Assembly (NCBI GenBank): GCA_035291085.1
Contig: DATDTA010000145.1
Coordinates: 193 to 64,192 of the forward strand
From: Candidatus Nanoarchaeia archaeon
Lineage (GTDB): Archaea > Nanobdellota > Nanobdellia > Woesearchaeales > GW2011-AR9
Direction of reading: 5' to 3'
Length of the DNA: 64,000 nt
Within the stretch, counting starts at the first letter, position 1. Every line of letters starts with the position of its first letter. The notes beneath the pieces were generated by a model, which saw nothing but the letters and a program-made list of their open reading frames with translations, was not told the DNA's origin and searched no databases. Both the position numbers and the translations under genes were made by a program. Positions 1 to 64,000 of the stretch are shown here, piece by piece.

Positions 1-918
1 TAATCGAGGTTTTTGTTCTTGATACATCCTTAGCCCACCACGGCAGATCGCCATCAACGGGTAAGCAGGACCCAAACCTCTATCAAGAGTTATACCTCCA
101 TCTCTAACAGCTTCTCCCACAGTTTCCTCAAGACCTGCAAAATTATCTTCAAGAAAGACGATCGGATGATGATCTCCAACATCAAGATTAGGAAACCCTG
201 CTGTAGTCACTGCTTTTTTTGCTGCTCTTCGGGCTTGACTTTTATCATTTGTTTCTTCAAAGATGCGATCATGCGCTTGAGAATAGATTGCATACGAAGT
301 ATCATAAATTACCTGCACCTGTGCAGCATCAAGCTTACTTTGGGCTAAGAATACTAAATTAATTCCCTGCGTAAATTCTGGATCAGTTTGATATCCTAAT
401 AGTCTTACATCTTCAAAATGATCAGCAGTAAGACCTATCTCTTCTGATGCTTCCGCGTACAATTGTTGAAATAAAGGATTGCCGGTTGCTCCTTCAGCCG
501 GAGCAGCTGCATAACCTAAAGGCATAAGGCTTACTTTTTCATTTTGTACAAAGCCCTGACGGACACCCACTAATATTCTTTCATCAGAGGTTCGCACAAT
601 TCCTTGTACTGTTAATGGTTTTAATCCTGATAAACCATGATCGCGAACCATCTGTGCATAATAACTCGTCGTAACACATAATTGAGCATCTGAGAAATCA
701 ATTTCCGCGGTATTTGAAGGAACCGCAAGAATATCTTCTTTCCACGGTTTGAGTTTAACTTTAGATTCATACAGTTCTATGTGTCTTTCCCATAAAGCTT
801 TCATTCCATCAGAACTGGGAATGAGTAGATGTACTTGGTCAGCACTCAAGGGCTGATCTAAAGCATACACTAATTGCGTTTTATCGTCACGTGTTTTCAA
901 TCCTATTTTTTGTACCAT
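1..918 (-). CDS. Partial CDS; 5' end in window and 3' end beyond position 1. Hypothetical protein, possibly a degenerate Nudix-like fold.
   Basis: My own translation of the minus strand gives an uninterrupted ORF of more than 300 codons. It starts at ATG 916-918 (MVQKIGLKTRDDKTQLVYALDQ...) and is preceded by a strong SD-like AGGTGGAG about 8 nt upstream. No stop codon occurs before the window edge. The segment ...PAEGATGNPLFQQLYAEASEEIGL weakly resembles a Nudix box. It is absent from the ORF track only because it runs off the edge. Confidence 0.5.
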   Translation of the reverse strand, partial: MVQKIGLKTRDDKTQLVYALDQPLSADQVHLLIPSSDGMKALWERHIELYESKVKLKPWKEDILAVPSNTAEIDFSDAQLCVTTSYYAQMVRDHGLSGLKPLTVQGIVRTSDERILVGVRQGFVQNEKVSLMPLGYAAAPAEGATGNPLFQQLYAEASEEIGLTADHFEDVRLLGYQTDPEFTQGINLVFLAQSKLDAAQVQVIYDTSYAIYSQAHDRIFEETNDKSQARRAAKKAVTTAGFPNLDVGDHHPIVFLEDNFAGLEETVGEAVRDGGITLDRGLGPAYPLMAICRGGLRMYQEQKPRL

Positions 919-983
919 GGTTTTCACTCCACCTAAAGAGGTTATAAAGATTATGATTTCTTATTCTACGTTATCCTGTGCTA

Positions 984-3239
984 TTATTCCTTGGTTACAA
1001 ACACTTCCTCGCCTTTCTGAAGAGCATCAATAATAAGTTGCGAGATCTCGGGACGCATAAACCAGTCGGGAGGAGCCTTACCCTCCTCAAATAGTTTTCG
1101 TGCTTCCGTACCGCTTATAGATAGTCTTGGTTCGGCAGGATCGAAAAAAGCATCTTCTTGCTGATGGCGCTGCTGTTTCTGTGAGTAAAGGACATTCTCG
1201 AACCTGACTGCTTTGATTCCTATTTCCGGAAAACGATCGAATATAGTCTGTGATGCTTTGGGGTGATAGAAACTTCCTACGCCAGTATGGTCTCTTCCTA
1301 CAATAAAATGGCTACAGCCAAAATTCTTTCTGCAGAGAGCAGTAAATAACGCTTCTCTCGGTCCAGCATAGCGAGAATAGGTACAGAACGTTCCAAAGAT
1401 AACTTTATTTTTAGGATAAAATTGTCTAATCATGATATCATACGCTTTAATGATCAATGATGCTTTAAAATCGCCAAGCTTTTTTTTACCAACAATAGGA
1501 TGTACTAAAAGACCATCACAATTCTCTAATTCCATCGCTTTAAGCTGTATAAACTCATGGCTACGGTGAATAACATTTCTGGTATGAAAGCCAACTACCT
1601 TCGCCCAGCCGCGGTCTTCGAATAATTTTCTGGTTTGCTGCGGAGTTAATTCATATTCCTTATGTTCCGAGTTTCTTCTTTTGATTAGATCTACTTTTCC
1701 AGCCAGTAAAACTGGTTGCATAGCTTTAACCATTCTCACCCCGGGATGTTTTTCATCTTCCGCACCATACATTTTCTGCATCATCTCGGTTTTATCAAAA
1801 GTATATTTCTCTTCAAGATGAAGAATCGCCATTATCTCGCCTTGTTGATTTAGCAGCGCTACATCTTGACCAATTGCAAGACGATCTGCCTCGTTCTGTG
1901 CTACATCTAGAATGATGGGTATCGGCCAGATCAGTCCATTGCTCAGCAACATATTATCTAAAACACCTTCAAAATCATTTTTGGTCATAAATCCTTCAAT
2001 GGGACTATATGTCCCCAGAGCAATTTGTTCGGCATCCATCTCTTGGGTTTCTGTAATCCTGATTTTCGGCAAGCTGTGCAGATACTCTGCCGGAAGAGGC
2101 GTTCTAACTACTCTGTTGACCAGCTTCCCGCCATGTGGGGTGATTAAAGAAGAGGAAATACCCGCATCAAGAAGATAATTTGCCTGTTCTAGATTTTGCA
2201 CAAATTTGTCTTCTTTGTCCTTAAAATCTTCAACATTTATTGCTAACTGTGAATGTTGGATTAATTTGTTGAGCATATTAATGCATTCCATGGGATATTT
2301 GCCAATCGCTGTTTCTGCAGCAAGAGTTAAGCCGCAAGCGCCATCCACTATAGTATTGAGAATATCATGGATTTCTGCACGAGTGGGCTTGCGCTTTTCA
2401 ATCATGGTTTCCAGCAGATTAGTAGCTACAAAAACTCCTTTTCCTTTCTTTCTCGCTTTGTTGATGATAATCTTTTGAGTAAAAGGAATTTTTTCTAGCG
2501 GAATTTCTTTGCTTAGGTCGCCGCGATCAACAAGTAAAAAGTCTGATTTCTTGATGATCTGATCAAGATTCTCCAAGGCATCAACACACTCTATCTTGGA
2601 AATGATCCGCATCGTATTTTGAGTTGCTCGTCTCACTTCATCAACAGCTGCGCCGGAACGCATAAATGAAGCAGCAATAAATCCTATTCCTTCTTGCAAT
2701 CCTATTTGAATACATTCATAATCCTTTTCTGATAAAGTGGGAAGAATAAATTTCTTTTGACTGGCAGAATCAACCGATACTGCTTTATTTCTGCCCAGAA
2801 CTCCAGAGGTGATAGCGCGAGCAGTGATATAACCCTGTTGTGCAGTGGAAACATCTGAGACGCGTAAGGTTAACGTATCAAAATCAACATAGATTAGATC
2901 TCCCGGTTCAAGCTGCTGCACGATATGTCCTGGCTTAAGACAAATTTTATCCTGGCTGCCCACAATAGTATCAGCATACACTTTTATTTCTTGGTTCTCC
3001 TCAAAAGCAATGCTGTTTTTGTCTAACTCACCAGTTCTGATCTGAGACCCTTCCGTATCGATGATGAAAGGAATGCCTACTTTTTTAGCCATCTGAATAA
3101 CATCCTTAAGATAATCCAAACTAGAATGAGACATATTTACCCTAACAAAATCCACCCCTTTATCCTTAATCTTCCGCAGCGATTCTTCATCACAGGTAGA
3201 AGGACCGATAGTAACGATTATTTTCACTTTTTTTTCCAC
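984..3239 (-). CDS. Bifunctional fusion: N-terminal pyruvate kinase barrel domain (about aa 1-345) joined to C-terminal sulfate adenylyltransferase (ATP sulfurylase, about aa 350-751).
   Basis: Pyruvate kinase motifs: IIVTIGPST, FVRVNMSHSS, FIIDTEGSQIRTG, LVDRGDLSKEIPLEKIPFTQKIIINKARKKGKGVFVATNLLETM. ATP-sulfurylase motifs: VVGFHTRNVIHRSHEFI (QTRN/HxxH type) and GCSHFIVGRDHTGVG (GRDHAG type). Confidence 0.8.
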   Translation of the reverse strand: MEKKVKIIVTIGPSTCDEESLRKIKDKGVDFVRVNMSHSSLDYLKDVIQMAKKVGIPFIIDTEGSQIRTGELDKNSIAFEENQEIKVYADTIVGSQDKICLKPGHIVQQLEPGDLIYVDFDTLTLRVSDVSTAQQGYITARAITSGVLGRNKAVSVDSASQKKFILPTLSEKDYECIQIGLQEGIGFIAASFMRSGAAVDEVRRATQNTMRIISKIECVDALENLDQIIKKSDFLLVDRGDLSKEIPLEKIPFTQKIIINKARKKGKGVFVATNLLETMIEKRKPTRAEIHDILNTIVDGACGLTLAAETAIGKYPMECINMLNKLIQHSQLAINVEDFKDKEDKFVQNLEQANYLLDAGISSSLITPHGGKLVNRVVRTPLPAEYLHSLPKIRITETQEMDAEQIALGTYSPIEGFMTKNDFEGVLDNMLLSNGLIWPIPIILDVAQNEADRLAIGQDVALLNQQGEIMAILHLEEKYTFDKTEMMQKMYGAEDEKHPGVRMVKAMQPVLLAGKVDLIKRRNSEHKEYELTPQQTRKLFEDRGWAKVVGFHTRNVIHRSHEFIQLKAMELENCDGLLVHPIVGKKKLGDFKASLIIKAYDIMIRQFYPKNKVIFGTFCTYSRYAGPREALFTALCRKNFGCSHFIVGRDHTGVGSFYHPKASQTIFDRFPEIGIKAVRFENVLYSQKQQRHQQEDAFFDPAEPRLSISGTEARKLFEEGKAPPDWFMRPEISQLIIDALQKGEEVFVTKE

Positions 3240-3310
3240 TTCTTTGACACCTCTAACAAAATATTCAAAGAAAAATTCCTTTAAAAGTCTTATGAAAGCT
3301 AATCATGCAA

Positions 3311-4099
3311 CTAGAGATGTATAAAGCGTTGTAAAGTTCCTTCATCCAGCCATCGGGTATACTTCTCATAATCTTCAACCGTATCAAATTCTAACCAGCC
3401 ACGATTAATGACTATCGGCTTCACTTCTTGTCCAGTATTGATCAGCGCCTGCAGCATGCAAGTCATGTATGCTTTCTTGAACGATTTGGATCTCAACCAT
3501 GGTTCATCTTTGTCAAAGCATTGCTGTTTATGATAGTGATAGACTTCCTTCAGTTTTTGCACTCCTTTTTTAGAAAATTTGATCAGGCCAACATATCTAA
3601 GCTGAGCCTTATCCCGAGCGCATTTTGTATCTCCTAACTCCACGATCTTCCCATCCTTGACTACCAAACTTTCCATGTCCTCTTCTGGCTTATCAGTTCG
3701 CGCGCACCAGTATTCCCAGTAATCTTGATCGACAGTAACTCCTACTTCTACTGGCGCATCAATAATAACCTGAAGAACTTTTGGCTCATAGATAACATCC
3801 GCATAGCAGACGAGAACATCTTCTTTTCCATCTAATTCTTTTTCAGCACAGAATAATGTCTCTACCATATTAGTGTTGGCAAAATCTGGATTACGATAAT
3901 ACTTCACTCCTTCAAGAGCTATCTTCTCCGGCTGATATCCTCGCACAATAGAGATGTCAGTAATTCCTGCCCTGCGTAATGTATCAACTTGCCGTTCAAT
4001 TAATGATTTTCCAGCAAAATTAAGCATGCATTTCGGAAGATTTTCGGTATACTTTCCTAATCGTGTTCCCATTCCGGCTGCAAGAATGATGGCTTTCAT
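3311..4099 (-). CDS. LicC-like phospho-alcohol/phosphonate cytidylyltransferase (sugar-phosphate nucleotidyltransferase fold).
   Basis: The N-terminus MKAIILAAGMGTRLGKYTENLPKCML... matches the G-x-G-T-R-L signature and the overall pattern of LicC-type CTP:phosphocholine (or 2-aminoethylphosphonate) cytidylyltransferases. Length is 262 aa. Confidence 0.65.
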   Translation of the reverse strand: MKAIILAAGMGTRLGKYTENLPKCMLNFAGKSLIERQVDTLRRAGITDISIVRGYQPEKIALEGVKYYRNPDFANTNMVETLFCAEKELDGKEDVLVCYADVIYEPKVLQVIIDAPVEVGVTVDQDYWEYWCARTDKPEEDMESLVVKDGKIVELGDTKCARDKAQLRYVGLIKFSKKGVQKLKEVYHYHKQQCFDKDEPWLRSKSFKKAYMTCMLQALINTGQEVKPIVINRGWLEFDTVEDYEKYTRWLDEGTLQRFIHL

Positions 4100-4184
4100 G
4101 CTATCTTGGATTGAGAATTTGATTTAAAATGTTATGTTTTTAGTTACGTAACCTTTATAAAATAACTATTGAAGTGATTATTTC

Positions 4185-5045
4185 ATGTATCTTCATCTTA
4201 TCAGGCATGGACCTAAGAACAATGACCCAAATGTTCATGGAACAGGAGTCGAAGCGCTGTTGGATCCTTCGCAATTGCATAAAATCGTTAATTATGGGAA
4301 ATATCTCCAGCAGAGAGCGGGACAAAGTAGATCTCAGCGAATTATTCTTGAAACTACTCCAGTAGAACGGGCAAAAGCAACAGCTGAAGTCTTGTATAGA
4401 ACTATGATTATACAACTTGAACCGGCTTTTAGTTATGTTAAGCCATCAGTAAATCCTTTAATTGGTTCTTATGCTTACGATGAACAAGGTAAGGCTGTAA
4501 ATTTAGGACCTCAAGCTATGTCCAAATTATGGGCAGAAGCTAAGAAATCAGAACATTGTAATCAATTCCAAGGAGAACACCAACCATTATACGCTTGGTG
4601 TGAGCAAGGATTTGATAATAAGCAAGCAAACAATCCTGCGGATCCTGGTATTTCACTGCGAGAAATATCCTGCAGAATAGGAACATATGTTTATCAGACT
4701 TTGCAAGAGAAAGAGAACCGCGACTTTATTACTGCAATCGGTCATTCGGGGGATATCGAACCGTTTCTATATCTATGCTTGGAAATGCTTGAGGGAAGAG
4801 ATGGAAGTAACCACGATGCATTAACTAGACATTTCAAAAAAACAAGGGGAGCTTTAGAACCATTAACTGGTATCGGCATTGCTTATGATCATTCAGACTT
4901 GTACCTTAGTCATCCATCGGAAAATTCCAGCAAGATGTTTAGAAAAAAAATAGGTATCGAATTATTCCAAGAGCAAGATAATTGGCTTAAAGAAAACGGA
5001 AGAAGTCAGCAAGTTCTTGAAAAGAAAATAGCTGGAGAGAAATAA
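4185..5045 (+). CDS. Histidine phosphatase superfamily protein (phosphoglycerate-mutase-like).
   Basis: N-terminal LIRHGPK (RHG catalytic motif) and a later GHSGDIEPF histidine motif. Confidence 0.55.
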   Translation: MYLHLIRHGPKNNDPNVHGTGVEALLDPSQLHKIVNYGKYLQQRAGQSRSQRIILETTPVERAKATAEVLYRTMIIQLEPAFSYVKPSVNPLIGSYAYDEQGKAVNLGPQAMSKLWAEAKKSEHCNQFQGEHQPLYAWCEQGFDNKQANNPADPGISLREISCRIGTYVYQTLQEKENRDFITAIGHSGDIEPFLYLCLEMLEGRDGSNHDALTRHFKKTRGALEPLTGIGIAYDHSDLYLSHPSENSSKMFRKKIGIELFQEQDNWLKENGRSQQVLEKKIAGEK

Positions 5046-5046
5046 A

Positions 5047-5487
5047 ATGAGTGATTGCGGATTATGTTCTGCTTACAATGAAGATTATAGGGTAGTTTTT
5101 AAGAATGAGAAAGCAGTTTCTTTGGTTATTGCTAACCCCTTTAACGACGGTCACTTGATGGTCCTTCCACGAAGGCACGTCATGACTTTGGATAACTTAA
5201 CCGCAGAGGAGTCAAAAGCACTGCATGAAATACTCTATGAAAGCCAAGAAAGGTTACTGGACGTATTTCCTGATTATCCTCCAGTATTGGGGATGCAAAC
5301 CGGGCGTCATTCTACGCAGCCGCACATTCATTACCAAATGTTTCCTAGTGATGCGCATCTTAGATTATTGTACGGAGCTGCTCATCCAACTGGGAGTTTA
5401 GAAGCAATAAAAGTTCCTCGGACGATTACTCATCCGGAGTATACTACTGAAAAATTGGAAGAAATTGCCAGACGCTTACGCGTCTAA
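5047..5487 (+). CDS. HIT (histidine triad) family nucleotide hydrolase/transferase.
   Basis: Cys-rich N-terminus (CGLCSAY), ...NDGHLMVLPRRH... and a C-terminal QPHIHYQMF histidine-triad-like motif. The start is 1 nt after the stop of the upstream phosphatase gene, which suggests translational coupling. Confidence 0.5.
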   Translation: MSDCGLCSAYNEDYRVVFKNEKAVSLVIANPFNDGHLMVLPRRHVMTLDNLTAEESKALHEILYESQERLLDVFPDYPPVLGMQTGRHSTQPHIHYQMFPSDAHLRLLYGAAHPTGSLEAIKVPRTITHPEYTTEKLEEIARRLRV

Positions 5488-5509
5488 ATTAAAATTTTTC
5501 TCTTTATAT

Positions 5510-6190
5510 TCACTTCTTCCACCATCCTTCTCCTTGTACAAACATCCTAACTAACTTCTCATTAAACACCATATCCGGACTTCTCCTCTCTGGATGCCAC
5601 TGTATTCCCACTAGAGGAAGAGAAGGGTGATAGAAACCTTCCACAATTCCCTCATCACTAACCGCAAACATACGCAGTTGAGGAGAAAGTTCCTTCTGAG
5701 TAAGCCCTTGATTGTGAAATGAGTTAACCATTACTTTACTCCCTAGAACATCTTGATCTGTAACTATATTCAGAGAATGATCTTTTCCTGACGGATGAGC
5801 GCCTTCACCTAAAACATCCTTTAGAACAACCAATTTCCCACCAAAATACACGTTCAAAAACTGCATTCCACGACAGATTCCTAAAAGCGGTATCTTCTTT
5901 TCCAAAGCTAATTCGATCATCCTCTTCTCAGTTGCGTCCCGTTCTGGAGCGATGGAGCTGTTCTCACTACGCTTCCCCCCATACAGCAGCGGATCAACAT
6001 CATTTCCTCCACTTAAAATAACCCGTTCAATCGGAAAATGTTTGAAATAATAATCAACATCTCCGCCATTAGGAATTAACAATAATTTCAACCCGAAAGT
6101 CTCAAAATAGTGTAAATATGCTTGCTCCAGTACACCAATAACATCGCCATGCTTGTTCTTTTCCTGCCGTATCGAAATAGTGCATAACAT
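5510..6190 (-). CDS. Class I glutamine amidotransferase-like / peptidase C26 (gamma-glutamyl hydrolase-like).
   Basis: LLGICRGMQFLNVYFGG (nucleophile Cys elbow) and IQWHPE (His-Glu of the triad). Confidence 0.7.
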   Translation of the reverse strand: MLCTISIRQEKNKHGDVIGVLEQAYLHYFETFGLKLLLIPNGGDVDYYFKHFPIERVILSGGNDVDPLLYGGKRSENSSIAPERDATEKRMIELALEKKIPLLGICRGMQFLNVYFGGKLVVLKDVLGEGAHPSGKDHSLNIVTDQDVLGSKVMVNSFHNQGLTQKELSPQLRMFAVSDEGIVEGFYHPSLPLVGIQWHPERRSPDMVFNEKLVRMFVQGEGWWKK

Positions 6191-6196
6191 TTTTTA

Positions 6197-9115
6197 TTAC
6201 CTCGGGATTATTTTTTGCGCTTTGCAGTCTAAAATGACCTGCTGCGCATTTTTAACCTGATTAAAAATCAAATCGCCGCAGCCGATAGCCGCTGGAATGC
6301 CAAATTCTGCGCATCTGATCGACATATGCGAAGCTACCCCACCATATTTAGTGATTAATCCTGCCGGATTTCGAGTAAATATCCAATCATAACCCGGATC
6401 ACCGTTTTCCAAAACTACTATGCAACCTTCCAAATTCGGAACAACCTTGTCCTGCAATTCAGTAATATTAACGATACTGCTTTCTATTTTCTTTTGTGTG
6501 ATAAAATTTGGTTTAGCCTGATAATGCTGAACAATTTCAAAATCTTGTTCAGAAAAAATAAGCGAGGGCAAAACCAGTTTGTCATTGATTGCTCTCTCTC
6601 GTTCTTGGATTTTAATTAATTTCTTCCAATCTTCCGAAACATTCTGGACATCAGTGGAAGAATTATTGATCTGGAAGATCTCATTAACATCAAGCATAGC
6701 TATTTCCTTCCTGGTAAAACCCATTGCTTCTCCGGCCTTAGCTAGTAATTCTAAAGCATCGCTTAAATTCTTAGTAAATTCAAATTTTGACAACTCTCTG
6801 GCTTGAGTAGCTTTTTCCACAAAGGCAAGAAATTGCGGCCCACCGCATTGCAATCCTTCTTGCTGTAGGGCAGCCGTTATCCGTTGGGTGATTTCATCAT
6901 TCAAATAAGAAATCTCTTTCTTCTCTTCATCTATGGGTAATGAAGTAGAAGCAAGTAAATGAGCAGCTGCATCATAGCGAGGACTAGTGATATCGTATGT
7001 TCCCGGGCGAAGATGATAATATTCTTGAATAAAATCCTGCTTAGAAATAACTCCTTTCATCAGTTTCTTGAAATCCTTACTAATGGTGGTAGCTACGGTG
7101 TTGATAGATTGATATTTTGCACCATAGAATTGTTGAGTGATAATACCTCGCTCAACTAAACTCTTTAAAATTATTTTTCCAATAAATCCTAACCGGGCTA
7201 ACCTCGAAAATTGCACCGTTCCTTTTTTCCGGCATTCATCCAGGAGAGTTTTACTGTACCCGATCAATTTTTGTGGATCACTTTCAGAAGCTATTTTTTG
7301 AGATGAAGATTTTCTTATTTCCTCCATGCTGAAAACAGTTTGCAGGTCAGTTTCAACCGTTTCCACGGAATTAGTGATGAGGTTATTAGTCAATTCCAGC
7401 AATGCTTCTTTTAACTCGGCAATCTCTTTAACAGTAAAGCCGGCTTCCAACAATTCACTAGACCGTTGATCAAAAGTAAGATCGTAGCAGGTATAAAGAA
7501 CTTCAAATTCCACTTTGTCCTGAAGATACGGATTTTTCCTGATTTTTTCCAAATAAAAAGAAGTCAATTTCTCTCGTAATTGGGCAGAGATTGCTGCCGG
7601 AGTAAAAGAATTAAAGGTATTACGTATATTTACGTAGGGCTTATTACCGAATAATTCGATCAGCTTTGCTGGTTGAACATTGTAATATCCTTGAGAAGTT
7701 CTTGCCTCATGCCAGGCACTATTGGTAATAAGATAATCATACAAAGAATAATCTAGAAAATTAGGGTTGTCTCCGATAATTTCCGCAGGGTTCCAATCAG
7801 GCATATCTCCAAAATAAGTAGTTTCCCCGCAAAGGTGGGGCTGCGGCTGGGCCAGAGTCTGGAATCTATCTTTTAGACAAATTATTTTTCTTTTTACTTC
7901 TTCATCATGTTTCTCCTTGTAGCGATTAGCAGCTAAAGGCCTGACCTGAAAAATGACTATTGACTTATCCTTTCGCATCGCAAATTCAATATCTAGGGGC
8001 ATTCCTGGAATGATCTCTTCGATCTCTTGCACTGCCTCCAGAAGAGTACCCATTTTTTCCGGTACTTTTTCGGCAAACCTACTTATCACTATTGATTTAT
8101 TTTCTCTTCCTGCAGTTACCGAATCAGTGCTTCCGGTAGTATCGTCATAGTTGATCACATAGTAAGAGCTGTTCTTTCCTAAAGTCCTGGTGAAAACCAC
8201 TCCGCTCATCACAATATCGGTAGTTTGCTGTTGCACCAGCATCTGGTTGAACGATGTTTCCGCATCCTTCTCTTTGTAAGAAAGCAATACTTTTGTAATA
8301 GCCATTTCAACATCTTTGGTATCGCCAGAGTTGACGTCAAGGACACTTTCAAAACATCCGGCCATGGAATGTTCTAAAGTATCTTCTTTCACCGCTGAGC
8401 TACGTACTACTATTTTTCCCGGAGAGAACTGCTCTTGGATTGCTGCTAGCACTTGCTGTTTTTGATTCTTCCAGTCAGAGATGGTAAAGCTATACAAAGG
8501 TTCAATAACTGACTTAGTAAGCAGAGGCTGCAAGGCTTTCAACGTATCTGCTTTAGAAGAGATGATGACTTTATTCCCTTTTTGCGCTTCTGCATCAAAG
8601 GTTCCTTTGTCTTTGATGTACGAGGTAAAATCAGCAATATCTTTGAATTTATCTTTATTGTCAATTAAATAATTGATTATCTTAAAATTAGAAAGCCGGC
8701 TGTAATAGGGGTGTTTTACAACTTGACCACCGATACTTCGTACATACTCTTCTCCAGGAACATAGTTAAGATCTTCGCCGTGCACTAAGATGATCTCCGC
8801 CTCGGGAAATTCTTCGTGTATCTTTTTTAAATTAGTGGTGCAATCTCTCTGATCCTGAATCATGACCCGGTCAACACAGCGTAAACTATCTACTATCGCC
8901 CTCCTTTCTTCAAGAGTTGAGATTGGTTTAACTCGGTATTCTTCGACCGCCTTATCAGTAATGACGCCGCAGATATTGTAATCAGATATAGATTTAGAGA
9001 ACTCTATGGAACGCAGATGCCCATAATGGAAAAAATCGCAGACTACGCCCAAGTATGCAATTCTTTTAGGCTTATTTTTTGTCTCTCGCTGAACCACCAT
9101 TTTACAAAACACCAA
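6197..9115 (-). CDS. Fusion: N-terminal cytidylyltransferase (TagD/ECT-like, HxGH) joined to a PPDK/PEP-synthase-type ATP-grasp nucleotide-binding domain and a C-terminal PEP-utilizing-enzyme mobile (phosphohistidine swivel) domain.
   Basis: N-terminus RIAYLGVVCDFFHYGHLRSIEF (HxGH cytidylyltransferase motif). The middle region resembles the PPDK N-terminal ATP-grasp fold. The C-terminus has GGVASHMSIRCAEFGIPAAIGCG (PEP-utilizers mobile His domain). The domain order ATP-grasp ... His-swivel matches rifampin phosphotransferase / PEP-synthase-like kinases. Confidence 0.75.
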   Translation of the reverse strand: MVFCKMVVQRETKNKPKRIAYLGVVCDFFHYGHLRSIEFSKSISDYNICGVITDKAVEEYRVKPISTLEERRAIVDSLRCVDRVMIQDQRDCTTNLKKIHEEFPEAEIILVHGEDLNYVPGEEYVRSIGGQVVKHPYYSRLSNFKIINYLIDNKDKFKDIADFTSYIKDKGTFDAEAQKGNKVIISSKADTLKALQPLLTKSVIEPLYSFTISDWKNQKQQVLAAIQEQFSPGKIVVRSSAVKEDTLEHSMAGCFESVLDVNSGDTKDVEMAITKVLLSYKEKDAETSFNQMLVQQQTTDIVMSGVVFTRTLGKNSSYYVINYDDTTGSTDSVTAGRENKSIVISRFAEKVPEKMGTLLEAVQEIEEIIPGMPLDIEFAMRKDKSIVIFQVRPLAANRYKEKHDEEVKRKIICLKDRFQTLAQPQPHLCGETTYFGDMPDWNPAEIIGDNPNFLDYSLYDYLITNSAWHEARTSQGYYNVQPAKLIELFGNKPYVNIRNTFNSFTPAAISAQLREKLTSFYLEKIRKNPYLQDKVEFEVLYTCYDLTFDQRSSELLEAGFTVKEIAELKEALLELTNNLITNSVETVETDLQTVFSMEEIRKSSSQKIASESDPQKLIGYSKTLLDECRKKGTVQFSRLARLGFIGKIILKSLVERGIITQQFYGAKYQSINTVATTISKDFKKLMKGVISKQDFIQEYYHLRPGTYDITSPRYDAAAHLLASTSLPIDEEKKEISYLNDEITQRITAALQQEGLQCGGPQFLAFVEKATQARELSKFEFTKNLSDALELLAKAGEAMGFTRKEIAMLDVNEIFQINNSSTDVQNVSEDWKKLIKIQERERAINDKLVLPSLIFSEQDFEIVQHYQAKPNFITQKKIESSIVNITELQDKVVPNLEGCIVVLENGDPGYDWIFTRNPAGLITKYGGVASHMSIRCAEFGIPAAIGCGDLIFNQVKNAQQVILDCKAQKIIPR

Positions 9116-9214
9116 ACGTGAAAGGAATGAAACCGTATTTAAAGGTGATGAAAAGAGGTTCTTTTAGGAAGTGGAACAAAACAAATTAAAAAAGTAGAAA
9201 AAATAAAACCGTAG

Positions 9215-18300: not shown

Positions 18301-20276
18301 TCAATCTCTTTTTGTAATCCACGTTCAAGCGAAACCGTTGGGAGATATCCTAACTCTTGTTGAGCTCTACTCACATCAAATCTGAAATTAACTTTCATCT
18401 TGGAACGTGGCTCAAACCGAATATTTACTTTTTCCCCGGATAGGGTAATAATTTTCTCTGCCAATTCCAAAATACTTACTTTTCGACCACTCGCTATGTT
18501 AAAAATACCTTCTTTCTTTTTTTCTAATGCGGCAATAACATACTCGGCGGCATCGGAGATGAATAGTACATCCCTAATGTCAGTTCCATCTCCATAGATC
18601 ACGGGATTTTCTCCTCGGAGAACGGCGCTAATAAAATTAGGTATGGCGCGCTCGATTTTCTCACCTGGCCCATAGATGTTCGTTAAGCGCAGAATTGTTA
18701 AAGCTAGTGCATTCCTTGCACTATATAACTGTAAGATATTTTCCGCCATCATCTTACTCATCCCATAATGTGATTTTGGATTAAGCGGATGATGCTCGAA
18801 CAGGGGCATCTCGGTAGGGCCATACACTTCACATGTGCTTAAATAAATGAAATGGGTATTCTTTGCTAGCGTCTCTACTAAGTTTATGGTAGCTACAAGA
18901 TTTCCATCCATACATCTCTTGAGATCATCCTCGGCAGCTTTTTTTGGGACATAGCCAGCACAGTGAATGACATGGGTAAACTGGGATAATGTCTTTGCCT
19001 GTGCAGCTACCTCTAATTTATTCGATAAATCACATACCATAAAAGGGGGAGAGTGTTGCTGTAAGAAGGCAGTGGCCTCTTCATTGCTGCCACGCAATAA
19101 TGCTGTTACGTCATACCCTCTTTCCTCCAGCGTTTTAAATAATTCTAATCCAATGTGTCCAGTTACACCCGTTACTAAAATTTTTTTCGATTGAGAATTG
19201 ATTCTCTGACGACGCAATTCCAAAGTAATCTCTGCTTCTTCAATTTTCTTGCTCGTTGTCAACACTGGAAGAAAGTCCATTCCTCGAATCCACACCAGAT
19301 CGGTGGGCAGGGGATTTATTCTCTTTTCAGGAGCAGTAACTGTTTCGCCAAATGCCATCTTTACAAAGAGGTAAGGCATATTCAATCCTGCCCGGGTAAA
19401 AAATTCGTGAGTAGTAAAGAAACGCCCGATATTTATCTCCGTTGGACAAGGAATGCCAGTATTGTCATAAGTTAAATCAACTGAAAAAATTCCATTTGGT
19501 TTCTTATCGATAGCAAAGACTGCTTTCATCGCGATATCATCTACGAGAGGATCACTCATCGTAACTCCCCCGCCGGTTGCACCAGTAACTCCTGACGGAG
19601 AAATCTTAGACAGCTCCCAGTACAATCGTTCCCGACCCTGAGCAACAACTAATTCCCCTTCATTCCAAATAGACATCCAGGTTACGGAGTTTGGTTCCAG
19701 GCATTCTGCCGCAGTATATTTCCCCCACCCCTCCTTAAAATCCAACCAAGATTTTGCTACTTTAAAGTCAGTTGCTGGTAATGAACCTCTGCCTCCAGCA
19801 CCGGTCGTATCACGCAACCAGATCTTATTCCCAAATTTTGCAAAAGCAAGTGTTAAATCATTTTCACCATTAATCAACATGGTCTTGGGTTGTTTAATCC
19901 CTGCTTCTTCCCATCTCTTATAAGATTCCAGTTTATTTAGACATATTCGCACCGTTTCTTTAGAAGGAAGAAAAAGCGCGATGGGAAGTTTCTCTCTGTT
20001 CTCAGAAATCGCTTCCATTTCCACATCATTTTGTATATGTAAAAATTCTGCTTTACTTTCCTTGATTATCTCAGATAGTACCTGAAAGTAATCGTGATCT
20101 AATGCTCCCGGAACCAGATGCCGTTCATCAGTTTCCGCTCGGTGGAGATAATACTTGCTTGAGTCTGTACCGATAATATAAAACTGTTCCGGAGCTGCTC
20201 TCAGGGAACGTATGAAATTTGCGGCAGGACTGCCTCCTGCCCCCGTAACCAATATTCTTTTCATTATACCTTGCAC
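18279..20276 (-). CDS. Fusion: ATP-grasp ligase domain (N-terminal, about 340 aa) joined to an NAD-dependent epimerase/dehydratase (extended SDR, C-terminal).
   Basis: The N-terminus RILVTGAGGSPAANFIRSL with an ATP-grasp-like central fold resembles PylC/carbamoyl-phosphate-synthase-type ligases found in sugar-modification loci. The C-terminus has KKILVTGVTGHIGLEL (Rossmann) and YGMSK (YxxxK). Confidence 0.65.
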   Translation of the reverse strand: MQGIMKRILVTGAGGSPAANFIRSLRAAPEQFYIIGTDSSKYYLHRAETDERHLVPGALDHDYFQVLSEIIKESKAEFLHIQNDVEMEAISENREKLPIALFLPSKETVRICLNKLESYKRWEEAGIKQPKTMLINGENDLTLAFAKFGNKIWLRDTTGAGGRGSLPATDFKVAKSWLDFKEGWGKYTAAECLEPNSVTWMSIWNEGELVVAQGRERLYWELSKISPSGVTGATGGGVTMSDPLVDDIAMKAVFAIDKKPNGIFSVDLTYDNTGIPCPTEINIGRFFTTHEFFTRAGLNMPYLFVKMAFGETVTAPEKRINPLPTDLVWIRGMDFLPVLTTSKKIEEAEITLELRRQRINSQSKKILVTGVTGHIGLELFKTLEERGYDVTALLRGSNEEATAFLQQHSPPFMVCDLSNKLEVAAQAKTLSQFTHVIHCAGYVPKKAAEDDLKRCMDGNLVATINLVETLAKNTHFIYLSTCEVYGPTEMPLFEHHPLNPKSHYGMSKMMAENILQLYSARNALALTILRLTNIYGPGEKIERAIPNFISAVLRGENPVIYGDGTDIRDVLFISDAAEYVIAALEKKKEGIFNIASGRKVSILELAEKIITLSGEKVNIRFEPRSKMKVNFRFDVSRAQQELGYLPTVSLERGLQKEIEWYNSKQ

Positions 20277-21346
20277 CTCTTTAGAATATCAACAATTTTA
20301 CTGCTGATAGCAGGATTCTGTAATTCCGTTTTCACAATCTTTCTCGATAATTGCTCCTCAGCAGCTTTTACTAAATCGCCAGTATTAGTTCCCACTAAAA
20401 ATGCCTTCCCTTGATCAATCAGCTCATGTAGTTCTGTTTTTTCCCGAGGAATAAGCGCAGGCACATTCAAAAAGGTCGCTTCTTCAAGCACCCCCCCAGA
20501 ATCTGTAATTACCACTGAACATTTTGACAACAAAGAAACAAACGCTGCATAACCTTGTGGTTCTAACACTTTTACCTTTGCTGAAAGCCGTATTTTATTT
20601 TCAGATAGAACTTTTTTTGTTCTGGGGTGAATGGGAAAAACTACGGAAGCTTTTTCAGATAAAATATTAAGTGCTTCAACGATATTCCGTAATCTGGCAG
20701 GATTATCAGTATTCTCAGCCCGATGAATTGTTACTAGAATATTCCCCTTACGTTCTGAAACTTCATCATCCGAAACTTCCACAAAAACATTTTTAGAAAC
20801 GTTGCTAAGAGTAATCGCCCGAAAACAAGCTTCTTCTACAATATTTCCTACATAAAAAATTTGTTCTTGTTTCAATCCTTCTTTTAGCAAATTATCTGTA
20901 CTTTCTGTATCGATGGTAAATAAGATATCAGCACAATGGTCAGCAACAATTCGGTTTATTTCTTCCGGCTGATATCTGTTTCTTGACCTGCATCCAGCTT
21001 CTAGATGAACAACTTTGCATCCTAATTTGCTTCCCACTACCGCAGCTGCCAGAGTAGAATTTGTATCTCCTAAGACTATCAGCAAATCAGGTTTTTCTTT
21101 CAACAATACTCTCTCCAGCTCTAACATGATTTTTCCGGTCTGCTCCCCATGCCTTCCAGAACCTACATTAAGATTATAATCCGGCTCACGAACCTGCAAC
21201 TCTTGAAAGAACATCTGGTCCATCTCCCAAGAATAATGCTGGCCGGTATGAACTAAGACCTGCTCAAATTCTGCATCAAGCAGAGGTATCAGTGGGGAAA
21301 GCTTAATAATCTCCGGTCTAGTTCCGAGAACAGTAACAACTTTCAT
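20264..21346 (-). CDS. UDP-N-acetylglucosamine 2-epimerase family (WecB/NeuC/LegG-like).
   Basis: MKVVTVLGTRPEIIKLSPLI is a hallmark N-terminus. Length is 360 aa. Confidence 0.85.
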   Translation of the reverse strand: MKVVTVLGTRPEIIKLSPLIPLLDAEFEQVLVHTGQHYSWEMDQMFFQELQVREPDYNLNVGSGRHGEQTGKIMLELERVLLKEKPDLLIVLGDTNSTLAAAVVGSKLGCKVVHLEAGCRSRNRYQPEEINRIVADHCADILFTIDTESTDNLLKEGLKQEQIFYVGNIVEEACFRAITLSNVSKNVFVEVSDDEVSERKGNILVTIHRAENTDNPARLRNIVEALNILSEKASVVFPIHPRTKKVLSENKIRLSAKVKVLEPQGYAAFVSLLSKCSVVITDSGGVLEEATFLNVPALIPREKTELHELIDQGKAFLVGTNTGDLVKAAEEQLSRKIVKTELQNPAISSKIVDILKRCKV

Positions 21347-22083
21347 AATTCTTTCCCAACCGTTTTGAAAACGACAATTCTTTTCATCAGATTGAGATGG
21401 CTTTTAATCGTGTTCAACAGCTTCATCTTAGAAACACCGAACTGTCGGACTCGCAAGGTGGCAGGAATCTCTTTAACTTTATATCCTTTCAGAACTGCTT
21501 TGATCAGAATTTCCGAAACATACAAAAAATTATTTGCTTCGCTGTGAACATTCTGCAAAACTTCTCTCTTATACACCCGCACCATTGCTCCATGAGTGTA
21601 GATTCCAGAATTCAGTAAATGCTTGTACATCATGGAAGAGCTCTTACTCAGGAAAATCCTCCAGGCCGGCACATTCTCCACTTTTCCCTGCGGATGATAC
21701 GGTGAGACAGTAACGATGTGAGTATCTTTATCAAGCAACCGCAACATCTCCGGCAGCAAAGAAAAAGGATAAGTACAATCACTGTCCCAGGTAGCGATGA
21801 GGCTTCCTTCGGCATGACTAAAACCAGTTTTCAAGGCCGCGCCTAAGTTCTGGTTCTTTTCATGCTTGATTATTTTAACTGCAGGATTACTTCCAAAGTG
21901 CTGATGAAGAAATTCATTTGTTTTATCAGTGCTTCCATCATCCACAAAAATAATTTCTGAGGCATATTTTGGCAGTAGGGAGGCTGTGACAGAAGCAAGC
22001 TGTTCTATCAGCTGCGGAATCCCCTCCTCCTCATTATAACAAGGGACTATAATAGAAAGGGTTTCTTTCTCTTTCAAAGCCAT
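21343..22083 (-). CDS. GT2-family glycosyltransferase.
   Basis: LSIIVPCYNEEEGIP, FVDDGSTDKT, WDSD. Confidence 0.75.
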   Translation of the reverse strand: MALKEKETLSIIVPCYNEEEGIPQLIEQLASVTASLLPKYASEIIFVDDGSTDKTNEFLHQHFGSNPAVKIIKHEKNQNLGAALKTGFSHAEGSLIATWDSDCTYPFSLLPEMLRLLDKDTHIVTVSPYHPQGKVENVPAWRIFLSKSSSMMYKHLLNSGIYTHGAMVRVYKREVLQNVHSEANNFLYVSEILIKAVLKGYKVKEIPATLRVRQFGVSKMKLLNTIKSHLNLMKRIVVFKTVGKEL

Positions 22084-22114
22084 AAATCTGCAAGAAATTT
22101 TTCCTTTAAAAGGT

Positions 22115-23110
22115 TTATGATACTATCTCTTTCTTTTTCTTCCAGAAAATCAGCAAGAGTGAACCTACTGCTACCAAAAGATAATACGCAACCATACGAT
22201 CGATAAGAATTGCGCTTTTAATTACCGGAGGATATGCTCCAGTCAACGAAGAAAGGATGTTGGCAGCAGAAAATTCCACTACTCCAATGCCTCCAGGAAT
22301 AGCTGAAAGAACTCCGATCAGCACCGAAGAACTGAGCACAAATCCTACTGCCATAAACGGCACAGAGACAGTTAAAAAATGTAATATGTACCACAGGCGT
22401 ATTATTTCCAAGATAATTGCCGCCACCGAAATAGCTGCAACAAGAATAAAACTTTTCTCATTAAAAGCAGTAAAGGAAGAGATTATTTGTTCGCACCATA
22501 ACGCTATTTTATCTCGGAAAGAAACTGGAAGAGGCAGCCGAGGTGCAGCTTTTTGCAACATTTTAAGAACCGACACCGGCGAAAGCAGCATCCCCGCAAT
22601 TAACAAGCATAATAACACCAGCAACATACGTATCTGTCCCTGGCCGGTCGCCCCATCAAGATGTACAAAAAATAATCCCAACACCAGAAAAATAAGAACA
22701 GAAAAAAGATCAAATAATCTCTCAATTAACATCAAGGGAAAAGACTTTGAGATTGGGATGTCAAAATCATGCTTTAAGAGGAGCGGCTTGCTCAGCTCGA
22801 TTCTACCGGGGATTAAACTGGCTGCAGCAACTCCCCCCAAGATGGATTTAAAAGAAAATAAAAAAGATATGTTCTCTCCAGAAGCCTTGGAAGTGAGAAA
22901 TTGCCAGCGATACGCCCGCAGGGAAATGCTCAAGATGGTTAACAAGAGAATAATAATTACTGAAGAAAATGTCAGCGAAGATAAGCTTTTTGAAATAGCT
23001 ACTAAATCTAGCGATTTTAAGAAAAAGATCAAGATAATCACGCCCAATAGAAACAGCAGATGTTTCAATCTGAACTTTTTCAGCAGCTCTTTCATAAGAT
23101 CAATGAACAA
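22115..23110 (-). CDS. Polytopic membrane protein; flippase-like (UPF0104 / lysyl-PG-synthase transmembrane-domain-like).
   Basis: Eight or more predicted hydrophobic helices, no catalytic motifs recognised, located between glycosyltransferase genes. Confidence 0.45.
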   Translation of the reverse strand: MFIDLMKELLKKFRLKHLLFLLGVIILIFFLKSLDLVAISKSLSSLTFSSVIIILLLTILSISLRAYRWQFLTSKASGENISFLFSFKSILGGVAAASLIPGRIELSKPLLLKHDFDIPISKSFPLMLIERLFDLFSVLIFLVLGLFFVHLDGATGQGQIRMLLVLLCLLIAGMLLSPVSVLKMLQKAAPRLPLPVSFRDKIALWCEQIISSFTAFNEKSFILVAAISVAAIILEIIRLWYILHFLTVSVPFMAVGFVLSSSVLIGVLSAIPGGIGVVEFSAANILSSLTGAYPPVIKSAILIDRMVAYYLLVAVGSLLLIFWKKKKEIVS

Positions 23111-23216
23111 AAGTAATTTATATAGTTTATGCTAAGGCTTGTGAAAAGGTTAGTGCCGCCTCAAAAAAGATTTCTAATCAATTACTTTTATAAAACAATT
23201 TTGAAGAAATCAATCT

Positions 23217-24689
23217 ATGAGAAAAAAGTTTGTGGTTCTACTAACAGTGATAATCCTGCTAGGACTACTGTTGCGCCTGTATGATCTAAATAAGGAAAGC
23301 ATCTGGGTAGACGAGGCGTATTCACTGCACTATGCCCTGCTGCCTTCTCCAAATGAAGTGATGGCTGGCACTGTTGAAACCGAAGGCGCTCCTCCTGGAT
23401 ATTACCTCTTACTTCATTATTGGATAAAGGCTTTTGGTTCTTCAGAATTTTCAGTGCGCTTTCCGTCTTTATTGGCAGGAGCCCTATCAATTGCCATTAT
23501 CTTCAAAATCGGAGAAGTCCTTTATGATCGTCGCACTGGTTTAATCGCAGCCCTTTTACTCTCCACATCTATGTTGCAGATATTATTTTCACAGGAAACC
23601 AGGCTTTATAGTATTTATGGCCTTCTAACGCTCTGCACTCTATACTTCTTTAGTAAAATCTACAACAAATCGCTGCGGCAGCTGCCAGCTTCGAACCAAG
23701 ATTACTTTTTCTACACCCTAAGCATGATTTTATCACTGTATCTTAATTTCGTTGCTGGAATTCTGATCGCTCTGTATACTTTTGCTGCTCTCTGGCACAA
23801 AAAACATTTTCCCTGGAAAAAATGGTTAGCGACCAACCTTGCTATAATCTTAATTGCTTTACCTTTGATTCCTTTATTTTTACAGCAATATATTACTGCA
23901 GATACGGGAATAGCTCCCGAGCTTATCCAAAAAGGAGTCCCAGTATTCCTAGCAAAATTAGGCGTTTTCTTTTACGCAGTGCCATTGATGGTAGTCCTTC
24001 TGGCAGCCGGAGCTATTTTCTTGTGTAAAAAAAGAATTACCGCTCTTGTTTCAAGACTACAAATTCCCGATTATTATTGGACTTTAATCATACTTACTTT
24101 TGCCATGATCTATCTTTATTTCTCGTTCTTTCCACTCTCTATTCTTGGTTTTGTCCTTTCACGCGCTCCGATAACCCATTCCTTTTTCCTGATACGGCAC
24201 TCTTATTTTTTAGTACCTATACTCTACCTCTACCTCGCCTACAAAATTTCAAACTTCAAAAGAACTAGGCTTACTGTGCTTTGTATCATAGCTTTAGTTA
24301 CTGTAAATTCTCTAGCCCTATCTGAATATTACCAAGAACCTACAAAAGCAGAATGGCAGGAGGCAGCACAGTTCATAGAAGAAAGAACTACTGGAACGAC
24401 TACTCTGTTACTTGATCGCGGCGGTCTAGGACCAGTGTTTCTCTCTGAATACTATTTCTTAAAACCGGAGATCATTAGATTAACCTGGACCGAAGGCCGG
24501 CGTGAAAACAAGATGCTGACGGAAGAAGCTTTGCTGCAAGTCCTACAAGACCAAGACGAATTTTGGCTGATATTATCAGGCAATTATCAACCAGACGAAT
24601 ATTACCGTAAACTTCTAGATAAAAACTACCAACGCGATATCTCTCAGGAATTTTATTTGATAAAAGTGTACCATTATACTAACAACTAG
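23217..24689 (+). CDS. GT-C fold glycosyltransferase (ArnT/PMT, GT39/GT83-like) using a polyprenyl-phosphate-sugar donor.
   Basis: N-terminal transmembrane helix, then a first-loop acidic motif RLYDLNKESIWVDEAYS. Multiple transmembrane helices and a C-terminal soluble domain. Confidence 0.65.
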   Translation: MRKKFVVLLTVIILLGLLLRLYDLNKESIWVDEAYSLHYALLPSPNEVMAGTVETEGAPPGYYLLLHYWIKAFGSSEFSVRFPSLLAGALSIAIIFKIGEVLYDRRTGLIAALLLSTSMLQILFSQETRLYSIYGLLTLCTLYFFSKIYNKSLRQLPASNQDYFFYTLSMILSLYLNFVAGILIALYTFAALWHKKHFPWKKWLATNLAIILIALPLIPLFLQQYITADTGIAPELIQKGVPVFLAKLGVFFYAVPLMVVLLAAGAIFLCKKRITALVSRLQIPDYYWTLIILTFAMIYLYFSFFPLSILGFVLSRAPITHSFFLIRHSYFLVPILYLYLAYKISNFKRTRLTVLCIIALVTVNSLALSEYYQEPTKAEWQEAAQFIEERTTGTTTLLLDRGGLGPVFLSEYYFLKPEIIRLTWTEGRRENKMLTEEALLQVLQDQDEFWLILSGNYQPDEYYRKLLDKNYQRDISQEFYLIKVYHYTNN

Positions 24690-24737
24690 CCCCAAAAAAC
24701 GGATATTTTTATATAATCCCACTGTTCCCAATCATAG

Positions 24738-26723
24738 ATGATCAGTATCATCACTATTATTCTCTTTTTTATCTACCTCTGGGGACTAGGCTTTACTGCT
24801 ACTTATTTTGTCAAGAAGCCAGAGCATTTCTGGGAACGGCAGTTTCTTAATCTAGGGATTGGTTTAGGATTATTTCCTATTCTTGCCATCGTGCTTAATT
24901 TTCTGCATATTCCCTTAGACTGGAAAGTCTTTTTGTTACTAAGCATAGCTTTCCCCATGTATAGAGTTGTAAAATCAATACAAGCAAAAACAAAACCAGA
25001 TTTTTCTGCTTTGCTAAAGTTTACCAAATCAGATCTTGCCATCTTGACAGTTTTAGTTATTGTTCTCGCATCCTTCTACATGTACGCTTCAGGAGCTTTT
25101 AATTATCCTTATCTTGAAGATGAAGATCCCTGGGGACATGCGGTGGGAGCAAAATATGTTTCAATAGAAAAAAATGCTTATGATCCCGTGCTTGAAGAGG
25201 AAAATAAAATTGACCAAACACTTTCATACATCGACCCGTATCCTCCCGCCTACGATATTGTAATGGGCATCCTGCATCAGACCTCCCACGATCTTAACTG
25301 GACCATTAAATTCTTTAACGCTTTAATCATCTCCTTAGGGTTTCTTTTCTTCTATTTGTTTGCCAAGGGATTTACTGATAATAGAAACAAAGCACTTTTA
25401 GCTACTTTTATTTTTGCCATTATTCCTGCCTACTTAAGCCACTTTATCTGGGCCCATTCTTTAGTCATCACTATCTTCTTTCCTTTACTCTACGCCTTTC
25501 AACAAATTAAAGAAGATAAAAAATGGATGTATATTGCTTTGCTGATCATAGCTAGCGTCTGGGTCAGTCAAAATATTGAACAGCCTTTAAAATTATCAAC
25601 GATGGTGTTGCTGTATTTAGTTGTAGTCTCTATTACCCATAGAAAATTTTTCACTCAAGGATTTATCGCCCTTGCGGGAGGAATTGCCCTCTCTTTTGCG
25701 TGGTGGGGAGTGATGATTTACAAATATACTCTCGGCGGTTTTATTGATTATTTCGGCGGTAATGTCGTGAATGAAGAAGGAGCGGCAGTATTAGTACAGG
25801 GACAAGAATTTGCTTCAACAGCCTCGCAAGGGGTGATAGGACATATCGTTTCCATTCTCAAAACGATCACTAATCCGGGAGGCTCAGCATCACGAGCATA
25901 TACCTTCAGCGATTTCTTTGTCGCCCAAGGAAATAATCAGATCAACAACCCCATCGGAATCGGGATAGTTGTATCATTGATTGTCCTTTTCGCGATAGGT
26001 TATATTCTATGGAAACACAAAGCAACCTTGGTGGAAGAGAAAAATGCCTGGCTTTGCATCTCCATACTTTGGTTGATCTTCACCTTCTGGGGTGTCAATG
26101 GCATGACCTTTCCCGTCTCCGTTGCCAAAGGCGCTTTCCGCGTATGGATGTTATTGGCTATCCCCACCGCCCTTATCGCTGCTGAAGGAGTATATTCTGC
26201 TGCTGCTCTCGCTAAAAAATTTAAAATCCCTGCGTTGGTGATCTTTTCTTTGCTTATCGTTGGAATGTTGTTCACCTCTGGATACCAAAAATACCAATTA
26301 AATACCGCAGTCTGGCCAACTTCCGGCTCGTTCAGTGGTGGGCATCCTGCCGAGCCCTTTGAGTATGGTTTGTGGTTTGAAAGTATTCCGCCGAACACGC
26401 CAGTTTTTCTTTACGCTCCCAGAGATAAAGTAGTCATTGGTTTTGGCGGTTATAGCTGCGACTGGTGTCAAGATTTGAAAGATTTCCGAGCAGACATACT
26501 GCATACCGATGCAAAGCAGCTGCATAGTTTTTTGAAAAGAGAAGGTTACCAATATGTAATTATCAATCCGCGCATGGATGCGAGGTATTTAGCGGGCCCT
26601 TTCGGAGAAAATGAAACCAACACATTATTGCCGCAGCGCTACAACGAAATTATCAATTCAGGATCATTATTTACTCCCGTCTATCAAAAAGATAATTTAT
26701 TTTTAGTGTTTAAAGTAAATTAA
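24738..26723 (+). CDS. Large polytopic membrane protein, probable GT-C-type glycosyltransferase with a C-terminal periplasmic/extracytoplasmic domain.
   Basis: 13 or more hydrophobic segments. First-loop acidic motif YLEDEDPWGH. C-terminal about 150 aa soluble region. No WWDYG, so not a canonical STT3/AglB. Confidence 0.45.
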   Translation: MISIITIILFFIYLWGLGFTATYFVKKPEHFWERQFLNLGIGLGLFPILAIVLNFLHIPLDWKVFLLLSIAFPMYRVVKSIQAKTKPDFSALLKFTKSDLAILTVLVIVLASFYMYASGAFNYPYLEDEDPWGHAVGAKYVSIEKNAYDPVLEEENKIDQTLSYIDPYPPAYDIVMGILHQTSHDLNWTIKFFNALIISLGFLFFYLFAKGFTDNRNKALLATFIFAIIPAYLSHFIWAHSLVITIFFPLLYAFQQIKEDKKWMYIALLIIASVWVSQNIEQPLKLSTMVLLYLVVVSITHRKFFTQGFIALAGGIALSFAWWGVMIYKYTLGGFIDYFGGNVVNEEGAAVLVQGQEFASTASQGVIGHIVSILKTITNPGGSASRAYTFSDFFVAQGNNQINNPIGIGIVVSLIVLFAIGYILWKHKATLVEEKNAWLCISILWLIFTFWGVNGMTFPVSVAKGAFRVWMLLAIPTALIAAEGVYSAAALAKKFKIPALVIFSLLIVGMLFTSGYQKYQLNTAVWPTSGSFSGGHPAEPFEYGLWFESIPPNTPVFLYAPRDKVVIGFGGYSCDWCQDLKDFRADILHTDAKQLHSFLKREGYQYVIINPRMDARYLAGPFGENETNTLLPQRYNEIINSGSLFTPVYQKDNLFLVFKVN

Positions 26724-26762
26724 GTAGATAGTTTTAAAAATAATTAGTTTTTCTTTCAAAAT

Positions 26763-27800
26763 ATGGATATTTTAGCAAAAGCAATTCTCGATAGCCAACA
26801 AATCGAAGCACGTAAAAGACTAGGCGTCAAGGGTATCGAACTGCTTCTTCTTGACAAAGATTTTCGTGATCTTGACAAAACTAAAGAAGCCTTGATTCGG
26901 ATTGCTCAGGAATGGGAGATTGTCGCTTTAGAAGCTCCGGACAGCACCAAAGAATACCGCCTTAACCCTTTTTCCGCCGATAGTAAAACAAGAGTATCAA
27001 GTAGAGATTTTTTATTGAGATATGTAGAACTAGCTAACTCCGTAAACAACATCACAAAAAATATTGCCTACGCACAATTCCAATATATATTTGATGGATT
27101 CGATGATAAGGGCAGACCAGTAGAAGTTGATAGAGAAAGGCAATTGGGGGAGATTAGAGAACATTATGAAAGCTTAAGACGAAATTCCCAAGTAGAATTA
27201 CAAATAGAAAATATTACTCAAATTAATCCTGCCTACGCCGACGGTAGTTTGTGCCACTGTTATACCACTACGCGGCCGAGCGATTTCCCAATCATTGGAA
27301 CACCTTTAGCTCTAGACGTAATACACTTAGCCCAAGTTCTGTATACATGGTTAAAAACGGAACCGACGGATGAAGACAAAAACATCGCGAGAGTAAAGAT
27401 TCCCGGGATGCCGCAGTTCGGGGGAGGAGTGTACATTCAAATGACTGATGAGGACAAAAAAACTGCTGAGAGAATTAAGAAAGAACAAAAAGAAACTAAC
27501 CTCAGAGAAACAATTACTTCAGAGTTGGTTAGAGTCATAAACTTTTACAAGCCGCTAATCGGCTCACTGCAATTTGCTAATGCTAGCGTCGGCTTTGGAG
27601 CTTTTCCTGGAGAAGATGGTGTTGCCAGCGACACTGGACTGATAGATTTAAAACGAGTTTTCCAAGAAGCAATAATTCCGGCTAATGTTCCTTACGTAAT
27701 TCCCGAATATAGAGAAACTGATTGGCTTAATCCCCTTAACCAACAAAATGCCATTGCTATGGTAAGGAGATTATCTGAAGAATATTCTAAAAGAGAGTAG
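26763..27800 (+). CDS. Hypothetical protein, no recognisable domain.
   Basis: Clean 345-aa ORF with coding-like composition. I recognise no motifs. Confidence 0.5.
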   Translation: MDILAKAILDSQQIEARKRLGVKGIELLLLDKDFRDLDKTKEALIRIAQEWEIVALEAPDSTKEYRLNPFSADSKTRVSSRDFLLRYVELANSVNNITKNIAYAQFQYIFDGFDDKGRPVEVDRERQLGEIREHYESLRRNSQVELQIENITQINPAYADGSLCHCYTTTRPSDFPIIGTPLALDVIHLAQVLYTWLKTEPTDEDKNIARVKIPGMPQFGGGVYIQMTDEDKKTAERIKKEQKETNLRETITSELVRVINFYKPLIGSLQFANASVGFGAFPGEDGVASDTGLIDLKRVFQEAIIPANVPYVIPEYRETDWLNPLNQQNAIAMVRRLSEEYSKRE

Positions 27801-27803
27801 AGC

Positions 27804-28091
27804 TTACTCAAACACACACTTATACTGATTATCAACTACTGCTAGATTTCCGCCTGCGCCCTCACAGCAATTGTTAATTTCCCGGAATTTGCTGCAAAAC
27901 GCTTCCCCGCGAGTTTCACATTTCTTCTGGATGCAGCGATTGTACCCTTCCTCGCCGACATTCTGTATCGCCATGACCGAGAAAACTATCATTAGCGCGA
28001 CTAACCCATACAGAGAAAAAAGCAATGTCTTCTGCGCAAGCGAAGAAGTATGTTTATCGTGCTTATCGTGTTTATCTTCAACCATGCTCAC
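27804..28091 (-). CDS. Small Cys-rich membrane-anchored protein with an N-terminal HDKHDKH repeat.
   Basis: MSMVEDKHDKHDKH..., one transmembrane helix (LYGLVALMIVFSVMAI), then eight Cys in about 45 aa. Confidence 0.35.
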   Translation of the reverse strand: MSMVEDKHDKHDKHTSSLAQKTLLFSLYGLVALMIVFSVMAIQNVGEEGYNRCIQKKCETRGEAFCSKFREINNCCEGAGGNLAVVDNQYKCVFE

Positions 28092-28348
28092 CAGAAGAAA
28101 GAACCACTATAAAAAGATATCATGATCAGAGCTTAACAAAATTTAAAAAGCATCTAAAGAGAACTTTGAAAAATAGAGATTTTGCTAATTTTTTACTTGT
28201 TTAACAGGCAAAATCTCGACCATTTCAAAGTCTCTAAGATAATTTTGAATAGTGCTCAATAAAGCAACGACTTTATTGGCACATAAATGAAGTAGTTTCT
28301 TCATTTATAGTTTTTCAAAATTCTCTAAAGTAAAAATGTGCTGGATTT

Positions 28349-29629
28349 ATGATAAAAAAAGTGTGTATTATTGGTTTAGGGTATGTAGGTCTTCCCTTGG
28401 CTTGTTTAGCTGCTAGAAAAGGCTATTCCGTTACTGGCTTGGAAATCAACACGAAAAATGTTGAACTGCTAAGAGCAGGAACCTGCCACATTAAAGATGA
28501 ATTCTTACAAAAAGAAGTCCAGGAGTTACAAGGAATACTGCAAGTAACGGATGATCCCTCGACAGCACTTCCTTCTGCAGACATTATCATCATTTGCGTT
28601 CCAACACCTGTAGATCACAAATTTCTTCCTAACCTCGAATATGTCGAATCTGCTGGAAGGAGCATTGCTCAACACCTCCGACCGGGACAGATTATCGTTT
28701 TAGAGTCAACCGTTAATCCAGGGACAACAGAGGAGACGTTACAACCCATATTAGAACAATCAAGCCTACAAGCTGGAAAAGATTTTCACCTTGTTCATTG
28801 CCCTGAACGGATCGATCCCGGAAACAAAAAATGGGGCCTGCACAATATTCCGCGAGTTCTCGGATCATCAACTCCGGAAGGAGCAACAGCAGCAAAACAA
28901 TTTTATGCTTCTATCGTCAATGCAGATATCCTGATTCTTAAAGGACTCAAAGAAGCAGAAGCAACTAAGATTATGGAAAATTCCTTTCGGGATGTCAACA
29001 TTGCTTTCATGAATGAAATGGCCAAATCCTTTGACAAAGCGGGTATTGATGTTACCGAAGTAATCAGGGGAGCCTCTACCAAACCCTTTGCTTTCCTACC
29101 TCACTATCCTGGCTGCGGCGTAGGAGGTCATTGCATTCCCGTAGACCCATATTATTTAATTGAGGGAGCAAAAAAATTCCATTTTGAACATAAGTTTCTG
29201 GAATTAGCTAGAAAGATCAATAAAAGCATGCCCGAATACACTGTTTCATTGCTCGCAGAAGAATTAAACAAAATGGGCAAAAGCGTTAAAGGTTCCCTGA
29301 TCGGATTATACGGGGTAGCGTACAAAAAAGACGTTGATGATGCTCGGGAAAGTCCTTCCTTAGAAATTATGCGCTTGCTGCAGGAAAAAGGCGCTACGCT
29401 TTTTGTCTATGATCCCCATGCCAAACACAAAAATAATGTAACTGACTTTGAAGAATTCCTTAAACATGCGGATTACCTACTTATTGCTACGAACCATGCT
29501 GAATTCACCAATCTAGAATTGGAAAAATTAAAAGAGAATAATATCAAAATTATTGTCGACGGAAGAAACTGCTTGGATAAAGAAAAAATCCAAAGTTTAG
29601 GGATTGCCTATAAGGGGATTGGAAGGTAA
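28349..29629 (+). CDS. UDP-sugar 6-dehydrogenase family (WbpA/WecC-like UDP-GlcNAc/ManNAc dehydrogenase).
   Basis: MIKKVCIIGLGYVGLPLACLAARKGY (NAD-binding), catalytic Cys region GGHCIPVDP. Confidence 0.85.
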   Translation: MIKKVCIIGLGYVGLPLACLAARKGYSVTGLEINTKNVELLRAGTCHIKDEFLQKEVQELQGILQVTDDPSTALPSADIIIICVPTPVDHKFLPNLEYVESAGRSIAQHLRPGQIIVLESTVNPGTTEETLQPILEQSSLQAGKDFHLVHCPERIDPGNKKWGLHNIPRVLGSSTPEGATAAKQFYASIVNADILILKGLKEAEATKIMENSFRDVNIAFMNEMAKSFDKAGIDVTEVIRGASTKPFAFLPHYPGCGVGGHCIPVDPYYLIEGAKKFHFEHKFLELARKINKSMPEYTVSLLAEELNKMGKSVKGSLIGLYGVAYKKDVDDARESPSLEIMRLLQEKGATLFVYDPHAKHKNNVTDFEEFLKHADYLLIATNHAEFTNLELEKLKENNIKIIVDGRNCLDKEKIQSLGIAYKGIGR

Positions 29630-29644
29630 ATCAAAAAGTAAACT

Positions 29645-30568
29645 CTACTTTACCATAATTCTCCTATACTCGATCATCTTTCGTATTCCTTCTTCTAATC
29701 CTACTTTTGCTTCAAAGCCCAGAATATTTTTCGCCTTGCTGGTATCTGGAACCCTTCTGAAAATCTCTCGCTCTTTAGTTCTATCAGAATGTTCAAAGGG
29801 AACTAAAATTGGCCCTTCTTCCTTACCAGAAATCTTAAGCACTAACTGAGCAAGCTCTAAGATCGTGGTCTCAGAAGCAGCATTGCCGATGTTAAACACC
29901 TGTTTACTAGCCTGCTCGCTGAAGATAGCTTTTATTGTCGCCGCAGCAACATCCTCGACGTGAGTAAACGCCCGAATCTGTTTTCCATCGCCGTAGACTT
30001 GTAACGGCATATTATTCAAGACATTATGCACGAATTGGGGAACAACAAAATTATTCACCTGTAACGGCCCATAAACACCAAAGAAACGCAGGATGACATA
30101 ATCAAGATTGAATTTTTTGCTGAAAGCTTTGATGTATTCCTCACCGACCACTTTACTTGCTCCATATTCTGATTTCGGCTGAAATACTTCTTCCTCTTTT
30201 ATAGGAACTCGCAAGGCATCGCCATACACTTCTGATGAAGAAGAAAAAATAATTCTCTTAATATTTTTCGCCACACAGCAATCCAATACATTCCGTGTCC
30301 CGAGAATATTGACATCTAGACATTCCAACGGATTTCGCGTACTGTTAGCTACTCCTAAAAGAGCAGCAAAATGGACAACATATTCACAGCCGTCCATGGC
30401 CTGCAGGATGCTCTCCTGGTCAAGAATTGAACCATTAAAATGAGTAATTCCTTCTATCTTGATAGGATAAAGATCCAGAACATGAACTTTGTGCCCAGCT
30501 CGAAGCAGTTGTTTCACTACTTCATTGCCAATCATACCTGAACCACCTGTTACCAAAATAGTTGCCAC
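29645..30568 (-). CDS. NAD-dependent epimerase/dehydratase (extended SDR). Candidate 4,6-dehydratase or 4-epimerase.
   Basis: MATILVTGGSGMIGNEV, YGASK (YxxxK). Confidence 0.8.
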   Translation of the reverse strand: MATILVTGGSGMIGNEVVKQLLRAGHKVHVLDLYPIKIEGITHFNGSILDQESILQAMDGCEYVVHFAALLGVANSTRNPLECLDVNILGTRNVLDCCVAKNIKRIIFSSSSEVYGDALRVPIKEEEVFQPKSEYGASKVVGEEYIKAFSKKFNLDYVILRFFGVYGPLQVNNFVVPQFVHNVLNNMPLQVYGDGKQIRAFTHVEDVAAATIKAIFSEQASKQVFNIGNAASETTILELAQLVLKISGKEEGPILVPFEHSDRTKEREIFRRVPDTSKAKNILGFEAKVGLEEGIRKMIEYRRIMVK

Positions 30569-30914
30569 GTTCTTTTTCCAAAAAAAGCTGCCGAAAGCGT
30601 TTAAGAAACTTATGCAAGAATGATTTTGTTTTAGAGAGCTCTTCTTCCTAAATCTTTATATATCGACACTTCCAGCATCAGAACTATGGCCGAGAAGTCG
30701 CTAAAATCAATAATCAAGTTGTATCCTAAAAACACATTATATTCTCTGCTGGCGTATTTTCTGGACTTTACTGCCCGCCGCATCATTCGTCCGCAAAAAG
30801 CAGAGCTCGATATTTCCGAGTTCCGCTATGTTATGGATTAACTATTTATAGTGGGTATAGCAAAGAAACATTTAAATAAAGTTATTTGATTATCACTTCG
30901 TTTAGAGGTTCAGA

Positions 30915-33011
30915 ATGAAAAAGAAAGTTTTCCTGGCAGATTTAACGCATACTGGAAGGGGCATCCATGCTTCCACCTTCCCTTTAGGGATGTCCTTCGT
31001 CGCTAGTTATGCAAAGGAGCATCTCGGTGAAGATTATGAGATTAAGGTGTTCAAATTTCCAGACCATTTGTCTGCGGCTATAATTGAGGAATCACCGGAT
31101 TTTCTCTGCTTCTCTAATTATTCTTGGAATCTGGAATTAGGTTACAAAATCAGTTCGTTAGCCAAAGAGATAAATCCTAAGTTGATTGTTATCTCCGGCG
31201 GCCCCAATTTTCCCGTGTTGCCGTCAGAAAGGCGCGATTTCCTGAAGCGTCGCCCGGTCATAGACTTCTATTTCCAGAACGAAGGAGAAATTGGTTTTGT
31301 AGAGCTGATCAAGAAGCTGCAGGAAAATAATTTTGATATAGCCGCGCTGAAACAAAAGGCCGAGCCTATCACTAACTGTGTTTATCTGTGGAGCGAAGAG
31401 CTCATTGAAGGGCCTTTCAAAAGAATTCTTGATCCTAACATCATTCCCTCGCCTTATTTATCAGGAATTCTGGACGCCTTTTTTGATCATCCCCTGACTC
31501 CCATGATTGAAACGACTCGAGGCTGCCCCTTTAGTTGTGCTTTCTGCGCCGACGGGATTATAACCAAAAGCAGGATCGCCCGCTTTGACCGAGAAAGGAC
31601 CAGGGAGGAATTAGATTATATTGTAAAGAGAATAAAAAATGTTGATGAATTGATCCTTACTGATCTAAATTTTGGCATGTACAAAGAAGATATACCCATT
31701 GCCGAGTACATTGCTGAAGTGCAGAAGAAGTATAATTGGCCTATCGTTATCGGCGCTTCGACCGGAAAAAACAACAAAGAACAGGTTCTCAAAGCGATTA
31801 CTATTCTGGGCGGTTCATTAGTGACCGGCGCAGCTATTCAATCCTCCGATCCGCAGGTGTTGAAAAACATTAAGCGGAGCAACATCTCTTTAGAAGCGTA
31901 CCGCGGCTTTCTAGATTTTGCTAATTCTTTTTCTAAGGATGCGGTTGCTTTCACTGAAATCATTTTGGCATTGCCGGGAGATTCAAAAGAAACGCACTTC
32001 AACTCCCTTCGCTATGGCATCGACAACGGCGCAAAAATATTAAGGATGTACCAGGCCATGCTGCTGAGCGGAACCGCCATGGCTTCAGGAGACATGCGCC
32101 AGGAATTCCAGTATCTCACTAAGTTTAGGGTCATCCCTGGCGGAGTAGGGATATACAATTTTAACGATAAGAGCTATCCTATCGCTGAAGTAGAAGAAAT
32201 AATCGTCGGCAGCAAAGATATGCCCTTTGAAGATTATATCGCCTGCCGCAAGATGAATTTGATCATTGAATCTTTTTTTAATAACGGCCTGTTCAGCGAA
32301 TTTTTTTCTGCACTTAAGATCATGAATGTTTCCGCATTTGATTGCTTGTTATATATCTTTGACCACCCCGAACTCTATACGCCTAAGATGAAAGAAATCT
32401 TCGCCAATTTTGTAGATGCTACCAGCGGAGATTTGTATAATACTTACGAAGAAGCTATGGAATACACCTCCCGGCCAGAAGTTCTCCAAAAATTCATCTC
32501 CGGAGAATTAGGAATCAACGAATTATTGGTGCATCGAGCCGAGTTATATCTTGAGCTTGACGATATCTCTCAAGTCTTACTTGCCTCGGCAACAAATTTC
32601 CTGCGCGAAAAAGGTTTATTGAACAATTGGGCCAAAAAATACCTTGAAGAGCTGATCAAGTTCAATACTCTCCGAAAGAAGAGTTTTTACAAATATGAAG
32701 ATACTCTTGAAGGGGAATTCAGTTATGACTTCAAGAGGTTAGAAGAATCTAATTTTGAGATTGATCCCCGTACGCTCCCGCCGGGTGCGAATTGGTCCAG
32801 CTTTAAATTTTATCACGATAACAGCCAAAAAAGCCATATTCAGAATGCTATGAACCTGTATCTCAATACCCCGAGCGGCATAGGGCGGCTCATCCAGCGT
32901 AGCAATTTAAAAAAAATGTACCGGAATTTTGATTATACCCACGCCATCCTTGATGTAAACATGGCCTCTTCCGGGGAGAAGATCACCTATGACGAAAAAA
33001 GCGTATGTTGA
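30915..33011 (+). CDS. B12-binding domain radical SAM enzyme (class B radical SAM, methyltransferase-like).
   Basis: N-terminal cobalamin-binding-like region, radical SAM motif TTRGCPFSCAFCADG (CxxxCxxC), and a long C-terminal extension (698 aa total). Confidence 0.8.
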   Translation: MKKKVFLADLTHTGRGIHASTFPLGMSFVASYAKEHLGEDYEIKVFKFPDHLSAAIIEESPDFLCFSNYSWNLELGYKISSLAKEINPKLIVISGGPNFPVLPSERRDFLKRRPVIDFYFQNEGEIGFVELIKKLQENNFDIAALKQKAEPITNCVYLWSEELIEGPFKRILDPNIIPSPYLSGILDAFFDHPLTPMIETTRGCPFSCAFCADGIITKSRIARFDRERTREELDYIVKRIKNVDELILTDLNFGMYKEDIPIAEYIAEVQKKYNWPIVIGASTGKNNKEQVLKAITILGGSLVTGAAIQSSDPQVLKNIKRSNISLEAYRGFLDFANSFSKDAVAFTEIILALPGDSKETHFNSLRYGIDNGAKILRMYQAMLLSGTAMASGDMRQEFQYLTKFRVIPGGVGIYNFNDKSYPIAEVEEIIVGSKDMPFEDYIACRKMNLIIESFFNNGLFSEFFSALKIMNVSAFDCLLYIFDHPELYTPKMKEIFANFVDATSGDLYNTYEEAMEYTSRPEVLQKFISGELGINELLVHRAELYLELDDISQVLLASATNFLREKGLLNNWAKKYLEELIKFNTLRKKSFYKYEDTLEGEFSYDFKRLEESNFEIDPRTLPPGANWSSFKFYHDNSQKSHIQNAMNLYLNTPSGIGRLIQRSNLKKMYRNFDYTHAILDVNMASSGEKITYDEKSVC

Positions 33012-33237
33012 TAAAGACATCTGCATCGGCTGCAGCGTCTGCACGGATACTTGTCCTGCCGTTTTTACAGTGAAAGAAGATCCCAATTATGCCAAAGATT
33101 TTAAAAGTTTCACCGATGATGAAGTTGATCAGGAACCTCTTGCCGGCAAGGTCCAGGAGGCTATCGATTCCTGTCCGGTGCAGTGTATAAGCTGGCGTGA
33201 AAAAAAAGACGATTCCGCAAAAGACAAAGAAAACTAA
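32989..33237 (+). CDS. Small [4Fe-4S] ferredoxin.
   Basis: CIGCSVCTDTCP (CxxCxxCxxxCP) plus a distal Cys-Pro. Overlaps the radical SAM gene end by 23 nt. Confidence 0.7.
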   Translation: MTKKAYVDKDICIGCSVCTDTCPAVFTVKEDPNYAKDFKSFTDDEVDQEPLAGKVQEAIDSCPVQCISWREKKDDSAKDKEN

Positions 33238-33285
33238 TTCTCTGTTCCAGAAGCCTTAAAAATATATCGGCCAGGGAGTTATGGT

Positions 33286-34221
33286 ATGATGATGGTCTCG
33301 ATACTTGGTAGCGTAGCCAGTTTGCTGGGATTAGAACTTCTGTTACGTAGCTGGCATTACCGAAAGAAAATTATAGCGTATGATCTTCAACATTATCCTT
33401 ATTACCGGCGGCCGCGAAACAGCTATGGGAAGGATATTTATTATGTCAGCCGTTTAGGAAAAAAAAACACCGCACCAATCAGGATTTCCAGCGAAGGGAT
33501 TCGCAATGATATTGCCGGCGAGAAAAGAAAACTTATTCTAGCTTTAGGGTGCTCAGTCACAGAGGGAGCCAGTCTAACTGAGGAAAAGACTTATCCAGGA
33601 ATACTGCAGAAATTTGTCGATGAAAAAGAATATGCAGTCATAAATGCTGGTATCGGTGGTTATGGGATCTTCCAGATCGAGGCACTGTTACATGATCTAA
33701 TTCGCTACCAGCCAAAAGCAGTGATGATACAACTTATTGACTTCAAGCGCATCCCCCTCAAGAAGGAGAAAATAAAAAAAACCGCAAGAATCTTACGCTT
33801 CAGCCAAAAGCTCAAGCAAACCAGTGTGTTGTTATGGCATTTATACAAGATAGTGTATGGTCGCAGGATAAGCAGAGTAAGATCTCCTTACATGATGCGC
33901 GGCCTTCTCCCAGAAGTGCTTTGGGAAAAAAACCTGCCCTATCTGGAAAGCATCCAGCAGCTCTGTTCCAGCCGGAAAATCCCGCTCATCTTTTTTATTT
34001 GGCCCAGTAAGGATCCGCAGTGGATGGACAACAGTTTTTTTCAGCAGAAGATAAAACAATTCTGTCATAAGGGAGCTCACACCTTCGACAGCAGGGAGAT
34101 GCTTCGTTTTTATAGAGAAGAAGAACTACATCTGAAGAACGATGCTCATCCCAGCGCTCTGGCTAATAGGTTAGTGGCAAAAGCAGCGTATGAGTGTTTG
34201 AAGAAGGAGTTGGTTGTGTAG
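33286..34221 (+). CDS. SGNH/GDSL-like hydrolase (esterase/acyltransferase fold) candidate.
   Basis: LILALGCSVTEG (GDS-like block with Ser) and a C-terminal NDAHPS (DxxH-like catalytic block). N-terminal signal/anchor. Confidence 0.45.
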   Translation: MMMVSILGSVASLLGLELLLRSWHYRKKIIAYDLQHYPYYRRPRNSYGKDIYYVSRLGKKNTAPIRISSEGIRNDIAGEKRKLILALGCSVTEGASLTEEKTYPGILQKFVDEKEYAVINAGIGGYGIFQIEALLHDLIRYQPKAVMIQLIDFKRIPLKKEKIKKTARILRFSQKLKQTSVLLWHLYKIVYGRRISRVRSPYMMRGLLPEVLWEKNLPYLESIQQLCSSRKIPLIFFIWPSKDPQWMDNSFFQQKIKQFCHKGAHTFDSREMLRFYREEELHLKNDAHPSALANRLVAKAAYECLKKELVV

Positions 34222-34348
34222 AGAAATTAGTTATAGAAAATCACTTTAATAATTGTAAGATTAGCTAGGCTAAAGTGATTTTCTTACATGAAATTAAGAA
34301 ACAACTTAATTTCAGTACTGAAAATAAACAAAGATTTATTTTCAGGTA

Positions 34349-34423
34349 TTAGGAAATAACTGTAGTAAAGATTTTCGTGAAACTACGAAAATTAAAGTTA
34401 TTTCCTATAGTTATTTCCTATAG
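34349..34423. repeat. Inverted repeat TAGGAAATAAC / GTTATTTCCTA plus a tandem duplication (2 x GTTATTTCCTATA) in a convergent intergenic region.
   Basis: Read directly. 34349-34360 pairs with 34397-34409, and the 13-nt unit repeats at 34397-34409 and 34410-34422. Confidence 0.6.
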
Positions 34424-34442
34424 TTTAAACTTTAACCGCCGT

Positions 34443-35333
34443 TTATTTCTTTTGTTTAAGAGGCATAACTCCTGCCAATTCGCCAATAACATTAACCAGC
34501 TCAGTGTTAGCAGGAATGACTATTTTTGCATTCCTTTGCAAAGAATTCTCTACCGTCTCCAGTTTTCTCAATAGCTGAGCATTTCCTACAAAATACTTTT
34601 CAGCAGATTCATTCACAAGTTTGATCGCCTCAGCTTGTCCCTGCGCTTCTAAGATTTTTGCTTGCCTAGTTCCTTCTGCTTCCTTGATCTTAGCTCTTCT
34701 GACACCATCTGCTTCAGTTTCCTTAGCTGTAGCAAAATCCTTAGCCGCAATTTTTTCGTTTTCAGCCTTTACTACTTTGTTCATAGTATCCTGAACATCT
34801 TTAGGAGGATCAATTTCTTTGAGTTCAGTCCTTACTACTTCTATGCCCCAATTTTTAGTCTCTTCTTTCAGAGTCATCATCAGTTCACGATTGATTTTAT
34901 CCCTCTCACTGTTAGCTGATTTTAGCGTTAAAGTTCCTATTATGTTTCTCAAGGTGGTTCTGGCGAGGTTTACGATTTGAGTCTTATATTCATAAACATT
35001 GTACAGCGCTGCTGCAACATTAGCTTCATCGGGTTTGACCCTAAAATAGACCTGAGCATCGACTCTCGCATTAAGGTTGTCATTAGTGATGATTTCCTGC
35101 GGTTCAGCGTCAACCATAGTTTCGGTGATATTGACTTTAAACAAACGATCAATCACCGGAATGATCCATTGGAATCCCGGTTTACAAAATTTCCTATACT
35201 TTCCTAAGCGTTCAATAACTGCTCGTTCGGTAGGTCTTACAATTCTGACACCAGCAAAAAAGATGACTACTGTTAGCACGATTAATACTTGCAGCCAGGT
35301 TGGCAGAGAAAGAATGAAAGATATGGATCCCAT
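34443..35333 (-). CDS. SPFH/band-7 (stomatin/prohibitin-like) membrane protein.
   Basis: N-terminal transmembrane helix, then ERAVIERLGKYRKFCKPGFQWIIPVIDR and a long coiled-coil Ala/Glu/Lys-rich C-terminus. Confidence 0.8.
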   Translation of the reverse strand: MGSISFILSLPTWLQVLIVLTVVIFFAGVRIVRPTERAVIERLGKYRKFCKPGFQWIIPVIDRLFKVNITETMVDAEPQEIITNDNLNARVDAQVYFRVKPDEANVAAALYNVYEYKTQIVNLARTTLRNIIGTLTLKSANSERDKINRELMMTLKEETKNWGIEVVRTELKEIDPPKDVQDTMNKVVKAENEKIAAKDFATAKETEADGVRRAKIKEAEGTRQAKILEAQGQAEAIKLVNESAEKYFVGNAQLLRKLETVENSLQRNAKIVIPANTELVNVIGELAGVMPLKQKK

Positions 35334-35403
35334 GAAATTGCTTAGTTATAGGGTAGTTTAAATGCTTTTTGGTGCAGAGTTACAAGTAGCGCTAAAATAA
35401 TCT

Positions 35404-37164
35404 TCAATCACTTGCCAACGCTTCACTATCCCACATATCTTCAAAGTTATCTGCCCGTTTAATCAGGAAATTGCCCATAACTAAATAATCGATGCCTGTC
35501 CCCATCATGCAATAATACGCATCCTTCGGCGTGCAGACAATAGGTTCTCCACGAATATTAAATGAAGTGTTAATCAAAATAGGAATTCTCGATAATTTCC
35601 CAAATTCCTTAATCAGATTATAATAGAGCTTATTCTGGTATCGTCGCACGGTCTGCAATCTTCCTGAACCATCAACGTGAGTAACTGCAGGAATCTTTGT
35701 ACGATATTGTTTCTTAATAGGATAGACCATCAACATAAAATCAGTCGGCAAAGGAATAGGGTTATCACATTCAAAATATTTCAGGGCATCATCTTCACAT
35801 ACTACTGGAGCAAAGGGCCGAAACTTCTCTCGATGTTTTACTTTAAGATTCAAGATCTCCTGCATATTTTTATTACAGGGGTTTGATAAAATACTTCTTG
35901 CTCCTAGAGCACGAGGACCCCATTCCATTTTTCCCTGGAACCAACCGATAACATTATTATCATAAATCAGTTTTGCTGTCTTCTTGACTAATTCCTTCTC
36001 GTCACGGAAAAGCGTATACCTAACAAAATGCGAATCAAGAAACTGTTTAATTTCATCATCCATGAATCCCGGCCCGAGATATGCGGTATCTTGCACATAC
36101 CGTTTCTTGTTCCCCAAAATCTGATGATACCCAAACAGAGCTGCCCCGATGGCATTACCTGCATCTCCTGCGGCCGGCTGAATATATATTCTCTTAAACG
36201 GCGTATTTTTCAAAATCTTTCCGTTAGCCACACTATTCAAAGCAACTCCGCCAGCAAGGCAAATATTCTCCTGTTTAGTTTCCTTCCATACATGGTTCAG
36301 TATTCTAAATAACACTTCTTCAGTCACTAACTGCACTGCCGCAGCAATATCTTTATGGCGCTGCGTAAGCGGTTCATCTTTTTTCCGTACTGCGCCGCCA
36401 AGCAACGTACAAAGCTTCACATTAGGCATTCTGGGCTTATAATGAAAATCAAAATACTGCATTCTAAGAGCAAAACTGCCGTCCTCTTTTAGATCAATAA
36501 CCCTTCGTAATCGATGGTAATACTCATTCTTTTCCTTAACCATCATTCCATACGGTGCTAAGCCCATCACTTTATATTCAGAATTATTGACGGTAAATCC
36601 AAGATAGGCAGTAATAGTACTGTACAACAATCCAATCGAATGAGGGAAATGAAGTTCTGCCAGCATATCCACCTTGTTGCCCTTTCCAACACCATAAGTA
36701 GTAGTAGCCCATTCTCCTACTCCATCCAAAGTAACAATAGCTGCTTCCTTGAAAGGAGAGGGAAAAAAACTGCTGGCCGCATGGGATTGGTGATGTTCAA
36801 TAAAATATATCCTTCCCTTATAGTCTAGCTTAAGTCGAATAGTCTGCTCCACCTTCAGCTTTTTCTTGGTCCAGGAAGGAAAGAACTTGGCAAAAGTGTG
36901 GAAAGAAAAAGGAGCCATCTGCAAATGCTGGTTCAAAATACGTTGAAATTTTAACAACGGTTTTTCGTAAAAGCAAATATGATCTAGCTCTACAGCAGTT
37001 ATGCCTGCTTCCTGCAAACAAAAATTAATTGCTTGTATAGGAAAATTATTATCGTGCTTTTTCCTGGTAAAACGCTCTTCCTCAGCCGCTGCGATTATTC
37101 TACCATCTTTAATTAAACAAGCTGCGGAATCGTGATAGTAACAAGAAATACCTAAAATGTACAT
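35404..37164 (-). CDS. NodU/CmcH-family carbamoyltransferase.
   Basis: MYILGISCYYHDSAACLIKDGRIIAAAEEERFTRKKHD (Kae1/HypF-like N-domain), then the YrdC-like C-domain. Length is 586 aa. Confidence 0.85.
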   Translation of the reverse strand: MYILGISCYYHDSAACLIKDGRIIAAAEEERFTRKKHDNNFPIQAINFCLQEAGITAVELDHICFYEKPLLKFQRILNQHLQMAPFSFHTFAKFFPSWTKKKLKVEQTIRLKLDYKGRIYFIEHHQSHAASSFFPSPFKEAAIVTLDGVGEWATTTYGVGKGNKVDMLAELHFPHSIGLLYSTITAYLGFTVNNSEYKVMGLAPYGMMVKEKNEYYHRLRRVIDLKEDGSFALRMQYFDFHYKPRMPNVKLCTLLGGAVRKKDEPLTQRHKDIAAAVQLVTEEVLFRILNHVWKETKQENICLAGGVALNSVANGKILKNTPFKRIYIQPAAGDAGNAIGAALFGYHQILGNKKRYVQDTAYLGPGFMDDEIKQFLDSHFVRYTLFRDEKELVKKTAKLIYDNNVIGWFQGKMEWGPRALGARSILSNPCNKNMQEILNLKVKHREKFRPFAPVVCEDDALKYFECDNPIPLPTDFMLMVYPIKKQYRTKIPAVTHVDGSGRLQTVRRYQNKLYYNLIKEFGKLSRIPILINTSFNIRGEPIVCTPKDAYYCMMGTGIDYLVMGNFLIKRADNFEDMWDSEALASD

Positions 37165-37428
37165 TTAATCTCGCCCCCCATAATTTAAATTTTTTTCCTT
37201 CAGCTTCCAATAACTTCCCTTTTTATGGCGCAGTCGCAGGAAATGCGCCCCACCTAACCGTAACAAAAAAGAGATTGGAGTAAGTACGCCATAGTAGAAT
37301 AAAACCAGCACGAGACAATTATATGCGCCTACAAACCCCTGATAGAATACCTGATAACGGTAGGTCTGCACTTCACCTCTCGCAAACTTCTTCCAGCGAC
37401 TTTTCCAACGACGATAAAATTGTTTCAT
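37165..37428 (-). CDS. Small basic membrane protein immediately downstream of the carbamoyltransferase.
   Basis: 87 aa with a hydrophobic core (LVLVLFYYGVLTPISFLL). Its stop abuts the carbamoyltransferase start. Small partner ORFs of this kind often accompany carbamoyltransferases. Confidence 0.35.
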   Translation of the reverse strand: MKQFYRRWKSRWKKFARGEVQTYRYQVFYQGFVGAYNCLVLVLFYYGVLTPISFLLRLGGAHFLRLRHKKGSYWKLKEKNLNYGGRD

Positions 37429-37471
37429 AAGACTTTACCTAGGCAGTTATTTTTAAACTTTTCTTATCAAT

Positions 37472-38968
37472 CTATGCTGCCCCCTTTTTGCGCAGTATCA
37501 TCACATATTTCTTGATTTCTGCAAGATCGATCAGCTTGAGCAGGTATGCTGCCAATAGATATAACGCCGTTCCCGCTGTCGCCAGCAGCACGATTTGTAC
37601 CCAAGATGGAAAAGGAAGGAATTTCTTGAACACAACTCCGACCACCGCCAAGATCACCCCGGCAACCATATGCTTTGGCCAGAACCATTTTGGAATCCCA
37701 AAAGATAAATAAGGAGCCACCCCAGCGCTGAAAAGGAATAGCCCCAGGCCGAAACTCAGGGTGTTAGCCAAAGCTGCACCAGTTATTCCAAACGAAGGGA
37801 TTAAGATAAGATTCGCCACGACATTGGCGACGGCTATAACAATAATGATCTTAGCCACGTCTTTCGGCCTGCCTAAGGCGATGAGCGCGCCTTGATATAT
37901 TCCAGCTACCACAAATAGCAGCATCCCGACTATCAAAATCTGCAATGACGGCGTTCCTGAAAGATATTCAGATCCAAAGAAGAGCTTGATGAAAAAATCA
38001 GAAAAAATAAGGATGCATAATGAAGGAGGTACAAAGATGATTAAAGTATATTTTATGAGCATCCGCAGGCCTTCGGTCAGACGGAGCAAGTCTTTATTCA
38101 TCCAAAACTTGACCATCATGGGAAAGGTTGCCTCCGTCAACGCGCTCCCGAAGAATAATAACATGGTAGCAGAGGAGTAGATGACATTGTATATTCCCAC
38201 TTGGGCTAGATCAGAAAAATAAGTGAGCATGAGCGTGTCAATGTCACCAATAAATTTACCCGCCAATGAGCTGGCGAACAAAGGCAGCCCGAAGTAGAGC
38301 AACTCTTTCGACACCGGCCAGAAGTCAACTACTTTATGCTTAAAGAAAGGAAACGTCTTCAGCAAAAAAGGCAGCAGAATCAGGGCCATCAGGAAAAAAG
38401 TAAGGATGTTGGCCCAGGCCGGGGCGTAGATGCCTAAACCAAGATACAGAAACATCATCAGCAAAAGGAAAGTAATGGCATTATTCATGAATTCCATCAC
38501 TGAATATACCTTGATGTTCTGAAATCCATTAAAGATGCTGCGGTAAAGGCGATAGAGCAGGCTTCCGAAAACATACAACAATAAGATTCTCAAAAGCATA
38601 ATCGCCCTGGAATCTTTGAAGTAATGCTCGGCCAAAAAGCCGGAAGCAAAAAATACTACTCCCGCAAAAAGTAGTGAGCTGATCATCTGAATTGTGAACG
38701 CAGAAACGATCACTGTCTTAAGATGATGGTGCCTCCCTTGCACCTGAAATTGAGGAATGAATTTCACTAAAGCCGACCCCAATCCCAAGTCCTTAAGAAA
38801 AAGAAAAAAGAGTATGAAAGTAAAGACCGCATAATACAGCCCATAATCAGCAGGCTGCAGGGTTCGGGCCAAGATAATTTTTCCGGCATACGCGATTGCT
38901 GAAGCGATCGTGGTCATCAACAACAAAAAACCGGTACCAAAGACAGCTTTTTTCGTGTAATTAGCCAT
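37472..38968 (-). CDS. Wzx-like oligosaccharide/polysaccharide flippase (MOP superfamily).
   Basis: 498 aa, 12-14 hydrophobic helices, polysaccharide-biosynthesis-protein-like N-terminus MANYTKKAVFGTGFLLLMT. Confidence 0.7.
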   Translation of the reverse strand: MANYTKKAVFGTGFLLLMTTIASAIAYAGKIILARTLQPADYGLYYAVFTFILFFLFLKDLGLGSALVKFIPQFQVQGRHHHLKTVIVSAFTIQMISSLLFAGVVFFASGFLAEHYFKDSRAIMLLRILLLYVFGSLLYRLYRSIFNGFQNIKVYSVMEFMNNAITFLLLMMFLYLGLGIYAPAWANILTFFLMALILLPFLLKTFPFFKHKVVDFWPVSKELLYFGLPLFASSLAGKFIGDIDTLMLTYFSDLAQVGIYNVIYSSATMLLFFGSALTEATFPMMVKFWMNKDLLRLTEGLRMLIKYTLIIFVPPSLCILIFSDFFIKLFFGSEYLSGTPSLQILIVGMLLFVVAGIYQGALIALGRPKDVAKIIIVIAVANVVANLILIPSFGITGAALANTLSFGLGLFLFSAGVAPYLSFGIPKWFWPKHMVAGVILAVVGVVFKKFLPFPSWVQIVLLATAGTALYLLAAYLLKLIDLAEIKKYVMILRKKGAA

Positions 38969-39135
38969 TATTCACGACAGGAAGATAAGATTACGCTTTT
39001 TAAAATTAATGATACTGAGATTTTTTAAAATAGCATTGAATAATATTGGAATAAAGCTCAGAACACCCGACTTTAATACCACAACCATTATAAAGAAAAT
39101 CCCAGGCAGTGGTTGGATAAAATAAGACTGTAACA

Positions 39136-40812
39136 ATGAAAGAGATAGACGATTTTCTACGTAACTGGACTACCAAAAAAAAATGGCGAGGAAAAAAGAT
39201 AGATGAAATCCTGCAGATCGATGGCATCCCGTTATGGTCTTTTTACCATCGTTCATTTACTTCCCATGTCATGCCAAAACACTTAAACACCTTTCCGTTG
39301 CTAGAAAAAAAAAAATCATTGACTAAGACTACCGAAATCTTCCTAGCCGCCAAGGCAGCGATGCTGCGAAAATATCTTCTCTGGAATGAACAGAAAAAAA
39401 TACATTCCATAGTAAAAAAAGAGAAAAATGGGGAAAACCAGCCTGCGGCCAGCGCTGATAAGGAAAACGATGATAAGGAAAAAATACTCTTCTTAAGCTA
39501 TACTGACCATCTTACTTCCCAGGGAACTGTTTTTCGCATCCAGCCACTGATCGATAAAATAAAAAAAGATGGTATCTGCCAACCTTTCTTACTTCTCGCT
39601 AATCCACTATCCAGCGCTAAGCATAAAAAATTGCAACGGCAAGGCGCAAAGCAAAACACGATATACCAATACTATAGCCCAGAAATAGAAATTTTCGCAA
39701 AAGAAAAAAGCGCCACTCTCTCACAAGCATGGAAAGATATTCCTGAAGCAGTGAAAAATGAATTTTTTACCTTAGAAGAACAGAACATATGGCCGTACTT
39801 AAAACCAGCTTTCTCTTTCTTTTTCTCCCCAGAAATGATTTATGTGACAGCATTATATTATGAAATAGCTAAAAAAATACTGCGGCAGGAAAAAATAAGA
39901 ACGGTAGTGCTGACTTCTCAAAGCGGGTTTTTTGAGAAATGTTTTCTTGCTGCTGCAGCCGTTCAAAATACTACTCAAAATAAAAGTAAAGCGAAAATCC
40001 CCGTGTTCCAGATACAGCACGGCATCGGGTCTGGTGCCTTGGACACATCGTATGCAACTAAGCGTTTGATCTTCAGTGATTTCCACAAGAAGGAGCTCCT
40101 CACTGTCGGGGTTGATGAGGAAAATATCTTCATAACCGGACCGATTATTTTTGATGAGATGCATCATTATAAAAAAACAATCTCACCCCTAAATCAAGCA
40201 ACACTGGAGAAGCAGCGCCTACTGATAATAACATCTGCTTTTATCGAAGATAATCTCACCACTAAAGAGCAGTATTTTAGACGAATAGAACGCCTCTTGG
40301 CCGAATCAAAAAATATCCCGAACTTAGAGATAATTTTTAAATTACATCCTCGGGAAAAACATCTTCGGGAATACCAAAAGACGTTGCAGCGTCAAGGAAT
40401 GCAAGCGAAGATTCTGCAGCACATCTCTCGAGAAGAATTCTACCGGGTGCTGCAGAACAGTACCGCAGTGATAAATTTTGGCTCCACTGCCGGTTTCGAA
40501 GCCATCCTGTTCGACAAGCCACTACTTACGATAGACATTGCCGACTTGCGTCTTAACCCAAAACGCGATACTTATTGCCTGTTGATTCTTGAAAATGATG
40601 CAGGGATAAATATTCCTTATCGAGAAGACCTTGCTCACCATCTTTGCTCCTTGCTAGAAGATGCGGGGTGGAAACCTCAGCGCCAAGACTTCATCAGTAA
40701 ATATTGTTACAAGAACGACGGGAAAGCTTCGGAAAGATCCGCTGAGATAATTTATTCCTCGCTGGGGTATAAATACCCCGCTGCTCTGCAGCGATTAGCG
40801 AGGAATGATTGA
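39136..40812 (+). CDS. Putative GT-B-like polyol-phosphate/capsule transferase (TagF/KpsC-like C-terminal half). Function uncertain.
   Basis: C-terminal region with FKLHPREKH and INFGSTAGFEAILFDKPLL resembles CDP-glycerol glycerophosphotransferase-type motifs. The N-terminal 250 aa are unassigned. Confidence 0.35.
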   Translation: MKEIDDFLRNWTTKKKWRGKKIDEILQIDGIPLWSFYHRSFTSHVMPKHLNTFPLLEKKKSLTKTTEIFLAAKAAMLRKYLLWNEQKKIHSIVKKEKNGENQPAASADKENDDKEKILFLSYTDHLTSQGTVFRIQPLIDKIKKDGICQPFLLLANPLSSAKHKKLQRQGAKQNTIYQYYSPEIEIFAKEKSATLSQAWKDIPEAVKNEFFTLEEQNIWPYLKPAFSFFFSPEMIYVTALYYEIAKKILRQEKIRTVVLTSQSGFFEKCFLAAAAVQNTTQNKSKAKIPVFQIQHGIGSGALDTSYATKRLIFSDFHKKELLTVGVDEENIFITGPIIFDEMHHYKKTISPLNQATLEKQRLLIITSAFIEDNLTTKEQYFRRIERLLAESKNIPNLEIIFKLHPREKHLREYQKTLQRQGMQAKILQHISREEFYRVLQNSTAVINFGSTAGFEAILFDKPLLTIDIADLRLNPKRDTYCLLILENDAGINIPYREDLAHHLCSLLEDAGWKPQRQDFISKYCYKNDGKASERSAEIIYSSLGYKYPAALQRLARND

Positions 40813-40871
40813 AAATCCGTCTTGAAGATTTGCGTAATACATGAAAAAAGAAAACTATCTTTTTTCAGTAC

Positions 40872-40897
40872 TGAAAACCAATAGTTTTTGGTTTTCA
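40872..40897. terminator. Bidirectional terminator-like hairpin between convergent genes.
   Basis: TGAAAACCAA-TAGTTT-TTGGTTTTCA, a perfect 10-bp stem, flanked by a T-run (40859-40864) on one side and an A/T-rich tract on the other. Confidence 0.5.
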
Positions 40898-41027
40898 TGT
40901 ACCTCACAGCTCTGCTGTGGTTGGGATAGCAAATCTTAGGATTTTCATTTTATTCTTTAATTAAACCAAGGGGGCTTAATAAAAACTTAAGAGAGTAAGA
41001 GATTAATAGAAAACTGCAAGCTCTCAA

Positions 41028-44000
41028 TCAGGCTTTTTGTAGTAATCCTTTCTCTAGCAAGATCTCAGCATGTTCCAGGATGACGTTGAAGGGACGTTTA
41101 GAACGGACTGCGATGTCCAATAAGCTATGCTCGCCATCAGATAAATTCAGTATCCATAAAAAGCATTCTTGAGAGAGAGAAGTATTACGTTGCGCTCCGC
41201 GTAAGGCATATAATCCTCTTCGTCCTAGTTGCGGCTCACCCTTCGGGTTGGTGTTGATATAGAGTTCATTATGCTCCAATACTTCTAAAACTTCTAAATA
41301 TCGTGATAAAGAAGCAGCTAAATGTTCTGGTTTTACAAAATCAAGATCATCGGCGGAGGTATGATACTGAGGAAAACTGGTATAATGGCTGCGCATCAGC
41401 GATCCTACCGGAAGATTAAAGCCTGGAGAACAGAACTGCCGCTCATCGCTTCCAGTCGGGAAAAAATCTAAGATTTGATACGGTTCATTAGAATCACGCA
41501 GTATTTTTTCCGCAACCTGATCTATCAGAGCATCTCCCCGTCTGCTTTTTTTGTAACTTACTGGTCCTGGACCGCCTACGCAGGTCGCTACCAATCCGTG
41601 TTTTATCTTACCTATATTCCGTTCATTCCGCGCCAGCCAAGTGATCGCGCCGATAGTCTCGGGGATGAATAAAAACCGGTAAGAATAATAATTTGAGCAA
41701 CGTGACTGTAATTCCTTGATAAGCTGGGTAAGAAGCACTACTCCACTGAGATTATCATTGCACATGGAAGGGTGGCAAACATAACAAGTAAGCAACACTT
41801 CTTCAGGATTTTTTCCAGGTAGAAACATCTCGCCGTAGGTAAGGGATCCTTCAGTCAGGCTGCTTTCTATCACTGCCTCATATTGATCTTCTGGTAAAGC
41901 TTCTAGTTCTCTGTGGGTTAAGCAAAAACCCCAATCTTCTTTATAGTAAGAAGTAGAATATGGTATCCAATCGGGATGTTCTGGAAGAGTGTGAAGGTGC
42001 TTCTTTAATTCTTCTAACCCCATCTTCTGGTGCACCGGGATGCTGTAGCTTACCACATGGATATTGCTTCTTTGAAAATCAATAACTTTAACCCCTTTAG
42101 AATTTAGGACATAGGCATCCTTGATATTCCATTCTTTAGGCACAGTCCAGTCAAATACTTTTGTTCCCGTCGGAACTTCAAAGACTTCTAAAGTGGGAAG
42201 ATGCTCTTTAATTATTTGCAAGGTTTCTCTGACTCCTTTGCCAGTAATGCTTCGGCAAATAGGAAAGAGCCGCTGCATCAAAGCATACATTTCTGTTCCA
42301 ACTCCTTTTTCTATATCTTTTTCTTTTACCCATTTTTCTACTCCCGAGCCTGCGCTTTCCACTTCTTCTGCTCTTTCAATGAATTTCTTTTTCCGCAGAA
42401 GATATCCTTCTACATAGATATTATCCAGTTGAACATCCTCTACCGAAATAATTTCTTCCGCAATTTCTATCGGTTTCATCACGATCGGCTTGCCGTGGAT
42501 GTTTAAGGAAGTATTTAGCACTGCTCCAATCCCGGTCTTCCGCTCGAATGCCTTGATAATTTTATAATATAAAGGATTCGATTCCGGTTCTACCCGCTGC
42601 GGTCTGGCCGTTTTATCAAAAGGGTGGATTGCTGCCGCTAAATGCTTTCTGCCTAAAGGAGTGGTATCAAAACCGATAGTCATGTAAGAGCAGTTGATTT
42701 GCTTCGGATTTATGACATAATCGGAGATTCTTTCCGTCAAAATAGAGGGAGTGAAAGGCATCCAAAAATCGCGCTGCTTAATTGCTTCATTAATTTTGGC
42801 GACTGCTTGCTGGTCGCTGGGATTAGCTAGAATCGATCTATGCCCCAGGGCACGCGGCCCAAATTCCATCCGCCCCTGGAATACAGCACAAATTTCTCCT
42901 GCGGCTAGAAGCTGAGCTATATCGTCTGCGCTCGCGTTGGCAATTATGTCATAACGCTCTTGAATGAGAGGATGATTCAACAATTGTTCTATTTCTGTCT
43001 TTGATGCTTCATTTCCTAGGTACGCATGGGTAAGCGTAGGGATATTTTTATAATTCAGCTGATCTAACTTCAGCCGATCTAACAACACATACGCCGAACC
43101 AATAGATAGGGATTCATCTCCTGCTCCAGGGGGAATATACAGAGAGTCGACCATTTCTAATTCCGCCAGGCGTTTATTTATCTTGATGTTTAATGCTAGA
43201 CCTCCACTTATCACGACGTCTTTTATCCCTGTTTCTTTGATACAATTAGAAACCCATTTTACCATCAGCTCTTCAGCAAAATCCTGCACCCCGCCGGCAA
43301 TGCCATCAAATCGGCATCCTTTCAACTTTTCTTGAAAATATTTGAAGAAATCAGTCATTTCAGGATTTCTTTTGAATTTTAATCCCTCCACGTCTAGACA
43401 TTCCATAAAGACTTTGAACGGCCTTTCTTTTTCATAACCTCTAGAGTATGGAGCCAAACCCATCACTTTATACTCATGCTCGTGCGGTTTCATTCCTAAT
43501 AATAGAGTAATACTACTATACATTTTAGCAATCACGTTATCATGAGCTCTGTGGATACATTCATGCTTCCCATTCCTAAATACATTAACCGTTTCATACG
43601 TTCCATCCCCTCCCGCATCAGCAGTCAACACTAAGAAATCTTTTTTCTGCGTACGCAGGGGATTAGTGTAATATCCGAAATAAGCGTGAGATAGATGATG
43701 GTCAACAAAGATTACTCTCTCCGAGGGCAGATTAAAATAGGTTTCAATATACTCCCTCCGAACGATACTGGTCATCTCTTTGGCTTCTTCATTTAACTCT
43801 CGGTTAAACGCAAAGGGAATATTCTGCAAAGGATAGTAATTCCCCCCTTTTGCTTTATGATGTGGGAATACATCTGCTAACTTTATATCTTTTTTATCAT
43901 AAATCACCGGCTGCCAATATTTTTCTTCTAGGGTATAATGGTCCCTGATATTCATGCTGGTGATTAAATTATGCAGATTAGCACAACTTACTTGCTGATT

Positions 44001-44204
44001 GCCGATGGTAACATAATCTACTTCTTCAATAGTGATTCCTGCAATTTCCAAACATTTCTCTATGGCGCGCTTAGGAAATCCGCCCCTGTTTTTTACTCTT
44101 TGAAGTCTTTCTTCAGAAATAGCGCAGACTAATTCTCCATTCTTAATCACACAAGCAGAAGCATCGTGAGAATCATTTATTCCAACTACAATTAATGGTT
44201 TCAT
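41028..44204 (-). CDS. Fusion: NodU/CmcH carbamoyltransferase (about aa 1-600) joined to a C-terminal aminopeptidase-like (M28-like, DUF4910-type) domain with a terminal winged-helix.
   Basis: N-terminus MKPLIVVGINDSHDASACVIKNGELVCAISEERLQRV. The C-terminal half has CHPSMCNDNLSGVV, a YHTSADDLDF metal-binding-like block and a terminal wHTH-like LLDIAVRSKRPFNVILEHAEILLEKGLL. Confidence 0.75.
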   Translation of the reverse strand: MKPLIVVGINDSHDASACVIKNGELVCAISEERLQRVKNRGGFPKRAIEKCLEIAGITIEEVDYVTIGNQQVSCANLHNLITSMNIRDHYTLEEKYWQPVIYDKKDIKLADVFPHHKAKGGNYYPLQNIPFAFNRELNEEAKEMTSIVRREYIETYFNLPSERVIFVDHHLSHAYFGYYTNPLRTQKKDFLVLTADAGGDGTYETVNVFRNGKHECIHRAHDNVIAKMYSSITLLLGMKPHEHEYKVMGLAPYSRGYEKERPFKVFMECLDVEGLKFKRNPEMTDFFKYFQEKLKGCRFDGIAGGVQDFAEELMVKWVSNCIKETGIKDVVISGGLALNIKINKRLAELEMVDSLYIPPGAGDESLSIGSAYVLLDRLKLDQLNYKNIPTLTHAYLGNEASKTEIEQLLNHPLIQERYDIIANASADDIAQLLAAGEICAVFQGRMEFGPRALGHRSILANPSDQQAVAKINEAIKQRDFWMPFTPSILTERISDYVINPKQINCSYMTIGFDTTPLGRKHLAAAIHPFDKTARPQRVEPESNPLYYKIIKAFERKTGIGAVLNTSLNIHGKPIVMKPIEIAEEIISVEDVQLDNIYVEGYLLRKKKFIERAEEVESAGSGVEKWVKEKDIEKGVGTEMYALMQRLFPICRSITGKGVRETLQIIKEHLPTLEVFEVPTGTKVFDWTVPKEWNIKDAYVLNSKGVKVIDFQRSNIHVVSYSIPVHQKMGLEELKKHLHTLPEHPDWIPYSTSYYKEDWGFCLTHRELEALPEDQYEAVIESSLTEGSLTYGEMFLPGKNPEEVLLTCYVCHPSMCNDNLSGVVLLTQLIKELQSRCSNYYSYRFLFIPETIGAITWLARNERNIGKIKHGLVATCVGGPGPVSYKKSRRGDALIDQVAEKILRDSNEPYQILDFFPTGSDERQFCSPGFNLPVGSLMRSHYTSFPQYHTSADDLDFVKPEHLAASLSRYLEVLEVLEHNELYINTNPKGEPQLGRRGLYALRGAQRNTSLSQECFLWILNLSDGEHSLLDIAVRSKRPFNVILEHAEILLEKGLLQKA

Positions 44205-45424
44205 CTTTTATCTCCACGGAAAAAGTTAATGTCTTTATCCAATTGCTTAAAAGCCTCATTATATAATACTTCAGTATCAGCAAGCAATAGCTTTCCATTT
44301 CCAATTTTAACTTTATTAATCAATTTATTCTCTAATAGATATTTCTCAAATAAGGAAGCATCATAAACTACATTCTCATCTAAATTCCTAACGAAATAAG
44401 TGCAGGAATCTTTGAACTCTCTTCCAAAAATTCTAAGCGTTCCTTCAAAAGTTTTCATATACCTGTAAGGAACACCATAGCTTTGCTCTACGTAATGCAT
44501 GAAGGTTGCTGATTGAAATTTAGCTCCAAAGAATAAAATTTTGGCTTTTTCTTTATGCAGTTTTCCGAATATGGAATCTTTTCCAAAACAATCAGCTTCC
44601 ACATTTTTAAACTTCTTCTTATCCTTGCCAAAGATTGCAGCTGAAAAAATCGGATGTATTGTTCTTCCAGGCTTTTCAAAATTCCTAAAATGTTCAGATA
44701 ATACTCCTACGGTAGATGGCGAAAATTCCGGATCATAAACCTGATTATGGCAGTAGCTGTAAGTAAAAGTGGGCATAATAATTGTTCCATTTCCTACACT
44801 TTCTTTTAAAGCTTCAATTAAACTATTTAATAATGAGTTCCTATTTCCTCCAGACAGCTTTCCAAACACAGAAATATCGCTGTGAACAAAAATGGAATCT
44901 CCTTTATTTACCCCAACTTTCTTTAAAGCTTCAACAAAATCTTGATAGTAAAGCTTGTCTTCTCCAAAAATAAATAACGGGTTTTTTTCATAAGTTATAG
45001 GAAGAATTTGCACCGTCCCTGTTCCTTTAAACACGCATTCGCCATTTTCCCTATACATTTTAGTTGAAATCTCCACAAAATGGGTAGAATTACTTTTCCC
45101 CATCACTTCTCCTATTACTTTTATCTTATCTCCAATAAAATAAGGCTTGATATATTTGGCATCCTGTTTAATGCAGATGGAACTCCCCCCCGGTAAATGT
45201 TCTCCGTATAACGTAGACAGCAATGAAGTTAACATAAATCCATAGCCTATCTGCCGCCGATACTCCGTCTGAGAAAAATAATTCTTATCCCAATGAATCG
45301 GACTATAATCATCAACTAATCCTGCAAACAGTTTATGTTTCTGCAGATCTATTTCCATCTCAAATCCTGCTTTCTGGCCAACTGCTATTTCTGAGAATGC
45401 CCACGCTTTATTTCGATGTTTCAT
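44201..45424 (-). CDS. Fusion: MaoC-like hotdog (R-hydratase) domain joined to an AAC(3)-family (Antibiotic_NAT-like) N-acyltransferase domain.
   Basis: N-terminal YSPIHWDKNYF (MaoC dehydratase signature region). C-terminal FVHSDISVFGKL and TIIMPTFTYS match the conserved aminoglycoside 3-N-acetyltransferase blocks. Confidence 0.6.
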   Translation of the reverse strand: MKHRNKAWAFSEIAVGQKAGFEMEIDLQKHKLFAGLVDDYSPIHWDKNYFSQTEYRRQIGYGFMLTSLLSTLYGEHLPGGSSICIKQDAKYIKPYFIGDKIKVIGEVMGKSNSTHFVEISTKMYRENGECVFKGTGTVQILPITYEKNPLFIFGEDKLYYQDFVEALKKVGVNKGDSIFVHSDISVFGKLSGGNRNSLLNSLIEALKESVGNGTIIMPTFTYSYCHNQVYDPEFSPSTVGVLSEHFRNFEKPGRTIHPIFSAAIFGKDKKKFKNVEADCFGKDSIFGKLHKEKAKILFFGAKFQSATFMHYVEQSYGVPYRYMKTFEGTLRIFGREFKDSCTYFVRNLDENVVYDASLFEKYLLENKLINKVKIGNGKLLLADTEVLYNEAFKQLDKDINFFRGDKR

Positions 45425-45497
45425 TTGTTTACGATGTCTCTTAATTTTAGTATCATAAACATTGAAAATACCTGATTAATCCTGCAATTATGTATTT

Positions 45498-45725
45498 TCA
45501 TTTTCTGCTTACAATTTCACATAAATCTTTGAAAGTAATTATTTGATCAATCTCTTCCAGAGTAAATTCCAGATTCACTTTCCTTTCAATCTCAGCAATC
45601 AAAGCCAGATGATTGAATGAATCCCATTCAGAATTATTCTTGCGGGAAAAATTATCATCTATCTGATCAACCGAAATTTCCATTACTTCCGATATTATTT
45701 TTTTTAGCTGTTCCATTTTATTCAT
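45498..45725 (-). CDS. Acyl carrier protein (stand-alone).
   Basis: 75 aa. EWDSFNHLALIAEIE has Ser in the DSx phosphopantetheine-attachment context, with acidic helices. Confidence 0.7.
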   Translation of the reverse strand: MNKMEQLKKIISEVMEISVDQIDDNFSRKNNSEWDSFNHLALIAEIERKVNLEFTLEEIDQIITFKDLCEIVSRK

Positions 45726-46458
45726 AGATTATGTAAGACTGTAAAGGACTCAACACGCTTCTTTGAATTTTGAATTTATCCAATCCAAAAACTTCTTTTA
45801 AAGCAATAGTTTCTCCTGGACATTCCTTATAATTTAATTCATCGAAACCAATTATAGACCCTTTAGTTAGATGTCCTTTAATTAATTTTAAACACTCCTT
45901 AGTGGGCTGATAAATGTCCATGTCAAAATAAACTAAAGAAATAATAGTGTGAGGATTTTCTTGTAAATATTTTTTAAGAGTAATACTCGCATCTCCTTTT
46001 ATAATTTCAAATTTTTTAATATGAGGAATGGGGCTTTCTGATTCATGAAAATCTAAAATCTGTTTTAAATATTCTTCATATCCATGAGTAACCGAATAAT
46101 CACCGGTTTTCATTTGATGATCATTCTCGCTTACCATAGGAAAGCCTTCAAAAGTGTCAAACCCTACAATTTTTCGATTGTAATTGAATGGCTCTAACAT
46201 ACCTCTAAAATTAGAAAATAAGGCTAGGTTATGCCCCCATCTAACTCCTAATTCTATTACTATTCCGTGAGTTTCCAAAGATTTCTGATAAAGCTCATAC
46301 ATAAATAAAATTCTGGACATAGTTCTTCGATTAATGAATAACCCCAAATTGCCTAATAATTCCTGTTCCGGAATGGGTGTATTTTTAAATAACTGGAAGA
46401 ATTTTTCTCTATTAATCCTCTCTTGATTAGAGGTTCTTTCAATAGTATTAAAGTCCAT
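45718..46458 (-). CDS. TylF/MycF-family (macrocin O-methyltransferase-like) class I SAM methyltransferase.
   Basis: GIVIELGVRWGHNL (ExGxxxG), FDTFEGFP, YFDMDIYQPT (metal-binding DxDxY). Confidence 0.7.
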   Translation of the reverse strand: MDFNTIERTSNQERINREKFFQLFKNTPIPEQELLGNLGLFINRRTMSRILFMYELYQKSLETHGIVIELGVRWGHNLALFSNFRGMLEPFNYNRKIVGFDTFEGFPMVSENDHQMKTGDYSVTHGYEEYLKQILDFHESESPIPHIKKFEIIKGDASITLKKYLQENPHTIISLVYFDMDIYQPTKECLKLIKGHLTKGSIIGFDELNYKECPGETIALKEVFGLDKFKIQRSVLSPLQSYIIYE

Positions 46459-46496
46459 TTTACCATTAAATTTTAGCTAGAATCTGTTTAAAAATG

Positions 46497-46516
46497 TTTT
46501 GGTCTACTGTTCTTTT
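46497..46516. promoter_or_regulatory. 17-nt motif TGGTCTACTGTTCTTTT about 40 nt upstream of TylF-like methyltransferase 1. A second copy lies at 48331-48350 upstream of TylF-like methyltransferase 2.
   Basis: Identical 17-mer read in both locations. Both copies lie 5' of paralogous minus-strand methyltransferase genes. Confidence 0.45.
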
Positions 46517-46519
46517 ACA

Positions 46520-46747
46520 CTAAAAAAGCCAGCCTTGGCATGAATGGATGGTCCTGGCTTTTTGGTGCCTAAAGATGTGTTTTAATCCGGCATCTAAACA
46601 GACTTTATTCTCAAACCAGCTTATATCAAATCCATTTACAATCAACCTTCCAGCAAAAAGAGATACTGACTGGCCATATTGTTCGCTATTAAATTTCTCC
46701 CAAAGAGAGTGATAAATTTCACTGAGCTTTGCCTCGCTTTCTTTCAT
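46520..46747 (-). CDS. Small hypothetical ORF 6 nt downstream of the dioxygenase gene.
   Basis: 75-aa ORF on the same strand, tightly spaced. No motif recognised. It overlaps a hairpin-like sequence at 46530-46560. Confidence 0.25.
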   Translation of the reverse strand: MKESEAKLSEIYHSLWEKFNSEQYGQSVSLFAGRLIVNGFDISWFENKVCLDAGLKHIFRHQKARTIHSCQGWLF

Positions 46748-46752
46748 AGAGA

Positions 46753-47487
46753 TTAATTTTTTTTATCAACAAGAATTGAAATTTCGATGCTGACTCTAGT
46801 TCTATCATTAGTTCCAACAACCCCGGCATGCAGGAGCTTATCATGGAAGATAATAATATCTCCTGGGTTTGTGGGGATAACTGTTGCTTTATCAGAAACA
46901 TCTTTTACTGTTGTAGCTTTCCCATATTCTCCAATAGTAAATTCATACTCTTGTTTTTGAGAATGAGGAACAACCATTAATCCAGCTTTTCCCGGCTCGC
47001 AGTAAACGGCTATCCAGGCTTTTAACATTTGCTTGCCTTTAGGCAGACTATATTTGGAACGCTGCCAGAACCAATAATCTGCATGCATGAGGGCAGCATC
47101 ACTTTTTTCAAATGGTCTAACTAAACGCCAATAAATATCTTCTCTTCCTAAATGCCCATTAACCGGACATAAGTCTGTTGCAGAAAATTCTCCTAATACT
47201 TTGCTTAATACCGAAAAGATAGAAAATTTTTTGATTGCATCCACCTGCTCTTTAGAAAAAATTCTAACTGGTTTTGGCCAGGCTTCACTATGATTAATCA
47301 TGTGCGCACTTTTATGATATTCTTCAATAGGACAGTTTAGGAATAAAGAGTAATTATCTTGATATTTGTTCTTAAGATTATCATGATAACTTTTGTTAAT
47401 AAAATTACGGATAGTTGCCAGTTCAGATGTGGATAATTTTAAGTTGGTAATAAAACCGGTTCCTTCATTAAGTTCATTCATAACCAT
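46753..47487 (-). CDS. PhyH-like Fe(II)/2-oxoglutarate-dependent dioxygenase.
   Basis: LMHADYWF (HxD facial triad) and a distal FHDKLLHAG (second His). 244 aa. Confidence 0.6.
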   Translation of the reverse strand: MVMNELNEGTGFITNLKLSTSELATIRNFINKSYHDNLKNKYQDNYSLFLNCPIEEYHKSAHMINHSEAWPKPVRIFSKEQVDAIKKFSIFSVLSKVLGEFSATDLCPVNGHLGREDIYWRLVRPFEKSDAALMHADYWFWQRSKYSLPKGKQMLKAWIAVYCEPGKAGLMVVPHSQKQEYEFTIGEYGKATTVKDVSDKATVIPTNPGDIIIFHDKLLHAGVVGTNDRTRVSIEISILVDKKN

Positions 47488-47500
47488 CTAAACCACCGTT

Positions 47501-48199
47501 TTAAGCTTTGTAATTTTGGATTATAAATCTTCTGCAATTAAAGCCATACATTCCGGCATCTTCAGACTTAATAGAAAATTTCTTTACCGCTTCCAGCCAG
47601 GCGCGTCTTTCTCCGTTCTCATTATCATTGGCGGAAGCATTAAACTCATCAAAGCAAATCATTGCTCCTTGACTAATCATGCTTTTAGAAAATATATAAT
47701 TTAAAACCTCTTCAGTAGATTCATAAAGATCACAGTCAACATGGACTAAAGCAAATTTCTGGTTTTCTGGAAGCTGGGGAAGAGTTTCATTGAACCATCC
47801 CGGATAAATTTTGAGATTATTAATATATTTTTCACATTTTTTTCTGACAGATTCTGGATTGCCTTTGAAATCACCTTTTTTCCATTTGCCCTGGGCTACT
47901 TCTTTCATTCCTGAAGCTATACTCTTTATTTCAGGAAGCCCTTGGAAACTGTCAAATAATAATAAAGCCTTATTATTTTTCTTTATTCTGGATAAAGCAT
48001 AGCTGATATAAGAAGCGCTGAACCCATTCGAAACTCCAAATTCAGCAATATCCCCATCAACTAAGGAATAACTCACGTAATTTACTGCGCTGATAAGACC
48101 TTGCTCACGCTGTAAGGCAGTTTCATTCCAGCTTAGCCTTTGCAAGTTTCTAAGAATATTTCTCTTTAATAATTTAAAATGCCTAATATATTTCTCCAT
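47501..48199 (-). CDS. Second TylF/MycF-family SAM methyltransferase, paralog of 45718..46458.
   Basis: GDIAEFGVSNGFS, FDSFQGLP, HVDCDLYEST. Confidence 0.7.
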   Translation of the reverse strand: MEKYIRHFKLLKRNILRNLQRLSWNETALQREQGLISAVNYVSYSLVDGDIAEFGVSNGFSASYISYALSRIKKNNKALLLFDSFQGLPEIKSIASGMKEVAQGKWKKGDFKGNPESVRKKCEKYINNLKIYPGWFNETLPQLPENQKFALVHVDCDLYESTEEVLNYIFSKSMISQGAMICFDEFNASANDNENGERRAWLEAVKKFSIKSEDAGMYGFNCRRFIIQNYKA

Positions 48200-48243
48200 C
48201 TCTCTAAAAAACAGTAATGTTTTTATAAAGATATCTGTTCTTA

Positions 48244-48331
48244 GATAAAGTCAACTAAACAATCATATCAATCACCTCTCCGACAAACAAAGAAGAACCA
48301 ATATATAGAATTATGTTTAGTTGACTTTATC
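48244..48331. repeat. Perfect 18-bp inverted repeat GATAAAGTCAACTAAACA ... TGTTTAGTTGACTTTATC around a 52-nt spacer. It abuts the second copy of the TGGTCTACTGTTCTTTT motif.
   Basis: Read directly. Arms at 48244-48261 and 48314-48331. It lies in the divergent region between 47501..48199 (-) and 48415..49038 (+). Confidence 0.75.
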
Positions 48332-48414
48332 TGGTCTACTGTTCTTTTTTCAAGACCATTTTCAAGAGCCTTATTGCGTAATCTTTATATTCCCAAAATA
48401 AGCAGTCTTAAGAT

Positions 48415-49038
48415 ATGAGCAACCAAACCAACAGTTATTTGGTCGGCTATAACTGCGGAATTAGTATTGAGATAGAAAGCTTTCCTATCTCTCAGCGCAG
48501 CCTGCGTTATCAGCAACAAGAAAACCCTTCCCTCAGTTTGGGAGACCAAGTCATTTATGCTGTAGCTCAAGTGCTACCTAAATTCCCGGAGTTCAACAGC
48601 TATTTCTCGGGGGAAGTAACAAAATACCCTTCTATTAATATCGCGTACTCAATCAATCTTGGAAAAGGACCAAAAAAAGTAGTGCTCAAAAACGCCGATA
48701 AGCTCTCCTTAGTAGAAGTTTCCTACGCCGTAAAGGCCTTCGCCTTTAAGTATATGCGGGAAAATCTGACTGAAGCTGACACAGAGGGAGCAACGACCTC
48801 CATCCTTAATCTTTCTTTTTTCAATCCCTACAGCGTGGTCACTCCTCTTTTCGCCGACCAAGCCGCCCTCCTTACCATAGCTTCTGAACGGGAGATTGTA
48901 AAAATAGTGCAAGAAAAGGCAGTGGCACAGAAAGTTTTCAATCTTTGCCTAGCCTATGACGTACGGGTTGCTGACTGCCAGAGGGCTTTGCAATTTCTCA
49001 ATGCCATAAAAGATATATTAGAAAAAAAAGAAGCGTAG
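48415..49038 (+). CDS. CAT/E2-fold (2-oxoacid dehydrogenase acyltransferase catalytic-domain-like) protein with an atypical active-site block.
   Basis: C-terminal LCLAYDVRVADCQRALQFLNAIKDILE aligns with the E2 motif SFDHRVIDGAxAARFL, but has Val in place of the catalytic His. 207 aa. Confidence 0.4.
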   Translation: MSNQTNSYLVGYNCGISIEIESFPISQRSLRYQQQENPSLSLGDQVIYAVAQVLPKFPEFNSYFSGEVTKYPSINIAYSINLGKGPKKVVLKNADKLSLVEVSYAVKAFAFKYMRENLTEADTEGATTSILNLSFFNPYSVVTPLFADQAALLTIASEREIVKIVQEKAVAQKVFNLCLAYDVRVADCQRALQFLNAIKDILEKKEA

Positions 49039-49070
49039 AATTTAAGTTCCAGCCATTTAAGCGGATTCAC

Positions 49071-50918
49071 TCAAGCCTTTTTACTTAATTTTTCCTGGTA
49101 ATACTGCTGCAGCATTCTATATAGCACTTTTTTGGTCGGCCCTTTAGGAATATCTGGCAAATCCGGCAGATTATTAATAATAATTATTTCCTTAGGCTGC
49201 TTATACCCGGCTATTTTATCTGAAAGGAAATGACGTAAATCCTCTTCCCGCACCGAGAGCCATCCTTTGTCTTCCTTAAGCTTGACAAAAGCACAAACTT
49301 CCTGTCCCAGTAGCTTACTGGGTATGCCGAACACCGCACATTCTGCTACGGCAGGATGCTTAAAGAGAACATTTTCAACTTCACTGGGATAAATGTTTTC
49401 TCCACCTTTGATGATCAGGAAATCTTTCCTGGTTTTGAAATAGATGTATCCGTCTGCATCCATATAACCGTAATCCCCACTATGAAACCAGCCGTTCCTA
49501 AAAGTTTGATAGTTTTTTTCCGGAAGCATGAAATATTCATTTGCAACATTCAAACCACGTATACAGATTTCACCCTCTTGGCCCAAGGGCAATTCATTAC
49601 CATCATCATTGCGGATGCTGATTTTATTAACAGGAAGAGCCTTGCCCACGGTTCCTACTTTTCGTTTTTCCGCAGGGAAATCATTGAAGCAGGCAAAGGA
49701 AGTAGTTTCCGTCAAACCGTAACCCTCAAACACCGGGATCTTAAAGCGGGATTCAAATTGGTTTTGCATCTCTCTGGTTAAGGGCTGCCCTCCGCAGATT
49801 ATACCTTGCATAGATTGGTCAGTGCGCTCCAGCGGCAGGCTCAACAAAATGGAAAGAATGGAAGGCATGACGCTGATCCAGTTGATGTGATATTGTTCAA
49901 TGAGACGCCAAAACGTCATCAAGCTGGTTTTACCCTGCACCATCACGGTTGAACCGCCGGCATAGAGAGGGCTTAGCAAGGTTACAACCTGCCCATTATT
50001 ATGAAAGAGTGGAAGCAGGCCTAAAGTCCTGGTTGAGGACGAAAACAGGAACCATTCAGAAAGCGCTTTGGCATCAGCCAGCAAATTGAGATGAGTAAGC
50101 ACCACGCCCTTAGGATTTCCCGTCGTTCCAGAGGTATAGATTATGACTGCTTTATCAGTTGGACTAACTTCAGGTGTTTGAAACAAATGCGCAATCGTTT
50201 GCGCAGATGAGTCGGAAAAATATTCTGAAGAAAAAAATTTTTCTGTTGAATAAAAAGTAGCGAGGGGGGCAGCGACAGCCCCTATTTTCGATTCTACAAT
50301 AGGATCAAAGAGAACCATTTTTGTTTGCGAATTAGTAATAATAAATTCCATCTCTGGAGGTGAAAGATCGGGGTTGATGGGCACGACCACTACTCCCAGC
50401 GCCAGCGCGGCAAAATAAAGTGATACGAAAGAAGAGGAAGTAGGGATGATTAAACAGAGGCGATGGCCGGGCTGTAGGCCATGTTCACCCTGAAGCTGAG
50501 CGGCAACCAATTTAATTTTATAGTCAAAATCCTGATAAGTAAAGGACTCATCTTTATCCGGAAAGAAAATAAAATCCTTTGCCAAAAAAAGTTCTTTTTT
50601 GGCTAAGAACAGTTCATAGACATTCTGGTATTCGATAGCAAATGGTTTTTCCAGACGCTGGTGCGGCAGCAGCATTTCTGAATTGATGGGCAATCCTTTT
50701 CTATTCTGAAGGTATTTACGAAGAATTGCTAGAATTGCTGGAACACCGGTCATGCGCAAAGTATCTTTATATTCCAATCTAATGCCAAACTCTTTTTCCA
50801 GCGCCGCTAAGAGCTGAATATGCTTCAGGGAATCCCAGCGCGGAGTATTGGCCATAGTCAAATCAATACTATAACTGCCCATTATTTTCTCAAACACTTC
50901 ACGAAGTTTTTGTTCCAT
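49071..50918 (-). CDS. Fusion: N-terminal ACP domain joined to an acyl-AMP/acyl-CoA ligase (adenylate-forming enzyme).
   Basis: N-terminal PRWDSLKHIQLLAALE (DSL phosphopantetheine site). AMP-binding motif IYTSGTTGNPKGVVLTH and C-terminal GWFHSGDYGYMDADGYIYFKTRKDFLIIKGGENIYP. Confidence 0.8.
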   Translation of the reverse strand: MEQKLREVFEKIMGSYSIDLTMANTPRWDSLKHIQLLAALEKEFGIRLEYKDTLRMTGVPAILAILRKYLQNRKGLPINSEMLLPHQRLEKPFAIEYQNVYELFLAKKELFLAKDFIFFPDKDESFTYQDFDYKIKLVAAQLQGEHGLQPGHRLCLIIPTSSSFVSLYFAALALGVVVVPINPDLSPPEMEFIITNSQTKMVLFDPIVESKIGAVAAPLATFYSTEKFFSSEYFSDSSAQTIAHLFQTPEVSPTDKAVIIYTSGTTGNPKGVVLTHLNLLADAKALSEWFLFSSSTRTLGLLPLFHNNGQVVTLLSPLYAGGSTVMVQGKTSLMTFWRLIEQYHINWISVMPSILSILLSLPLERTDQSMQGIICGGQPLTREMQNQFESRFKIPVFEGYGLTETTSFACFNDFPAEKRKVGTVGKALPVNKISIRNDDGNELPLGQEGEICIRGLNVANEYFMLPEKNYQTFRNGWFHSGDYGYMDADGYIYFKTRKDFLIIKGGENIYPSEVENVLFKHPAVAECAVFGIPSKLLGQEVCAFVKLKEDKGWLSVREEDLRHFLSDKIAGYKQPKEIIIINNLPDLPDIPKGPTKKVLYRMLQQYYQEKLSKKA

Positions 50919-50927
50919 TAGTCTTTC

Positions 50928-51869
50928 CTATTTTACTGAATCTTTGAAATGATCAATGATGTTTTCTGCCGCCCGCCTAGCCATCATCGAACGGCATTCC
51001 TTAGTTGCCGTTCCGATATGCGGAATAATCAAACAATTATCTTTTTTACAGAGCGGATGGCTGGCCGGAAGCGGCTCGGGATCAGTCACGTCGAGGCATG
51101 CTCCCCGAATGAATCCCTTTTGCAATGCCTCGACTAAATCGTCAGTATGGACCACCCCGCCACGGGCCATGTTGATCAAAACTGGCTTCTTCTGCATCTG
51201 CAGGAACTCTTTTTTGCCGATAAAATGTTTTGTTTCCTTGGTCAATGGGAGGTGCAGGGAAATATAATCTGCATTATTGAGGAGAAAAGGCAGTTCTACC
51301 TGCTGAATCGCGACCGGGATTGGTTCATCTGCCGGAGGTGTCGACCGGTTATAGTAAATGACCTGAAGACCAAAACCTAATGCTCTTTTGGCTACAGCTC
51401 TTCCAATTTTACCAAAACCGATGATACCCAGCGTTTTTCCGGAAAGTTCTTCACCGAGAAAAAGTTCAGGATCCCATGATTTCCATTTATCCTGATAAAT
51501 AAAATCACGGGCCGAGTGAATTTTCCTGGTCCAGGCTAAAAGTAAAGCCAAAGTCAGATCCGCAGTACTCTCGGTTACCACATTCGGAGTATTATATATA
51601 GAGATTCCTTTACTTTGCGCTGCAGCCAGATCAATATTATCTAAACCCACAGCGTAATTAGAAATTACCTGTACAGAACTATTATTAAGAATATCCGCGG
51701 TCATTTTTTCCGATACGGTCGTTAAAATTCCATCGTAGTTGGAAGTGATTTCTTTTAACTTTACTAGCGGTAACGGAGCATTTTCTTCAGAAGAGTCAAC
51801 CTGAAAATGTTTACCCAAAAGTTCTTTGGCTATCGGAGGCAAGCGCCTGGTTATAAAAATTCGCTTCAT
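50928..51869 (-). CDS. D-isomer-specific 2-hydroxyacid dehydrogenase (glyoxylate/hydroxypyruvate reductase-like).
   Basis: GKTLGIIGFGKIGRAVAKRA (NAD-binding), catalytic His region IIPHIGTAT. Confidence 0.8.
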   Translation of the reverse strand: MKRIFITRRLPPIAKELLGKHFQVDSSEENAPLPLVKLKEITSNYDGILTTVSEKMTADILNNSSVQVISNYAVGLDNIDLAAAQSKGISIYNTPNVVTESTADLTLALLLAWTRKIHSARDFIYQDKWKSWDPELFLGEELSGKTLGIIGFGKIGRAVAKRALGFGLQVIYYNRSTPPADEPIPVAIQQVELPFLLNNADYISLHLPLTKETKHFIGKKEFLQMQKKPVLINMARGGVVHTDDLVEALQKGFIRGACLDVTDPEPLPASHPLCKKDNCLIIPHIGTATKECRSMMARRAAENIIDHFKDSVK

Positions 51870-51872
51870 GTT

Positions 51873-53132
51873 TTATGATGGTACTTTTGTCGTACTCCTC
51901 CGCAAAAATTCACCTACTTTCTTCATTGCTTCATCAATTTTATCTAAATCATGAACTAGAGGGCCAAACGAAATTCTGACTGCTTCTTGCTGAGATCTTC
52001 CAAAACCCCAACCTGGAACAAAGAGCACACCAGTTGCTTTCAATACTTCCTCGACAAAGACAGCACTATCGCGACCTACTTTCATACAAGTATAAAGACC
52101 GCCCTGGGGCACAAAACAAGGCAAGCCGATATGTTCATGAATCGCTTGTACTGTTTTCTCTGCCGCTTTCTTATAAAGAGCATTTACATCTTTAAGATAC
52201 GTATGTAGACTTCCGTCAGCGATAGCTTTTTCGAGATACGTGGTTAAAGCCATTTGATGTAAAGTATCTGGACAAAGAATCGCTGATGATTGCACCGATT
52301 CAAATACGGAAATCACTTCTTCACTTGCTTCGATCCAACCCAGGCGCCTGCCTAAACCACGGCACCATTTAGAATTCGAATGCAGCGAGAGGTAATTATC
52401 GCTTGGGGGCCAGGAAAAATATTCTGGAAGCTGATCTTCGAAAACGAGGTCTTTGTAAGCAAAATCAATCACCAAGAAACCACTTGTCTCTTCCAGCGCT
52501 TGACGAGCCGCTTGGACAAAAGCATGCGGTAGTACCTGAGAAGTCGGGTTGTCTGGAGCTACCAACAACACTACTTTCGGTTTTTCCTTTCGGATGAATT
52601 GGGCAAATTCTTGAATTTTCTTCTCGGGAATATATTCCCATTTTTCTTCATCAACCACAGGAAAACGAATTATGTCTACGTCCAAAGCAGTTGTAATCTG
52701 CGTCGGGAAATTACAATAAGCTGGATCAAGCAGCAGGATTTTGTCATGCGGATCAAGCAATACCTGGAAAATATCAAAGGTCATCTGGGTAGAATTTGCG
52801 CCAATAGCGATCTGTTCGGGATGAAGTCCCCGCAGGTTGTAGATATGTTGTTCATATTTCACTAATGCTTCTTTACAAGCTAGCATCCCCAAAGTGGGTG
52901 AATACCCGCCAGACTGGTGCAATTTTTCCTCATCATTAATTATTTCCGCATAGGCTTGCTGCATTAATTTAGGAGTTTTATGGTTAACCCATCCCCCAGC
53001 AAAGGAAATCACTTCTTTCGATTCGAAACCTAACTTCTTAAAATAGGCAGGGTTGGCATAGCTCATGATCTGCCGCACCGGAGAGATCTGCCGTCTAAAC
53101 ATTACCGCTTTTTTTGAAAGTTCTGGTCTCAT
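51873..53132 (-). CDS. Class I/II PLP-dependent aminotransferase.
   Basis: LSLHSNSKWCRGLGRRLGW (SxSK PLP-lysine motif), about 420 aa. Confidence 0.75.
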   Translation of the reverse strand: MRPELSKKAVMFRRQISPVRQIMSYANPAYFKKLGFESKEVISFAGGWVNHKTPKLMQQAYAEIINDEEKLHQSGGYSPTLGMLACKEALVKYEQHIYNLRGLHPEQIAIGANSTQMTFDIFQVLLDPHDKILLLDPAYCNFPTQITTALDVDIIRFPVVDEEKWEYIPEKKIQEFAQFIRKEKPKVVLLVAPDNPTSQVLPHAFVQAARQALEETSGFLVIDFAYKDLVFEDQLPEYFSWPPSDNYLSLHSNSKWCRGLGRRLGWIEASEEVISVFESVQSSAILCPDTLHQMALTTYLEKAIADGSLHTYLKDVNALYKKAAEKTVQAIHEHIGLPCFVPQGGLYTCMKVGRDSAVFVEEVLKATGVLFVPGWGFGRSQQEAVRISFGPLVHDLDKIDEAMKKVGEFLRRSTTKVPS

Positions 53133-53156
53133 TATTTCATTTCACCTCTAACATTA

Positions 53157-53891
53157 TCACGTCATCCCGCCATCAACATTTATCACTTGTCCATTCACAT
53201 AGCTGGCCAAATCACTAGCCAGAAAAAGAGCAACCCGAGCTATCTCTTGTGGCTGGCCAATCCTTTTTAGGATGGTTTGATTCAGCAAACGTTCCCGCTG
53301 TTCAATCGTAAGGTAACTAATCATTTCTGTTTCTGTCAATCCTGGAGCTATAGCATTGACAGTAATGCCAATCGGCCCTAGCTCTTTTGCTGCAGTCTTG
53401 GTAAAACCAATTATCCCTGCCTTGCTAGAGCTATAAGCAGCTTGCCCGGGGTTGCCGAATAAACCCATCACTGAAGTGATATTGATTATCTTCCCCCCGC
53501 TAAGGAGCATTATCTTAGCTGCTTCTTTAGTGCAGAGAAAAGTTCCTTTAAGATTTGTGCCTAATATCGCTTCCCACTCCGCTTCCTCAGTCTTGAGAAT
53601 TAAATTATCCTTCAAAATGCCGGCGTTATTGATCAATACATCCAGTCGACCAAAAATTTTTTTGACTTCAGAAAACAAATGCTGCACCTGATCTGCTTTG
53701 CTGATATCTGCCTGAATAGCGATAGCGGTTGGGCAAATAGTTTTTATTTCTTGCAGGGTTTGCTGCAAAGAATCCTCGCTATGGAGATAGTTTATGATCA
53801 CTGTTGCTCCTTGTTGTGCGAAAAGAATAGCGATGGCCTTCCCGATCCCTTTGCTGGCACCAGTAATCAAAACAACTTTATTCTGAAGCAT
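53157..53891 (-). CDS. Short-chain dehydrogenase, 3-oxoacyl-ACP reductase (FabG)-like.
   Basis: VVLITGASKGIGKAIA (TGxxxGxG), NNAGI, YSSSKAG (YxxxK). Confidence 0.85.
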   Translation of the reverse strand: MLQNKVVLITGASKGIGKAIAILFAQQGATVIINYLHSEDSLQQTLQEIKTICPTAIAIQADISKADQVQHLFSEVKKIFGRLDVLINNAGILKDNLILKTEEAEWEAILGTNLKGTFLCTKEAAKIMLLSGGKIINITSVMGLFGNPGQAAYSSSKAGIIGFTKTAAKELGPIGITVNAIAPGLTETEMISYLTIEQRERLLNQTILKRIGQPQEIARVALFLASDLASYVNGQVINVDGGMT

Positions 53892-53895
53892 ATCC

Positions 53896-54291
53896 TTAAT
53901 CTCTCCGCTTTATCTGAATTTTTTCTTTCTCTTGAATGATAACAAAAGCTACTGCTTTATCTTCACAATGCGACAGGCTGATTTTGCTTTGTAAACCAGC
54001 GTACTTTTGATGATGGATTCTTATTGAAGGAACGCCATCTTGAAGATGATAAATCTCAATTTGTGTAAATGGGACGGCTTTTTTTCCCAAACCGTAAAGA
54101 GCTTTGATGATTGCTTCCTTAGCTGCAAATCGCACAGCTAGATGTGGAGCAGGATTTTTCTTTGAAAGACAGTATGCTAATTCATCAGCAGTATAGATCT
54201 TACTAAAAAAGAGACTATCTTCGGATTGCTTCAATCCGCGAAAGCGACTGATACTCTCTATATCCACGCCTATGCCGCAAGTCCAGTTCAT
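53896..54291 (-). CDS. AcpS-type 4'-phosphopantetheinyl transferase (holo-ACP synthase).
   Basis: GIGVDIESISRF, 131 aa, C-terminal SLSHCEDKAVAFVI. Confidence 0.75.
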   Translation of the reverse strand: MNWTCGIGVDIESISRFRGLKQSEDSLFFSKIYTADELAYCLSKKNPAPHLAVRFAAKEAIIKALYGLGKKAVPFTQIEIYHLQDGVPSIRIHHQKYAGLQSKISLSHCEDKAVAFVIIQEKEKIQIKRRD

Positions 54292-54330
54292 GCATTACCT
54301 CGTTTTTGAGCATTTAAATACTTTCTGAAG

Positions 54331-54837
54331 TTATGTTCTTTCTAAAAAAGATTTCCGATCAAGAGCATAATGAAAAATCCGTGAATCGCTACCATCAATC
54401 CTCAAAAAATGAAAACCAAAACTCTCAAAAAGCTTCTTAGATATTTCATTGTGCTGCATGATTCGTGCGGTAATGGTATGTACATTCTCTTGAGAGAGAT
54501 ATTCTTCAAAAGCAAGACTTAAGGATTTCTTCCCATACCCTTGCTGCCGAAAATCTGGATTGAGATTGATGCTCACCTCCGCTTCCTCATCACGACGATC
54601 GAAGCGGATCATTCCGACCTTCTGCTGTTCGAGATTGACAATTAAATACAGCCGAGTAGACGGTTTCTGCAGTACATTTAAATACCACTTTTCATGAATT
54701 TCCAGAGCAACTTCTCCAGTAGGAGAGAAAGCTATGCTTACGGGATCATTTCGCCAACGTAGGATATCCCAACAGTCATCCATTGTAGCAAGACGAAGCG
54801 AGATATTAATACTCCTTAAATTCTGGTAGTGGCCCAT
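54331..54837 (-). CDS. GNAT-family N-acetyltransferase.
   Basis: 168 aa. RQQGYGKKSL (acetyl-CoA binding Q/RxxGxG/A block). Confidence 0.65.
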   Translation of the reverse strand: MGHYQNLRSINISLRLATMDDCWDILRWRNDPVSIAFSPTGEVALEIHEKWYLNVLQKPSTRLYLIVNLEQQKVGMIRFDRRDEEAEVSINLNPDFRQQGYGKKSLSLAFEEYLSQENVHTITARIMQHNEISKKLFESFGFHFLRIDGSDSRIFHYALDRKSFLERT

Positions 54838-55492
54838 ATTTTTCTTCTAATTGCTTTTTTCCCATTGCGATTTTCTGAGGATCAGCGGTAAAAGAGCGCG
54901 GATGTCTTTTATATAAATACAAGGGTTTAGGAACATGCACTCCTTTATATTTAGTGAGGATGCGAAACAGCAAGTCGTATTCTGGAAACATAAAACGCTG
55001 GTCCCAGAAGCCAATTTCTTCGAGAATTTTCTTCCGAAAAAGAATTCCTGCTGCAAGTGTATTCAAGATGTTTTTGCAGCTTATTTCTTTTCTTGCGTTA
55101 GTGCGCAAGTCAATTTCATGATAATCACTGTAGGCAAACGCATATTCACGGCGGTTGCTATAATCTTCATATGGGGCCCCAGATTGAAGACCACTATAAA
55201 GCTCTGAGAGCATATTTGGACTGCATTCATCATCACCATCGAGAAAAACCACATATTCCCCTCTCGCTAAGCGTAGCCCTTCATAACCAGCTTTGATCAT
55301 GCCTTGGTTCTGTTGATGTAATACACGTAATCTGGGGTGATGAAAGGAATCGATGAGGTCACGAGTTTCTTTTTCACTCCCGTCGTCAATAACGAGAATC
55401 TCAAAGTCAGCAAAATCCTGCCGCAAAGCGCTCCGAATTGCTTTGTCAACTAGATTGAGATCGTTATGGGTGCGAATAATTAAGGAAATCAT
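54806..55492 (-). CDS. GT2-family glycosyltransferase.
   Basis: ISLIIRTHNDLNLVDKAIRS, VIDDGSEKET, FLDGDD (DxD). Confidence 0.7.
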   Translation of the reverse strand: MISLIIRTHNDLNLVDKAIRSALRQDFADFEILVIDDGSEKETRDLIDSFHHPRLRVLHQQNQGMIKAGYEGLRLARGEYVVFLDGDDECSPNMLSELYSGLQSGAPYEDYSNRREYAFAYSDYHEIDLRTNARKEISCKNILNTLAAGILFRKKILEEIGFWDQRFMFPEYDLLFRILTKYKGVHVPKPLYLYKRHPRSFTADPQKIAMGKKQLEEKYGPLPEFKEY

Positions 55493-55540
55493 GCTGATCA
55501 GCTTCGGTCTGCTCCGCCCCTGCTTCTACCACCTACTCTT

Positions 55541-58510
55541 TTACTCATTCCACCAGTCCTCCTTCGTTAGCACAGTATAAGGAAAAAGATCGCAGGAGGC
55601 TTTCTTACCCATAATTTCCCAGTAATGCTTGGGATCAAGGGCAGATTCTACTTGTCTGTTGCCAGGACGTAATACGGAAATATTTTCGGGATTGAAGACT
55701 TCACCTTTCTTAATCGGTTTGACTACAAATATTTTTCGTCGCACAAACTTCATCATGCTACGCTGCTCTTCCGTTAATGTTATCTCCCCGTCGCCAAGCC
55801 AAGCTTGATCAATATATATGTGCTTACCTTCTTGAAGCTGTTTCTCAGTTTCACGTACAACTTGCACCATCTGTTTAAGCTCTGCTGGCTCCAGGGACAT
55901 TTTATGGTCGATCCCTTCCATAGCCCTGGAAAGAGTAAAATGTTTTTCGATGATTTTTGCTCCAAGCGCGACTGCAGCTGAGGGGACACCCATATAGTCC
56001 ATGGTGTGGTCAGAGTACCCAACCACTACTTCAGGGAAAAAAGTCGATATTGTTTTTAAGGCCTTCAGATTTGCAGAAGAAGGAGGAGCAGGATATTTAG
56101 CGACGCAATGTAAGATCGAGAGGGATTTATTACCTGTTGAAGCAACCGTTGCGACCGCTTCTTGTACTTCTTTGAGTTGCGCTCCACCGATAGAAAAAAT
56201 CAGAGGCTTGCCAGTAAAAGCAGCTTTTTTCAACAGCGGCAGATGTGTAGTTTCAGAACTGGCTATTTTAAACATTCCAACATGCCGGTCAAGAATATCT
56301 ACCCCTTTTTCATCAAAGACACTAGCAAAAAGAATTAGGCCTTTACTTTGTGCGTACGCAGCTAAGTCAGGAATCCACCACCCCGGAAATTCAGTTTTCT
56401 TCCAGACTTGATAGATATCTACTTCCTCACCCCATTCATTACGAAAGTGGCCCGCATCTGGAACATAAAGTCCTTCTGCCGTAAGCCATTGAAATTTCAC
56501 TGCATCAACACCAGCAGCAGCAGCAACATCGATTAATTTTTTAGCGAGGTTAAAATCACCGTTGTGATTGACACCTGCTTCAGCTATGATGAAACAAGGC
56601 TGATTACTACCAATTATTCTTGTCCCGACTTTGAAAGACACTTTCGGTTTCTCTTCTGTTATTGATGCATATTCAGAATCTTGGAGTATTCTGTATTTCA
56701 CTTCTGCAATTTTCCAATCTTCTTCAGTGTCGATATCCTGGACTTCCAGATCACTTAAGATTACTGCACCGGAATTAGTTGTCCAGAGCAGCTTGTGTCT
56801 CTTGAAACTTTCAGTTTTCATCCAGTAGAATTGTCCACTGTCATGATAAGCTGGCATCAGGTCTTGTGAGCGTTTAGTCAAGTTCTCTGGGTTAATCATG
56901 CTTAGCTTCTCCCCCTCAATTTTAAGAGCCCGTTGGATAGGGTAAGTGTAACGACGTACGGGACATACTGAATCGTAATTCTTTTCGATCATTAAAGAAA
57001 AACATTCTTGCATCTTTTCAACTGAAACAAAAGGTGCAGTCGGAAGCAGACAACAGAAATAATCAAACGTTTTTCCCTGGAGTTCATATCGCTCTAGGAC
57101 TTCCCCCATCACTTCGGCAAGATGAGCAAAATCATTTGCTGTTTTTTCAGATCTCAGAAAAGGCACTTTCGCTCCGGCCCGGATAGCAATTTCAGCAATT
57201 TCTTTATCGTCTGTCGATACCATCACTTCGTCAAATAGTCCCGACTTAATTGCACACTCTATAGAATAAGTGATGATCGGCTTTCCCAAAAAATGCTTTA
57301 TGTTTTTTCGAGGAATTCTCTTGCTTCCCCCCCGCGCAGGAATGATCGCAATTCTACTTTTTCTTGTAGACATAAAAAATTGTTGTATATTAACTATAAC
57401 CCGGTTTTGTTCTTGTTCCATCAAACTAGGATAGATCGGTAAACTGATAATTTTTTCGTAAAATTGTTCAGCGTTAGGACAAAGTCGAGGCTTATACCCT
57501 TTCTGGCGATAATAAGGCTGTAAATAAATAGGCAGATAATGCACCTGGCATAAAATATCTCGTTCTTTCAAATACTCAAATAGAGTACGCCGTATTTTTC
57601 CATTCTTAACTTTAAGAATAAATAAATGATAGGAATTAACCAGGTCGTTTTGTTCTTCTACCATTTCCAATTCTGGATTTTTTTTGAAAGCTTCCCCGTA
57701 CTTGTTCGCCAATTCTCTCCTTTTCTCAATAAAAGAATCTATCTTCGTAAGTTGGCTCATCCCTAAAGCACATTGAAAATCAGTCATGCGATAGTTATAT
57801 CCTAACTCCTGCATCTCTTGATGCCATGGCCCTTCGTCTTTATACCAAAACAGTTCAGGATTTTTCGTTATTCCGTGGGTGCGCAATTTCAATAACTTCT
57901 CATACAGATCTTTGGAGTTAGTCGTAATCATTCCACCTTCACCGGTAGTAATATGTTTCACGGGATGAAAACTGAAGCAACTCATCTGGGAATATGTACA
58001 GTCGCCTATTTTGCTCTCCTTGTACCTTGCACCCAGAGCATGACAAGCATCTTCGATAACGACCAAGTTATGCTTTGATGCAATCTTTTGGATTGCTTCT
58101 AAATCACAGGGCAATCCGCCATAATGAACAGGAAGGATTATTTTTGTCGCAGCAGTTATCTTTTTTTCAACTTCTGCTGGATCAATCAAACCTTGCTCAG
58201 TAATATCCGCAAACACCGGAGTAGCGCCACAATAGAGGGTGCAATTGGCAGAGGCGACAAAACTGAGCGGTGAAGTAATCAATTCTTCTCCCGGCTTCAA
58301 ACCGGCAGCCAGACAAGCTAGATGAAGAGCTGCAGTTCCGCTAGAAACTGCTACGGCATATTTCGCTCCAACATAATTTGCAAACTTTTCTTCAAACTCT
58401 TTTATTTTCGGCCCCGTAGTTAAGAAATCATCTTGAAGGGCTTTCTGTACCGCTGCAAGATCATCTTCTTGGATTGATTGTTTCCCATAAGGAATTTTCT
58501 CTGAAACCAC
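55541..58510 (-). CDS. Triple fusion for nonulosonic-acid biosynthesis: DegT/PseC/LegC-like aminotransferase (aa 1 to about 380), then a CMP-nonulosonate cytidylyltransferase (NeuA/LegF/PseF-like, about 383-620), then a nonulosonate synthase (NeuB/LegI/PseI-like with C-terminal SAF domain, about 640-989).
   Basis: N-terminal KYAVAVSSGTAALHLA and SFHPVKHITTGEGGMITT (DegT). Middle SRIAIIPARGGSKRIPRKN (CMP-NeuAc synthetase P-loop-like). C-terminal PCFIIAEAGVNHNGDFNLAKKLIDVAAAAGVDAVKFQ (NeuB TIM barrel) and a terminal SAF-like region (IFVVKPIKKGEVF). Confidence 0.85.
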   Translation of the reverse strand: MVSEKIPYGKQSIQEDDLAAVQKALQDDFLTTGPKIKEFEEKFANYVGAKYAVAVSSGTAALHLACLAAGLKPGEELITSPLSFVASANCTLYCGATPVFADITEQGLIDPAEVEKKITAATKIILPVHYGGLPCDLEAIQKIASKHNLVVIEDACHALGARYKESKIGDCTYSQMSCFSFHPVKHITTGEGGMITTNSKDLYEKLLKLRTHGITKNPELFWYKDEGPWHQEMQELGYNYRMTDFQCALGMSQLTKIDSFIEKRRELANKYGEAFKKNPELEMVEEQNDLVNSYHLFILKVKNGKIRRTLFEYLKERDILCQVHYLPIYLQPYYRQKGYKPRLCPNAEQFYEKIISLPIYPSLMEQEQNRVIVNIQQFFMSTRKSRIAIIPARGGSKRIPRKNIKHFLGKPIITYSIECAIKSGLFDEVMVSTDDKEIAEIAIRAGAKVPFLRSEKTANDFAHLAEVMGEVLERYELQGKTFDYFCCLLPTAPFVSVEKMQECFSLMIEKNYDSVCPVRRYTYPIQRALKIEGEKLSMINPENLTKRSQDLMPAYHDSGQFYWMKTESFKRHKLLWTTNSGAVILSDLEVQDIDTEEDWKIAEVKYRILQDSEYASITEEKPKVSFKVGTRIIGSNQPCFIIAEAGVNHNGDFNLAKKLIDVAAAAGVDAVKFQWLTAEGLYVPDAGHFRNEWGEEVDIYQVWKKTEFPGWWIPDLAAYAQSKGLILFASVFDEKGVDILDRHVGMFKIASSETTHLPLLKKAAFTGKPLIFSIGGAQLKEVQEAVATVASTGNKSLSILHCVAKYPAPPSSANLKALKTISTFFPEVVVGYSDHTMDYMGVPSAAVALGAKIIEKHFTLSRAMEGIDHKMSLEPAELKQMVQVVRETEKQLQEGKHIYIDQAWLGDGEITLTEEQRSMMKFVRRKIFVVKPIKKGEVFNPENISVLRPGNRQVESALDPKHYWEIMGKKASCDLFPYTVLTKEDWWNE

Positions 58511-58611
58511 GGCTTATTCTGCTTTAAGAGCATATTTAAAGATTACGAAATAGGCATCTTTTTTGTGGGTTCTTCCTCAAAATTTAAATAGGAGCCACCT
58601 AAATCAAATTT

Positions 58612-59721
58612 ATGCGCATTGCCTTCCTTACTACTGGATTTTCGCAAGGAAATAAAGAAGCAACTAAAATAACCATCAGCTTACTAGCGCGAACGCTGCA
58701 AAAACAAGGACAGGAAATATCCATCATTACCCAAGGAAAGTCCTCCGAGCATGAGCAAGGATTATCTATCTTTCGTGCTTCTTCCCCAATTGTAAAAGGC
58801 CTACTCTCGTATCCATTAGCATTACATAAGACTCAGAAAAAATTCCACATACTTCATGGTTTCAGCGCTGCACCAGCTTTGATTCTACGTTCATTATTAT
58901 CAAGGCATTTTTCTCAAAATGCTAAAATCGTTCATAGTCTAAAATCATATTCTAAAAGTAAGTGGGGAAGAAAAGGATATTGGCTGCTCAATAACGCTGA
59001 TGTAGTAACTGTACCTACCGAGGTATTCAAACGACGACTGATTGCTCGTGGTGTAAAGGAACGGAAGATCAAAGTTATTCATTCACCGATCGATTGCCAG
59101 CGATTTGTTCCTTTCACAGCAACAGAGAAAAGCAAGCTACGCAAAAAGTTAGGATTATCCAAAAAGATTATATTTTATTATGGCGGGACCTGGAACGGCA
59201 AAGGTGTACAAGACTTACTAAGAGCATTTACTTTTCTTCTTCACCAGCACGATGCAGAATTACTTCTTGCTCCACGTTATCCATTAGAAAAAAAACATCT
59301 TCAAACCATCCAACAACTTGGCATTGCTGATCGAGTTCGCATGGTCCAGGAAGAGATTGATGTTCCAAAATACTTGAATGCTGTCGATCTGCTAGTTCTT
59401 CCTTATCGTAGTTTAGTTGGCACAGAAGGTAATCCCTCTTGTCTGCTGGAAGCCATGGCCTGCAAAACGCCAGTAGTGACCACAGCTTTACCAGAATTAC
59501 AAGAAATAGTAGGGACAGAAAAAGAAGTTTTGATGGTCAGACCACGAGACCCTGCATCCTTAGCCTTAGCTATGGCACGTTTGCTGGAAAATGCGACACT
59601 GCGGAAGCGATTGACTGAAAATGCTCATCGTAAAGCTCAGGAATTTGATGTGAAGAAGATTGCCTCAGAGCTGATGAAAGTGTATAAGATAGCAAGTATT
59701 CCTGTTCCAAAAAGGATATAA
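58612..59721 (+). CDS. GT4-family glycosyltransferase.
   Basis: SD-like AGGAG 8 nt upstream. EGNPSCLLEAMACKTPVVTT (E-x7-E block). Confidence 0.75.
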   Translation: MRIAFLTTGFSQGNKEATKITISLLARTLQKQGQEISIITQGKSSEHEQGLSIFRASSPIVKGLLSYPLALHKTQKKFHILHGFSAAPALILRSLLSRHFSQNAKIVHSLKSYSKSKWGRKGYWLLNNADVVTVPTEVFKRRLIARGVKERKIKVIHSPIDCQRFVPFTATEKSKLRKKLGLSKKIIFYYGGTWNGKGVQDLLRAFTFLLHQHDAELLLAPRYPLEKKHLQTIQQLGIADRVRMVQEEIDVPKYLNAVDLLVLPYRSLVGTEGNPSCLLEAMACKTPVVTTALPELQEIVGTEKEVLMVRPRDPASLALAMARLLENATLRKRLTENAHRKAQEFDVKKIASELMKVYKIASIPVPKRI

Positions 59722-59740
59722 AGTAAGTTCCCTCATTTTC

Positions 59741-60799
59741 ATGACATTTTTAACTTATAACTGCCAGAAATTAAAAAAAATGAAAATTTACTGCAACATA
59801 GATCTTGACGGAAGAAATTTCGAAGGTAGAACTCAGCTAGCCTTAGCTATAACCAAATATTTGCAAGATCAAGGATATACTTTTACTAACGATCCCGCAG
59901 AAGCAGATCTTATTCATTTCCACAGCAGCGGTATCGGGGATTCATACCGAGCATATCAGCTGAAGAGAAAATATAATCTTCCTGTAATCTATTCTCTTTA
60001 TTCCAACGCTCAAACTTCATGGCTGATGCACCCCATTAATTTTTTAATCCAAGGAATATATTTTCAGAAAACTGCTACCAAATTTTTAGCCAGTTATTCT
60101 GCAGCAATTCCCTTACGCTGGAGAGCTCATTTTTTACAGAGGCTGGATAAAGTAATTGTGCCTTCTACATACCTTAAACAAAAATTATATCCAAACACCG
60201 AAGTCATTACCCTTGGAGTAAATCCAGAAAAATATAAACCTTTAGAGAAAAAACAAGCTAAGAAAGCAAAAGCAGTCAAAATAGCATACTTTGGTCATCC
60301 CGGGGTGTTTAAAGGATTGAACGACTTTGTTCAAGCCTCAAAACTATTTGGAAAAGAACTTGAAACCCATGTTTTCTTAACTCAACGATTTGAAAAAGTA
60401 GACCAATATATCCAAAAACATAATCCCCAGATAAAAATTCATGGCTTTGTAGAAGATCTTGTTGCTATGTACAATGAGATGGACATTATTGTCCTTCCCT
60501 ACCGCATGGAAATCGGCACTGTTGCTAATCCTTTAGTCCTATTGGAAGCCATGGCTTGTGGAAAAGCTATCATCACTACCGATCATGAATTTATTAAAGA
60601 GATAGTGCAGGATTCAGCTATAGTGGTGAAGAAAAATTCGCCTCATTCAATAGCTAAAGCGGTACAAAGCCTTGCCAAGGATTTAGCCCAGAGAAAAAAT
60701 GTAGGCGAAGGTGCAAGAAAAATAGTTGTAGAAAGATACAATCTTACCAAAATGTTAGAAAAGTATCATCAACTGTATCAGGCTTATGAAAAGAAATAG
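59741..60799 (+). CDS. GT4-family glycosyltransferase. The true start may be the internal Met at about 59782.
   Basis: ANPLVLLEAMACGKAIITT (E-x7-E block). Confidence 0.7.
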   Translation: MTFLTYNCQKLKKMKIYCNIDLDGRNFEGRTQLALAITKYLQDQGYTFTNDPAEADLIHFHSSGIGDSYRAYQLKRKYNLPVIYSLYSNAQTSWLMHPINFLIQGIYFQKTATKFLASYSAAIPLRWRAHFLQRLDKVIVPSTYLKQKLYPNTEVITLGVNPEKYKPLEKKQAKKAKAVKIAYFGHPGVFKGLNDFVQASKLFGKELETHVFLTQRFEKVDQYIQKHNPQIKIHGFVEDLVAMYNEMDIIVLPYRMEIGTVANPLVLLEAMACGKAIITTDHEFIKEIVQDSAIVVKKNSPHSIAKAVQSLAKDLAQRKNVGEGARKIVVERYNLTKMLEKYHQLYQAYEKK

Positions 60800-60843
60800 G
60801 CCTTGGTTGTTAAAAGAAAAAATCTAGCTAGAAGAGTTGGAAA

Positions 60844-62133
60844 TCACCACCAATTTCTCAGTAAATAGCTCTCCACAAATTCTAAAGCTTGGACATTCCT
60901 TTTTCCCTTTCCGCCAGTCTGCAATTTTAAAGAATAAGTAAAACGATTAAATATCTCTAACTGCCTCTTTAGATCATCAATATTTTCCGCTGGCCTTCTT
61001 TCCTTAAGCACTTCCGGCGTATTGTACAAGAAAATAGTCAAAGTCGGTTTAGGAAGGAACCATAATAAAAATCGTTTAAATCCAAAAGTAACATTTTTCA
61101 TTAACATAATATCGGAGCCATAACGATCCGTTATAACGATTCTTTTCTGCATCCGAGCTGGAAAAACCCGAGCATAATAGCGAAGTAATTGATCAAACAG
61201 AAATACTGGCGCCGAGGCAGTGTATAATAATTTCTTAGAAAATAACGATTTTGCAGCTGCCGCCGGTGATGGTGAAAGAGCCATTCTTTTCTTTTCCGTA
61301 CGTTTATACATCCGGCCTATCCGGGTGATTGGCAAAAGATGATTCCTTCCTCGCCCCGTATAGACAACCTTAACCCGCCTCCATTTTGCTTCCAGATGTT
61401 CCCGAAGAGAAGAGACTAAAGTTGACTTTCCTGCTCCATCCGGGCCAAGAACGCTAATCAAAGGAGCCGGAGTGAAAAATCTTTTCCATCTCAACCAGCG
61501 CCCACATAAAGCTAAAAATGTGGTGATATGGCGTAGCTTCTTCACCACAAAATATGCCGCGAGGGAATAAGTTGGAATTTTTTCAAATTTCTGTTGCTCC
61601 ACTAAATCAAGAATAGTAGCTGCTTTTCTTCTGTTAAAAATGCGTGAAAGAGCAGCAAGAACCTCGTTTCTATCGTACTTCATAGAAGAAATAATACGCT
61701 GATACTTCTGTTTAAAATAGCGCTTTCCTAAAATGGAATGAACTATGTACATAACAAAAACATCATTTTCCGCTAAGACAAAAAAGAACTCTTTAGCAGT
61801 TTTATTTTTCAAAATACTCTCATCAAGATAGCGCATATCATTCCAATACACACCGCCAACCTGAACATCGAAACTAACCAGTTTTAAATCTACTAATTTA
61901 AAATATGCCTTATGTGCTAATGAAAATTGCTGTTTTCGTTTCATAAAACCAAAATTATGTAACACTTCTCCAACACGAACCAGATCCTGTTTTGAAACAA
62001 CTATATCTAAACCTTCAATTGGAAAAGAATTATCGTAGAGAAACTCATAATTACGTAACAAACAATATTGAATACCTCGAGCATTAAATTCCGTTAGAAC
62101 TTTTTTATACCAATCAACTTGTATATTTGGCAT
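60844..62133 (-). CDS. Two-domain protein: N-terminal nucleotidyltransferase-like region joined to a C-terminal P-loop kinase/NTPase domain.
   Basis: Walker A VLGPDGAGKSTLVSSL (thymidylate-kinase/APS-kinase-like) in the C-terminal half. The N-terminal 200 aa are unassigned (GLDIVV block). Confidence 0.45.
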   Translation of the reverse strand: MPNIQVDWYKKVLTEFNARGIQYCLLRNYEFLYDNSFPIEGLDIVVSKQDLVRVGEVLHNFGFMKRKQQFSLAHKAYFKLVDLKLVSFDVQVGGVYWNDMRYLDESILKNKTAKEFFFVLAENDVFVMYIVHSILGKRYFKQKYQRIISSMKYDRNEVLAALSRIFNRRKAATILDLVEQQKFEKIPTYSLAAYFVVKKLRHITTFLALCGRWLRWKRFFTPAPLISVLGPDGAGKSTLVSSLREHLEAKWRRVKVVYTGRGRNHLLPITRIGRMYKRTEKKRMALSPSPAAAAKSLFSKKLLYTASAPVFLFDQLLRYYARVFPARMQKRIVITDRYGSDIMLMKNVTFGFKRFLLWFLPKPTLTIFLYNTPEVLKERRPAENIDDLKRQLEIFNRFTYSLKLQTGGKGKRNVQALEFVESYLLRNWW

Positions 62134-62587
62134 TCTTCCTCCTTTTCTTCATGAGGATGATAATAAAATACGCTAGCAGAGCAGGAATCAACACTAAATA
62201 AGATTGGTCGGGCCAAATCCAATTAAGGGTATATTTATCAGTTGTGAAAGGATAAAGCCAGGATATGCCGCCTAGGAAATGCCGCAAGAGAGTATCTGAT
62301 AAAAGGTGTGTTAATGTACCTAAACCTAGCCAAGTCACAGTGTGACTATATTTATACCTAAAAAGCGGAGCGATGAGGAGTATTACCAATACTAACACAA
62401 AAGGCACGTGAAAAGCATCCAAGAATTGATAATTCCAATTTGGGATAGGGATGAAAAGTTCTAAAAGAGTCAATTTTGGCAAAAGGTCAGGCAATAATGC
62501 TCCAATCAAAACGACACTTTTCTTTTTTATATCCAGGAGTTCTGCGAATACTAAGGCAATAACAATATGGGTCAACCAATCAGGCAC
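62114..62587 (-). CDS. Membrane-bound metal-dependent hydrolase, YdjM/DUF457-like.
   Basis: MPDWLTHIVIALVFAELL N-terminus with His-rich membrane segments (THLLSDTLLRHF). Confidence 0.55.
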   Translation of the reverse strand: MPDWLTHIVIALVFAELLDIKKKSVVLIGALLPDLLPKLTLLELFIPIPNWNYQFLDAFHVPFVLVLVILLIAPLFRYKYSHTVTWLGLGTLTHLLSDTLLRHFLGGISWLYPFTTDKYTLNWIWPDQSYLVLIPALLAYFIIILMKKRRKNAKYTS

Positions 62588-63029
62588 GTTTAATTCCCCT
62601 CCAGGTTATTTTCCATTCTTTCAAAAAGTAGAATAATACTATCAAACCTGCTAAAAAAGAACTTCCATAAATGCTAATATACGCATAATTATAATTATGT
62701 ACTCCCTCTGCAAAGATCGATCCATCACGCTGTAAAGTCCCATAAATCAACACTTCGCCGTATCTGGGAGGTCCATAATTCACATCATCATTTCTCTCAA
62801 GGTGAACTTTAACGGTGCGTTGATTTTTAATCATAAAAAAGCCCTGCTCAAATCTCCCAGCATATACACCTTTGATGGTCTTCTTCTCTCCAACGTATAA
62901 GGAAGGATTATCTAAGAAATCATCAACACTAAAAGATTTTGAATAGGCTAGGTTGTAGTGAAAGAGGGTTACCAGCAGGGCTACAATAAGTAAGAAATAA
63001 GATATCTTACATAGTAGCCTGATTTTCAT
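62580..63029 (-). CDS. Hypothetical membrane-anchored protein.
   Basis: N- and C-terminal hydrophobic helices. No motif recognised. Confidence 0.35.
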   Translation of the reverse strand: MKIRLLCKISYFLLIVALLVTLFHYNLAYSKSFSVDDFLDNPSLYVGEKKTIKGVYAGRFEQGFFMIKNQRTVKVHLERNDDVNYGPPRYGEVLIYGTLQRDGSIFAEGVHNYNYAYISIYGSSFLAGLIVLFYFLKEWKITWRGIKRA

Positions 63030-63110
63030 TCTTAATCTCTCCAGAATTTCCTTTTTAAAATTAATGGTATATCGTTCTTAAAGATGATGATAACGATATA
63101 AAATAAAAAA

Positions 63111-63581
63111 TCAAGAAAAGTCTACTACTTTAATCTTAAAGTGCAAGGTCTTTCCTGCTAGAGGATGATTTAGGTCGATAGTGACTTCCTCCTTGGTAAC
63201 TTCTACAATCTTAGCTGGAAATTGCATTCCGTTTGGTAATCCTACCGACAAGATCATGCCTATCTTCGGCTCCTGATCCTGCGGCAATTGTTTGCGTGGC
63301 ACTTTCTTGTGCAGTTCAGCTTTTAATTCGCCGTATGCTTCTGCGGGAGGAAGGGTTATATCTTTTTCCTCTCCTTTTTTCATCCCCATCACCGCATCAT
63401 CAAAACCTTTGATCACTTGGCCAGAACCAACTTCAAATTCCAAAGGCTGGCCATGTTTCTCTGAAGCATCGAAAACTGTGCCGTCGTCAAATGTACCAGT
63501 GTAATCTACTTTTACCTTATTTCCTTTCTTTACACTTACTTCCTTTGCAGGCATTATCTCAACTCCCATATAAAACAACAA
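63111..63581 (-). CDS. FKBP-type peptidyl-prolyl cis-trans isomerase (short SlyD/FkpA-core type).
   Basis: VKVDYTGTFDDGTVFDAS...LEFEVGSGQVIKGFDDAVMGMKKGE are canonical FKBP blocks. Confidence 0.85.
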   Translation of the reverse strand: MLFYMGVEIMPAKEVSVKKGNKVKVDYTGTFDDGTVFDASEKHGQPLEFEVGSGQVIKGFDDAVMGMKKGEEKDITLPPAEAYGELKAELHKKVPRKQLPQDQEPKIGMILSVGLPNGMQFPAKIVEVTKEEVTIDLNHPLAGKTLHFKIKVVDFS

Positions 63582-63672
63582 AAACCAAGAATCAGTTTTT
63601 AGTTGTTAGTAATTTCAGCAAAATAATACTTCCATTATTTAAGCGTTACGGAACTAAAGAAGTTAAAGAAAG

Positions 63673-64000
63673 TTAAAAATAGCGAGGATAAACCCCTAAG
63701 AAGAAATCATGCATACTCATCACGGAAGGCTCTAGTTCGCCTAATCGGTTTCTATATCGTTCTGCAAGCCGCTGAGAGAATTTATTGGGAACTCCATCGG
63801 CTGTGATTATTCTGAACTCACTCACCCGACCATACACGCTAGCATCAAATTCAGAAGTCGCTACTTTAATATTCACTAGTCCCCGTAGAGAAGGTTTGTC
63901 GGCACCATGATCACCAAAAAAATAGATCGGCGTAAATACCGGCGCTGTAGGAAGTTCAATTCTTCCGGTTTGGCGGAAATTTTCGCCATTTTCTGTGACA
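63673..64000 (-). CDS. Partial CDS; C-terminal part of a longer protein whose N-terminus lies beyond the window end. Hypothetical.
   Basis: The reading frame stays open from the window edge (...ENGENFRQTGRIELPTAPVFTPIYFFGDHGADKPSLRGLVNIKV...) through the ORF the track lists at 63673..63876. So the tracked M is internal, or a GTG read as Met. Confidence 0.45.
   Translation of the reverse strand, partial: VTENGENFRQTGRIELPTAPVFTPIYFFGDHGADKPSLRGLVNIKVATSEFDASVYGRVSEFRIITADGVPNKFSQRLAERYRNRLGELEPSVMSMHDFFLGVYPRYF

Follow-up and report, generated by a model that had tools for sequence, protein, structure and literature searches.

What does a pyruvate kinase (PK) do when it is joined in one polypeptide to an ATP sulfurylase? 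The question is raised by a gene near one end of the window, the whole 64-kb stretch of DNA analyzed here, which is a surface-glycan island from a DPANN archaeon of the Candidatus Nanoarchaeia and in which no tRNAs were found. The gene and its parts are as follows.

984..3239, (-) strand: PK-PUA_2-ATP sulfurylase fusion gene, a single 751-aa ORF from the GTG at 3239
2280..3233, (-) strand: pyruvate kinase barrel (A and B domains), residues 3-320; PF00224, 253 bits, E 4e-75 (Pfam)
2145..2279, (-) strand: inter-domain segment, residues 321-365, with long helices predicted at 316-333 and 336-352 (structure model)
1677..2144, (-) strand: PUA_2 domain, residues 366-521; PF14306, 168 bits (Pfam)
1029..1658, (-) strand: ATP-sulfurylase catalytic domain, residues 528-737; PF01747, 249 bits, with the motifs FHTRNVIHRSHE and GRDHTGVG

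An alternative GTG at 3227, 12 nt downstream, gives a 747-aa protein and is the start used by gene callers. The Pfam scan proposed in the earlier note finds the PK, PUA_2 and ATP-sulfurylase domains in that order, and all of the motifs quoted there (TIGPS, RVNMSHS, DTEGSQIRTG, DRGDLS, HTRNVIHRSHE and GRDHTGVG) are present in the translation. The same note held that the PK C-terminal domain is absent and that a full sulfurylase stands in its place, and this is what we find: Pfam matches no PK_C domain in the fusion protein and matches PUA_2 and ATP-sulfurylase instead. Scores against models of full-length PK fall below the cut-offs (PRK05826, 302.7 against 432; TIGR01064, 294.5 against 306.4), with both matches confined to profile positions 1-360. 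The sulfurylase half scores above the curated NCBIfam cut-offs (PRK04149, 434 against 387; TIGR00339, 357 against 323). No APS_kinase domain (PF01583) is matched by Pfam in the window's fusion protein, and its score with the bifunctional PAPS synthase model NF004040 is 294, below the cut-off of 669. The PK half can be aligned over its whole length with PKs of solved structure (E 1e-56), and the sulfurylase half likewise with the ATP sulfurylases 8a8d (318 bits) and 1v47 (290 bits). The AF2 model of the fusion (pLDDT 81.8, pTM 0.80) is of low confidence in the linker at residues 362-372, which crosses from the end of the inter-domain segment into the first residues of PUA_2; superposition of the model's sulfurylase half on 8a8d gives a TM of 0.90. 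A fold search with the whole protein found no solved structure that covers both halves (best query TM 0.46).

The ORF is real and unbroken. No stop or frameshift, which the earlier note had named as the flaw to look for, separates the two halves, and the gene is reproduced at 100% identity in independent assemblies. Contig L092, from another assembly, is 100% identical to the window across positions 1..8351, and contigs L089-L091 are 99.98-99.99% identical to it. The architecture is also recurrent: PK-PUA_2-ATPS is common to all of the 120 top-ranking protein clusters and to 72 of the 79 top-ranking genome loci, which come from many phyla, and full-length fusions are found in at least 65 species-level genomes of DPANN archaea, CPR, Chloroflexota and Proteobacteria. 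The identical ORF in independent assemblies and the recurrent architecture speak against an assembly or frameshift artefact, which is effectively refuted. In four relatives (P0049, P0051, P0053 and P0071) the protein extends further to a triple PK-ATPS-APS-kinase fusion with a C-terminal APS kinase, whose domain scores 174 bits in P0051 and 159 bits in P0071. The earlier note's view that this combination is absent from the known fusion types stands for the literature, where our search, with most subscription journals outside it, found no published description of a PK-ATP-sulfurylase fusion, but not for the sequence databases, where it is common. The fusion is thus rare in the literature only and widespread in sequence databases, with its genes labeled 'pyruvate kinase' or 'sulfate adenylyltransferase'.

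The PK half keeps the residues of an active enzyme. In the window's protein the catalytic set R33, N35, S37, D61, T62, R68, K152, K215, E217, D241, T273 and E309 is intact. Across the family the PK catalytic and metal-binding residues are kept in 65/65 full-length fusions, even where identity drops to 38%; the exceptions are T/S exchanges and a few ORFs truncated at the N-terminus, and K215, E217, D241, T273, R33, R68, K152 and E309 are kept wherever a full-length fusion covers the position. The nucleotide- and phosphate-binding residues (equivalents of R72, H77, R119 and K206) and the full PEP/Mg set are kept as well. From this conservation, the PK half is predicted to be a genuine catalytic core and not a degenerate one. 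Loss of the regulatory C-domain and the low scores with full-length PK models would suit a different role, that of a non-catalytic regulatory or oligomerization module that senses PEP or ADP or holds an oligomer together. Fungal ATP sulfurylase, in which an APS-kinase-like domain acts allosterically, offers a precedent for a degenerate regulator domain, and 1i2d is among the structure matches. We consider such a role unlikely; a module that only binds would not be expected to keep every catalytic and metal-binding residue, as the 65 fusions do.

The sulfurylase half is conserved as well, and the check that the earlier note called for, on the catalytic residues of PK and the HxxH of the sulfurylase, finds both kept across the fusions. 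Residues R554, N555, H558, H561, R649, H651 and G653 are kept in 65/65 fusions and D650 in 64/65. Two positions have changed: the canonical Q195 is H in 65/65 fusions (H552 in the window's protein) and the canonical A293 is T or S in 60/65 (T652 in the window's protein). Stand-alone sulfurylase relatives from the same search retain Q and A. We take Q195 and A293 to be the side-chain and backbone sulfate contacts in the yeast ATP sulfurylase structure, and the substrate specificity of the sulfurylase half could differ, both sulfate contacts being replaced. The PK half has its own fusion-wide substitutions near the active site, namely K114E/Q, E117Q, A292D, Q328N and G297S (rabbit numbering), each present in 61-65 of 65 fusions.

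If both halves are active, the genes downstream should indicate what becomes of the APS. One gene adjoins the fusion on this side within the window.

1..918, (-) strand: orf308, a near-orphan hypothetical protein whose last two codons lie outside the window

The orf308 protein has no Pfam match and only two homologues among 5.8 billion proteins. Finding no APS kinase, the earlier note had proposed that the product may be APS itself or a sulfated or nucleotidylated headgroup. We confirm the absence within the window: two APS-kinase domains and three sulfotransferases, used as tblastn queries, matched nothing below E 0.2 in the 64 kb, and Pfam scans of the 47 window ORFs matched no APS kinase and no sulfotransferase. 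The proposal itself is not supported: the lack of an APS kinase is an effect of the window edge, which lies 983 nt past the fusion gene. Matching contigs run on into a P-loop kinase; in L092 its gene begins ∼21 nt past the window edge, so that orf308 lies between it and the fusion. The 57-aa kinase start past the edge is 95% identical to the kinase of L175. In L173 and L175, where orf308 shares 95% identity with the window's copy, the next genes encode an AAA_33 kinase (993-1568 in L175), a Sulfotransfer_1 protein and a CysQ-like Inositol_P protein. The order in the window's own lineage (L094, L100, L080, L173 and L175) is fusion, orf308 or PQ-loop, AAA_33 kinase, Sulfotransfer_1 and Inositol_P, and the best match of the Inositol_P gene is CysQ (TIGR01331, 202 bits). 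The AAA_33 kinase has the P-loop alone in common with APS kinases and is not a recognized APS kinase. The activating enzyme is the sole cassette function within the window, and the full cassette is found in the syntenic L094, L100, L173/L175 and L080. By the evidence of the contigs with 95-100% identity, the window's genome presumably carries the sulfotransferase and CysQ genes outside the window. Contigs that match the neighboring NTP transferase or the 747-aa fusion end in or just after the fusion, and the best of them adds 192 nt.

The same functions recur across the family. Among 66 full-length fusion loci, 37 have an APS kinase nearby, in most cases 6-30 nt downstream and in the same orientation, and 31 have a sulfotransferase within 3 kb of the fusion. 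At least one of these two or a CysQ-type gene is near the fusion in 50/66 loci, and any of the three is present in 29 of the 36 loci whose flanks both reach 5 kb or more. A kinase gene, whether APS kinase, AAA_33 or an NTP_transf_5+P-loop protein of roughly 515 aa, accompanies most fusions, and no kinase candidate lies nearby in 19 of the 57 loci that extend 1 kb or more downstream. There are 13 loci with a sulfotransferase and no APS kinase within the fetched stretch, which would be accounted for if the PK half were catalytic with changed chemistry, using an acceptor or donor other than ADP or PEP, for example in a PEP-dependent phosphorylation of APS or of another cassette intermediate. The family-specific substitutions near the PK site, which occur alongside the fusion-only Q195H of the sulfurylase, would also fit. 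Such a change of chemistry is nevertheless improbable, given the retained nucleotide, phosphate, PEP and Mg ligands and the kinase gene that stands beside most fusions and is fused to them in four relatives; kinases that are not near the fusion may be encoded elsewhere in larger genomes.

We lean, with moderate confidence, toward a bifunctional enzyme that heads a PAPS sulfation cassette and whose PK half regenerates ATP from PEP and removes ADP. By family membership, the PUA_2 and ATP-sulfurylase half would convert ATP and sulfate to APS and PPi. The downstream P-loop kinase, AAA_33 in the window's lineage and elsewhere mostly a canonical APS kinase, would convert APS to PAPS. Synteny suggests that a sulfotransferase would then move the sulfate onto a glycan and that the CysQ-type phosphatase would clear the PAP by-product. 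The PK A/B core, which has no regulatory C-domain, would transfer the phosphate of PEP to ADP and thereby recharge ATP for both ATP-consuming steps, and its removal of ADP would relieve the dead-end ADP.APS complex of APS kinase. The net reaction would be sulfate + ATP + PEP -> PAPS + PPi + pyruvate, in which the free energy of PEP would pull the very unfavorable sulfurylase equilibrium. PEP is probably used in this way to drive uphill sulfate activation, and coupling of the fusion to PEP is plausible. When PK and PEP are left out, PAPS synthesis in vitro comes close to failing, owing to ADP and to the dead-end complex of enzyme, ADP and APS (PMC9885120).

A point about the covalent link is that ATP made by PK diffuses freely, so that regeneration needs no fusion, which counts against the preferred reading; a channel would be hypothetical. 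The loci with no kinase candidate nearby, the fusion-wide substitutions in both halves and the slight likeness of the AAA_33 kinase to APS kinases weigh against it too. A more specific proposal is that the two active sites have co-evolved in a PEP-driven enzyme, with ADP, PEP and sulfate, not free ATP, as its effective substrates and with the AAA_33 kinase replacing APS kinase in the window's lineage. The changes Q195H and A293T in the sulfurylase half and K114E, E117Q, A292D and Q328N in the PK half are fixed in fusions only, and we regard this proposal as possible though doubtful. If it is true, energy-poor symbionts (DPANN, CPR) could sulfate their surface glycans by this route. ATP sulfurylase is reversible, and the earlier note had also considered an ATP-generating direction. 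An energy-conserving run of the dissimilatory type (APS + PPi -> ATP) is at odds with the recurrent neighbors, sulfotransferases and CysQ, which consume PAPS, and redox sulfur genes are not seen among the recurrent neighbors. Taken together, a reverse run and an assembly artefact have an almost negligible probability.

On its upstream side the fusion is flanked by a second set of genes.

3311..4099, (-) strand: LicC-like NTP transferase, 71 nt upstream of the fusion and part of a Cj1418/Cj1417-type module
5047..5487, (+) strand: HIT-family gene; PF01230, 35.5 bits (Pfam)
5510..6190: hydrolase-like gene; best match gamma-glutamyl-CDP-amidate hydrolase, 88.7 bits, below the cut-off of 250
6197..9115: Cj1418-like gene; PRK05849, 841 bits, cut-off 501

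We take PRK05849 to be the Cj1418 family; the window's NTP transferase has generic family matches only. The HIT gene is real, as its PF01230 match indicates, and its suggested partnership with the fusion is rejected: by tblastn a HIT gene is present in 0/79 fusion loci and in 2/80 Cj1418-like loci, one of the latter being L094, from the window's own lineage. Nor are the other window neighbors family-wide partners (NTP transferase in 2-5/79 fusion loci, GATase in 1/79, Cj1418-like gene in 1/79 and the 286-aa ORF in 0/79). Among 80 Cj1418-like loci, 70 have the GATase and 66 the NTP transferase, and this three-gene module is conserved; a fusion or sulfurylase is present in 8/80. The Cj1418/Cj1417-type genes are a separate module, adjacent to the fusion.

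Some loci nonetheless bring the two modules together. The gene order is common to the window, L093, L094 and L100, and in L043, an independent case from Rhodospirillales with a 40% identical fusion, the fusion and an APS kinase are interleaved with a Cj1418-like gene, a GATase and an NTP transferase. L128 and L147 have a sulfurylase and an APS kinase beside the same three-gene module, and in P0018 PK-ATPS is fused to an NTP transferase that shares 68% identity with the one in the window. C. jejuni Cj1415 is an APS-kinase homologue. These cases would fit a scheme in which the fusion and the Cj1418/Cj1417/NTP-transferase module, the HIT gene or both make another activated nucleotide, for example a phosphoramidate derived from APS, or in which one 3'-kinase and bisphosphate nucleotidase are shared by sulfate and phosphoramidate donors. 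The counts above run against this scheme, P0018 is known from one contig, and some adjacency is expected because both modules live in glycan islands; we judge it quite improbable.

The equilibrium of ATP sulfurylase is among the most unfavorable in central metabolism, and the known pulls on it are GTP hydrolysis (CysDN), APS-kinase fusion or channeling, and pyrophosphatase. If the preferred reading of a PEP-regenerating sulfation enzyme is true, PEP-dependent ATP regeneration would be a third solution beside CysDN GTP hydrolysis and APS-kinase fusion. It would also be a natural counterpart of the coupling principle that biotechnologists impose for PAPS synthesis (PMC9885120). In metagenomic surveys, the sat genes of CPR and DPANN are counted toward the potential for sulfur cycling (PMC12153355). 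The gene context of the fusions points to surface-glycan decoration rather than sulfur cycling. The family is large, spans the boundary between archaea and bacteria and has cultured carriers, among them Mesorhizobium amorphae (L047/L068) and Salsipaludibacter albus (L054), so that the idea is directly testable.

Compared with known systems, the fusion resembles stand-alone Sat (8a8d from Methanothermococcus thermolithotrophicus, 1v47 from Thermus thermophilus) in its full-length PUA_2 and catalytic domains and its HxxH, RNxxH and GRDH loop, but it has ∼350 extra N-terminal PK-core residues and the changes QTRN to HTRN and GRDHAG to GRDHTG, which track the fusion. Like pyruvate kinases (PykF, PKM and short A/B-only PKs such as PRK06739), it has A/B domains with complete catalytic, Mg and monovalent-cation-site residues; unlike them it is without the C-domain, which holds the allosteric site and tetramer interface, is joined to a non-glycolytic enzyme and carries the conserved changes DTKGPEIR to DTEGSQIR, ARGDLG to DRGDLS and ATQM to ATNL. 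The C. jejuni O-methyl-phosphoramidate (MeOPN) pathway Cj1415-Cj1418 (3'-kinase, nucleotidyltransferase, hydrolase and glutamine kinase, in that order) resembles the neighboring genes only (PRK05849 protein, hydrolase-like protein and LicC-like NTP transferase). In the window that module is separate from the fusion, there is no Cj1415/APS-kinase homologue, and the kinase-like protein carries an additional cytidylyltransferase-like domain at its N-terminus. Bifunctional PAPS synthases (human PAPSS1/2, Aquifex aeolicus 2gks) also have a second enzyme fused to aid sulfate activation, but the partner in the window's protein is PK and not APS kinase, and the kinase is a separate gene, from a non-APS_kinase family in this lineage. 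In CysDN, GTP hydrolysis within the complex drives APS formation, so that, as in the logic proposed for the fusion, an unfavorable step is helped along by another, exergonic reaction of a nucleotide; the fold of its sulfurylase subunit is unrelated, with no homology detected, and it uses GTP hydrolysis in contrast to PEP-driven ATP regeneration. A parallel to the proposed mechanism is the engineered PK/PEP PAPS cascade (PMC9885120), with the same enzymes and the same rationale of ADP removal and dead-end relief; that cascade is a laboratory mix of separate enzymes, whereas the fusion is one natural polypeptide.

Pyruvate kinase (PK) and ATP sulfurylase domains are encoded in one uninterrupted ORF, as the earlier note had proposed, and all the motifs it quoted are found in the protein. 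The gene, its domains and the adjoining downstream gene are as follows.

984..3239, minus strand: PK-PUA_2-ATP-sulfurylase fusion, one unbroken 751-aa ORF from GTG 3239
Fusion residues 3-320: pyruvate-kinase barrel (Pfam, 253 bits)
Fusion residues 366-521: PUA_2 (Pfam, 168 bits)
Fusion residues 528-737: ATP-sulfurylase domain (Pfam, 249 bits)
1..918, minus strand (7434-8360 in contig L092): orf308, a 308-aa gene between the fusion and a kinase gene

Gene callers choose an alternative GTG 12 nt further in (747 aa). NCBIfam sulfate adenylyltransferase models exceed their curated cut-offs on the fusion protein, and full-length PK models fall under theirs, since the protein has no PK C-domain. An assembly artefact at the junction is ruled out: no stop or frameshift separates the halves, L092, taken from a different assembly, matches window 1..8351 at 100% identity, and three more contigs are at least 99.98% identical. 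Several independent contigs stop or diverge at ~1057..1225, in the C-terminal part of the gene (L084 at 1214, L089 and L091 at 1225, L090 at 1057), and the related protein cluster P0001 differs from the window protein almost exclusively in the last ~85 residues. Together, the contig ends and P0001 suggest a strain-level recombination junction within the gene.

Solved PKs align with the PK half over its whole length (E 1e-56), and the sulfurylase half aligns to the ATP sulfurylases of M. thermolithotrophicus (318 bits) and T. thermophilus (290 bits). We surveyed catalytic residues in an alignment of 65 full-length fusions with identity down to 38%. The equivalents of rabbit PK R72, N74, S76, H77, D112, T113, R119, K206, K269, E271, G294, D295, T327 and E363, mapped through the PK motifs, are kept in every covering sequence except for T/S exchanges at T113 and T327. 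Also conserved, in the sulfurylase half, are HxxH, RN and the GRDH loop. The family carries its own changes: DTKGPEIR becomes DTEGSQIR (K114E/Q, E117Q), ARGDLG becomes DRGDLS and ATQM becomes ATNL in the PK half, while in the sulfurylase half the Q of QTRN, retained by stand-alone sulfurylases of the same search, is H in 65/65 fusions, and 60/65 have T or S in place of the A of GRDHAG. In the yeast structure these last two positions contact sulfate. Both halves therefore look active, and also co-adapted. An AlphaFold model that used the family alignment has high confidence (pLDDT 81.8, pTM 0.80) and places a helical connector and a short disordered linker in the protein; a fold search with it found no solved structure covering both halves.

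The architecture is already widespread in sequence data. All of the best 120 protein clusters (62-95% identity) have it, and a scan of one genome per species returned at least 596 related stretches; among the best 79, both halves are matched in 72, of which 65 yielded a full-length ORF. Hosts of these 72 loci are Woesearchaeota, other DPANN archaea, many CPR lineages, Chloroflexota, Acidobacteriota, Elusimicrobia, Omnitrophota and Proteobacteria, including the cultured Mesorhizobium amorphae and Salsipaludibacter albus. The window protein is 59-63% identical to Chloroflexia/CPR versions as compared to 45-49% for most Woesearchaeota versions, which indicates transfer between the two domains of life. 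Four of the best 120 clusters (P0049, P0051, P0053, P0071) have an extra C-terminal APS-kinase domain, verified in P0051 (174 bits) and P0071 (159 bits), and these triple fusions support a three-way functional link. Members are labelled 'pyruvate kinase' or 'sulfate adenylyltransferase' in databases, and we found no description or characterisation of the fusion in the literature searched. It fits best among the Sat-type sulfate-activating enzymes, as one that carries a new coupling domain.

De novo clustering of ORFs flanking the fusion returned generic glycan genes, with sulfotransferases nearest. A canonical APS kinase is present at 37/66 full-length loci, in most cases on the fusion's strand and 6-30 nt downstream of it, and 31/66 have a Pfam-verified sulfotransferase no more than 3 kb away. 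At least one of APS kinase, sulfotransferase and CysQ-type phosphatase occurs at 50/66 full-length loci, and at 29/36 of those flanked by 5 kb or more on each side. Seven loci (L002, L011, L013, L055, L060, L063, L069) encode a ~515-aa NTP_transf_5 + P-loop (weakly thymidylate-kinase-like) protein near the fusion; all seven lack an APS kinase, which makes the two kinases complementary in distribution. A 429-aa ORF of the window (60844..62133, minus strand) is a distant relative of this protein (E 1e-7). Sulfatase/phosphoethanolamine-transferase-family genes lie beside the fusion in L043 (14098-15909) and L087 (8676-9905); their products could be transferases for the activated group and not hydrolases.

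The fusion gene lies 983 nt from the left edge of the window, and its downstream side leaves the window. L092 reaches 192 nt further, and past orf308 (window 918..1) its next gene starts MTKGLPLIIVCGLSGSGKTHSS... and contains a P-loop; this fragment is 95% identical to the 191-aa AAA_33 kinase of contigs L173/L175, where the fusion is followed by orf308 (95% identical to that of the window), AAA_33 kinase, Sulfotransfer_1 and Inositol_P (best family CysQ, at 202 bits below the 228.8 cut-off). L094 and L100, with the upstream order of the window, and L080, whose fusion is 83% identical, continue downstream in the same way. The earlier remark that no APS kinase was evident therefore reflects the window edge. 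In this lineage an AAA_33/Zeta-toxin-like P-loop kinase stands in place of the canonical APS kinase (L175 993-1568; L094 6528-7115; L100 16740-17309; L080 12574-13182). It lies outside the APS_kinase family, sharing only the P-loop, and matches no NCBIfam model; we regard it as a candidate for a non-orthologous APS kinase. With only two homologues in 5.8 billion proteins and missing from the otherwise syntenic L094 and L100, orf308 appears to be a strain-specific insertion. In L080 (12266-12577) and L087 (12287-12580), a ~100-aa membrane protein of PQ-loop/SemiSWEET-like type is encoded between fusion and kinase.

The analysis establishes the domain content, the conserved catalytic residues and the conserved sulfation context. 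The most economical role for the PK half would be PEP-driven rephosphorylation of ADP. The sulfurylase half would make APS, the kinase encoded downstream would turn it into PAPS, a sulfotransferase would consume PAPS and a CysQ-type enzyme would clear PAP. At the expense of PEP, the PK half would return ADP to ATP for both ATP-consuming steps, and would strip the ADP that locks APS kinase into a dead-end ADP.APS complex. By textbook free energies, including the PEP reaction gives a favourable overall conversion even if pyrophosphate is not removed. PAPS was barely formed in vitro without PK/PEP (PMC9885120). Against PEP-driven ATP regeneration, ATP from the PK half is diffusible, some fusion loci have no nearby kinase, and the active-site substitutions could mean altered specificity. 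We infer the mechanism, and its pathway outcome, PAPS for glycan sulfation, is conventional; the fusion itself is real, conserved and testable, and touches the classic thermodynamic problem of sulfate activation.

The entire 64-kb window, in which no tRNA genes were found, is one glycan-biosynthesis island with several unusual multi-domain genes, and a Fic gene, over 9215..62133.

9215..10609: His_Phos_1 + methyltransferase
13660..14556: Fic gene
18279..20276: PylC-like ATP-grasp + epimerase
41028..44204: carbamoyltransferase + DUF4910/DUF2172 + wHTH
44201..45424: MaoC + aminoglycoside N-acetyltransferase-like
55541..58510: DegT + CMP-sugar synthetase + NeuB

Next to the fusion lies a phosphoramidate-like module.

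3311..4099, minus strand: LicC-like NTP transferase
4185..5487, plus strand: HIT gene and 286-aa ORF, divergently transcribed as a pair inside the module
5510..6190, minus strand: Cj1417-like GATase (best match gamma-glutamyl-CDP-amidate hydrolase, under cut-off)
6197..9115, minus strand: Cj1418-like kinase (PRK05849, 841 bits) with an extra N-terminal cytidylyltransferase-like domain

Occurrences among the 79 fusion loci (HIT 0, 286-aa ORF 0, Cj1418-like 1, GATase 1, NTP transferase 2-5) rule out these neighbours as conserved fusion partners, including the HIT gene that the earlier note had pointed to. A scan in the other direction, over 80 Cj1418-like metagenome loci, found GATase (70) and NTP transferase (66) tightly conserved with the kinase; a fusion or sulfurylase occurs in only 8, and HIT in 2. 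Contigs of the same lineage (L084, L089-L092, L094) carry the HIT gene too, and the 286-aa ORF, which has an N-terminal 'RHG' resembling histidine phosphatases and no Pfam match, is seen only in the near-identical L084 and L089-L092. Phosphoramidase activity is known for HIT enzymes, so the pair may be part of the phosphoramidate-like module and not linked to the sulfurylase. The two modules are juxtaposed independently in L043, a Rhodospirillales chromosome with Cj1418-like gene, fusion, APS kinase, GATase and NTP transferase interleaved; in L128 and L147, with sulfurylase and APS kinase close to the phosphoramidate-like module; and in P0018, a single-contig cluster with NTP transferase fused N-terminal to PK-ATP sulfurylase. 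We interpret them as neighbouring modules in glycan islands, each for the synthesis of a cofactor and built on similar logic. A 3'-kinase and a bisphosphate nucleotidase may be common to both; the case for functional coupling is weak. The GATase, NTP transferase and Cj1418-like genes are similar to the phosphoramidate-cofactor enzymes of C. jejuni, here in a DPANN archaeon.

Follow-up and report, generated by a model that had tools for sequence, protein, structure and literature searches.

Cj1418 is the L-glutamine kinase (EC 2.7.3.13) of the O-methyl phosphoramidate pathway of Campylobacter jejuni, in which it operates together with Cj1416, Cj1417 and the APS-kinase-like cytidine diphosphoramidate kinase Cj1415; the complete Campylobacter system for O-methyl phosphoramidate (MeOPN) also includes the transferases Cj1421 and Cj1422. 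Starting from Gln, ATP and CTP, the Cj1418/Cj1417/Cj1416 set produces CDP-amidate (PMC11800397; for further pathway chemistry, PMC6429109 and PMC6482885), and decoration through the P–N (phosphoramidate) bond has so far been regarded as peculiar to Campylobacter (PMC3907429). A putative MeOPN cluster in the Borg elements of Methanoperedens was assigned by structure prediction only (bioRxiv 10.1101/2024.11.05.622173). PEP mutases are found fused to PF12804 or PF01467 nucleotidyltransferases, among which the CyTase of Fom1 works on a downstream intermediate (PMC6697681). The CDP-amidate pathway itself is already known; what sets the locus described below apart is a form of its kinase fused to an HxGH cytidylyltransferase-like domain.

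The fusion gene was located in a 64-kb stretch of DNA from a DPANN archaeon, the whole of which is referred to as the window, as an ORF at 6197..9115 on the minus strand (Table 1). The TTG listed as its start probably lies five codons too far upstream, with translation probably beginning at ATG 9100, from which a 967-aa product is obtained with 100% identity over 100% of the length to database protein P0001; a TATA-like TTTAAATA lies ~35 nt upstream of the start. The original prediction of an HxGH domain followed by PPDK_N and PEP-utilizers domains was borne out, as all three Pfam domains scored above cutoff, namely CTP_transf_like (E 5.8e-11, 43.2 bits against 21), PPDK_N (a partial match, E 1.8e-13, 51 bits against 27) and PEP-utilizers (E 2.6e-14, 53 bits against 23), in agreement with AF2 and Foldseek. 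Both motifs that it quoted, FHYGH and GGVASHMSIRCAEFGIPAAIGCG, are present in the protein. The AF2 model (pLDDT 82, pTM 0.71) contained no confident inter-domain interface.

Table 1. Features of the fusion gene and its neighbours, in coordinates of the window.
Feature	Coordinates	Strand	Basis or remark
Fusion gene, HxGH cytidylyltransferase-like domain plus glutamine-kinase-family body	6197..9100	-	967 aa + stop; identical to P0001
N-terminal HxGH (PF01467) Rossmann domain, aa 9-132	8705..9076	-	Pfam, PDB matches, conservation
Linker, aa 133-180, low confidence, contains 'PYYSRLSNF'	8561..8704	-	AF2 pLDDT below 50; alignment to Fom1
ATP-grasp (PPDK_N-like) nucleotide-binding domain, ~aa 181-420, boundary approximate	7841..8560	-	Pfam PPDK_N; Foldseek
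Central domain, mostly helical, ~aa 421-850	6551..7840	-	AF2 secondary structure; 5fbs/5hv1 match; NF004508 coverage
PEP-utilizers swivel phosphohistidine domain, aa 851-967	6200..6550	-	Pfam; invariant His
Peptidase_C26/class-I GATase, Cj1417 type (gamma-glutamyl-CDP-amidate hydrolase-like)	5510..6190	-	Pfam; NF045546 best NCBIfam match
LicC/MobA-type NTP transferase, Cj1416 type (phosphoglutamine cytidylyltransferase-like)	3311..4099	-	PF12804/PF00483; LicC 1jyk best PDB match
CDP-alcohol phosphotransferase, membrane; candidate transferase for CDP-activated group	10704..11384	-	Pfam CDP-OH_P_transf
His_Phos_1 phosphatase plus class-I SAM methyltransferase fusion	9215..10609	-	Pfam; directly upstream of fusion gene, same strand
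Pyruvate-kinase barrel plus PUA_2 plus ATP-sulfurylase fusion	984..3239	-	Downstream of LicC-type gene; system membership uncertain
HIT-family protein	5047..5487	+	Pfam; opposite strand; system membership uncertain

The kinase body is covered end to end by NF004508 (PRK05849), which scores 841 bits (cutoff 501) and aligns aa 179-970 with positions 5-786 of its 789-position profile, and an unfused kinase from a canonical four-gene bacterial cluster reached 934 bits with the same model. NF004508 carries the name 'hypothetical protein', and it is through the JGI names of homologues that it is connected with 'glutamine kinase', a label given to HxGH-fused and unfused homologues alike, close ones included. 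The swivel motif GGVASHMSIRCAEFGIPAAIGCG holds the catalytic His925 (6326..6328), which did not vary among 20 fused homologues, nor did the equivalent His among a diverse set of 12 fused and unfused ones; with the catalytic residue thus retained on alignment, the proposed class of phospho-His kinase mechanism stands. The kinase part adopts a three-domain fold like that of rifampin phosphotransferase (RPH; Foldseek 5fbs, E 5.5e-21; also 5hv1) at 13-14% identity, and its ATP-grasp domain matched the RPH ATP-binding domain 5hv6 and ATP-grasp ligases. In the modelled fold, the central domain occupies the position of the RPH rifampin-binding domain and is presumed to bind the acceptor, glutamine. 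Judged by profile, names and context, the kinase very probably belongs to the glutamine-kinase family (Cj1418 type) and to the CDP-amidate pathway; Campylobacter was absent from the best 80 loci of the genome scan for this family.

The FHYGH motif of the N-terminal module comprises aa 24-28, with H25 at 9026..9028 and H28 at 9017..9019. The closest Foldseek match of the modelled domain (aa 9-132) was the Fom1 CyTase 5x3d (TM 0.83, rmsd 2.4, 27% identity), followed by 2b7l (TM 0.78-0.79) and 5xf2 (TM 0.75), and ECT, GCT and CCT resembled it as well in the PDB search. Across 167 sequences, down to 29% identity, the conserved positions are H25 (0.99), G27 (1.00), H28 (0.95), E65-R66, D77, Q82, D86 and N90-L91, with H25/G27/H28/R66/D77 kept at 95-100%. 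A C-terminal RTEGISTT-type motif and a substrate-phosphate Lys are canonical for CCT and GCT; the third motif here reads PYYSRLSNF (Y132, Y133, L136 and S137 conserved), resembling the 'PYTPGISSS' of Fom1 and not RTEGISTT, and the 'RVKP' Lys, which contacts the substrate phosphate in CCT/GCT, is below 60% conserved. On this pattern of residues the module is apparently an active cytidylyltransferase of the Fom1/TagD class on a flexible tether. Since an intact Cj1416-type gene coexists with it, it would represent an extra, non-redundant nucleotidyl-transfer module, and activity combined with non-redundancy is probable.

The C26 gene lies directly downstream of the fusion gene, 6 nt from its stop, and its 88.7 bits with NF045546 (gamma-glutamyl-CDP-amidate hydrolase) fall below the cutoff of 250, the canonical bacterial clusters scoring 103-127. 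The gene at 3311..4099 had been called a LicC-like cytidylyltransferase, which its domain and structure matches support, although the parallel activity proposed for it gives way to that of the canonical cytidylyltransferase of the CDP-amidate pathway: its product shares 31-39% identity over its full length with Azospirillum and Vibrio cluster genes, and the catalytic ILAAGxGTRL..PK motif is intact in it and in its counterparts in HxGH-type loci. The CDP-alcohol phosphatidyltransferase assigned to 10704..11384 agrees with Pfam, and the histidine phosphatase at 9215..10609 was correct for one half of the protein, the SAM-methyltransferase half having been overlooked. A second histidine phosphatase had been placed at 4185..5045, where motif-level hints (LIRHG, TPxxRAxxTA, GHSG) are present but the product had no match in Pfam, NCBIfam or PDB, the hhalign probability was 0.4%, and AF2, run on the single sequence, gave a model too poor to use (pLDDT 36). 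No APS-kinase (Cj1415-type) homologue was found anywhere in the 64-kb window. The C26 gene, the HIT gene and the pyruvate-kinase and ATP-sulfurylase fusion had all gone unmentioned in the original prediction.

The fusion, C26 and LicC-type genes form a conserved core in 17/17 HxGH-type loci, the window included, and C26 and LicC-type genes adjoin the kinase in 46-47 of 50 unfused loci; these neighbour statistics were drawn from ~10 kb windows on either side with custom HMMs, and they have small n and are confounded with taxonomy. Within the same limits, CDP-OH_P_transf genes occurred in 9/17 HxGH-type loci versus 0/71 unfused or APSK-fused loci, being absent from all three bacterial HxGH-type loci, and APS kinase in 6/17 HxGH-type loci versus 55/71 unfused or APSK-fused bacterial loci. 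Methyltransferases of the 9215..10609 type were present in 11 of the 17 and ATP sulfurylase, in three forms, in eight; one protein (P0311) joins a LicC-type domain to ATP-sulfurylase. The HIT gene was detected in four of them and adjoins ATP sulfurylase in L003, L111 and L169. All four Cj1415-1418 types are held by an Azospirillum plasmid locus.

Clustering at 50% identity puts the size of the glutamine-kinase family at 1,534 clusters or more (E <= 1e-30); it occurs in at least 582 GTDB species and includes GlnK-C26, APS-kinase-GlnK, LicC-type-GlnK and APS-kinase-HxGH-GlnK fusions. The HxGH-fused kinases fall together in a single clade, making up 35 of its 48 leaves, with many DPANN archaea and a few bacteria. 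The fusion had been presented as not described before; no paper on it, or on the role of the extra module, was found in the literature searched, yet the architecture is abundant in databases, which contain 120 or more clusters of it at 90% identity, some of them bearing the name 'glutamine kinase'. In bacterial relatives with a LicC-type N-terminal extension, GxGxR has been lost in 53/55 representatives, which retain a full separate enzyme set.

The general logic first proposed, in which a kinase forms X-P, a cytidylyltransferase converts it to CDP-X and a surface-decoration cluster uses CDP-X, holds for this locus. X is very probably not the small alcohol suggested, in view of the glutamine-kinase family body and the C26 and LicC-type partners, and the glutamine-kinase family together with C26 adjacency points to a P–N bond pathway in place of a headgroup route of the CDP-choline/CDP-inositol type. 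The reading that we favour, with moderate confidence, is that a DPANN archaeon uses this two-module enzyme in a CDP-amidate (phosphoramidate, P–N bond) pathway for surface decoration, with a non-redundant extra HxGH step. Because the kinase family and its invariable C26 and LicC-type partners correspond to the Cj1418/Cj1417/Cj1416 set, X-P would be N5-phospho-L-glutamine, the product of module 2 (aa ~181-967) acting as a Cj1418-family L-glutamine kinase. By analogy with the family, the ATP-grasp domain would pass phosphate from ATP to His925 and the swivel domain would carry it to the central domain. The LicC-type enzyme would then use CTP to make CDP-L-glutamine, from which the C26 hydrolase would free glutamate and leave cytidine diphosphoramidate.

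Module 1 (aa 9-132) would add a second nucleotidyl-activation step without replacing the Cj1416-type enzyme. Its favoured substrate would be a later P–N intermediate, or a group handed to the CDP-alcohol phosphotransferase, ahead of phosphoglutamine. The fused CyTase of Fom1 takes an intermediate formed further down its pathway, and by analogy some other phospho-compound of the route is suggested here; a substrate other than phosphoglutamine is tentatively preferred, phosphoglutamine is itself a possible if doubtful candidate, and a purely regulatory domain is unlikely. The end product may differ from MeOPN, since the window holds no APS-kinase homologue. It is further conceivable, as a rather speculative extension, that HxGH-type clusters represent an APS-kinase-independent phosphoramidate branch, in which the tethered Fom1-like domain places a CMP handle on a second P–N/P–O intermediate, and CDP-OH_P_transf or TagF-like enzymes install either CDP-amidate or this second activated compound directly on archaeal surface glycans or lipids. 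The recurrent sulfate-activation and HIT genes may feed the same P–N chemistry.

The main competitor is a bifunctional enzyme whose kinase makes N5-phospho-L-glutamine and whose tethered HxGH domain combines it with CTP to give CDP-L-glutamine, so that a labile intermediate is channelled and the separate LicC-type enzyme is left with a different or back-up role. It is consistent with the covalent linkage of the HxGH domain to the maker of the phospho-substrate, with the conserved HxGH catalytic residues, with the small phosphomonoesters and phosphonates that HxGH CTases use, and with the Cj1416-homologous (LicC-type) domain found at the same N-terminal position in bacterial relatives. Those bacterial domains are mostly degenerate, however, so occupying that position is no sign of catalysis on phosphoglutamine; in Fom1, the product made directly by the partner domain is not what the CyTase acts on; and redundancy is disfavoured by an intact Cj1416-type gene kept in every one of the 17 loci, reduced DPANN genomes included. 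This bifunctional arrangement is considered somewhat unlikely. The same degenerate extensions demonstrate that accessory non-catalytic N-terminal modules exist in the family, and together with the unconserved substrate Lys and divergent third motif they lend some weight to an HxGH domain serving as a non-catalytic nucleotide sensor or docking module, either for CTP or CDP-amidate feedback on an ATP-costly kinase or as a scaffold for the LicC-type partner. Conservation of HxGH, ER and D at 95-100% over the 167 sequences is an active-site pattern, though a role in binding only would conserve some of these residues too, and such a module appears improbable.

The two remaining explanations concern the kinase. 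In a Kennedy/LicC-like small-alcohol route, the phospho-His kinase would form X-P, the HxGH domain CDP-X, and the CDP-alcohol phosphotransferase would install the group; the ECT, GCT and CCT likeness of the domain suits this, as does the CDP-OH_P_transf gene, which runs in the direction of the operon in the window and recurs in nine HxGH-type loci. It is nevertheless very improbable, as the kinase body belongs over its full length to a family annotated as glutamine kinase, the invariably adjacent gamma-glutamyl-amidase-type C26 gene would have no role, and the bacterial HxGH-type loci contain no CDP-OH_P_transf. A PEP synthase/PPDK or rifamycin-type phosphotransferase with an unrelated fused domain is hardly credible: NCBI source names include 'PEP-utilizing enzyme' and rifampin phosphotransferase is the closest fold, but the protein scored only 26-65 bits with the PEP synthase/PPDK equivalog models (cutoffs 456-1063) and 22 bits with the RPH model NF041857 (cutoff 999), Pfam detected no PEP/pyruvate-binding TIM-barrel (PEP-utilizers_C) domain in it, identity to RPH is low, and the conserved context consists of glutamine-pathway genes.

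The glutamine-kinase family emerges as very large and modular, with each other type of pathway enzyme fused to it in some lineage and the HxGH-fused form dominant among the DPANN archaea, which live as episymbionts by way of their cell surfaces. If the APS-kinase-independent branch is real, P–N-decorated cell surfaces would be common among these archaea. Knowledge of what the HxGH domain acts on would reveal a novel step, or else a novel product, of natural P–N chemistry, and the fusion protein is a compact target that can be assayed directly, its substrates (ATP, CTP, L-Gln) being known or open to a reasonable guess.

Compared with the Cj1418 system, the archaeal locus shares the NF004508 match over the whole kinase body, the ATP-grasp, central and swivel domains with the conserved His, the adjacent C26 hydrolase and LicC-type cytidylyltransferase, and a setting in a surface-glycan island. 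It differs in the extra N-terminal HxGH domain of ~170 aa, and in having, instead of a Cj1415-type APS kinase, a CDP-alcohol phosphotransferase, a His-phosphatase-methyltransferase, a HIT protein and a PK-ATP-sulfurylase. The Borg cluster is likewise archaeal-associated, with a predicted glutamine kinase, gamma-glutamyl-CDP-amidate hydrolase and two cytidylyltransferases in a glycoconjugate region, but its kinase is described without HxGH and a PEP-mutase domain is joined to the second of its cytidylyltransferases. RPH-Lm (5fbs/5hv1) and PEP synthase/PPDK have the three-domain fold and phosphohistidine swivel mechanism in common with the fusion protein, from which they are set apart by 13-14% identity, failed equivalog models, a different central acceptor domain and the missing TIM barrel. 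Kennedy/LicC-type routes to CDP-choline, CDP-ethanolamine, CDP-glycerol (TagD/TagF) and CDP-inositol (IPCT/DIPPS) also cluster an HxGH or LicC-type cytidylyltransferase with a CDP-alcohol phosphotransferase or TagF-like transferase; unlike in these, the kinase is no choline, ethanolamine or polyol kinase, and the obligatory C26 amidase argues for a glutamine-derived P–N intermediate.

The closest parallel to the HxGH module in both sequence and structure is Fom1 of fosfomycin biosynthesis (5x3d), with common Q..D..NL and PY..S motifs; in both proteins an N-terminal CyTase precedes, within one chain, the first committed enzyme of a pathway to a rare phosphorus bond. Fused PEP mutases have the same two alternative partners, LicC-type (PF12804) or PF01467-type (PMC6697681). 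The partner here is a phospho-His kinase (P–N bond) and not a PEP mutase (P–C bond), which the archaeal cluster lacks. The union of a first committed P–N enzyme with a second nucleotidyl-activation module mirrors the P–C (phosphonate) pathways.

The HxGH-kinase fusion is a real feature of the window. The open reading frame is present as originally predicted and likely starts at ATG 9100, with a TATA-like TTTAAATA ~35 nt upstream, and the protein read from there agrees at every residue with P0001, a database entry named 'PEP-utilizing enzyme [Candidatus Nanoarchaeia archaeon]' at NCBI. A Pfam scan returned CTP_transf_like, PPDK_N and PEP-utilizers, all above gathering scores; the FHYGH motif lies at aa 24-28, and GGVASHMSIRCAEFG contains the swivel His925, which is conserved, with no sign of catalytic-His loss. 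In an AlphaFold model that drew on 20 homologues (mean pLDDT 82, pTM 0.71), aa 9-132 fold into a compact Rossmann domain, which a low-confidence stretch (aa 133-180) tethers to a large body of three domains. Foldseek places the N-terminal domain nearest to the cytidylyltransferase (CyTase) domain of Fom1 (5x3d; TM 0.83, rmsd 2.4 A, 27% identity), ahead of HldC, TagD-type GCT and ECT, with similarity at the sequence level as well, and the body nearest to rifampin phosphotransferase (5fbs; 13% identity, E 5.5e-21). The agreement of Pfam, motifs and AlphaFold/Foldseek with the original description confirms the architecture, and HxGH motif, Pfam match and fold place the N-terminal domain in PF01467.

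The kinase body, originally taken to act on an alcohol, is placed by the membership criteria that could be tested in the glutamine-kinase family. NCBIfam NF004508 (PRK05849), an 'equivalog' model still labelled 'hypothetical protein', matched aa 179-970 end to end with 841 bits (cutoff 501), and JGI names several close homologues and one unfused relative 'glutamine kinase'. Assignment to PEP synthase, PPDK or rifamycin phosphotransferase (RPH) was rejected on those families' own criteria: their models gave 22-65 bits against cutoffs of 456-1063. The characterized glutamine kinase Cj1418 (EC 2.7.3.13), a PEP-synthase/PPDK-like enzyme, phosphorylates L-glutamine at its amide nitrogen in the O-methyl phosphoramidate (MeOPN) pathway of Campylobacter jejuni (PMC6429109, PMC6482885).

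The partner genes resemble enzymes of the same pathway. NF045546 (gamma-glutamyl-CDP-amidate hydrolase) is the best NCBIfam match of the class-I GATase (Peptidase_C26) gene, at 88.7 bits and thus below its narrow cutoff of 250, and also leads the NCBIfam matches, with 103 and 127 bits, of the C26 genes in bacterial plasmid clusters from Azospirillum and Vibrio; aligned end to end, the LicC-like gene shares 31-39% identity with its counterparts in those clusters. The Azospirillum plasmid locus, carrying an unfused kinase, C26, LicC-like and adenylyl-sulfate-kinase-like genes together with methyltransferases, is a full Cj1415-1418 set, and the Cj1418, Cj1416 and Cj1417 family calls rest on NCBIfam, JGI names and this four-gene locus as proxy.

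Judging from the characterized pathway, the ATP-grasp domain would phosphorylate His925 from ATP, and the phosphate would pass to the amide nitrogen of L-Gln, giving N5-phospho-L-Gln, AMP and Pi. The LicC-type enzyme would then make CDP-L-Gln, from which C26 would free Glu to leave CDP-amidate. What the analysis itself establishes is the family of the kinase body, a conserved swivel His, conserved C26 and LicC-type partners, and a flexibly tethered HxGH domain whose active-site residues are conserved.

Genes for glycosyltransferases, a flippase, sugar-nucleotide enzymes, a carbamoyltransferase and a B12-radical SAM enzyme make the window as a whole a surface-glycan island; a Fic/DOC-family gene lies inside it on the strand opposite to the cluster, and ARAGORN detected neither tRNA nor tmRNA genes along its 64 kb (1..64000). 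Directly upstream of the kinase fusion, a His_Phos_1 phosphatase is fused to a class-I SAM methyltransferase, an arrangement unique to the window among the HxGH-type loci surveyed. The second histidine phosphatase of the original prediction (4185..5045) did not hold up: it matched no profile in Pfam, NCBIfam or PDB, hhalign against the His_Phos half of the upstream fusion gave a probability of 0.4%, and its single-sequence AF2 model was uninformative (pLDDT 36). LIRHG, TPxxRAxxTA and GHSG occur in histidine-phosphatase order as motif-level hints, and homologues were seen in just two fetched loci (L089, L147).

Coordinates of features in the window and in fetched kinase loci (L-numbers)
Feature	Locus	Position	Detail
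HxGH-kinase fusion	window	6197..9115 (-)	967 aa from ATG 9100
CTP_transf_like	fusion	aa 27-116	Pfam E 5.8e-11
PPDK_N	fusion		partial match, Pfam E 1.8e-13
PEP-utilizers	fusion	aa 896-965	Pfam E 2.6e-14
Peptidase_C26/class-I GATase, Cj1417 type	window	5510..6190 (-)	starts 6 nt past fusion stop
LicC-like	window	3311..4099 (-)	Cj1416 type
Pyruvate kinase (PK) barrel-PUA_2-ATP sulfurylase	window	984..3239 (-)	751 aa
Sulfate activation/HIT	window	984..3239; 5047..5487	also L003, L111, L168, L169, L170, L005
His_Phos_1-methyltransferase	window	9215..10609 (-)
CDP-OH_P_transf	window	10704..11384 (-)
Motif-level phosphatase candidate	window	4185..5045 (+)	286 aa
Fic/DOC family	window	13660..14556 (+)
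B12-binding radical SAM	window	30915..33011
B12-binding radical SAM	L003; L171; L173	18390..21251; 17617..21310; 22058..
SGNH/GDSL-like	L001; L089; L100	8949..10004; 8335..9726; 14212..15489
SGNH/GDSL-like	L172; L173	14505..15767; 14402..15769
~235-aa gene pair	L003; L169	14386..15794; 14506..15938
~235-aa gene pair	L170; L167	16239..17668; 13178..14619
LicC-type-extended kinase	L005	8443..11343	Vibrio alfacsensis pYa108

The kinase family is broad. With only the kinase portion as query, an exhaustive search gave 4,343 representative clusters (50% identity) for E <= 1e-3 and 1,534 for E <= 1e-30, and a species-genome scan found the family in at least 582 GTDB species, the best 80 matches all being bacteria of many phyla with no Campylobacter among those 80. 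When the 150 nearest representatives were sorted by architecture with custom profiles, 61 were unfused, about 55 carried an N-terminal LicC-type domain, 30 an HxGH domain, 2 an N-terminal APS-kinase domain and 2 a C-terminal Peptidase_C26; the 167 fetched loci included 29 APS-kinase-kinase and 2 APS-kinase-HxGH-kinase fusions. All three remaining enzyme types of the pathway are thus fused to the kinase in one family member or another, which provides independent (Rosetta-stone) evidence that the family, and the HxGH domain with it, works in this pathway. Acidobacteriota and other bacteria commonly carry APS-kinase fusions (29 loci, such as L010, L012 and L015), and C26 fusions are rare (examples for the two types also include P0193 and P0242).

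In a neighbour-joining tree of kinase domains, built without bootstrap, the HxGH-fused kinases form one clade (35 leaves within a 48-leaf clade) and the LicC-type-fused kinases a separate one (56 within 65). Named HxGH-type members come from Woesearchaeota, Nanoarchaeota/Nanoarchaeia and Diapherotrites, with a minority from bacterial MAGs of Acidimicrobiia and Ca. Tectomicrobia whose loci have 62-66% GC. The presence of HxGH-type clusters in such high-GC MAGs suggests transfer between DPANN archaea and bacteria. Three of these bacterial loci (L100, L172, L173) have the fusion with C26 and LicC-type partners, and L100 also has PK and ATP sulfurylase.

Genes within ~10 kb either side of the kinase, counted with custom HMMs (small n)
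Gene family	HxGH-type (17)	Unfused (50)	APS-kinase-fused (21)
C26	17	46	17
LicC-type	17	47	20
CDP-OH_P_transf	9	0	0
TagF-like	3	9	0
Sat-type ATP sulfurylase	7 (4 with PK domain)	0	0
CysDN	1	1	0
HIT	4	0	0
APS kinase	6	34	21
Azospirillum-type methyltransferase	0	27	19

The neighbour counts establish the HxGH-type clusters as a distinct variant. That the HxGH domain feeds a CDP-alcohol phosphotransferase, as 7/11 versus 0/71 loci first indicated, was weakened by the bacterial HxGH-type loci (L100, L172, L173 and the P0434 contig), where no CDP-OH or TagF gene was found; owing to this absence, the link is probably DPANN-specific rather than tied to the HxGH domain. L100, L172 and L173 instead carry an SGNH-like protein of ~420-455 aa and a methyltransferase of ~350 aa, and sulfatase-family genes occur in L172 (one) and on the P0434 contig (two). 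Substitution of CDP-X transferases for the APS-kinase step was also rejected, as the two are not anticorrelated: TagF-like and APS-kinase genes co-occur in 9/9 TagF-bearing unfused loci, and five HxGH-type loci hold both a CDP-X transferase and an APS kinase. The idea that the MeOPN transferases Cj1421/22 are TagF-like found no support in the paper checked.

Clustering the ORFs of HxGH-type loci without prior family choice recovered an SGNH-like family of ~350-460 aa in 8/17 loci and a formyltransferase-like pair in 5/17, neither of them universal or HxGH-type-specific. The SGNH/GDSL-like protein (GDSFIFG motif, no Pfam match) adjoins the core genes in 8/17 HxGH-type and 5/50 unfused loci and does not occur in the window's first 22 kb. 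The pair of ~235-aa genes, one formyltransferase-like and the other lacking an assignment, lies 3' of the LicC-type or APS-kinase gene in archaeal HxGH-type and bacterial clusters alike. Several HxGH-type clusters have a B12-binding radical-SAM gene nearby; an enzyme of this kind in fosfomycin biosynthesis, Fom3, takes as substrate the cytidylylated intermediate that the Fom1 CyTase domain makes.

Sulfate-activation genes in three forms (PK-Sat, Sat and CysDN) lie inside 8/17 HxGH-type clusters, often with a HIT protein, and in only 1/71 unfused or APS-kinase-fused bacterial clusters; they also adjoin the Vibrio LicC-type-fused cluster. The PK-PUA_2-ATP-sulfurylase fusion is shared by at least 120 protein clusters, the majority from Woesearchaeota and Nanoarchaeota, including variants with a C-terminal APS kinase (P0342, P0344, P0346, P0364) and one, P0311, with an N-terminal LicC-type NTP transferase, whose two counterparts are adjacent genes in the window.

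Across 167 distinct HxGH domain sequences (identity to that of the window at least 29%, median 49%), the active-site positions are highly conserved: H25 0.99, G27 1.00, H28 0.95, E65 0.95, R66 1.00, D77 0.99, Q82 0.97, D86 0.89, N90 0.92, L91 0.95, and Y132, Y133, L136 and S137 0.87-0.95. The Q..D..NL and PY..S elements match Fom1 'VVPQRTLDYAENL' and 'PYTPGISSS'. In CCT/GCT-type enzymes a Lys binds the substrate phosphate, and this Lys is not conserved in the 167 sequences. A purely regulatory role of the HxGH domain appears unlikely beside such conservation. The bacterial N-terminal LicC-type extension, carried by roughly one in three of the nearest glutamine-kinase representatives (P0156-P0266), differs in this respect: it lost the GxGxR nucleotide-binding signature in 53/55 representatives. 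Since loci such as L005 and L167 keep a separate intact LicC-type gene, this extension is apparently a degenerate accessory domain, a pseudo-enzyme module; in L167, the C26, NTP-transferase and APS-kinase genes all persist as separate genes.

Direct cytidylylation of phosphoglutamine by the HxGH domain is possible, if somewhat doubtful: the domain is tethered to the kinase that would make this compound, and a separate LicC-type gene is encoded in 17/17 HxGH-type loci whose two flanks each span at least 4 kb. These genes, clear orthologues of their bacterial counterparts, retain ILAAGxGTRL..PK, so replacement of a decayed LicC-type enzyme by the HxGH domain was rejected. The retention of both nucleotidyltransferases for so long in reduced DPANN genomes argues that they are not redundant. 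PEP mutase, the first committed enzyme of phosphonate biosynthesis, is fused to PF12804 in 33%, to PF01467 in 23.6% and to both in 2.9% of cases, and the fused CyTase of Fom1 uses HEP, an intermediate further downstream, rather than what the mutase makes (PMC6697681). Based on this precedent and the non-redundancy argument, we tentatively favour a second nucleotidyl-activation step, in which the HxGH domain may act on a different phospho-compound from this route.

An archaeal association of MeOPN-like clusters was already proposed in a Borg preprint using structure predictions, without the HxGH fusion (bioRxiv 10.1101/2024.11.05.622173). The literature searched, which covered few subscription papers and may thus miss a prior mention, held no description of the HxGH-glutamine-kinase fusion and no mention of the name PRK05849. 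The interest lies mainly in the conservation of a second nucleotidyltransferase and in how broad the kinase family is. Compared with the complete Campylobacter MeOPN system the locus falls short, as no APS-kinase (Cj1415-type) homologue was found across the 64-kb window; in terms of known enzymes, the fusion is predicted to work like Cj1418 joined to a Fom1-type CyTase.

What the first reader, a model, noticed from the sequence alone, without database searches (positions are those of the whole stretch)
41028..44204. 1058-aa carbamoyltransferase fused to an M28-like domain, plus a second stand-alone carbamoyltransferase (35404..37164)
Two NodU/CmcH-family O-carbamoyltransferases lie within 9 kb of each other, which implies carbamoylated sugar(s). 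The larger one carries a C-terminal module of about 440 aa with an aminopeptidase-like metal-site block (YHTSADD) and a terminal winged-helix, a DUF4910-type module found in polysaccharide loci. To my knowledge that module has not been described as a fusion partner of a carbamoyltransferase. It could act as a binding or secondary hydrolytic domain, for example to generate the acceptor hydroxyl or amine.
Basis: partly seen in the sequence, partly recalled or inferred. Interest (0 to 1): 0.6.

Follow-up and report, generated by a model that had tools for sequence, protein, structure and literature searches.

The report
Fused sugar-tailoring enzymes in pseudaminic-acid locus
One 1058-residue gene of an uncultivated groundwater microbe joins a carbamoyl-adding enzyme to a zinc-binding, peptidase-shaped module; these are separate neighbouring genes in its relatives, so this is a real but lineage-specific fusion inside a cluster that builds and decorates a sialic-acid-like surface sugar, and its main value is as a clue that the two parts act on the same sugar.

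Summary
ORF 41028..44204 (-) is an uninterrupted 1058-aa protein. Residues 1-613 are a complete NodU/TobZ-type carbamoyltransferase. A roughly 10-20-aa flexible linker follows. Residues ~624-1058 are a complete CA_C2195/Cj1295-type module (DUF4910 with its DUF2172 insert, then HTH_47), about 65% identical to PDB 3K9T. A second carbamoyltransferase, only 29% identical, lies at 35404..37164.

The fusion is not an assembly artefact. Separately called protein variants and a second contig with SNPs all keep the frame. In the closest relatives the two genes are adjacent but separate: 11 nt apart in L166 and overlapping by ATGA in L021.

No other carbamoyltransferase-DUF4910 fusion surfaced in any search. 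DUF4910 is, however, fused elsewhere to AAC(3)-like N-acyltransferases, a methyltransferase, a sugar dehydrogenase and an aminotransferase.

The module keeps only the single-zinc triad (H811, D817, H948). It lacks both M28 catalytic residues, so it is not an aminopeptidase.

The locus is a pseudaminic-acid pathway (PseC-PseF-synthase triple fusion) plus an ACP-dependent N-acyl tailoring cassette like C. jejuni Cj1295-Cj1304. Most likely the fusion tethers two tailoring steps on one modified pseudaminic acid. The chemistry is inferred.

It is a new architecture of known parts, of modest interest.

The parts
41028..44204 (-). Fused gene, 1058 aa: carbamoyltransferase + CA_C2195/Cj1295-type module
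43092..44186 (-). Carbam_trans_N (Kae1-like transfer domain), aa 7-371. Conserved H13, E31-E32-R33, H169/H170/H173, D196, K246, G334-G335..N339, D363
42390..42917 (-). Carbam_trans_C (YrdC-like, carbamoyl-AMP-forming domain), aa 430-605. Conserved E447..R451..R456-S457, K476xR478, H527, D530, R534, N564-T565-S566xN568
42315..42380 (-). Linker, aa 609-630 (KFIERAEEVESAGSGVEKWVKE). It is the only stretch with pLDDT below 50. Stand-alone carbamoyltransferases end at or before aa 613, and stand-alone DUF4910 proteins begin around aa 620-625
41268..42287 (-). DUF4910, the M28-fold single-zinc domain, aa 640-979
41862..42134 (-). DUF2172 alpha+beta insert domain, aa 691-781
   Evidence: PMC4000134
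41037..41264 (-). HTH_47 circularly permuted winged helix, aa 981-1056
   Evidence: PMC4000134
41754..41774 (-). Motif CHPSMCND. H811 and D817 are zinc ligands, equivalent to CA_C2195 H189 and D195. S813 replaces the M28 catalytic Asp
   Evidence: PMC4000134
41346..41366 (-). Motif YHTSADD. H948 is the third zinc ligand, equivalent to CA_C2195 H324
44201..45424 (-). Upstream gene: MaoC dehydratase + AAC(3)-like N-acyltransferase fusion. Its TGA overlaps the ATG of the fused gene (ATGA)
45498..45725 (-). Acyl carrier protein (PP-binding)
45718..46458 (-). Methyltransferase (weak TylF-type match), 67% identical to its L166 counterpart
46753..47487 (-). 2OG-Fe(II) oxygenase (PhyH)
47501..48199 (-). 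TylF-type O-methyltransferase
49071..50918 (-). AMP-binding acyl ligase
50928..51869 (-). D-2-hydroxyacid dehydrogenase (best matches glyoxylate/hydroxypyruvate reductase)
51873..53132 (-). Class I/II aminotransferase
53157..53891 (-). FabG-like 3-oxoacyl-ACP reductase
53896..54291 (-). 4'-phosphopantetheinyl transferase
54331..54837 (-). GNAT with a PseH-like match (below cut-off)
55541..58510 (-). PseC + PseF + nonulosonic-acid synthase (+SAF) triple fusion, 989 aa
39136..40812 (+). Convergent gene: Epimerase_2/Capsule_synth-like, with a BFO_1060-family glycosyltransferase match. Candidate nonulosonic-acid transferase
37472..38968 (-). Wzx-type flippase
35404..37164 (-). Second, stand-alone carbamoyltransferase (586 aa). 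It is 29% identical to the fused one and has a 43%-identical counterpart in L166

Best explanation
The ORF is a genuine, lineage-specific fusion of two neighbouring, translationally coupled tailoring genes of a pseudaminic-acid (Pse) decoration cassette. SHOWN: (a) The N-terminal 613 aa are a complete two-domain carbamoyltransferase with every conserved catalytic motif. (b) The C-terminal ~435 aa are a complete CA_C2195/Cj1295-type module with its single-zinc triad. (c) The two are joined by a short disordered linker. (d) In the nearest relatives they are separate adjacent genes. (e) The gene sits in one minus-strand block with a PseC-PseF-synthase fusion, a PseH-like GNAT, an ACP, a PPTase, an acyl ligase, a FabG-like reductase, a hydroxyacid dehydrogenase, an aminotransferase, two methyltransferases, a 2OG oxygenase and a MaoC-AAC(3)-like N-acyltransferase. 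INFERRED mechanism: a hydroxy-acyl group is built on the ACP. Glyceroyl is the leading candidate. Here it could arise from serine via hydroxypyruvate and D-glycerate, with loading by the ligase; relatives use an FkbH loader instead. The zinc module acts on the acylamido group of Pse or a precursor. The published working hypothesis for Cj1295 is removal of the N5-acetyl that comes with UDP-GlcNAc. The AAC(3)-like enzyme then installs the new acyl group. The methyltransferases and the carbamoyltransferase (carbamoyl phosphate + ATP, then carbamoyl-AMP, then transfer) decorate its free hydroxyls or those of the sugar. The fusion enforces 1:1 stoichiometry and proximity of two steps on the same molecule. 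The second carbamoyltransferase serves another position or another sugar of the glycan.
For: Domain content and boundaries: (3K9T TM 0.97, rmsd 1.6 A; GdmN/VtdB/NovN/TobZ TM 0.71-0.81). Catalytic motifs of the carbamoyltransferase are invariant across 119 homologues and shared with the second copy. The zinc triad H811/D817/H948, plus S813 and P848, are conserved as in CA_C2195 (PMC4000134). The fusion is real: the window protein equals HLD80268.1, recorded on 10 contigs; a K656N variant lies on an independent ENA contig; an 876-aa partial and an 814-aa variant with 3 substitutions both span the junction; L001 is 99.96% identical over 10.1 kb with 4 SNPs, all frame-preserving. Origin from adjacent genes: L166 has methyltransferase(67%)-carbamoyltransferase(62%)-11 nt-DUF4910(61%) in synteny. 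L021 has NAT-carbamoyltransferase-ATGA-DUF4910. L005 and L168 have DUF4910 immediately upstream of the carbamoyltransferase. Among 9 loci with a carbamoyltransferase at least 54% identical, an AAC(3)-like NAT is present in 9/9 and DUF4910 within 4.2 kb in 6/9. Pse pathway: PseC 507.5 bits against a cut-off of 423.5, and PseF 295.3 against 205.7. DUF4910 is repeatedly fused to AAC(3)-like NATs. Genetics: Cj1295 (DUF2172, 435 aa) is required for 5-(2,3-di-O-methylglyceroyl)-Pse on C. jejuni flagellin (PMC3068675; PMC6321876).
Against: No biochemical activity is known for any DUF4910 protein. In 46 of the 80 GTDB DUF4910 loci retrieved, the neighbours are a PIG-L deacetylase and, where annotated (L017), NDP-6-deoxyhexose genes, with no NAT or NeuB detected. 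A Pse N5 de-N-acetylase role therefore cannot be the general function of the family. Three of 9 close carbamoyltransferase loci lack DUF4910 nearby. The AF2 pTM of 0.65 with a disordered linker gives no evidence of a fixed interface. The same lineage also fused MaoC to the NAT and PseC to PseF and the synthase, so fusing neighbours may be a lineage habit rather than a sign of special coupling. The acceptor of the carbamoyl group and the identity of the acyl chain are pure inference. No carbamoylated nonulosonic acid appeared in the searchable literature. An in-frame ATG (M639), with AAAGGAG 11 nt upstream, could also yield a separate DUF4910 protein.
Confidence: 0.6

Rival explanations
1. Consecutive-step channel making an N-carbamoyl (ureido) pseudaminic acid. 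The zinc module de-N-acetylates Pse, and the tethered carbamoyltransferase carbamoylates the freed amine itself rather than a hydroxyl.
For: The fusion order and the flexible tether suit hand-over of an intermediate. The His/Asp/His single-zinc site with an open coordination position (imidazole bound in 3K9T; PMC4000134) resembles zinc amidohydrolases (own knowledge). The Kae1/TsaD superfamily can carbamoylate nitrogen (own knowledge). Pse has two amino groups, so one could be carbamoylated and the other acylated by the NAT.
Against: All structurally characterised relatives found are O-carbamoyltransferases. An AAC(3)-like NAT accompanies this carbamoyltransferase clade in 9/9 loci while DUF4910 does so in only 6/9. 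This ties the carbamoyltransferase more to the acyl cassette than to the zinc module. DUF4910-NAT fusions suggest the freed amine, if there is one, goes to the NAT.
Confidence: 0.15
2. The DUF4910 module is non-catalytic here. It would be a substrate-, ACP- or partner-binding scaffold (like the M28-fold transferrin receptor) that recruits the carbamoyltransferase to the tailoring complex.
For: The M28 catalytic Asp and Glu are replaced. The module has a separate winged-helix and an insert domain proposed for substrate recognition (PMC4000134). It is fused to many different tailoring enzymes: NAT, methyltransferase, UDP-sugar dehydrogenase and aminotransferase. It also occurs in pathways with quite different sugars.
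Against: The zinc triad and a surrounding cluster (C810, P812, N816, D920, E921, R922, Q923, Y947, S950, D952) are invariant or nearly so across phyla. That pattern is typical of an active site. Identity of 55-67% across phyla also argues for strong constraint on chemistry.
Confidence: 0.15
3. Artefact. Two adjacent genes were merged by an assembly or base-calling error (an indel or lost stop in the short intergenic region).
For: Relatives have the genes 11 nt apart or overlapping by 4 nt, so a single error could merge them. All records come from related groundwater datasets. The only 4 SNPs between two assemblies cluster within 440 nt around the junction.
Against: The same in-frame junction is recorded on 10 contigs for the identical protein, and also in a separate ENA scaffold, a 2016 MAG protein and an SRA-derived protein with different substitutions. 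The other two frames are full of stops across the junction. The linker is a clean in-frame 10-20 aa, not a frameshifted read-through.
Confidence: 0.04
4. The fused enzyme tailors a different sugar of the glycan (for example a 6-deoxyhexose or hexuronate made elsewhere in the window), not pseudaminic acid.
For: The 64-kb window encodes several other sugar pathways. DUF4910 occurs in NDP-6-deoxyhexose clusters without nonulosonic-acid genes.
Against: The gene is embedded between the ACP/NAT cassette and the candidate nonulosonic-acid transferase, in the same strand block as PseC-PseF-synthase. Close homologues sit in NeuB/CTP_transf_3 clusters. At least 7 of about 30 long loci of the wider clade also carry NeuB or CMP-synthetase genes.
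Confidence: 0.06

Closest known systems
CA_C2195 (PDB 3K9T) / Cj1295 family: 'polysaccharide biosynthesis protein with aminopeptidase-like domain' (DUF4910 + DUF2172 + HTH_47; PIRSF015244)
   Same: The three-domain order is identical. The phmmer E-value to 3K9T is 9e-160, and the model superposes at TM 0.97 and rmsd 1.6 A. The zinc triad and the S/P replacements of the M28 catalytic residues are the same. The setting is the same too: a modified-sugar cluster with an AAC(3)-like acyltransferase and an ACP.
   Different: Known members are stand-alone proteins of about 435 aa, or are fused to other partners. Here the module is the C-terminal half of a carbamoyltransferase. The function of the family is still unproven.
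DUF4910 fusions already present in databases (AAC(3)-like NAT-DUF4910 of about 700 aa; also methyltransferase-, UDP-Glc/GDP-Man dehydrogenase- and DUF4910-aminotransferase fusions)
   Same: The same module is covalently linked to a sugar-tailoring enzyme, usually with the partner at the N-terminus and a short linker. Das et al. 2014 mention 'in some cases gene fusions'.
   Different: The partner here is a two-domain carbamoyltransferase. No such partner was seen in any search.
TobZ, NovN, GdmN, VtdB: NodU/CmcH-type O-carbamoyltransferases with solved structures
   Same: They share the Kae1-like + YrdC-like two-domain fold (TM 0.71-0.81), the conserved metal and nucleotide motifs, and hence the expected carbamoyl phosphate + ATP, then carbamoyl-AMP, then transfer chemistry.
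   Different: Identity is only 21-27%. The NodU equivalog score is 108 against a cut-off of 1000. The clade has its own signatures (RDFWMPF; H570) and lives in nonulosonic-acid/ACP-NAT clusters rather than antibiotic or Nod-factor clusters. The acceptor is unknown.
C. jejuni NCTC 11168 flagellin-glycan module around Cj1295-Cj1304, which makes 5-(2,3-di-O-methylglyceroyl)-7-acetamido-Pse
   Same: It has the same parts list: a DUF4910-type protein, an AAC(3)-like N-acetyltransferase (Cj1296/7), acyl carrier proteins, methyltransferase(s) and Pse core genes. Part of the gene content is from my own knowledge; the Cj1295 and Cj1296/7 roles are from PMC3068675.
   Different: No carbamoyltransferase is reported there. 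Here two carbamoyltransferases, a 2OG oxygenase and a ligase/hydroxyacid-dehydrogenase route are added, and several genes are fused.

Membership tests
NodU/CmcH/TobZ-type carbamoyltransferase | Both Pfam domains (Carbam_trans_N, Carbam_trans_C) above gathering score, in that order | tested here: met
   114.5 bits (cut-off 24) and 182.1 bits (cut-off 27)
NodU/CmcH/TobZ-type carbamoyltransferase | Kae1-like metal site (HxxxH, Asp, Asp) and N-terminal catalytic His | tested here: met
   H13, H169/H173, D196 and D363 are invariant in 119-120 homologues and in the second carbamoyltransferase. The correspondence to TobZ residues rests on my own knowledge of TobZ.
NodU/CmcH/TobZ-type carbamoyltransferase | YrdC-like carbamoyl-AMP-forming motifs (E.G.R.LG.RS, K.R, NTS.N) | tested here: met
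   E447, G449, R451, R456, S457, K476, R478 and N564-T565-S566-N568 are conserved and align to 7XB6 and 9S2T
NodU/CmcH/TobZ-type carbamoyltransferase | Two-domain fold of solved O-carbamoyltransferases | tested here: met
   Foldseek: GdmN, VtdB, NovN and TobZ at E 2e-39 to 1e-34, target TM 0.70-0.81
NodU/CmcH/TobZ-type carbamoyltransferase | Carbamoyl transfer to a defined acceptor | not testable with these tools
   Needs an enzyme assay
NodU proper (NCBIfam NF041651 equivalog) | Score above the curated cut-off | tested here: not met
   108.3 bits (fused) and 176.1 bits (second copy) against a cut-off of 1000
CA_C2195/Cj1295 family (DUF4910-DUF2172-HTH_47) | The three Pfam domains with DUF2172 inserted in DUF4910 and HTH_47 at the C-terminus | tested here: met
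   TM 0.97 to 3K9T
CA_C2195/Cj1295 family (DUF4910-DUF2172-HTH_47) | Single-zinc triad His/Asp/His; Ser and Pro in place of the M28 catalytic Asp and Glu | tested here: met
   H811, D817, H948, S813 and P848, mapped onto H189, D195, H324, S191 and P225 of PMC4000134
CA_C2195/Cj1295 family (DUF4910-DUF2172-HTH_47) | Location inside a modified-carbohydrate gene cluster | tested here: met
CA_C2195/Cj1295 family (DUF4910-DUF2172-HTH_47) | Direct sequence homology to Cj1295 itself | not tested
The link rests on the literature: 435 aa, PIRSF015244, DUF2172 (PMC3068675, PMC6321876).
Peptidase M28 (active co-catalytic aminopeptidases) | M28 fold | tested here: met
   Foldseek: 3IIB, PaAP and BSAP at E 4e-15 to 4e-13, target TM 0.45-0.61
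Peptidase M28 (active co-catalytic aminopeptidases) | Five ligands for two zinc ions, plus catalytic Asp and Glu | tested here: not met
   Only the H/D/H triad is retained. S813 and P848 replace the catalytic residues. PF04389 did not match this protein at E<=0.01.
Pseudaminic-acid biosynthesis locus | PseC and PseF equivalogs above the curated cut-offs | tested here: met
   507.5 against 423.5 and 295.3 against 205.7
Pseudaminic-acid biosynthesis locus | PseI, PseH, PseB and PseG equivalogs | tested here: inconclusive
   The synthase scores 278.9 (PseI cut-off 340) and 304.8 (NeuB cut-off 400). PseH scores 52 against 93. No PseB or PseG reached its cut-off among the window ORFs tested.

The most novel reading that the evidence does not exclude
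The fusion marks a two-step machine that makes the first carbamoylated nonulosonic acid. The DUF4910 half would be the long-sought zinc de-N-acetylase (the Cj1295 function) that frees the N5 amine of pseudaminic acid. The tethered carbamoyltransferase would then cap either that amine (ureido-Pse) or the hydroxyl of the newly installed glyceroyl chain. This would assign a biochemical function to a DUF that is widespread across bacteria and archaea, and define a new class of sialic-acid-like surface sugar in CPR/DPANN organisms.
Probability: 0.2. Interest if true: 0.6.

Novelty: new variant of a known kind. Interest (0 to 1): 0.35.

Why it matters
DUF4910/Cj1295 proteins are widespread. Hundreds of 60-67%-identical copies turned up from cyanobacteria to archaea, and the family controls a phase-variable flagellin glycan in Campylobacter jejuni. 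Yet it has had no assigned reaction since 2010-2014. Gene fusions are among the few handles available for uncultivated organisms. This one, together with the recurrent NAT-DUF4910 fusions, says that the zinc module, the ACP-dependent N-acyltransferase and a dedicated carbamoyltransferase clade work on one molecule in pseudaminic-acid tailoring. It also predicts a carbamoylated nonulosonic acid, a structure I could not find in the searchable literature. The practical value is a single soluble polypeptide that could be expressed to test both activities. On its own, though, it is a lineage-specific rearrangement of known parts.

Tried and rejected
(1) Searches for a second example of the fusion found none. 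These were the full-length word-index search, exhaustive phmmer against 1.84 billion representatives, a C-terminal-only query and a junction-spanning query. Blind spots: searches did not even return the protein's own cluster, and one search listed no DUF4910-only proteins. These are therefore not a census.
(2) The GTDB genome scan with a DUF4910 profile gave 80 loci. Only L021 has the carbamoyltransferase. The source genome itself was not among them.
It was useful only for the general link to nonulosonic-acid genes.
(4) Neighbour detection used single-sequence phmmer or a small HMM. It is insensitive, and high-GC Streptomyces loci gave spurious long ORFs, so those 'fusions' were ignored.
(5) A first MAFFT alignment of the fused protein with both homologue sets misaligned the DUF4910 set. 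It was redone separately.
(6) The AFDB50 fold search for the same architecture was unavailable.
(7) Literature searches for carbamoyl combined with nonulosonic, pseudaminic or legionaminic gave only coincidental hits.
(8) An active M28 aminopeptidase was rejected because the catalytic residues are absent.
(9) A recent duplication of the two carbamoyltransferases was rejected because they are 29% identical.
(10) No transmembrane helix was found (maximum 19-residue hydropathy 1.14), so an extracytoplasmic role was rejected.
(11) I did not resolve whether the organism is a DPANN archaeon or a CPR bacterium. The public labels conflict, and the window holds no tRNA or housekeeping markers.

Full report
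OBSERVATION. The window has an uninterrupted ATG-started ORF of 1058 codons at 41028..44204 on the minus strand, and a 586-codon ORF at 35404..37164. Pfam places five domains on the large protein: Carbam_trans_N (aa 7-371), Carbam_trans_C (430-605), DUF4910 (640-979, E 2.9e-113) with DUF2172 inserted (691-781), and HTH_47 (981-1056). All are far above the gathering scores. The small protein is a canonical Carbam_trans_N/C enzyme. Against the PDB by sequence, aa 633-1052 match 3K9T ('putative peptidase', Clostridium acetobutylicum CA_C2195) at E 9e-160. The N-terminal half matches the O-carbamoyltransferases 7XB6, NovN, GdmN and TobZ.

IS THE FUSION REAL? The window protein is identical to NCBI HLD80268.1, which is recorded on 10 contigs from several sources. 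A K656N variant lies on an independent ENA scaffold. An 876-aa partial protein from a 2016 MAG, and an 814-aa SRA-derived protein with three other substitutions, both read through the junction. The ENA scaffold L001 is 99.96% identical to the window over 10.1 kb. All four SNPs lie in this gene, and the frame is kept. The other two frames are full of stops across the junction. An AlphaFold2 model built from 51 sequences has a mean pLDDT of 92. The only disordered stretch is aa 609-630. The pTM of 0.65 describes two well-folded bodies on a flexible tether. The model superposes on 3K9T (TM 0.97, rmsd 1.6 A) and on solved O-carbamoyltransferases (TM 0.70-0.81). No PDB chain covers both halves.

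HOW IT AROSE. Stand-alone homologues of the N-terminal half (596-622 aa, up to 64% identical) end at or before residue 613. Stand-alone DUF4910 proteins (about 435 aa, 60-67% identical) begin around residue 620-625. The truly new linker is therefore only about ten residues (EVESAGSG...). The best syntenic relative is L166. It has methyltransferase (67% identical), carbamoyltransferase (62%), an 11-nt spacer, DUF4910 (61%), and a convergent Epimerase_2-like gene. It also has a counterpart of the second carbamoyltransferase at 43%. L021, labelled a Nanoarchaeia MAG, has NAT, then carbamoyltransferase, then DUF4910. The stop and start of the last two genes overlap as ATGA. L005 and L168 have the opposite order, with DUF4910 directly upstream of the carbamoyltransferase. 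The fusion is thus the loss of a stop between two translationally coupled neighbours.

RARITY. Only the protein's own 90% cluster carries both halves in the full-length search of 5.8 billion clusters. The other 119 listed hits are carbamoyltransferase-only proteins of 644 aa or fewer. In an exhaustive phmmer run against 1.84 billion representatives, none of the best 150 matched both halves. Searches with the C-terminal half and with a junction-spanning piece gave only DUF4910 proteins. These searches have blind spots. Three of them did not return the query's own cluster, so 'unique' means 'no second example surfaced'. They did reveal other DUF4910 fusions: many with an AAC(3)-like N-acyltransferase, and single representatives with a SAM methyltransferase, a UDP-Glc/GDP-Man dehydrogenase and a class-III aminotransferase. 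Das et al. 2014 mention gene fusions in general terms. Their supplementary neighbour list contains two stand-alone carbamoyl transferases, from Thiovulum and Nitritalea. The association is therefore not new, but the fusion appears to be.

THE TWO HALVES. The carbamoyltransferase half keeps every motif that is invariant in 119 homologues and shared with the second copy: H13, E31-E32-R33, H169/H170/H173, D196, K246, G334-G335..N339, D363, E447..R451..R456-S457, K476xR478, H527, D530, R534 and N564-T565-S566xN568. It should therefore make carbamoyl-AMP and transfer the carbamoyl group. This is established chemistry for TobZ-type enzymes (my own knowledge, plus the PDB titles). It is not NodU itself (108 bits against a cut-off of 1000).

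The C-terminal half keeps the single-zinc triad of CA_C2195 (H811, D817, H948, equivalent to H189, D195, H324). It also keeps the Ser and Pro that replace the two M28 catalytic residues (S813, P848). An invariant surrounding cluster is present as well (C810, P812, D920, R922, Q923, Y947, S950, D952). PF04389 (Peptidase_M28) does not match it. It has the M28 fold, but it is not an aminopeptidase.

CONTEXT. The gene closes a minus-strand block (58510 to 41028). The block starts with a 989-aa triple fusion that passes the curated cut-offs for PseC and PseF and also carries a NeuB/PseI-type synthase. The following genes come next, in order:
- a GT2 glycosyltransferase;
- a PseH-like GNAT;
- a PPTase;
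- a FabG-like reductase;
- an aminotransferase;
- a glyoxylate/hydroxypyruvate-reductase-like dehydrogenase;
- an acyl ligase;
- a TylF O-methyltransferase;
- a 2OG oxygenase;
- a second methyltransferase;
- an ACP;
- a MaoC-AAC(3)-like N-acyltransferase fusion, whose stop overlaps the start of the fused gene.
Downstream lie a convergent BFO_1060-like glycosyltransferase, a Wzx flippase and the second carbamoyltransferase.

Nine loci carry a carbamoyltransferase at least 54% identical to the fused one. All nine have an AAC(3)-like NAT, most have ACP and MaoC with either FkbH or a ligase, and six have DUF4910 within 4.2 kb. More distant members of the clade also sit with NeuB, CMP-synthetase or DegT genes.

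MECHANISM (inferred). The parts list parallels the C. jejuni module in which Cj1295 is required for 5-(2,3-di-O-methylglyceroyl)-7-acetamido-Pse on flagellin. Cj1295 is a 435-aa DUF2172/'aminopeptidase-like' protein. Its discoverers proposed that it removes the C5 acetamido group so that a new acyl group can be added (PMC3068675; PMC6321876). The N5-acetyl of Pse arrives with UDP-GlcNAc (established pathway knowledge), so an N5 substitution logically needs a de-N-acetylase. A His/Asp/His zinc site is the usual solution for such enzymes (own knowledge).

I therefore rank the following model first. A hydroxyacyl-ACP is made, probably glyceroyl. Here it would come through the aminotransferase, the hydroxypyruvate reductase and the ligase; relatives use FkbH. 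The zinc module opens the amide. The NAT installs the new acyl group. The methyltransferases and the carbamoyltransferase then decorate free hydroxyls. The fusion simply tethers two of these steps.

Weaknesses are real. No DUF4910 activity has ever been shown. In 46 of the 80 GTDB loci the family sits with a PIG-L deacetylase and, where annotated (L017), NDP-6-deoxyhexose genes, without a NAT or NeuB. The same lineage also fused other neighbours (MaoC-NAT; PseC-PseF-synthase). No fixed interface is predicted.

RIVALS. Four were considered: an N-carbamoylating hand-over that gives a ureido-Pse (0.15); a non-catalytic scaffold role for the module (0.15); a target sugar other than Pse (0.06); and an assembly artefact (0.04).

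VERDICT. This is a new domain architecture built from two known families that already co-localise, found in one uncultivated groundwater lineage. Public labels for that lineage conflict between Nanoarchaeia and Staskawiczbacteria. It is modestly interesting as Rosetta-stone evidence for an uncharacterised but widespread family, and as a pointer to a possible carbamoylated pseudaminic acid.

Noticed in passing
window 55541..58510 (-): A 989-aa triple fusion of PseC aminotransferase, PseF cytidylyltransferase and a NeuB/PseI-type synthase with a SAF domain: three pseudaminic-acid pathway steps in one polypeptide. PseC and PseF pass the NCBIfam cut-offs; the synthase does not.
   Followed up: partly
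window 44201..45424 (-): MaoC dehydratase fused to an AAC(3)-like N-acyltransferase. In all eight related loci examined the two are separate genes or MaoC is absent, so this is a second lineage-specific fusion in the same operon.
   Followed up: partly
window 984..3239 (-): A 751-aa protein combining a pyruvate-kinase barrel domain with PUA_2 and ATP-sulfurylase domains. This is an odd combination at the edge of a glycan island, possibly for sulfate activation.
   Followed up: no
window 6197..9115 (-): A 972-aa protein with a cytidylyltransferase-like domain followed by PPDK_N and PEP-utilizer mobile domains.
   Followed up: no
window 9215..10609 (-) and 18279..20276 (-): Two further fusions: a histidine phosphatase joined to a SAM methyltransferase, and a PylC-like ATP-grasp N-domain joined to an NAD-dependent sugar epimerase/dehydratase.
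   Followed up: no
window 41028..44204 compared with L001 6752..9928: The only four differences between two assemblies over 10.1 kb all fall within 440 nt around the domain junction (gene nt 1578, 1923, 1968, 2019). Three are synonymous and one gives K656N.
   Followed up: partly
window 42288..42290 (M639) and upstream: An in-frame ATG at the start of the DUF4910 homology has AAAGGAG 11 nt upstream. It may be a remnant ribosome-binding site and start that could still give a separate DUF4910 protein.
   Followed up: no
L006-L085 (GTDB DUF4910 loci), e.g. L017 5376..16477: In 46 of 80 loci (cyanobacteria, Streptomyces, Acidobacteria, Nitrospira) the DUF4910 gene is accompanied by a PIG-L family deacetylase. 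In L017 the cluster also has a 4,6-dehydratase, a 3,5-epimerase, a sugar C-methyltransferase, an SDR and a nucleotidyltransferase, with no NAT or nonulosonic-acid genes. This is a second, quite different habitat for a protein 55-60% identical.
   Followed up: partly
window 35404..37164; L166 1..1717; L168 11144..12832: Two carbamoyltransferases of different clades per locus is a recurring pattern, not peculiar to this window.
   Followed up: partly
whole window: No tRNA gene was found, and none of the roughly 55 larger ORFs scanned against Pfam is an informational housekeeping gene. Most of the window is glycan biosynthesis. Public records assign the same protein to a 'Candidatus Nanoarchaeia archaeon' MAG and to a 'Candidatus Staskawiczbacteria bacterium' MAG, so even the domain of life of the source is uncertain.
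   Followed up: no
window 30915..33011 (+): A 698-aa B12-binding radical-SAM protein lies next to the locus. Similar proteins neighbour NAT/DUF4910 in L039 and L169, hinting at C-methylation of the acyl chain or the sugar.
   Followed up: no

Follow-up and report, generated by a model that had tools for sequence, protein, structure and literature searches.

Introduction

FkbH proteins load glyceryl groups onto ACPs, and in DH*-KR*-FkbH-ACP loading modules a glyceroyl group is converted to pyruvoyl and further to lactoyl. In Campylobacter jejuni, genetics showed the DUF4910 protein Cj1295 to be necessary for 5-(2,3-di-O-methylglyceroyl)-Pse7Ac, a de-N-acetylation being proposed by the authors (PMC3068675); a 2026 paper places cj1295 among 'putative transferases' (PMC13130089), and cj1302 encodes an FkbH domain (PMC7099621). 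In Aeromonas, genes for an ACP, a 3-oxoacyl-ACP reductase and an AMP-synthetase adjoin pse genes within the flagellin glycosylation islands (PMC7874193), and Tannerella forsythia has N7-glyceroyl pseudaminic acid (Pse) (PMC5378307).

We compared these systems with a locus in a stretch of 64,000 nucleotides, analysed as a whole and referred to as the window. In three Campylobacter loci (L076, L067, L075) homologs of AAC(3)-like, DUF4910, ACP, FkbH and methyltransferase genes adjoin pseB/pseC, one Campylobacter MAG having the order PseB-PseC-DUF4910-AAC(3)-ACP-MT-MT-x-FkbH. These cassettes carry FkbH, whereas the present locus has a predicted ligase route and FkbH is absent throughout all 64 kb. 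A dedicated carrier system for nonulosonate (NulO) N-acylation, regarded as new in the earlier note, is thus preceded by the Campylobacter and Aeromonas loci.

Results

Pfam and NCBIfam profiles together with gene spacing bear out the domains previously named at 44201-55492 and the tight minus-strand packing of all but the E2-like gene (Table 1). Minus-strand genes follow one another at distances of -32 to 73 nt, whereas the plus-strand E2-like gene is flanked by the two larger gaps, of 215 nt to the TylF gene and 32 nt to the ligase gene. The PhyH gene is positioned between the two methyltransferases. The cassette genes, described before as lying upstream of the PseC-PseF-PseI fusion, are transcriptionally downstream of it. 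The earlier gene list had missed the GT2 glycosyltransferase and a pseudogene, and the most informative key partner, the carbamoyltransferase/DUF4910 fusion, lies just outside the interval. The grouping is no accident, because the same set of genes is found together again in many unrelated genomes.

Table 1. Genes of the acylation cassette and its flanks with the matches supporting each assignment.
Feature	Position	Strand	Evidence
GT2 glycosyltransferase	54806-55492	-	Pfam Glycos_transf_2, 97.8 bits
GNAT N-acetyltransferase	54331-54837	-	Pfam Acetyltransf_3/4/1; weakly PseH-like
AcpS-type phosphopantetheinyl transferase	53896-54291	-	Pfam ACPS, 71 bits
FabG-like SDR (ketoreductase)	53157-53891	-	TIGR01830, 282.6 bits, slightly below cutoff 297.75
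Class I (aspartate-aminotransferase-like) PLP aminotransferase (AT)	51873-53132	-	Pfam Aminotran_1_2
D-2-hydroxyacid dehydrogenase (HADH), glyoxylate/hydroxypyruvate reductase type	50928-51869	-	PDB matches
ACP1 carrier domain + FadD/MenE-like acyl-AMP ligase, fused	49071-50918	-	Pfam AMP-binding, 274 bits
Stand-alone E2 (2-oxoacid_dh) catalytic-domain protein	48415-49038	+	Pfam, 92.7 bits
TylF-family O-methyltransferase	47501-48199	-	Pfam TylF, 73.3 bits
PhyH-like Fe(II)/2-oxoglutarate oxygenase	46753-47487	-	Pfam PhyH, 37.6 bits
Truncated SAM methyltransferase pseudogene (5' remnant)	46520-46747	-	Nucleotide alignment to L094
MT2, TylF/Methyltransf_24-like methyltransferase	45718-46458	-	Weak Pfam matches, E 3e-4 and 2e-3, below cutoffs
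Stand-alone carrier ACP2, FkbH-type (EWDSFNH)	45498-45725	-	Pfam PP-binding, 25.1 bits, above cutoff
MaoC (R)-hydratase/dehydratase domain + AAC(3)-fold N-acyltransferase, fused	44201-45424	-	Pfam Antibiotic_NAT, 130 bits; MaoC, 37.9 bits
NodU-like carbamoyltransferase + DUF4910/DUF2172/HTH_47 M28-like amidohydrolase, fused	41028-44204	-	Pfam; Cj1295 homolog
Candidate nonulosonate transferase	39136-40812	+	Weak BFO_1060-family and Epimerase_2/Glyphos_transf matches
Wzx-type flippase	37472-38968	-	Pfam Polysacc_synt
Second NodU-like carbamoyltransferase	35404-37164	-	Pfam Carbam_trans_N, Carbam_trans_C
PseC-PseF-PseI (NeuB+SAF) triple fusion	55541-58510	-	Pfam DegT, CTP_transf_3, NeuB, SAF; NCBIfam

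The triple fusion would combine an aminotransferase, a CMP-transferase and a nonulosonate synthase. Within it, the NCBIfam models for PseC (507.5 bits, cutoff 423.5) and PseF (295.3 bits, cutoff 205.7) are matched above their cutoffs, and PseI reaches 278.9 bits, below its cutoff of 340. The predicted Pse assignment hangs on the PseC and PseF domains, because PseB and PseG were not found in the window and PseI and the PseH-like GNAT (52 bits, cutoff 93) stay below the curated cutoffs.

The MaoC/AAC(3) fusion has PhaJ (1iq6) and YokD (2nyg) as top PDB matches. In the alignment of 26 fusions, T307, H310 and E313 are invariant, so that the motif TxΦHΦAE, which carries the acyl-transfer residues of AAC(3), is intact; D39 and H44 of the MaoC domain, aligned to PhaJ, are invariant too. 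The DUF4910 protein scores 538.7 bits against PDB 3k9t, a 'putative peptidase', and we hypothesise that it acts as an amidohydrolase. The AAC(3)/DUF4910 pair is tied to Pse genes across phyla; this linkage and the intact AAC(3) motif support the view, put forward before, that a small acyl group built on a carrier is transferred to a sugar amine.

Both carriers share with all others in the carrier alignment, from which the FkbH-type label of ACP2 is taken, the motif W-D-S-[LF]-x-H with an invariant Ser. The expectation of two PP-binding domains holds at the Pfam cutoff for ACP2; ACP1 (residues 1-70 of the ligase, Ser within RWDSLKH) scores 16.8 bits, below the cutoff, and is backed by this motif, by a match to an FkbH-type ACP (E=2e-8) and by a stand-alone 78-aa ortholog scoring 25.1 bits, above the cutoff. 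Such a separate 78-aa gene is found in L034, L041, L048 and L056. AcpS matches TIGR00556 with 74.9 bits (cutoff 45.35) and has the family motifs; it is found with the cassette in 19 of 80 GTDB genome loci, mostly labelled CPR or Woesearchaeota, the remainder being Gammaproteobacteria or Methanosarcinales MAGs. The ligase route with its hydroxypyruvate-reductase-like supply appears to stand in the place of FkbH in this locus.

Thermus AspAT gives the top PDB matches of the aminotransferase, for which an assignment as alpha-oxoamine synthase was ruled out by NCBIfam/Pfam domain comparison; its orthologs (59-62%) always adjoin HADH/ACP/ligase genes. HADH keeps the aligned Arg, Glu, His and 'SW' Trp, its top PDB matches being the glycerate dehydrogenase/glyoxylate reductase 2cuk (247.6 bits) and human GRHPR (201.9 bits), and the FabG-like SDR has a 55% ortholog in L091 next to the same AT/HADH/ligase genes. 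At the level of family similarity, malate, 2-hydroxyglutarate, lactate and glycolate are all candidate hydroxy acids as well; if glycerate were the substrate, FabG, MaoC and PhyH would not all be needed.

Of the two TylF-like methyltransferases proposed earlier, the one upstream of PhyH holds and MT2 falls below the Pfam cutoffs. The former has an 80% ortholog in L094; its PDB matches are 5i10 and 4cdz, entries for an O-methyltransferase without a name, along with NovP, mycinamicin III 3''-O-MT and CalS11, all of them sugar O-methyltransferases. MT2 orthologs (65-87%) adjoin a carrier gene in L007, L039 and L094, being placed between FkbH and ACP in L039, suggesting MT2 as a candidate on-carrier O-methyltransferase. 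The PhyH motifs HAD...H and RxS are visible in the sequence, and as no PhyH counterpart was found in the syntenic L094, the gene seems specific to this variant. The pseudogene shares 92.7% nucleotide identity over 164 nt with the start of an intact 239-aa methyltransferase gene of L094, the break falling within motif I between LDAG and CGSG.

The E2-like protein has a predicted fold close to E2 cores (TM 0.84-0.86) and few relatives (~20 representatives at E<=1e-30). Its DHRxxDG motif is changed to DVRVADC, and across the whole clade the His is lost and the Cys invariant, which argues against a role as an ordinary acyltransferase. Because the canonical catalytic His is gone, as in the non-catalytic E3BP, it may do no chemistry of its own. 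AcpS is fused to it in P0258 and P0260.

Among 83 loci with an AAC(3)-fold gene, which include those of Campylobacter, 39 have FkbH and 23 a ligase, many of the latter being distant AMP-binding matches only (20-31%), and 61 have either one; both occur together only in L088, a locus with two cassettes. Of the 41 full-flank loci, 21 have NeuB or PseF no more than 10 kb away. The ACP-MaoC-AAC(3) unit usually follows FkbH (20/22 MaoC loci); the exceptions are L007 and L036, with a MaoC match of just 29% and with FkbH still present. L093 has an FkbH-ACP-MaoC-SDR operon alongside AcpS, an E2-like gene and NeuB. Fusions tie the cassette parts to one another: ACP+AAC(3) (P0052), AAC(3)+DUF4910 (P0094, L039), ligase+DUF4910 (L068), MT+DUF4910 and ACP+ligase (L035) and HADH+ACP+ligase (P0124-P0129, L091, L094).

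Discussion

Domains, motifs, synteny and fusions support, with moderate confidence, a model in which the cassette exchanges an N-acyl group of Pse by means of carrier proteins; we infer its enzymatic steps as follows. AcpS would convert both carrier domains to the holo-form, the aminotransferase would produce a 2-oxo acid from an amino acid and the GRHPR-like dehydrogenase would reduce this to a D-2-hydroxy acid, our best guess being Ser to hydroxypyruvate to D-glycerate, or a glycolate/lactate analogue. The FadD-like ligase would adenylate the hydroxy acid and load its own N-terminal carrier domain, followed by on-carrier tailoring by MT2, the MaoC dehydratase/hydratase domain and the FabG-like reductase in one order or another, of which the latter two could convert glyceroyl via pyruvoyl to lactoyl like DH*-KR*-FkbH-ACP modules. 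PhyH and the TylF methyltransferase may target the acyl chain or the sugar, and the His-less, Cys-bearing E2-like protein may shuttle the acyl group from carrier to carrier or be a scaffold. Judged from homology and C. jejuni genetics, DUF4910 would strip Pse, or one of its precursors, of an N-acetyl group, probably the one at N5 inherited from UDP-GlcNAc, and the AAC(3)-fold domain would move the acyl group from ACP2 onto the amine thus exposed. The route would be completed by carbamoylation, by CMP activation through the PseF domain, by the candidate nonulosonate transferase and by Wzx flipping.

It is unlikely that the cassette instead acylates another acceptor of the same surface-glycan locus, either another amino sugar or, by O-acylation, a hydroxyl. 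The linkage to NulO genes in related genomes, holding for the AAC(3)/DUF4910 pair, does not extend to the ACP/ligase supply module: the AT-HADH-ACP-ligase(-FabG-MaoC-E2-like) set recurs at 55-62% identity in glycan loci free of NulO genes within 10 kb (L091, L092), both with delivery enzymes of another type, which in L091 are MBOAT/GDSL (Dlt-like). In Nitrosopumilus, where the module has no dehydrogenase, and on one other contig it is paired with a non-homologous Polysacc_deac_1 deacetylase and a Hexapep acyltransferase, which would repeat the remove-then-re-acylate logic of the favoured exchange model and so speaks for it. Moreover, 15 of the 41 full-flank AAC(3) loci have no Pse gene within 10 kb, and the window contains, at 12-23 kb, a second amino-sugar gene set (DegT, GFO/IDH, Epimerase_2, UDP-sugar dehydrogenase), the product of which could be such an acceptor. 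However, AAC(3) and DUF4910 form the pair tied to Pse genes and to the di-O-methylglyceroyl-Pse of C. jejuni, the AcpS-to-ligase genes look co-transcribed with the PseC-PseF-PseI fusion as predicted from spacing and strand, and the candidate NulO transferase comes after DUF4910 both here and, as a 43% ortholog at the same position, in L007.

Similarly improbable is AAC(3) replacing or competing with PseH by direct N7 acylation of the UDP-4-amino-4,6-dideoxy sugar, with no exchange and with DUF4910 trimming, proofreading or acting as a peptidase. The weak PseH-likeness of the GNAT, the N7-glyceroyl Pse of T. forsythia and AAC(3) occurring without DUF4910 in 27/83 loci, including the CPR loci L012 and L022 with a carbamoyltransferase instead, would fit such a role, but DUF4910 accompanies AAC(3) in 56/83 loci, with fusions of the two in at least two lineages, and another acyltransferase type comes with the non-homologous deacetylase. 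The C. jejuni product bears the new acyl group on N5, and therefore prior removal of the GlcNAc-derived acetyl is needed. A third reading, in which the product is a free small molecule or a lipid that has nothing to do with glycans and the cassette is just a neighbour of Pse genes, is very improbable. It would fit ACP, AcpS, FabG, MaoC and a FadD-like ligase, a set typical of fatty-acid or natural-product pathways, but ketosynthase, condensation domain and thioesterase are all absent, and both here and in dozens of genomes glycosyltransferases, a flippase and Pse genes are interspersed among these genes.

Regarding the favoured N-acyl exchange on Pse, carrier-protein acylation for this sugar is not a new kind of system, and the present variant is new in having a ligase instead of FkbH, two carriers, its own AcpS and a rare E2-like protein. 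Related cassettes, known from their genes, appear to range from Campylobacter to archaea.

Layout and conservation of the cassette

The acyl-tailoring cassette is genuine, recurs in other genomes and makes mechanistic sense as a whole; it is a variation on a kind seen in Campylobacter and Aeromonas, not a categorically new system. The earlier note had expected a dedicated carrier-protein system for nonulosonate (NulO) N-acylation to be new, an expectation that falls with the related cassettes already visible, although uncharacterised, in these two genera. Its gene list was confirmed by ORFs and Pfam/NCBIfam matches; all named genes are present within its interval, which however passed over a GT2 glycosyltransferase and left the DUF4910 fusion outside. 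Transcription of the cassette follows the minus strand, towards lower coordinates, with intergenic gaps of -32 to 73 nt, except for 215 nt and 32 nt flanking the plus-strand E2-like gene, and scans for promoters and terminators gave no signal above shuffled sequence. Pfam matches beyond the DUF4910 fusion identify a candidate nonulosonate transferase, a Wzx flippase and a second carbamoyltransferase.

Genes of the acyl-tailoring cassette and the fusion genes bordering it
Feature	Position	Strand	Remark
PseC-PseF-PseI fusion	55541-58510	-	ORF and Pfam/NCBIfam matches
GT2 glycosyltransferase	54806-55492	-	unnamed in the earlier note
GNAT	54331-54837	-	
AcpS	53896-54291	-	
FabG-like SDR	53157-53891	-	
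Class I aminotransferase	51873-53132	-	
D-2-hydroxyacid dehydrogenase	50928-51869	-	
Carrier-ligase	49071-50918	-	
E2-like gene	48415-49038	+	
TylF methyltransferase	47501-48199	-	
PhyH oxygenase	46753-47487	-	
75-aa ORF (methyltransferase remnant)	46520-46747	-	
MT2, weak TylF/MT24-like methyltransferase	45718-46458	-	
ACP2, stand-alone ACP	45498-45725	-	
MaoC-AAC(3) fusion	44201-45424	-	continuous 407-aa ORF
NodU-like carbamoyltransferase + DUF4910/DUF2172/HTH_47	41028-44204	-	1058-aa fusion; 4-nt overlap with MaoC-AAC(3) gene

In NCBI the AAC(3) gene of the same MAG is annotated as just 265 aa (A2822_04540, P0002 among our homologs). The full 407-aa ORF including the MaoC domain matches 25 other full-length MaoC-AAC(3) fusions.

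A GTDB scan with one genome per species, using the MaoC-AAC(3) alignment as query, returned 80 loci; ORFs were labelled by BLAST against the window proteins and by Pfam-annotated metagenome neighbours, with counts taken over 83 loci. The hosts comprise Clostridia, Acidobacteria, Campylobacter, Helicobacter, CPR, Woesearchaeota and MAGs labelled Methanosarcinales. Of the 83 loci, 56 have DUF4910, 39 have FkbH and 23 an AMP-ligase, the last in many cases a distant match (20-31% identity). Either FkbH or the ligase occurs in 61 of 83, both together solely in L088, a locus with two cassettes; the L007 contig, likewise without a loader, has unrelated genes upstream. The usual order is FkbH - ACP - MaoC/AAC(3) - methyltransferase - DUF4910 - PseF - NeuB, often with Maf and flagellin genes close by. 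The proposed linkage of homologous cassettes to nonulosonate genes is borne out by a homolog of the pseudaminic acid (Pse) pathway in 26 of 41 loci with full 10-kb flanks (NeuB or PseF in 21 of 41), but is qualified by the acyl-supply genes occurring also elsewhere.

The FkbH-ACP-MaoC/AAC(3)-methyltransferase-DUF4910 cassettes of Clostridia, Acidobacteria, Woesearchaeota and CPR share the ACP2-MaoC-AAC(3) unit with the window at 45-65% identity, likewise hold DUF4910 and adjoin PseF/NeuB, Maf and flagellin genes. The window differs from these in having an aminotransferase, a 2-hydroxyacid dehydrogenase and a carrier-ligase in place of FkbH.

As for the sugar, PseC (507.5 bits, cutoff 423.5) and PseF (295.3, cutoff 205.7) lie above and PseI (278.9, cutoff 340) and PseH (52.2, cutoff 93.1) below the NCBIfam equivalog cutoffs. 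Tblastn with PseB-like and PseG-like references over the 64 kb found no PseG and for PseB only weak SDR matches (25% identity); both genes may lie on another contig.

Proposed acyl delivery by the AAC(3) and DUF4910 proteins

The Antibiotic_NAT domain (PF02522, 130 bits against a cutoff of 25, residues 180-394) has its conserved acyl-transfer residues intact on alignment, its motif reading TFMHYVE; T307, H310 and E313 do not vary across 26 fusion proteins. AAC(3) resistance enzymes, YokD and FrbF share with it the fold family and the TxΦHΦAE motif, which includes a catalytic His/Glu dyad (PMC8956665). Unlike the resistance enzymes, the window protein scores far below the NCBIfam AAC(3) resistance equivalog cutoffs (best 65.6 bits against 270), is fused to MaoC and is paired with a carrier protein. 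Because of this fusion and pairing, the donor is probably an acyl-ACP rather than acetyl-CoA.

The DUF4910 part matches the 'putative peptidase' 3k9t of the PDB at 538.7 bits, and the metal-ligand-like residues H183, E221, E293, H320 and D324 are conserved in nine homologs. The N5 acetyl of Pse derives from UDP-GlcNAc, so that installing a different N5 acyl group needs a deacetylase; this need fits the recurrent pairing and fusions of AAC(3) and DUF4910, suggesting that DUF4910 would strip the N-acetyl group and the AAC(3) domain would re-acylate the amine from the carrier. The exchange may take place on the free sugar or on its UDP or CMP form.

NodU-like carbamoyltransferases occur twice in the window, once in the fusion with DUF4910 and once at 35404-37164. 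The CPR loci L012 and L022 hold a carbamoyltransferase homolog (61-73%) together with FkbH-ACP-MaoC-AAC(3), in these cases without DUF4910. We know of no carbamoylated nonulosonate.

Proposed acyl supply in place of FkbH

Tblastn found no FkbH match anywhere in the 64-kb window, and the aminotransferase, dehydrogenase and carrier-ligase stand where FkbH would be expected. The same three genes and AcpS recur at 55-62% identity in the CPR loci L034, L041, L048 and L056 together with AAC(3) and DUF4910. The ligase family is large, 1233 of the scored candidates lying at E<=1e-40, and includes dehydrogenase-carrier-ligase triple fusions (P0124-P0129), for which reason the product of the dehydrogenase is very probably the substrate of the ligase. 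The dehydrogenase is a candidate member of the GRHPR/GhrB subfamily; its top PDB matches are glycerate dehydrogenase/glyoxylate reductases and human GRHPR, with conservation of the aligned Arg, Glu and His, which we take to be catalytic, and of a Trp presumably located in the active site; its NCBIfam scores lie below the equivalog cutoffs (295.9 against 455). The ligase is FadD/MenE-like and no amino-acid adenylating enzyme according to NCBIfam. Were the aminotransferase an alpha-oxoamine synthase (AONS/SPT-like), chain extension would be implied, but this assignment was ruled out, the protein being aspartate-aminotransferase-like.

As a first guess the carrier substrate would be D-glycerate made from serine via hydroxypyruvate, favoured because the aminotransferase/dehydrogenase/ligase route replaces the glyceryl-ACP loader FkbH before the same ACP-MaoC-AAC(3) unit. 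Nearly as plausible are glycolate and lactate, and C4-C5 hydroxy acids also come into consideration.

Three further contexts picked from the ligase homologs refute the idea that this supply set is dedicated to nonulosonates. L090, from a Nitrosopumilus sp., has AcpS, aminotransferase, carrier and ligase beside a Hexapep acyltransferase and a Polysacc_deac_1 deacetylase, and L092 has the same set plus the dehydrogenase, again with Hexapep and Polysacc_deac_1. L091 combines FabG (55%), the aminotransferase (62%), a dehydrogenase-carrier-ligase fusion, a di-domain ACP, MaoC, an E2-like protein (43%) and AcpS, adjoins MBOAT and GDSL genes and has no NulO genes within 10 kb. From these contexts we assign FabG, MaoC, the second carrier and the E2-like protein to the supply set. 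The layout of L091 is Dlt-like and may serve to attach a hydroxy acid to a surface polymer by O-acylation. Hexapep and Polysacc_deac_1 repeat the deacetylase-plus-acyltransferase logic with non-homologous enzymes, supporting N-acyl exchange.

Carrier proteins and the E2-like protein

Two PP-binding domains had been predicted. ACP2 lies above the Pfam cutoff (25.1 bits against 20.8), but the first 70 residues of the ligase reach 16.8 bits, below it. This N-terminal region is a separate 78-aa gene in CPR relatives, whose product passes with 25.1 bits; an FkbH-associated ACP matches the ligase N-terminus at E=2e-8 in tblastn; and a multiple alignment of 11 cassette carriers reveals a W-D-S-[LF]-x-H motif with invariant Ser. 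On these three grounds we read the ligase N-terminus as a carrier domain, ACP1. BLASTP between the ACP1 and ACP2 sequences gave no match, their relation becoming apparent through orthologs, tblastn and the multiple alignment. By sequence, the carriers fall into two predicted subtypes, ACP1 of the ligase type and ACP2 of the FkbH type, both keeping the predicted phosphopantetheine attachment Ser. The 75-aa ORF was ruled out as a third carrier, being a methyltransferase remnant, as was an 87-aa ORF at 37165-37428, a basic hydrophobic peptide.

The protein earlier described as CAT/E2-like keeps the E2 catalytic-core fold (AlphaFold pLDDT 84.8; Foldseek TM 0.84-0.86 to E2 cores), but an ordinary E2 or CoA/ACP acyltransferase is ruled out by loss of the catalytic His, the DHRxxDG motif reading DVRVADC. 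An exhaustive profile search retrieved about 20 cluster representatives at E<=1e-30 among 1.8 billion (P0252-P0269). In this clade the motif is D-x-R-x-x-[DSNG]-C, the His being gone, as checked in 11 aligned sequences and 14 further clade representatives, and a Cys at the Gly position being invariant in every stand-alone member inspected; the next-best relatives, which bear lipoyl domains, retain DHRxxDG. The gene always adjoins carrier or AcpS genes, and fusions occur with AcpS in two members (P0258, P0260) and with a B12-radical-SAM domain in one (P0253). Two roles are conceivable for the protein: thiol-dependent transfer of acyl groups from one carrier to another, or scaffolding without catalysis, as in E3BP.

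Possible tailoring and nature of the acyl group

The MaoC domain carries a hydratase-2 motif of the GDxSPIH type, aligned to that of its closest solved relative PhaJ (1iq6), with invariant D39 and H44, to which we assign catalytic roles by assumption. Glyceroyl-ACP, being a 3-hydroxyacyl thioester, would be dehydrated to the enol-pyruvoyl and then the pyruvoyl form, and the reductase could convert pyruvoyl-ACP to lactoyl-ACP, a glyceroyl to lactoyl conversion performed in polyketide synthases by DH*-KR*-FkbH-ACP loading modules. Since locus L093 has precisely an FkbH-ACP-MaoC-SDR operon, with AcpS, E2-like and NeuB genes as neighbours, a product of lactoyl or pyruvoyl type is a serious alternative to methylated glyceroyl.

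Of two predicted TylF methyltransferases, the first proved to be one and the second, MT2, is just weakly TylF/MT24-like. A PDB sequence search with the PhyH-like protein returned no match.

A syntenic 7.5-kb metagenome contig, L094, has a dehydrogenase-carrier-ligase, an extra ACP, the E2-like gene on the opposite strand, TylF (80%), an intact 239-aa methyltransferase, MT2 (87%), ACP2 (65%) and MaoC-AAC(3) (83% and 73%), and contains no PhyH counterpart. The 75-aa ORF of the window corresponds to the first 164 nt of the L094 methyltransferase (2203-2922) at 92.7% nucleotide identity and is cut within SAM motif I. This remnant and the missing PhyH in L094 indicate that the window variant has given up a methyltransferase and acquired an oxygenase. 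The genes between 44201 and 48199 (MaoC-AAC(3), ACP2, MT2, PhyH, TylF) have a GC content of 30-35% compared to 41-44% in the flanking cassette genes, the 228-nt remnant having 39%; this low-GC island is consistent with later acquisition of a sub-module.

Other gene sets in the window

The region 984-10609 encodes a 972-aa fusion of cytidylyltransferase, PPDK_N and PEP-utilizer domains (PRK05849, 841 bits, above cutoff), a Peptidase_C26 protein with gamma-glutamyl-CDP-amidate hydrolase as best NCBIfam match (88.7 bits, below cutoff), a pyruvate-kinase-barrel/ATP-sulfurylase fusion and a His_Phos_1/methyltransferase fusion. The set resembles the O-methyl-phosphoramidate pathway of C. jejuni, and it may add phosphoramidate or sulfate to the same glycan. 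A second sugar-modification set at 12407-23110 comprises two GT2 genes, a Fic-domain gene, a methyltransferase, a GFO/IDH oxidoreductase, a DegT aminotransferase, a HAD protein, a 665-aa ATP-grasp-like/epimerase-dehydratase fusion, a UDP-GlcNAc 2-epimerase and an LPG_synthase_TM protein. A 698-aa B12-binding radical-SAM protein is encoded near the locus (30915-33011); related cassettes hold several, L088 five.

Comparison with known systems

In C. jejuni, Cj1295 (DUF4910) is genetically required for 5-(2,3-di-O-methylglyceroyl)-Pse7Ac, removal of the N5-acetyl group by this protein being the authors' proposal and Cj1296/7 being listed as N-acetyltransferase (PMC3068675); cj1302 is an FkbH-domain gene (PMC7099621). 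The Cj1295-Cj1302 region has DUF4910 (40-43% identity) and AAC(3)-fold (36%) homologs beside pseB/pseC. A Campylobacter MAG shows the order PseB-PseC-DUF4910-AAC(3)-ACP-MT-MT-x-FkbH, and thus has methyltransferases and a loader, and its carrier, like that of the window, is of the W-x-S-L-N-H type; FkbH was confirmed there by TIGR01686, and also in L076 and L087. In contrast to the window, Campylobacter loads its carrier by FkbH, has Methyltransf_23-type methyltransferases and lacks the MaoC fusion, an AcpS of its own, the E2-like protein, the aminotransferase/dehydrogenase/ligase set and the carbamoyltransferase fusion. Its target is flagellin, whereas the window locus has a Wzx flippase; no flagella are known from CPR bacteria. 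Papers of 2026 bring no further biochemistry and cite only the 2010 Cj1295 genetics; our literature searches found nothing on CPR and pseudaminic acid and, beyond one mention, nothing on FkbH and flagellin glycans.

FkbH-dependent polyketide pathways, such as those for methoxymalonyl-ACP and the DH*-KR*-FkbH-ACP lactate starters of FR901464 and bryostatin, also place a three-carbon hydroxy acid on a dedicated carrier, followed by O-methylation or by dehydration and reduction, as mirrored by the L093 operon. They differ in that their product goes to a ketosynthase instead of a sugar amine, in using a PKS DH instead of a MaoC-type dehydratase, and in FkbH, absent from the window. V. cholerae O1 RfbK-O (tetronate on perosamine), DltABCD and NodF/NodA are dedicated carrier and ligase systems decorating surface glycans; their transferases are non-homologous to those described here, no deacetylase partner accompanies them and a nonulosonate is not known to be the target of any of them. 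For the V. cholerae tetronate ACP system we found no open-access paper.

Significance

The broadest reading, which we consider possible but less likely than not, is a modular system of deacetylation and re-acylation from a carrier that would serve nonulosonic acids and other amino sugars across bacteria and archaea. Supply would be interchangeable between FkbH and the aminotransferase-dehydrogenase-ligase route, and delivery between AAC(3) with DUF4910, Hexapep with Polysacc_deac_1, and MBOAT. CPR, DPANN and Thaumarchaeota, which are without type II fatty-acid synthesis, would keep ACP and AcpS solely for glycan decoration, the E2-like clade would be a new thiol-dependent transacylase moving acyl groups between two carriers, and the product would be a previously unseen Pse with a methylated, hydroxylated and/or carbamoylated three-carbon hydroxyacyl group.

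N-acyl groups of nonulosonic acids are of many kinds and shape immune recognition, phage binding and motility; a 2017 paper stated that almost nothing was known about the enzymes installing them (PMC5378307). The locus and its relatives provide a testable set of enzymes, i.e. a loader, a carrier, an AAC(3)-fold transferase and a putative M28-like deacetylase, with partners specified by gene fusions. In a genome-reduced CPR bacterium some 15 kb, a dedicated phosphopantetheinyl transferase gene among them, would go into decorating one surface sugar, and the swap of a methyltransferase for an oxygenase between close variants points to fast diversification of surface glycans.
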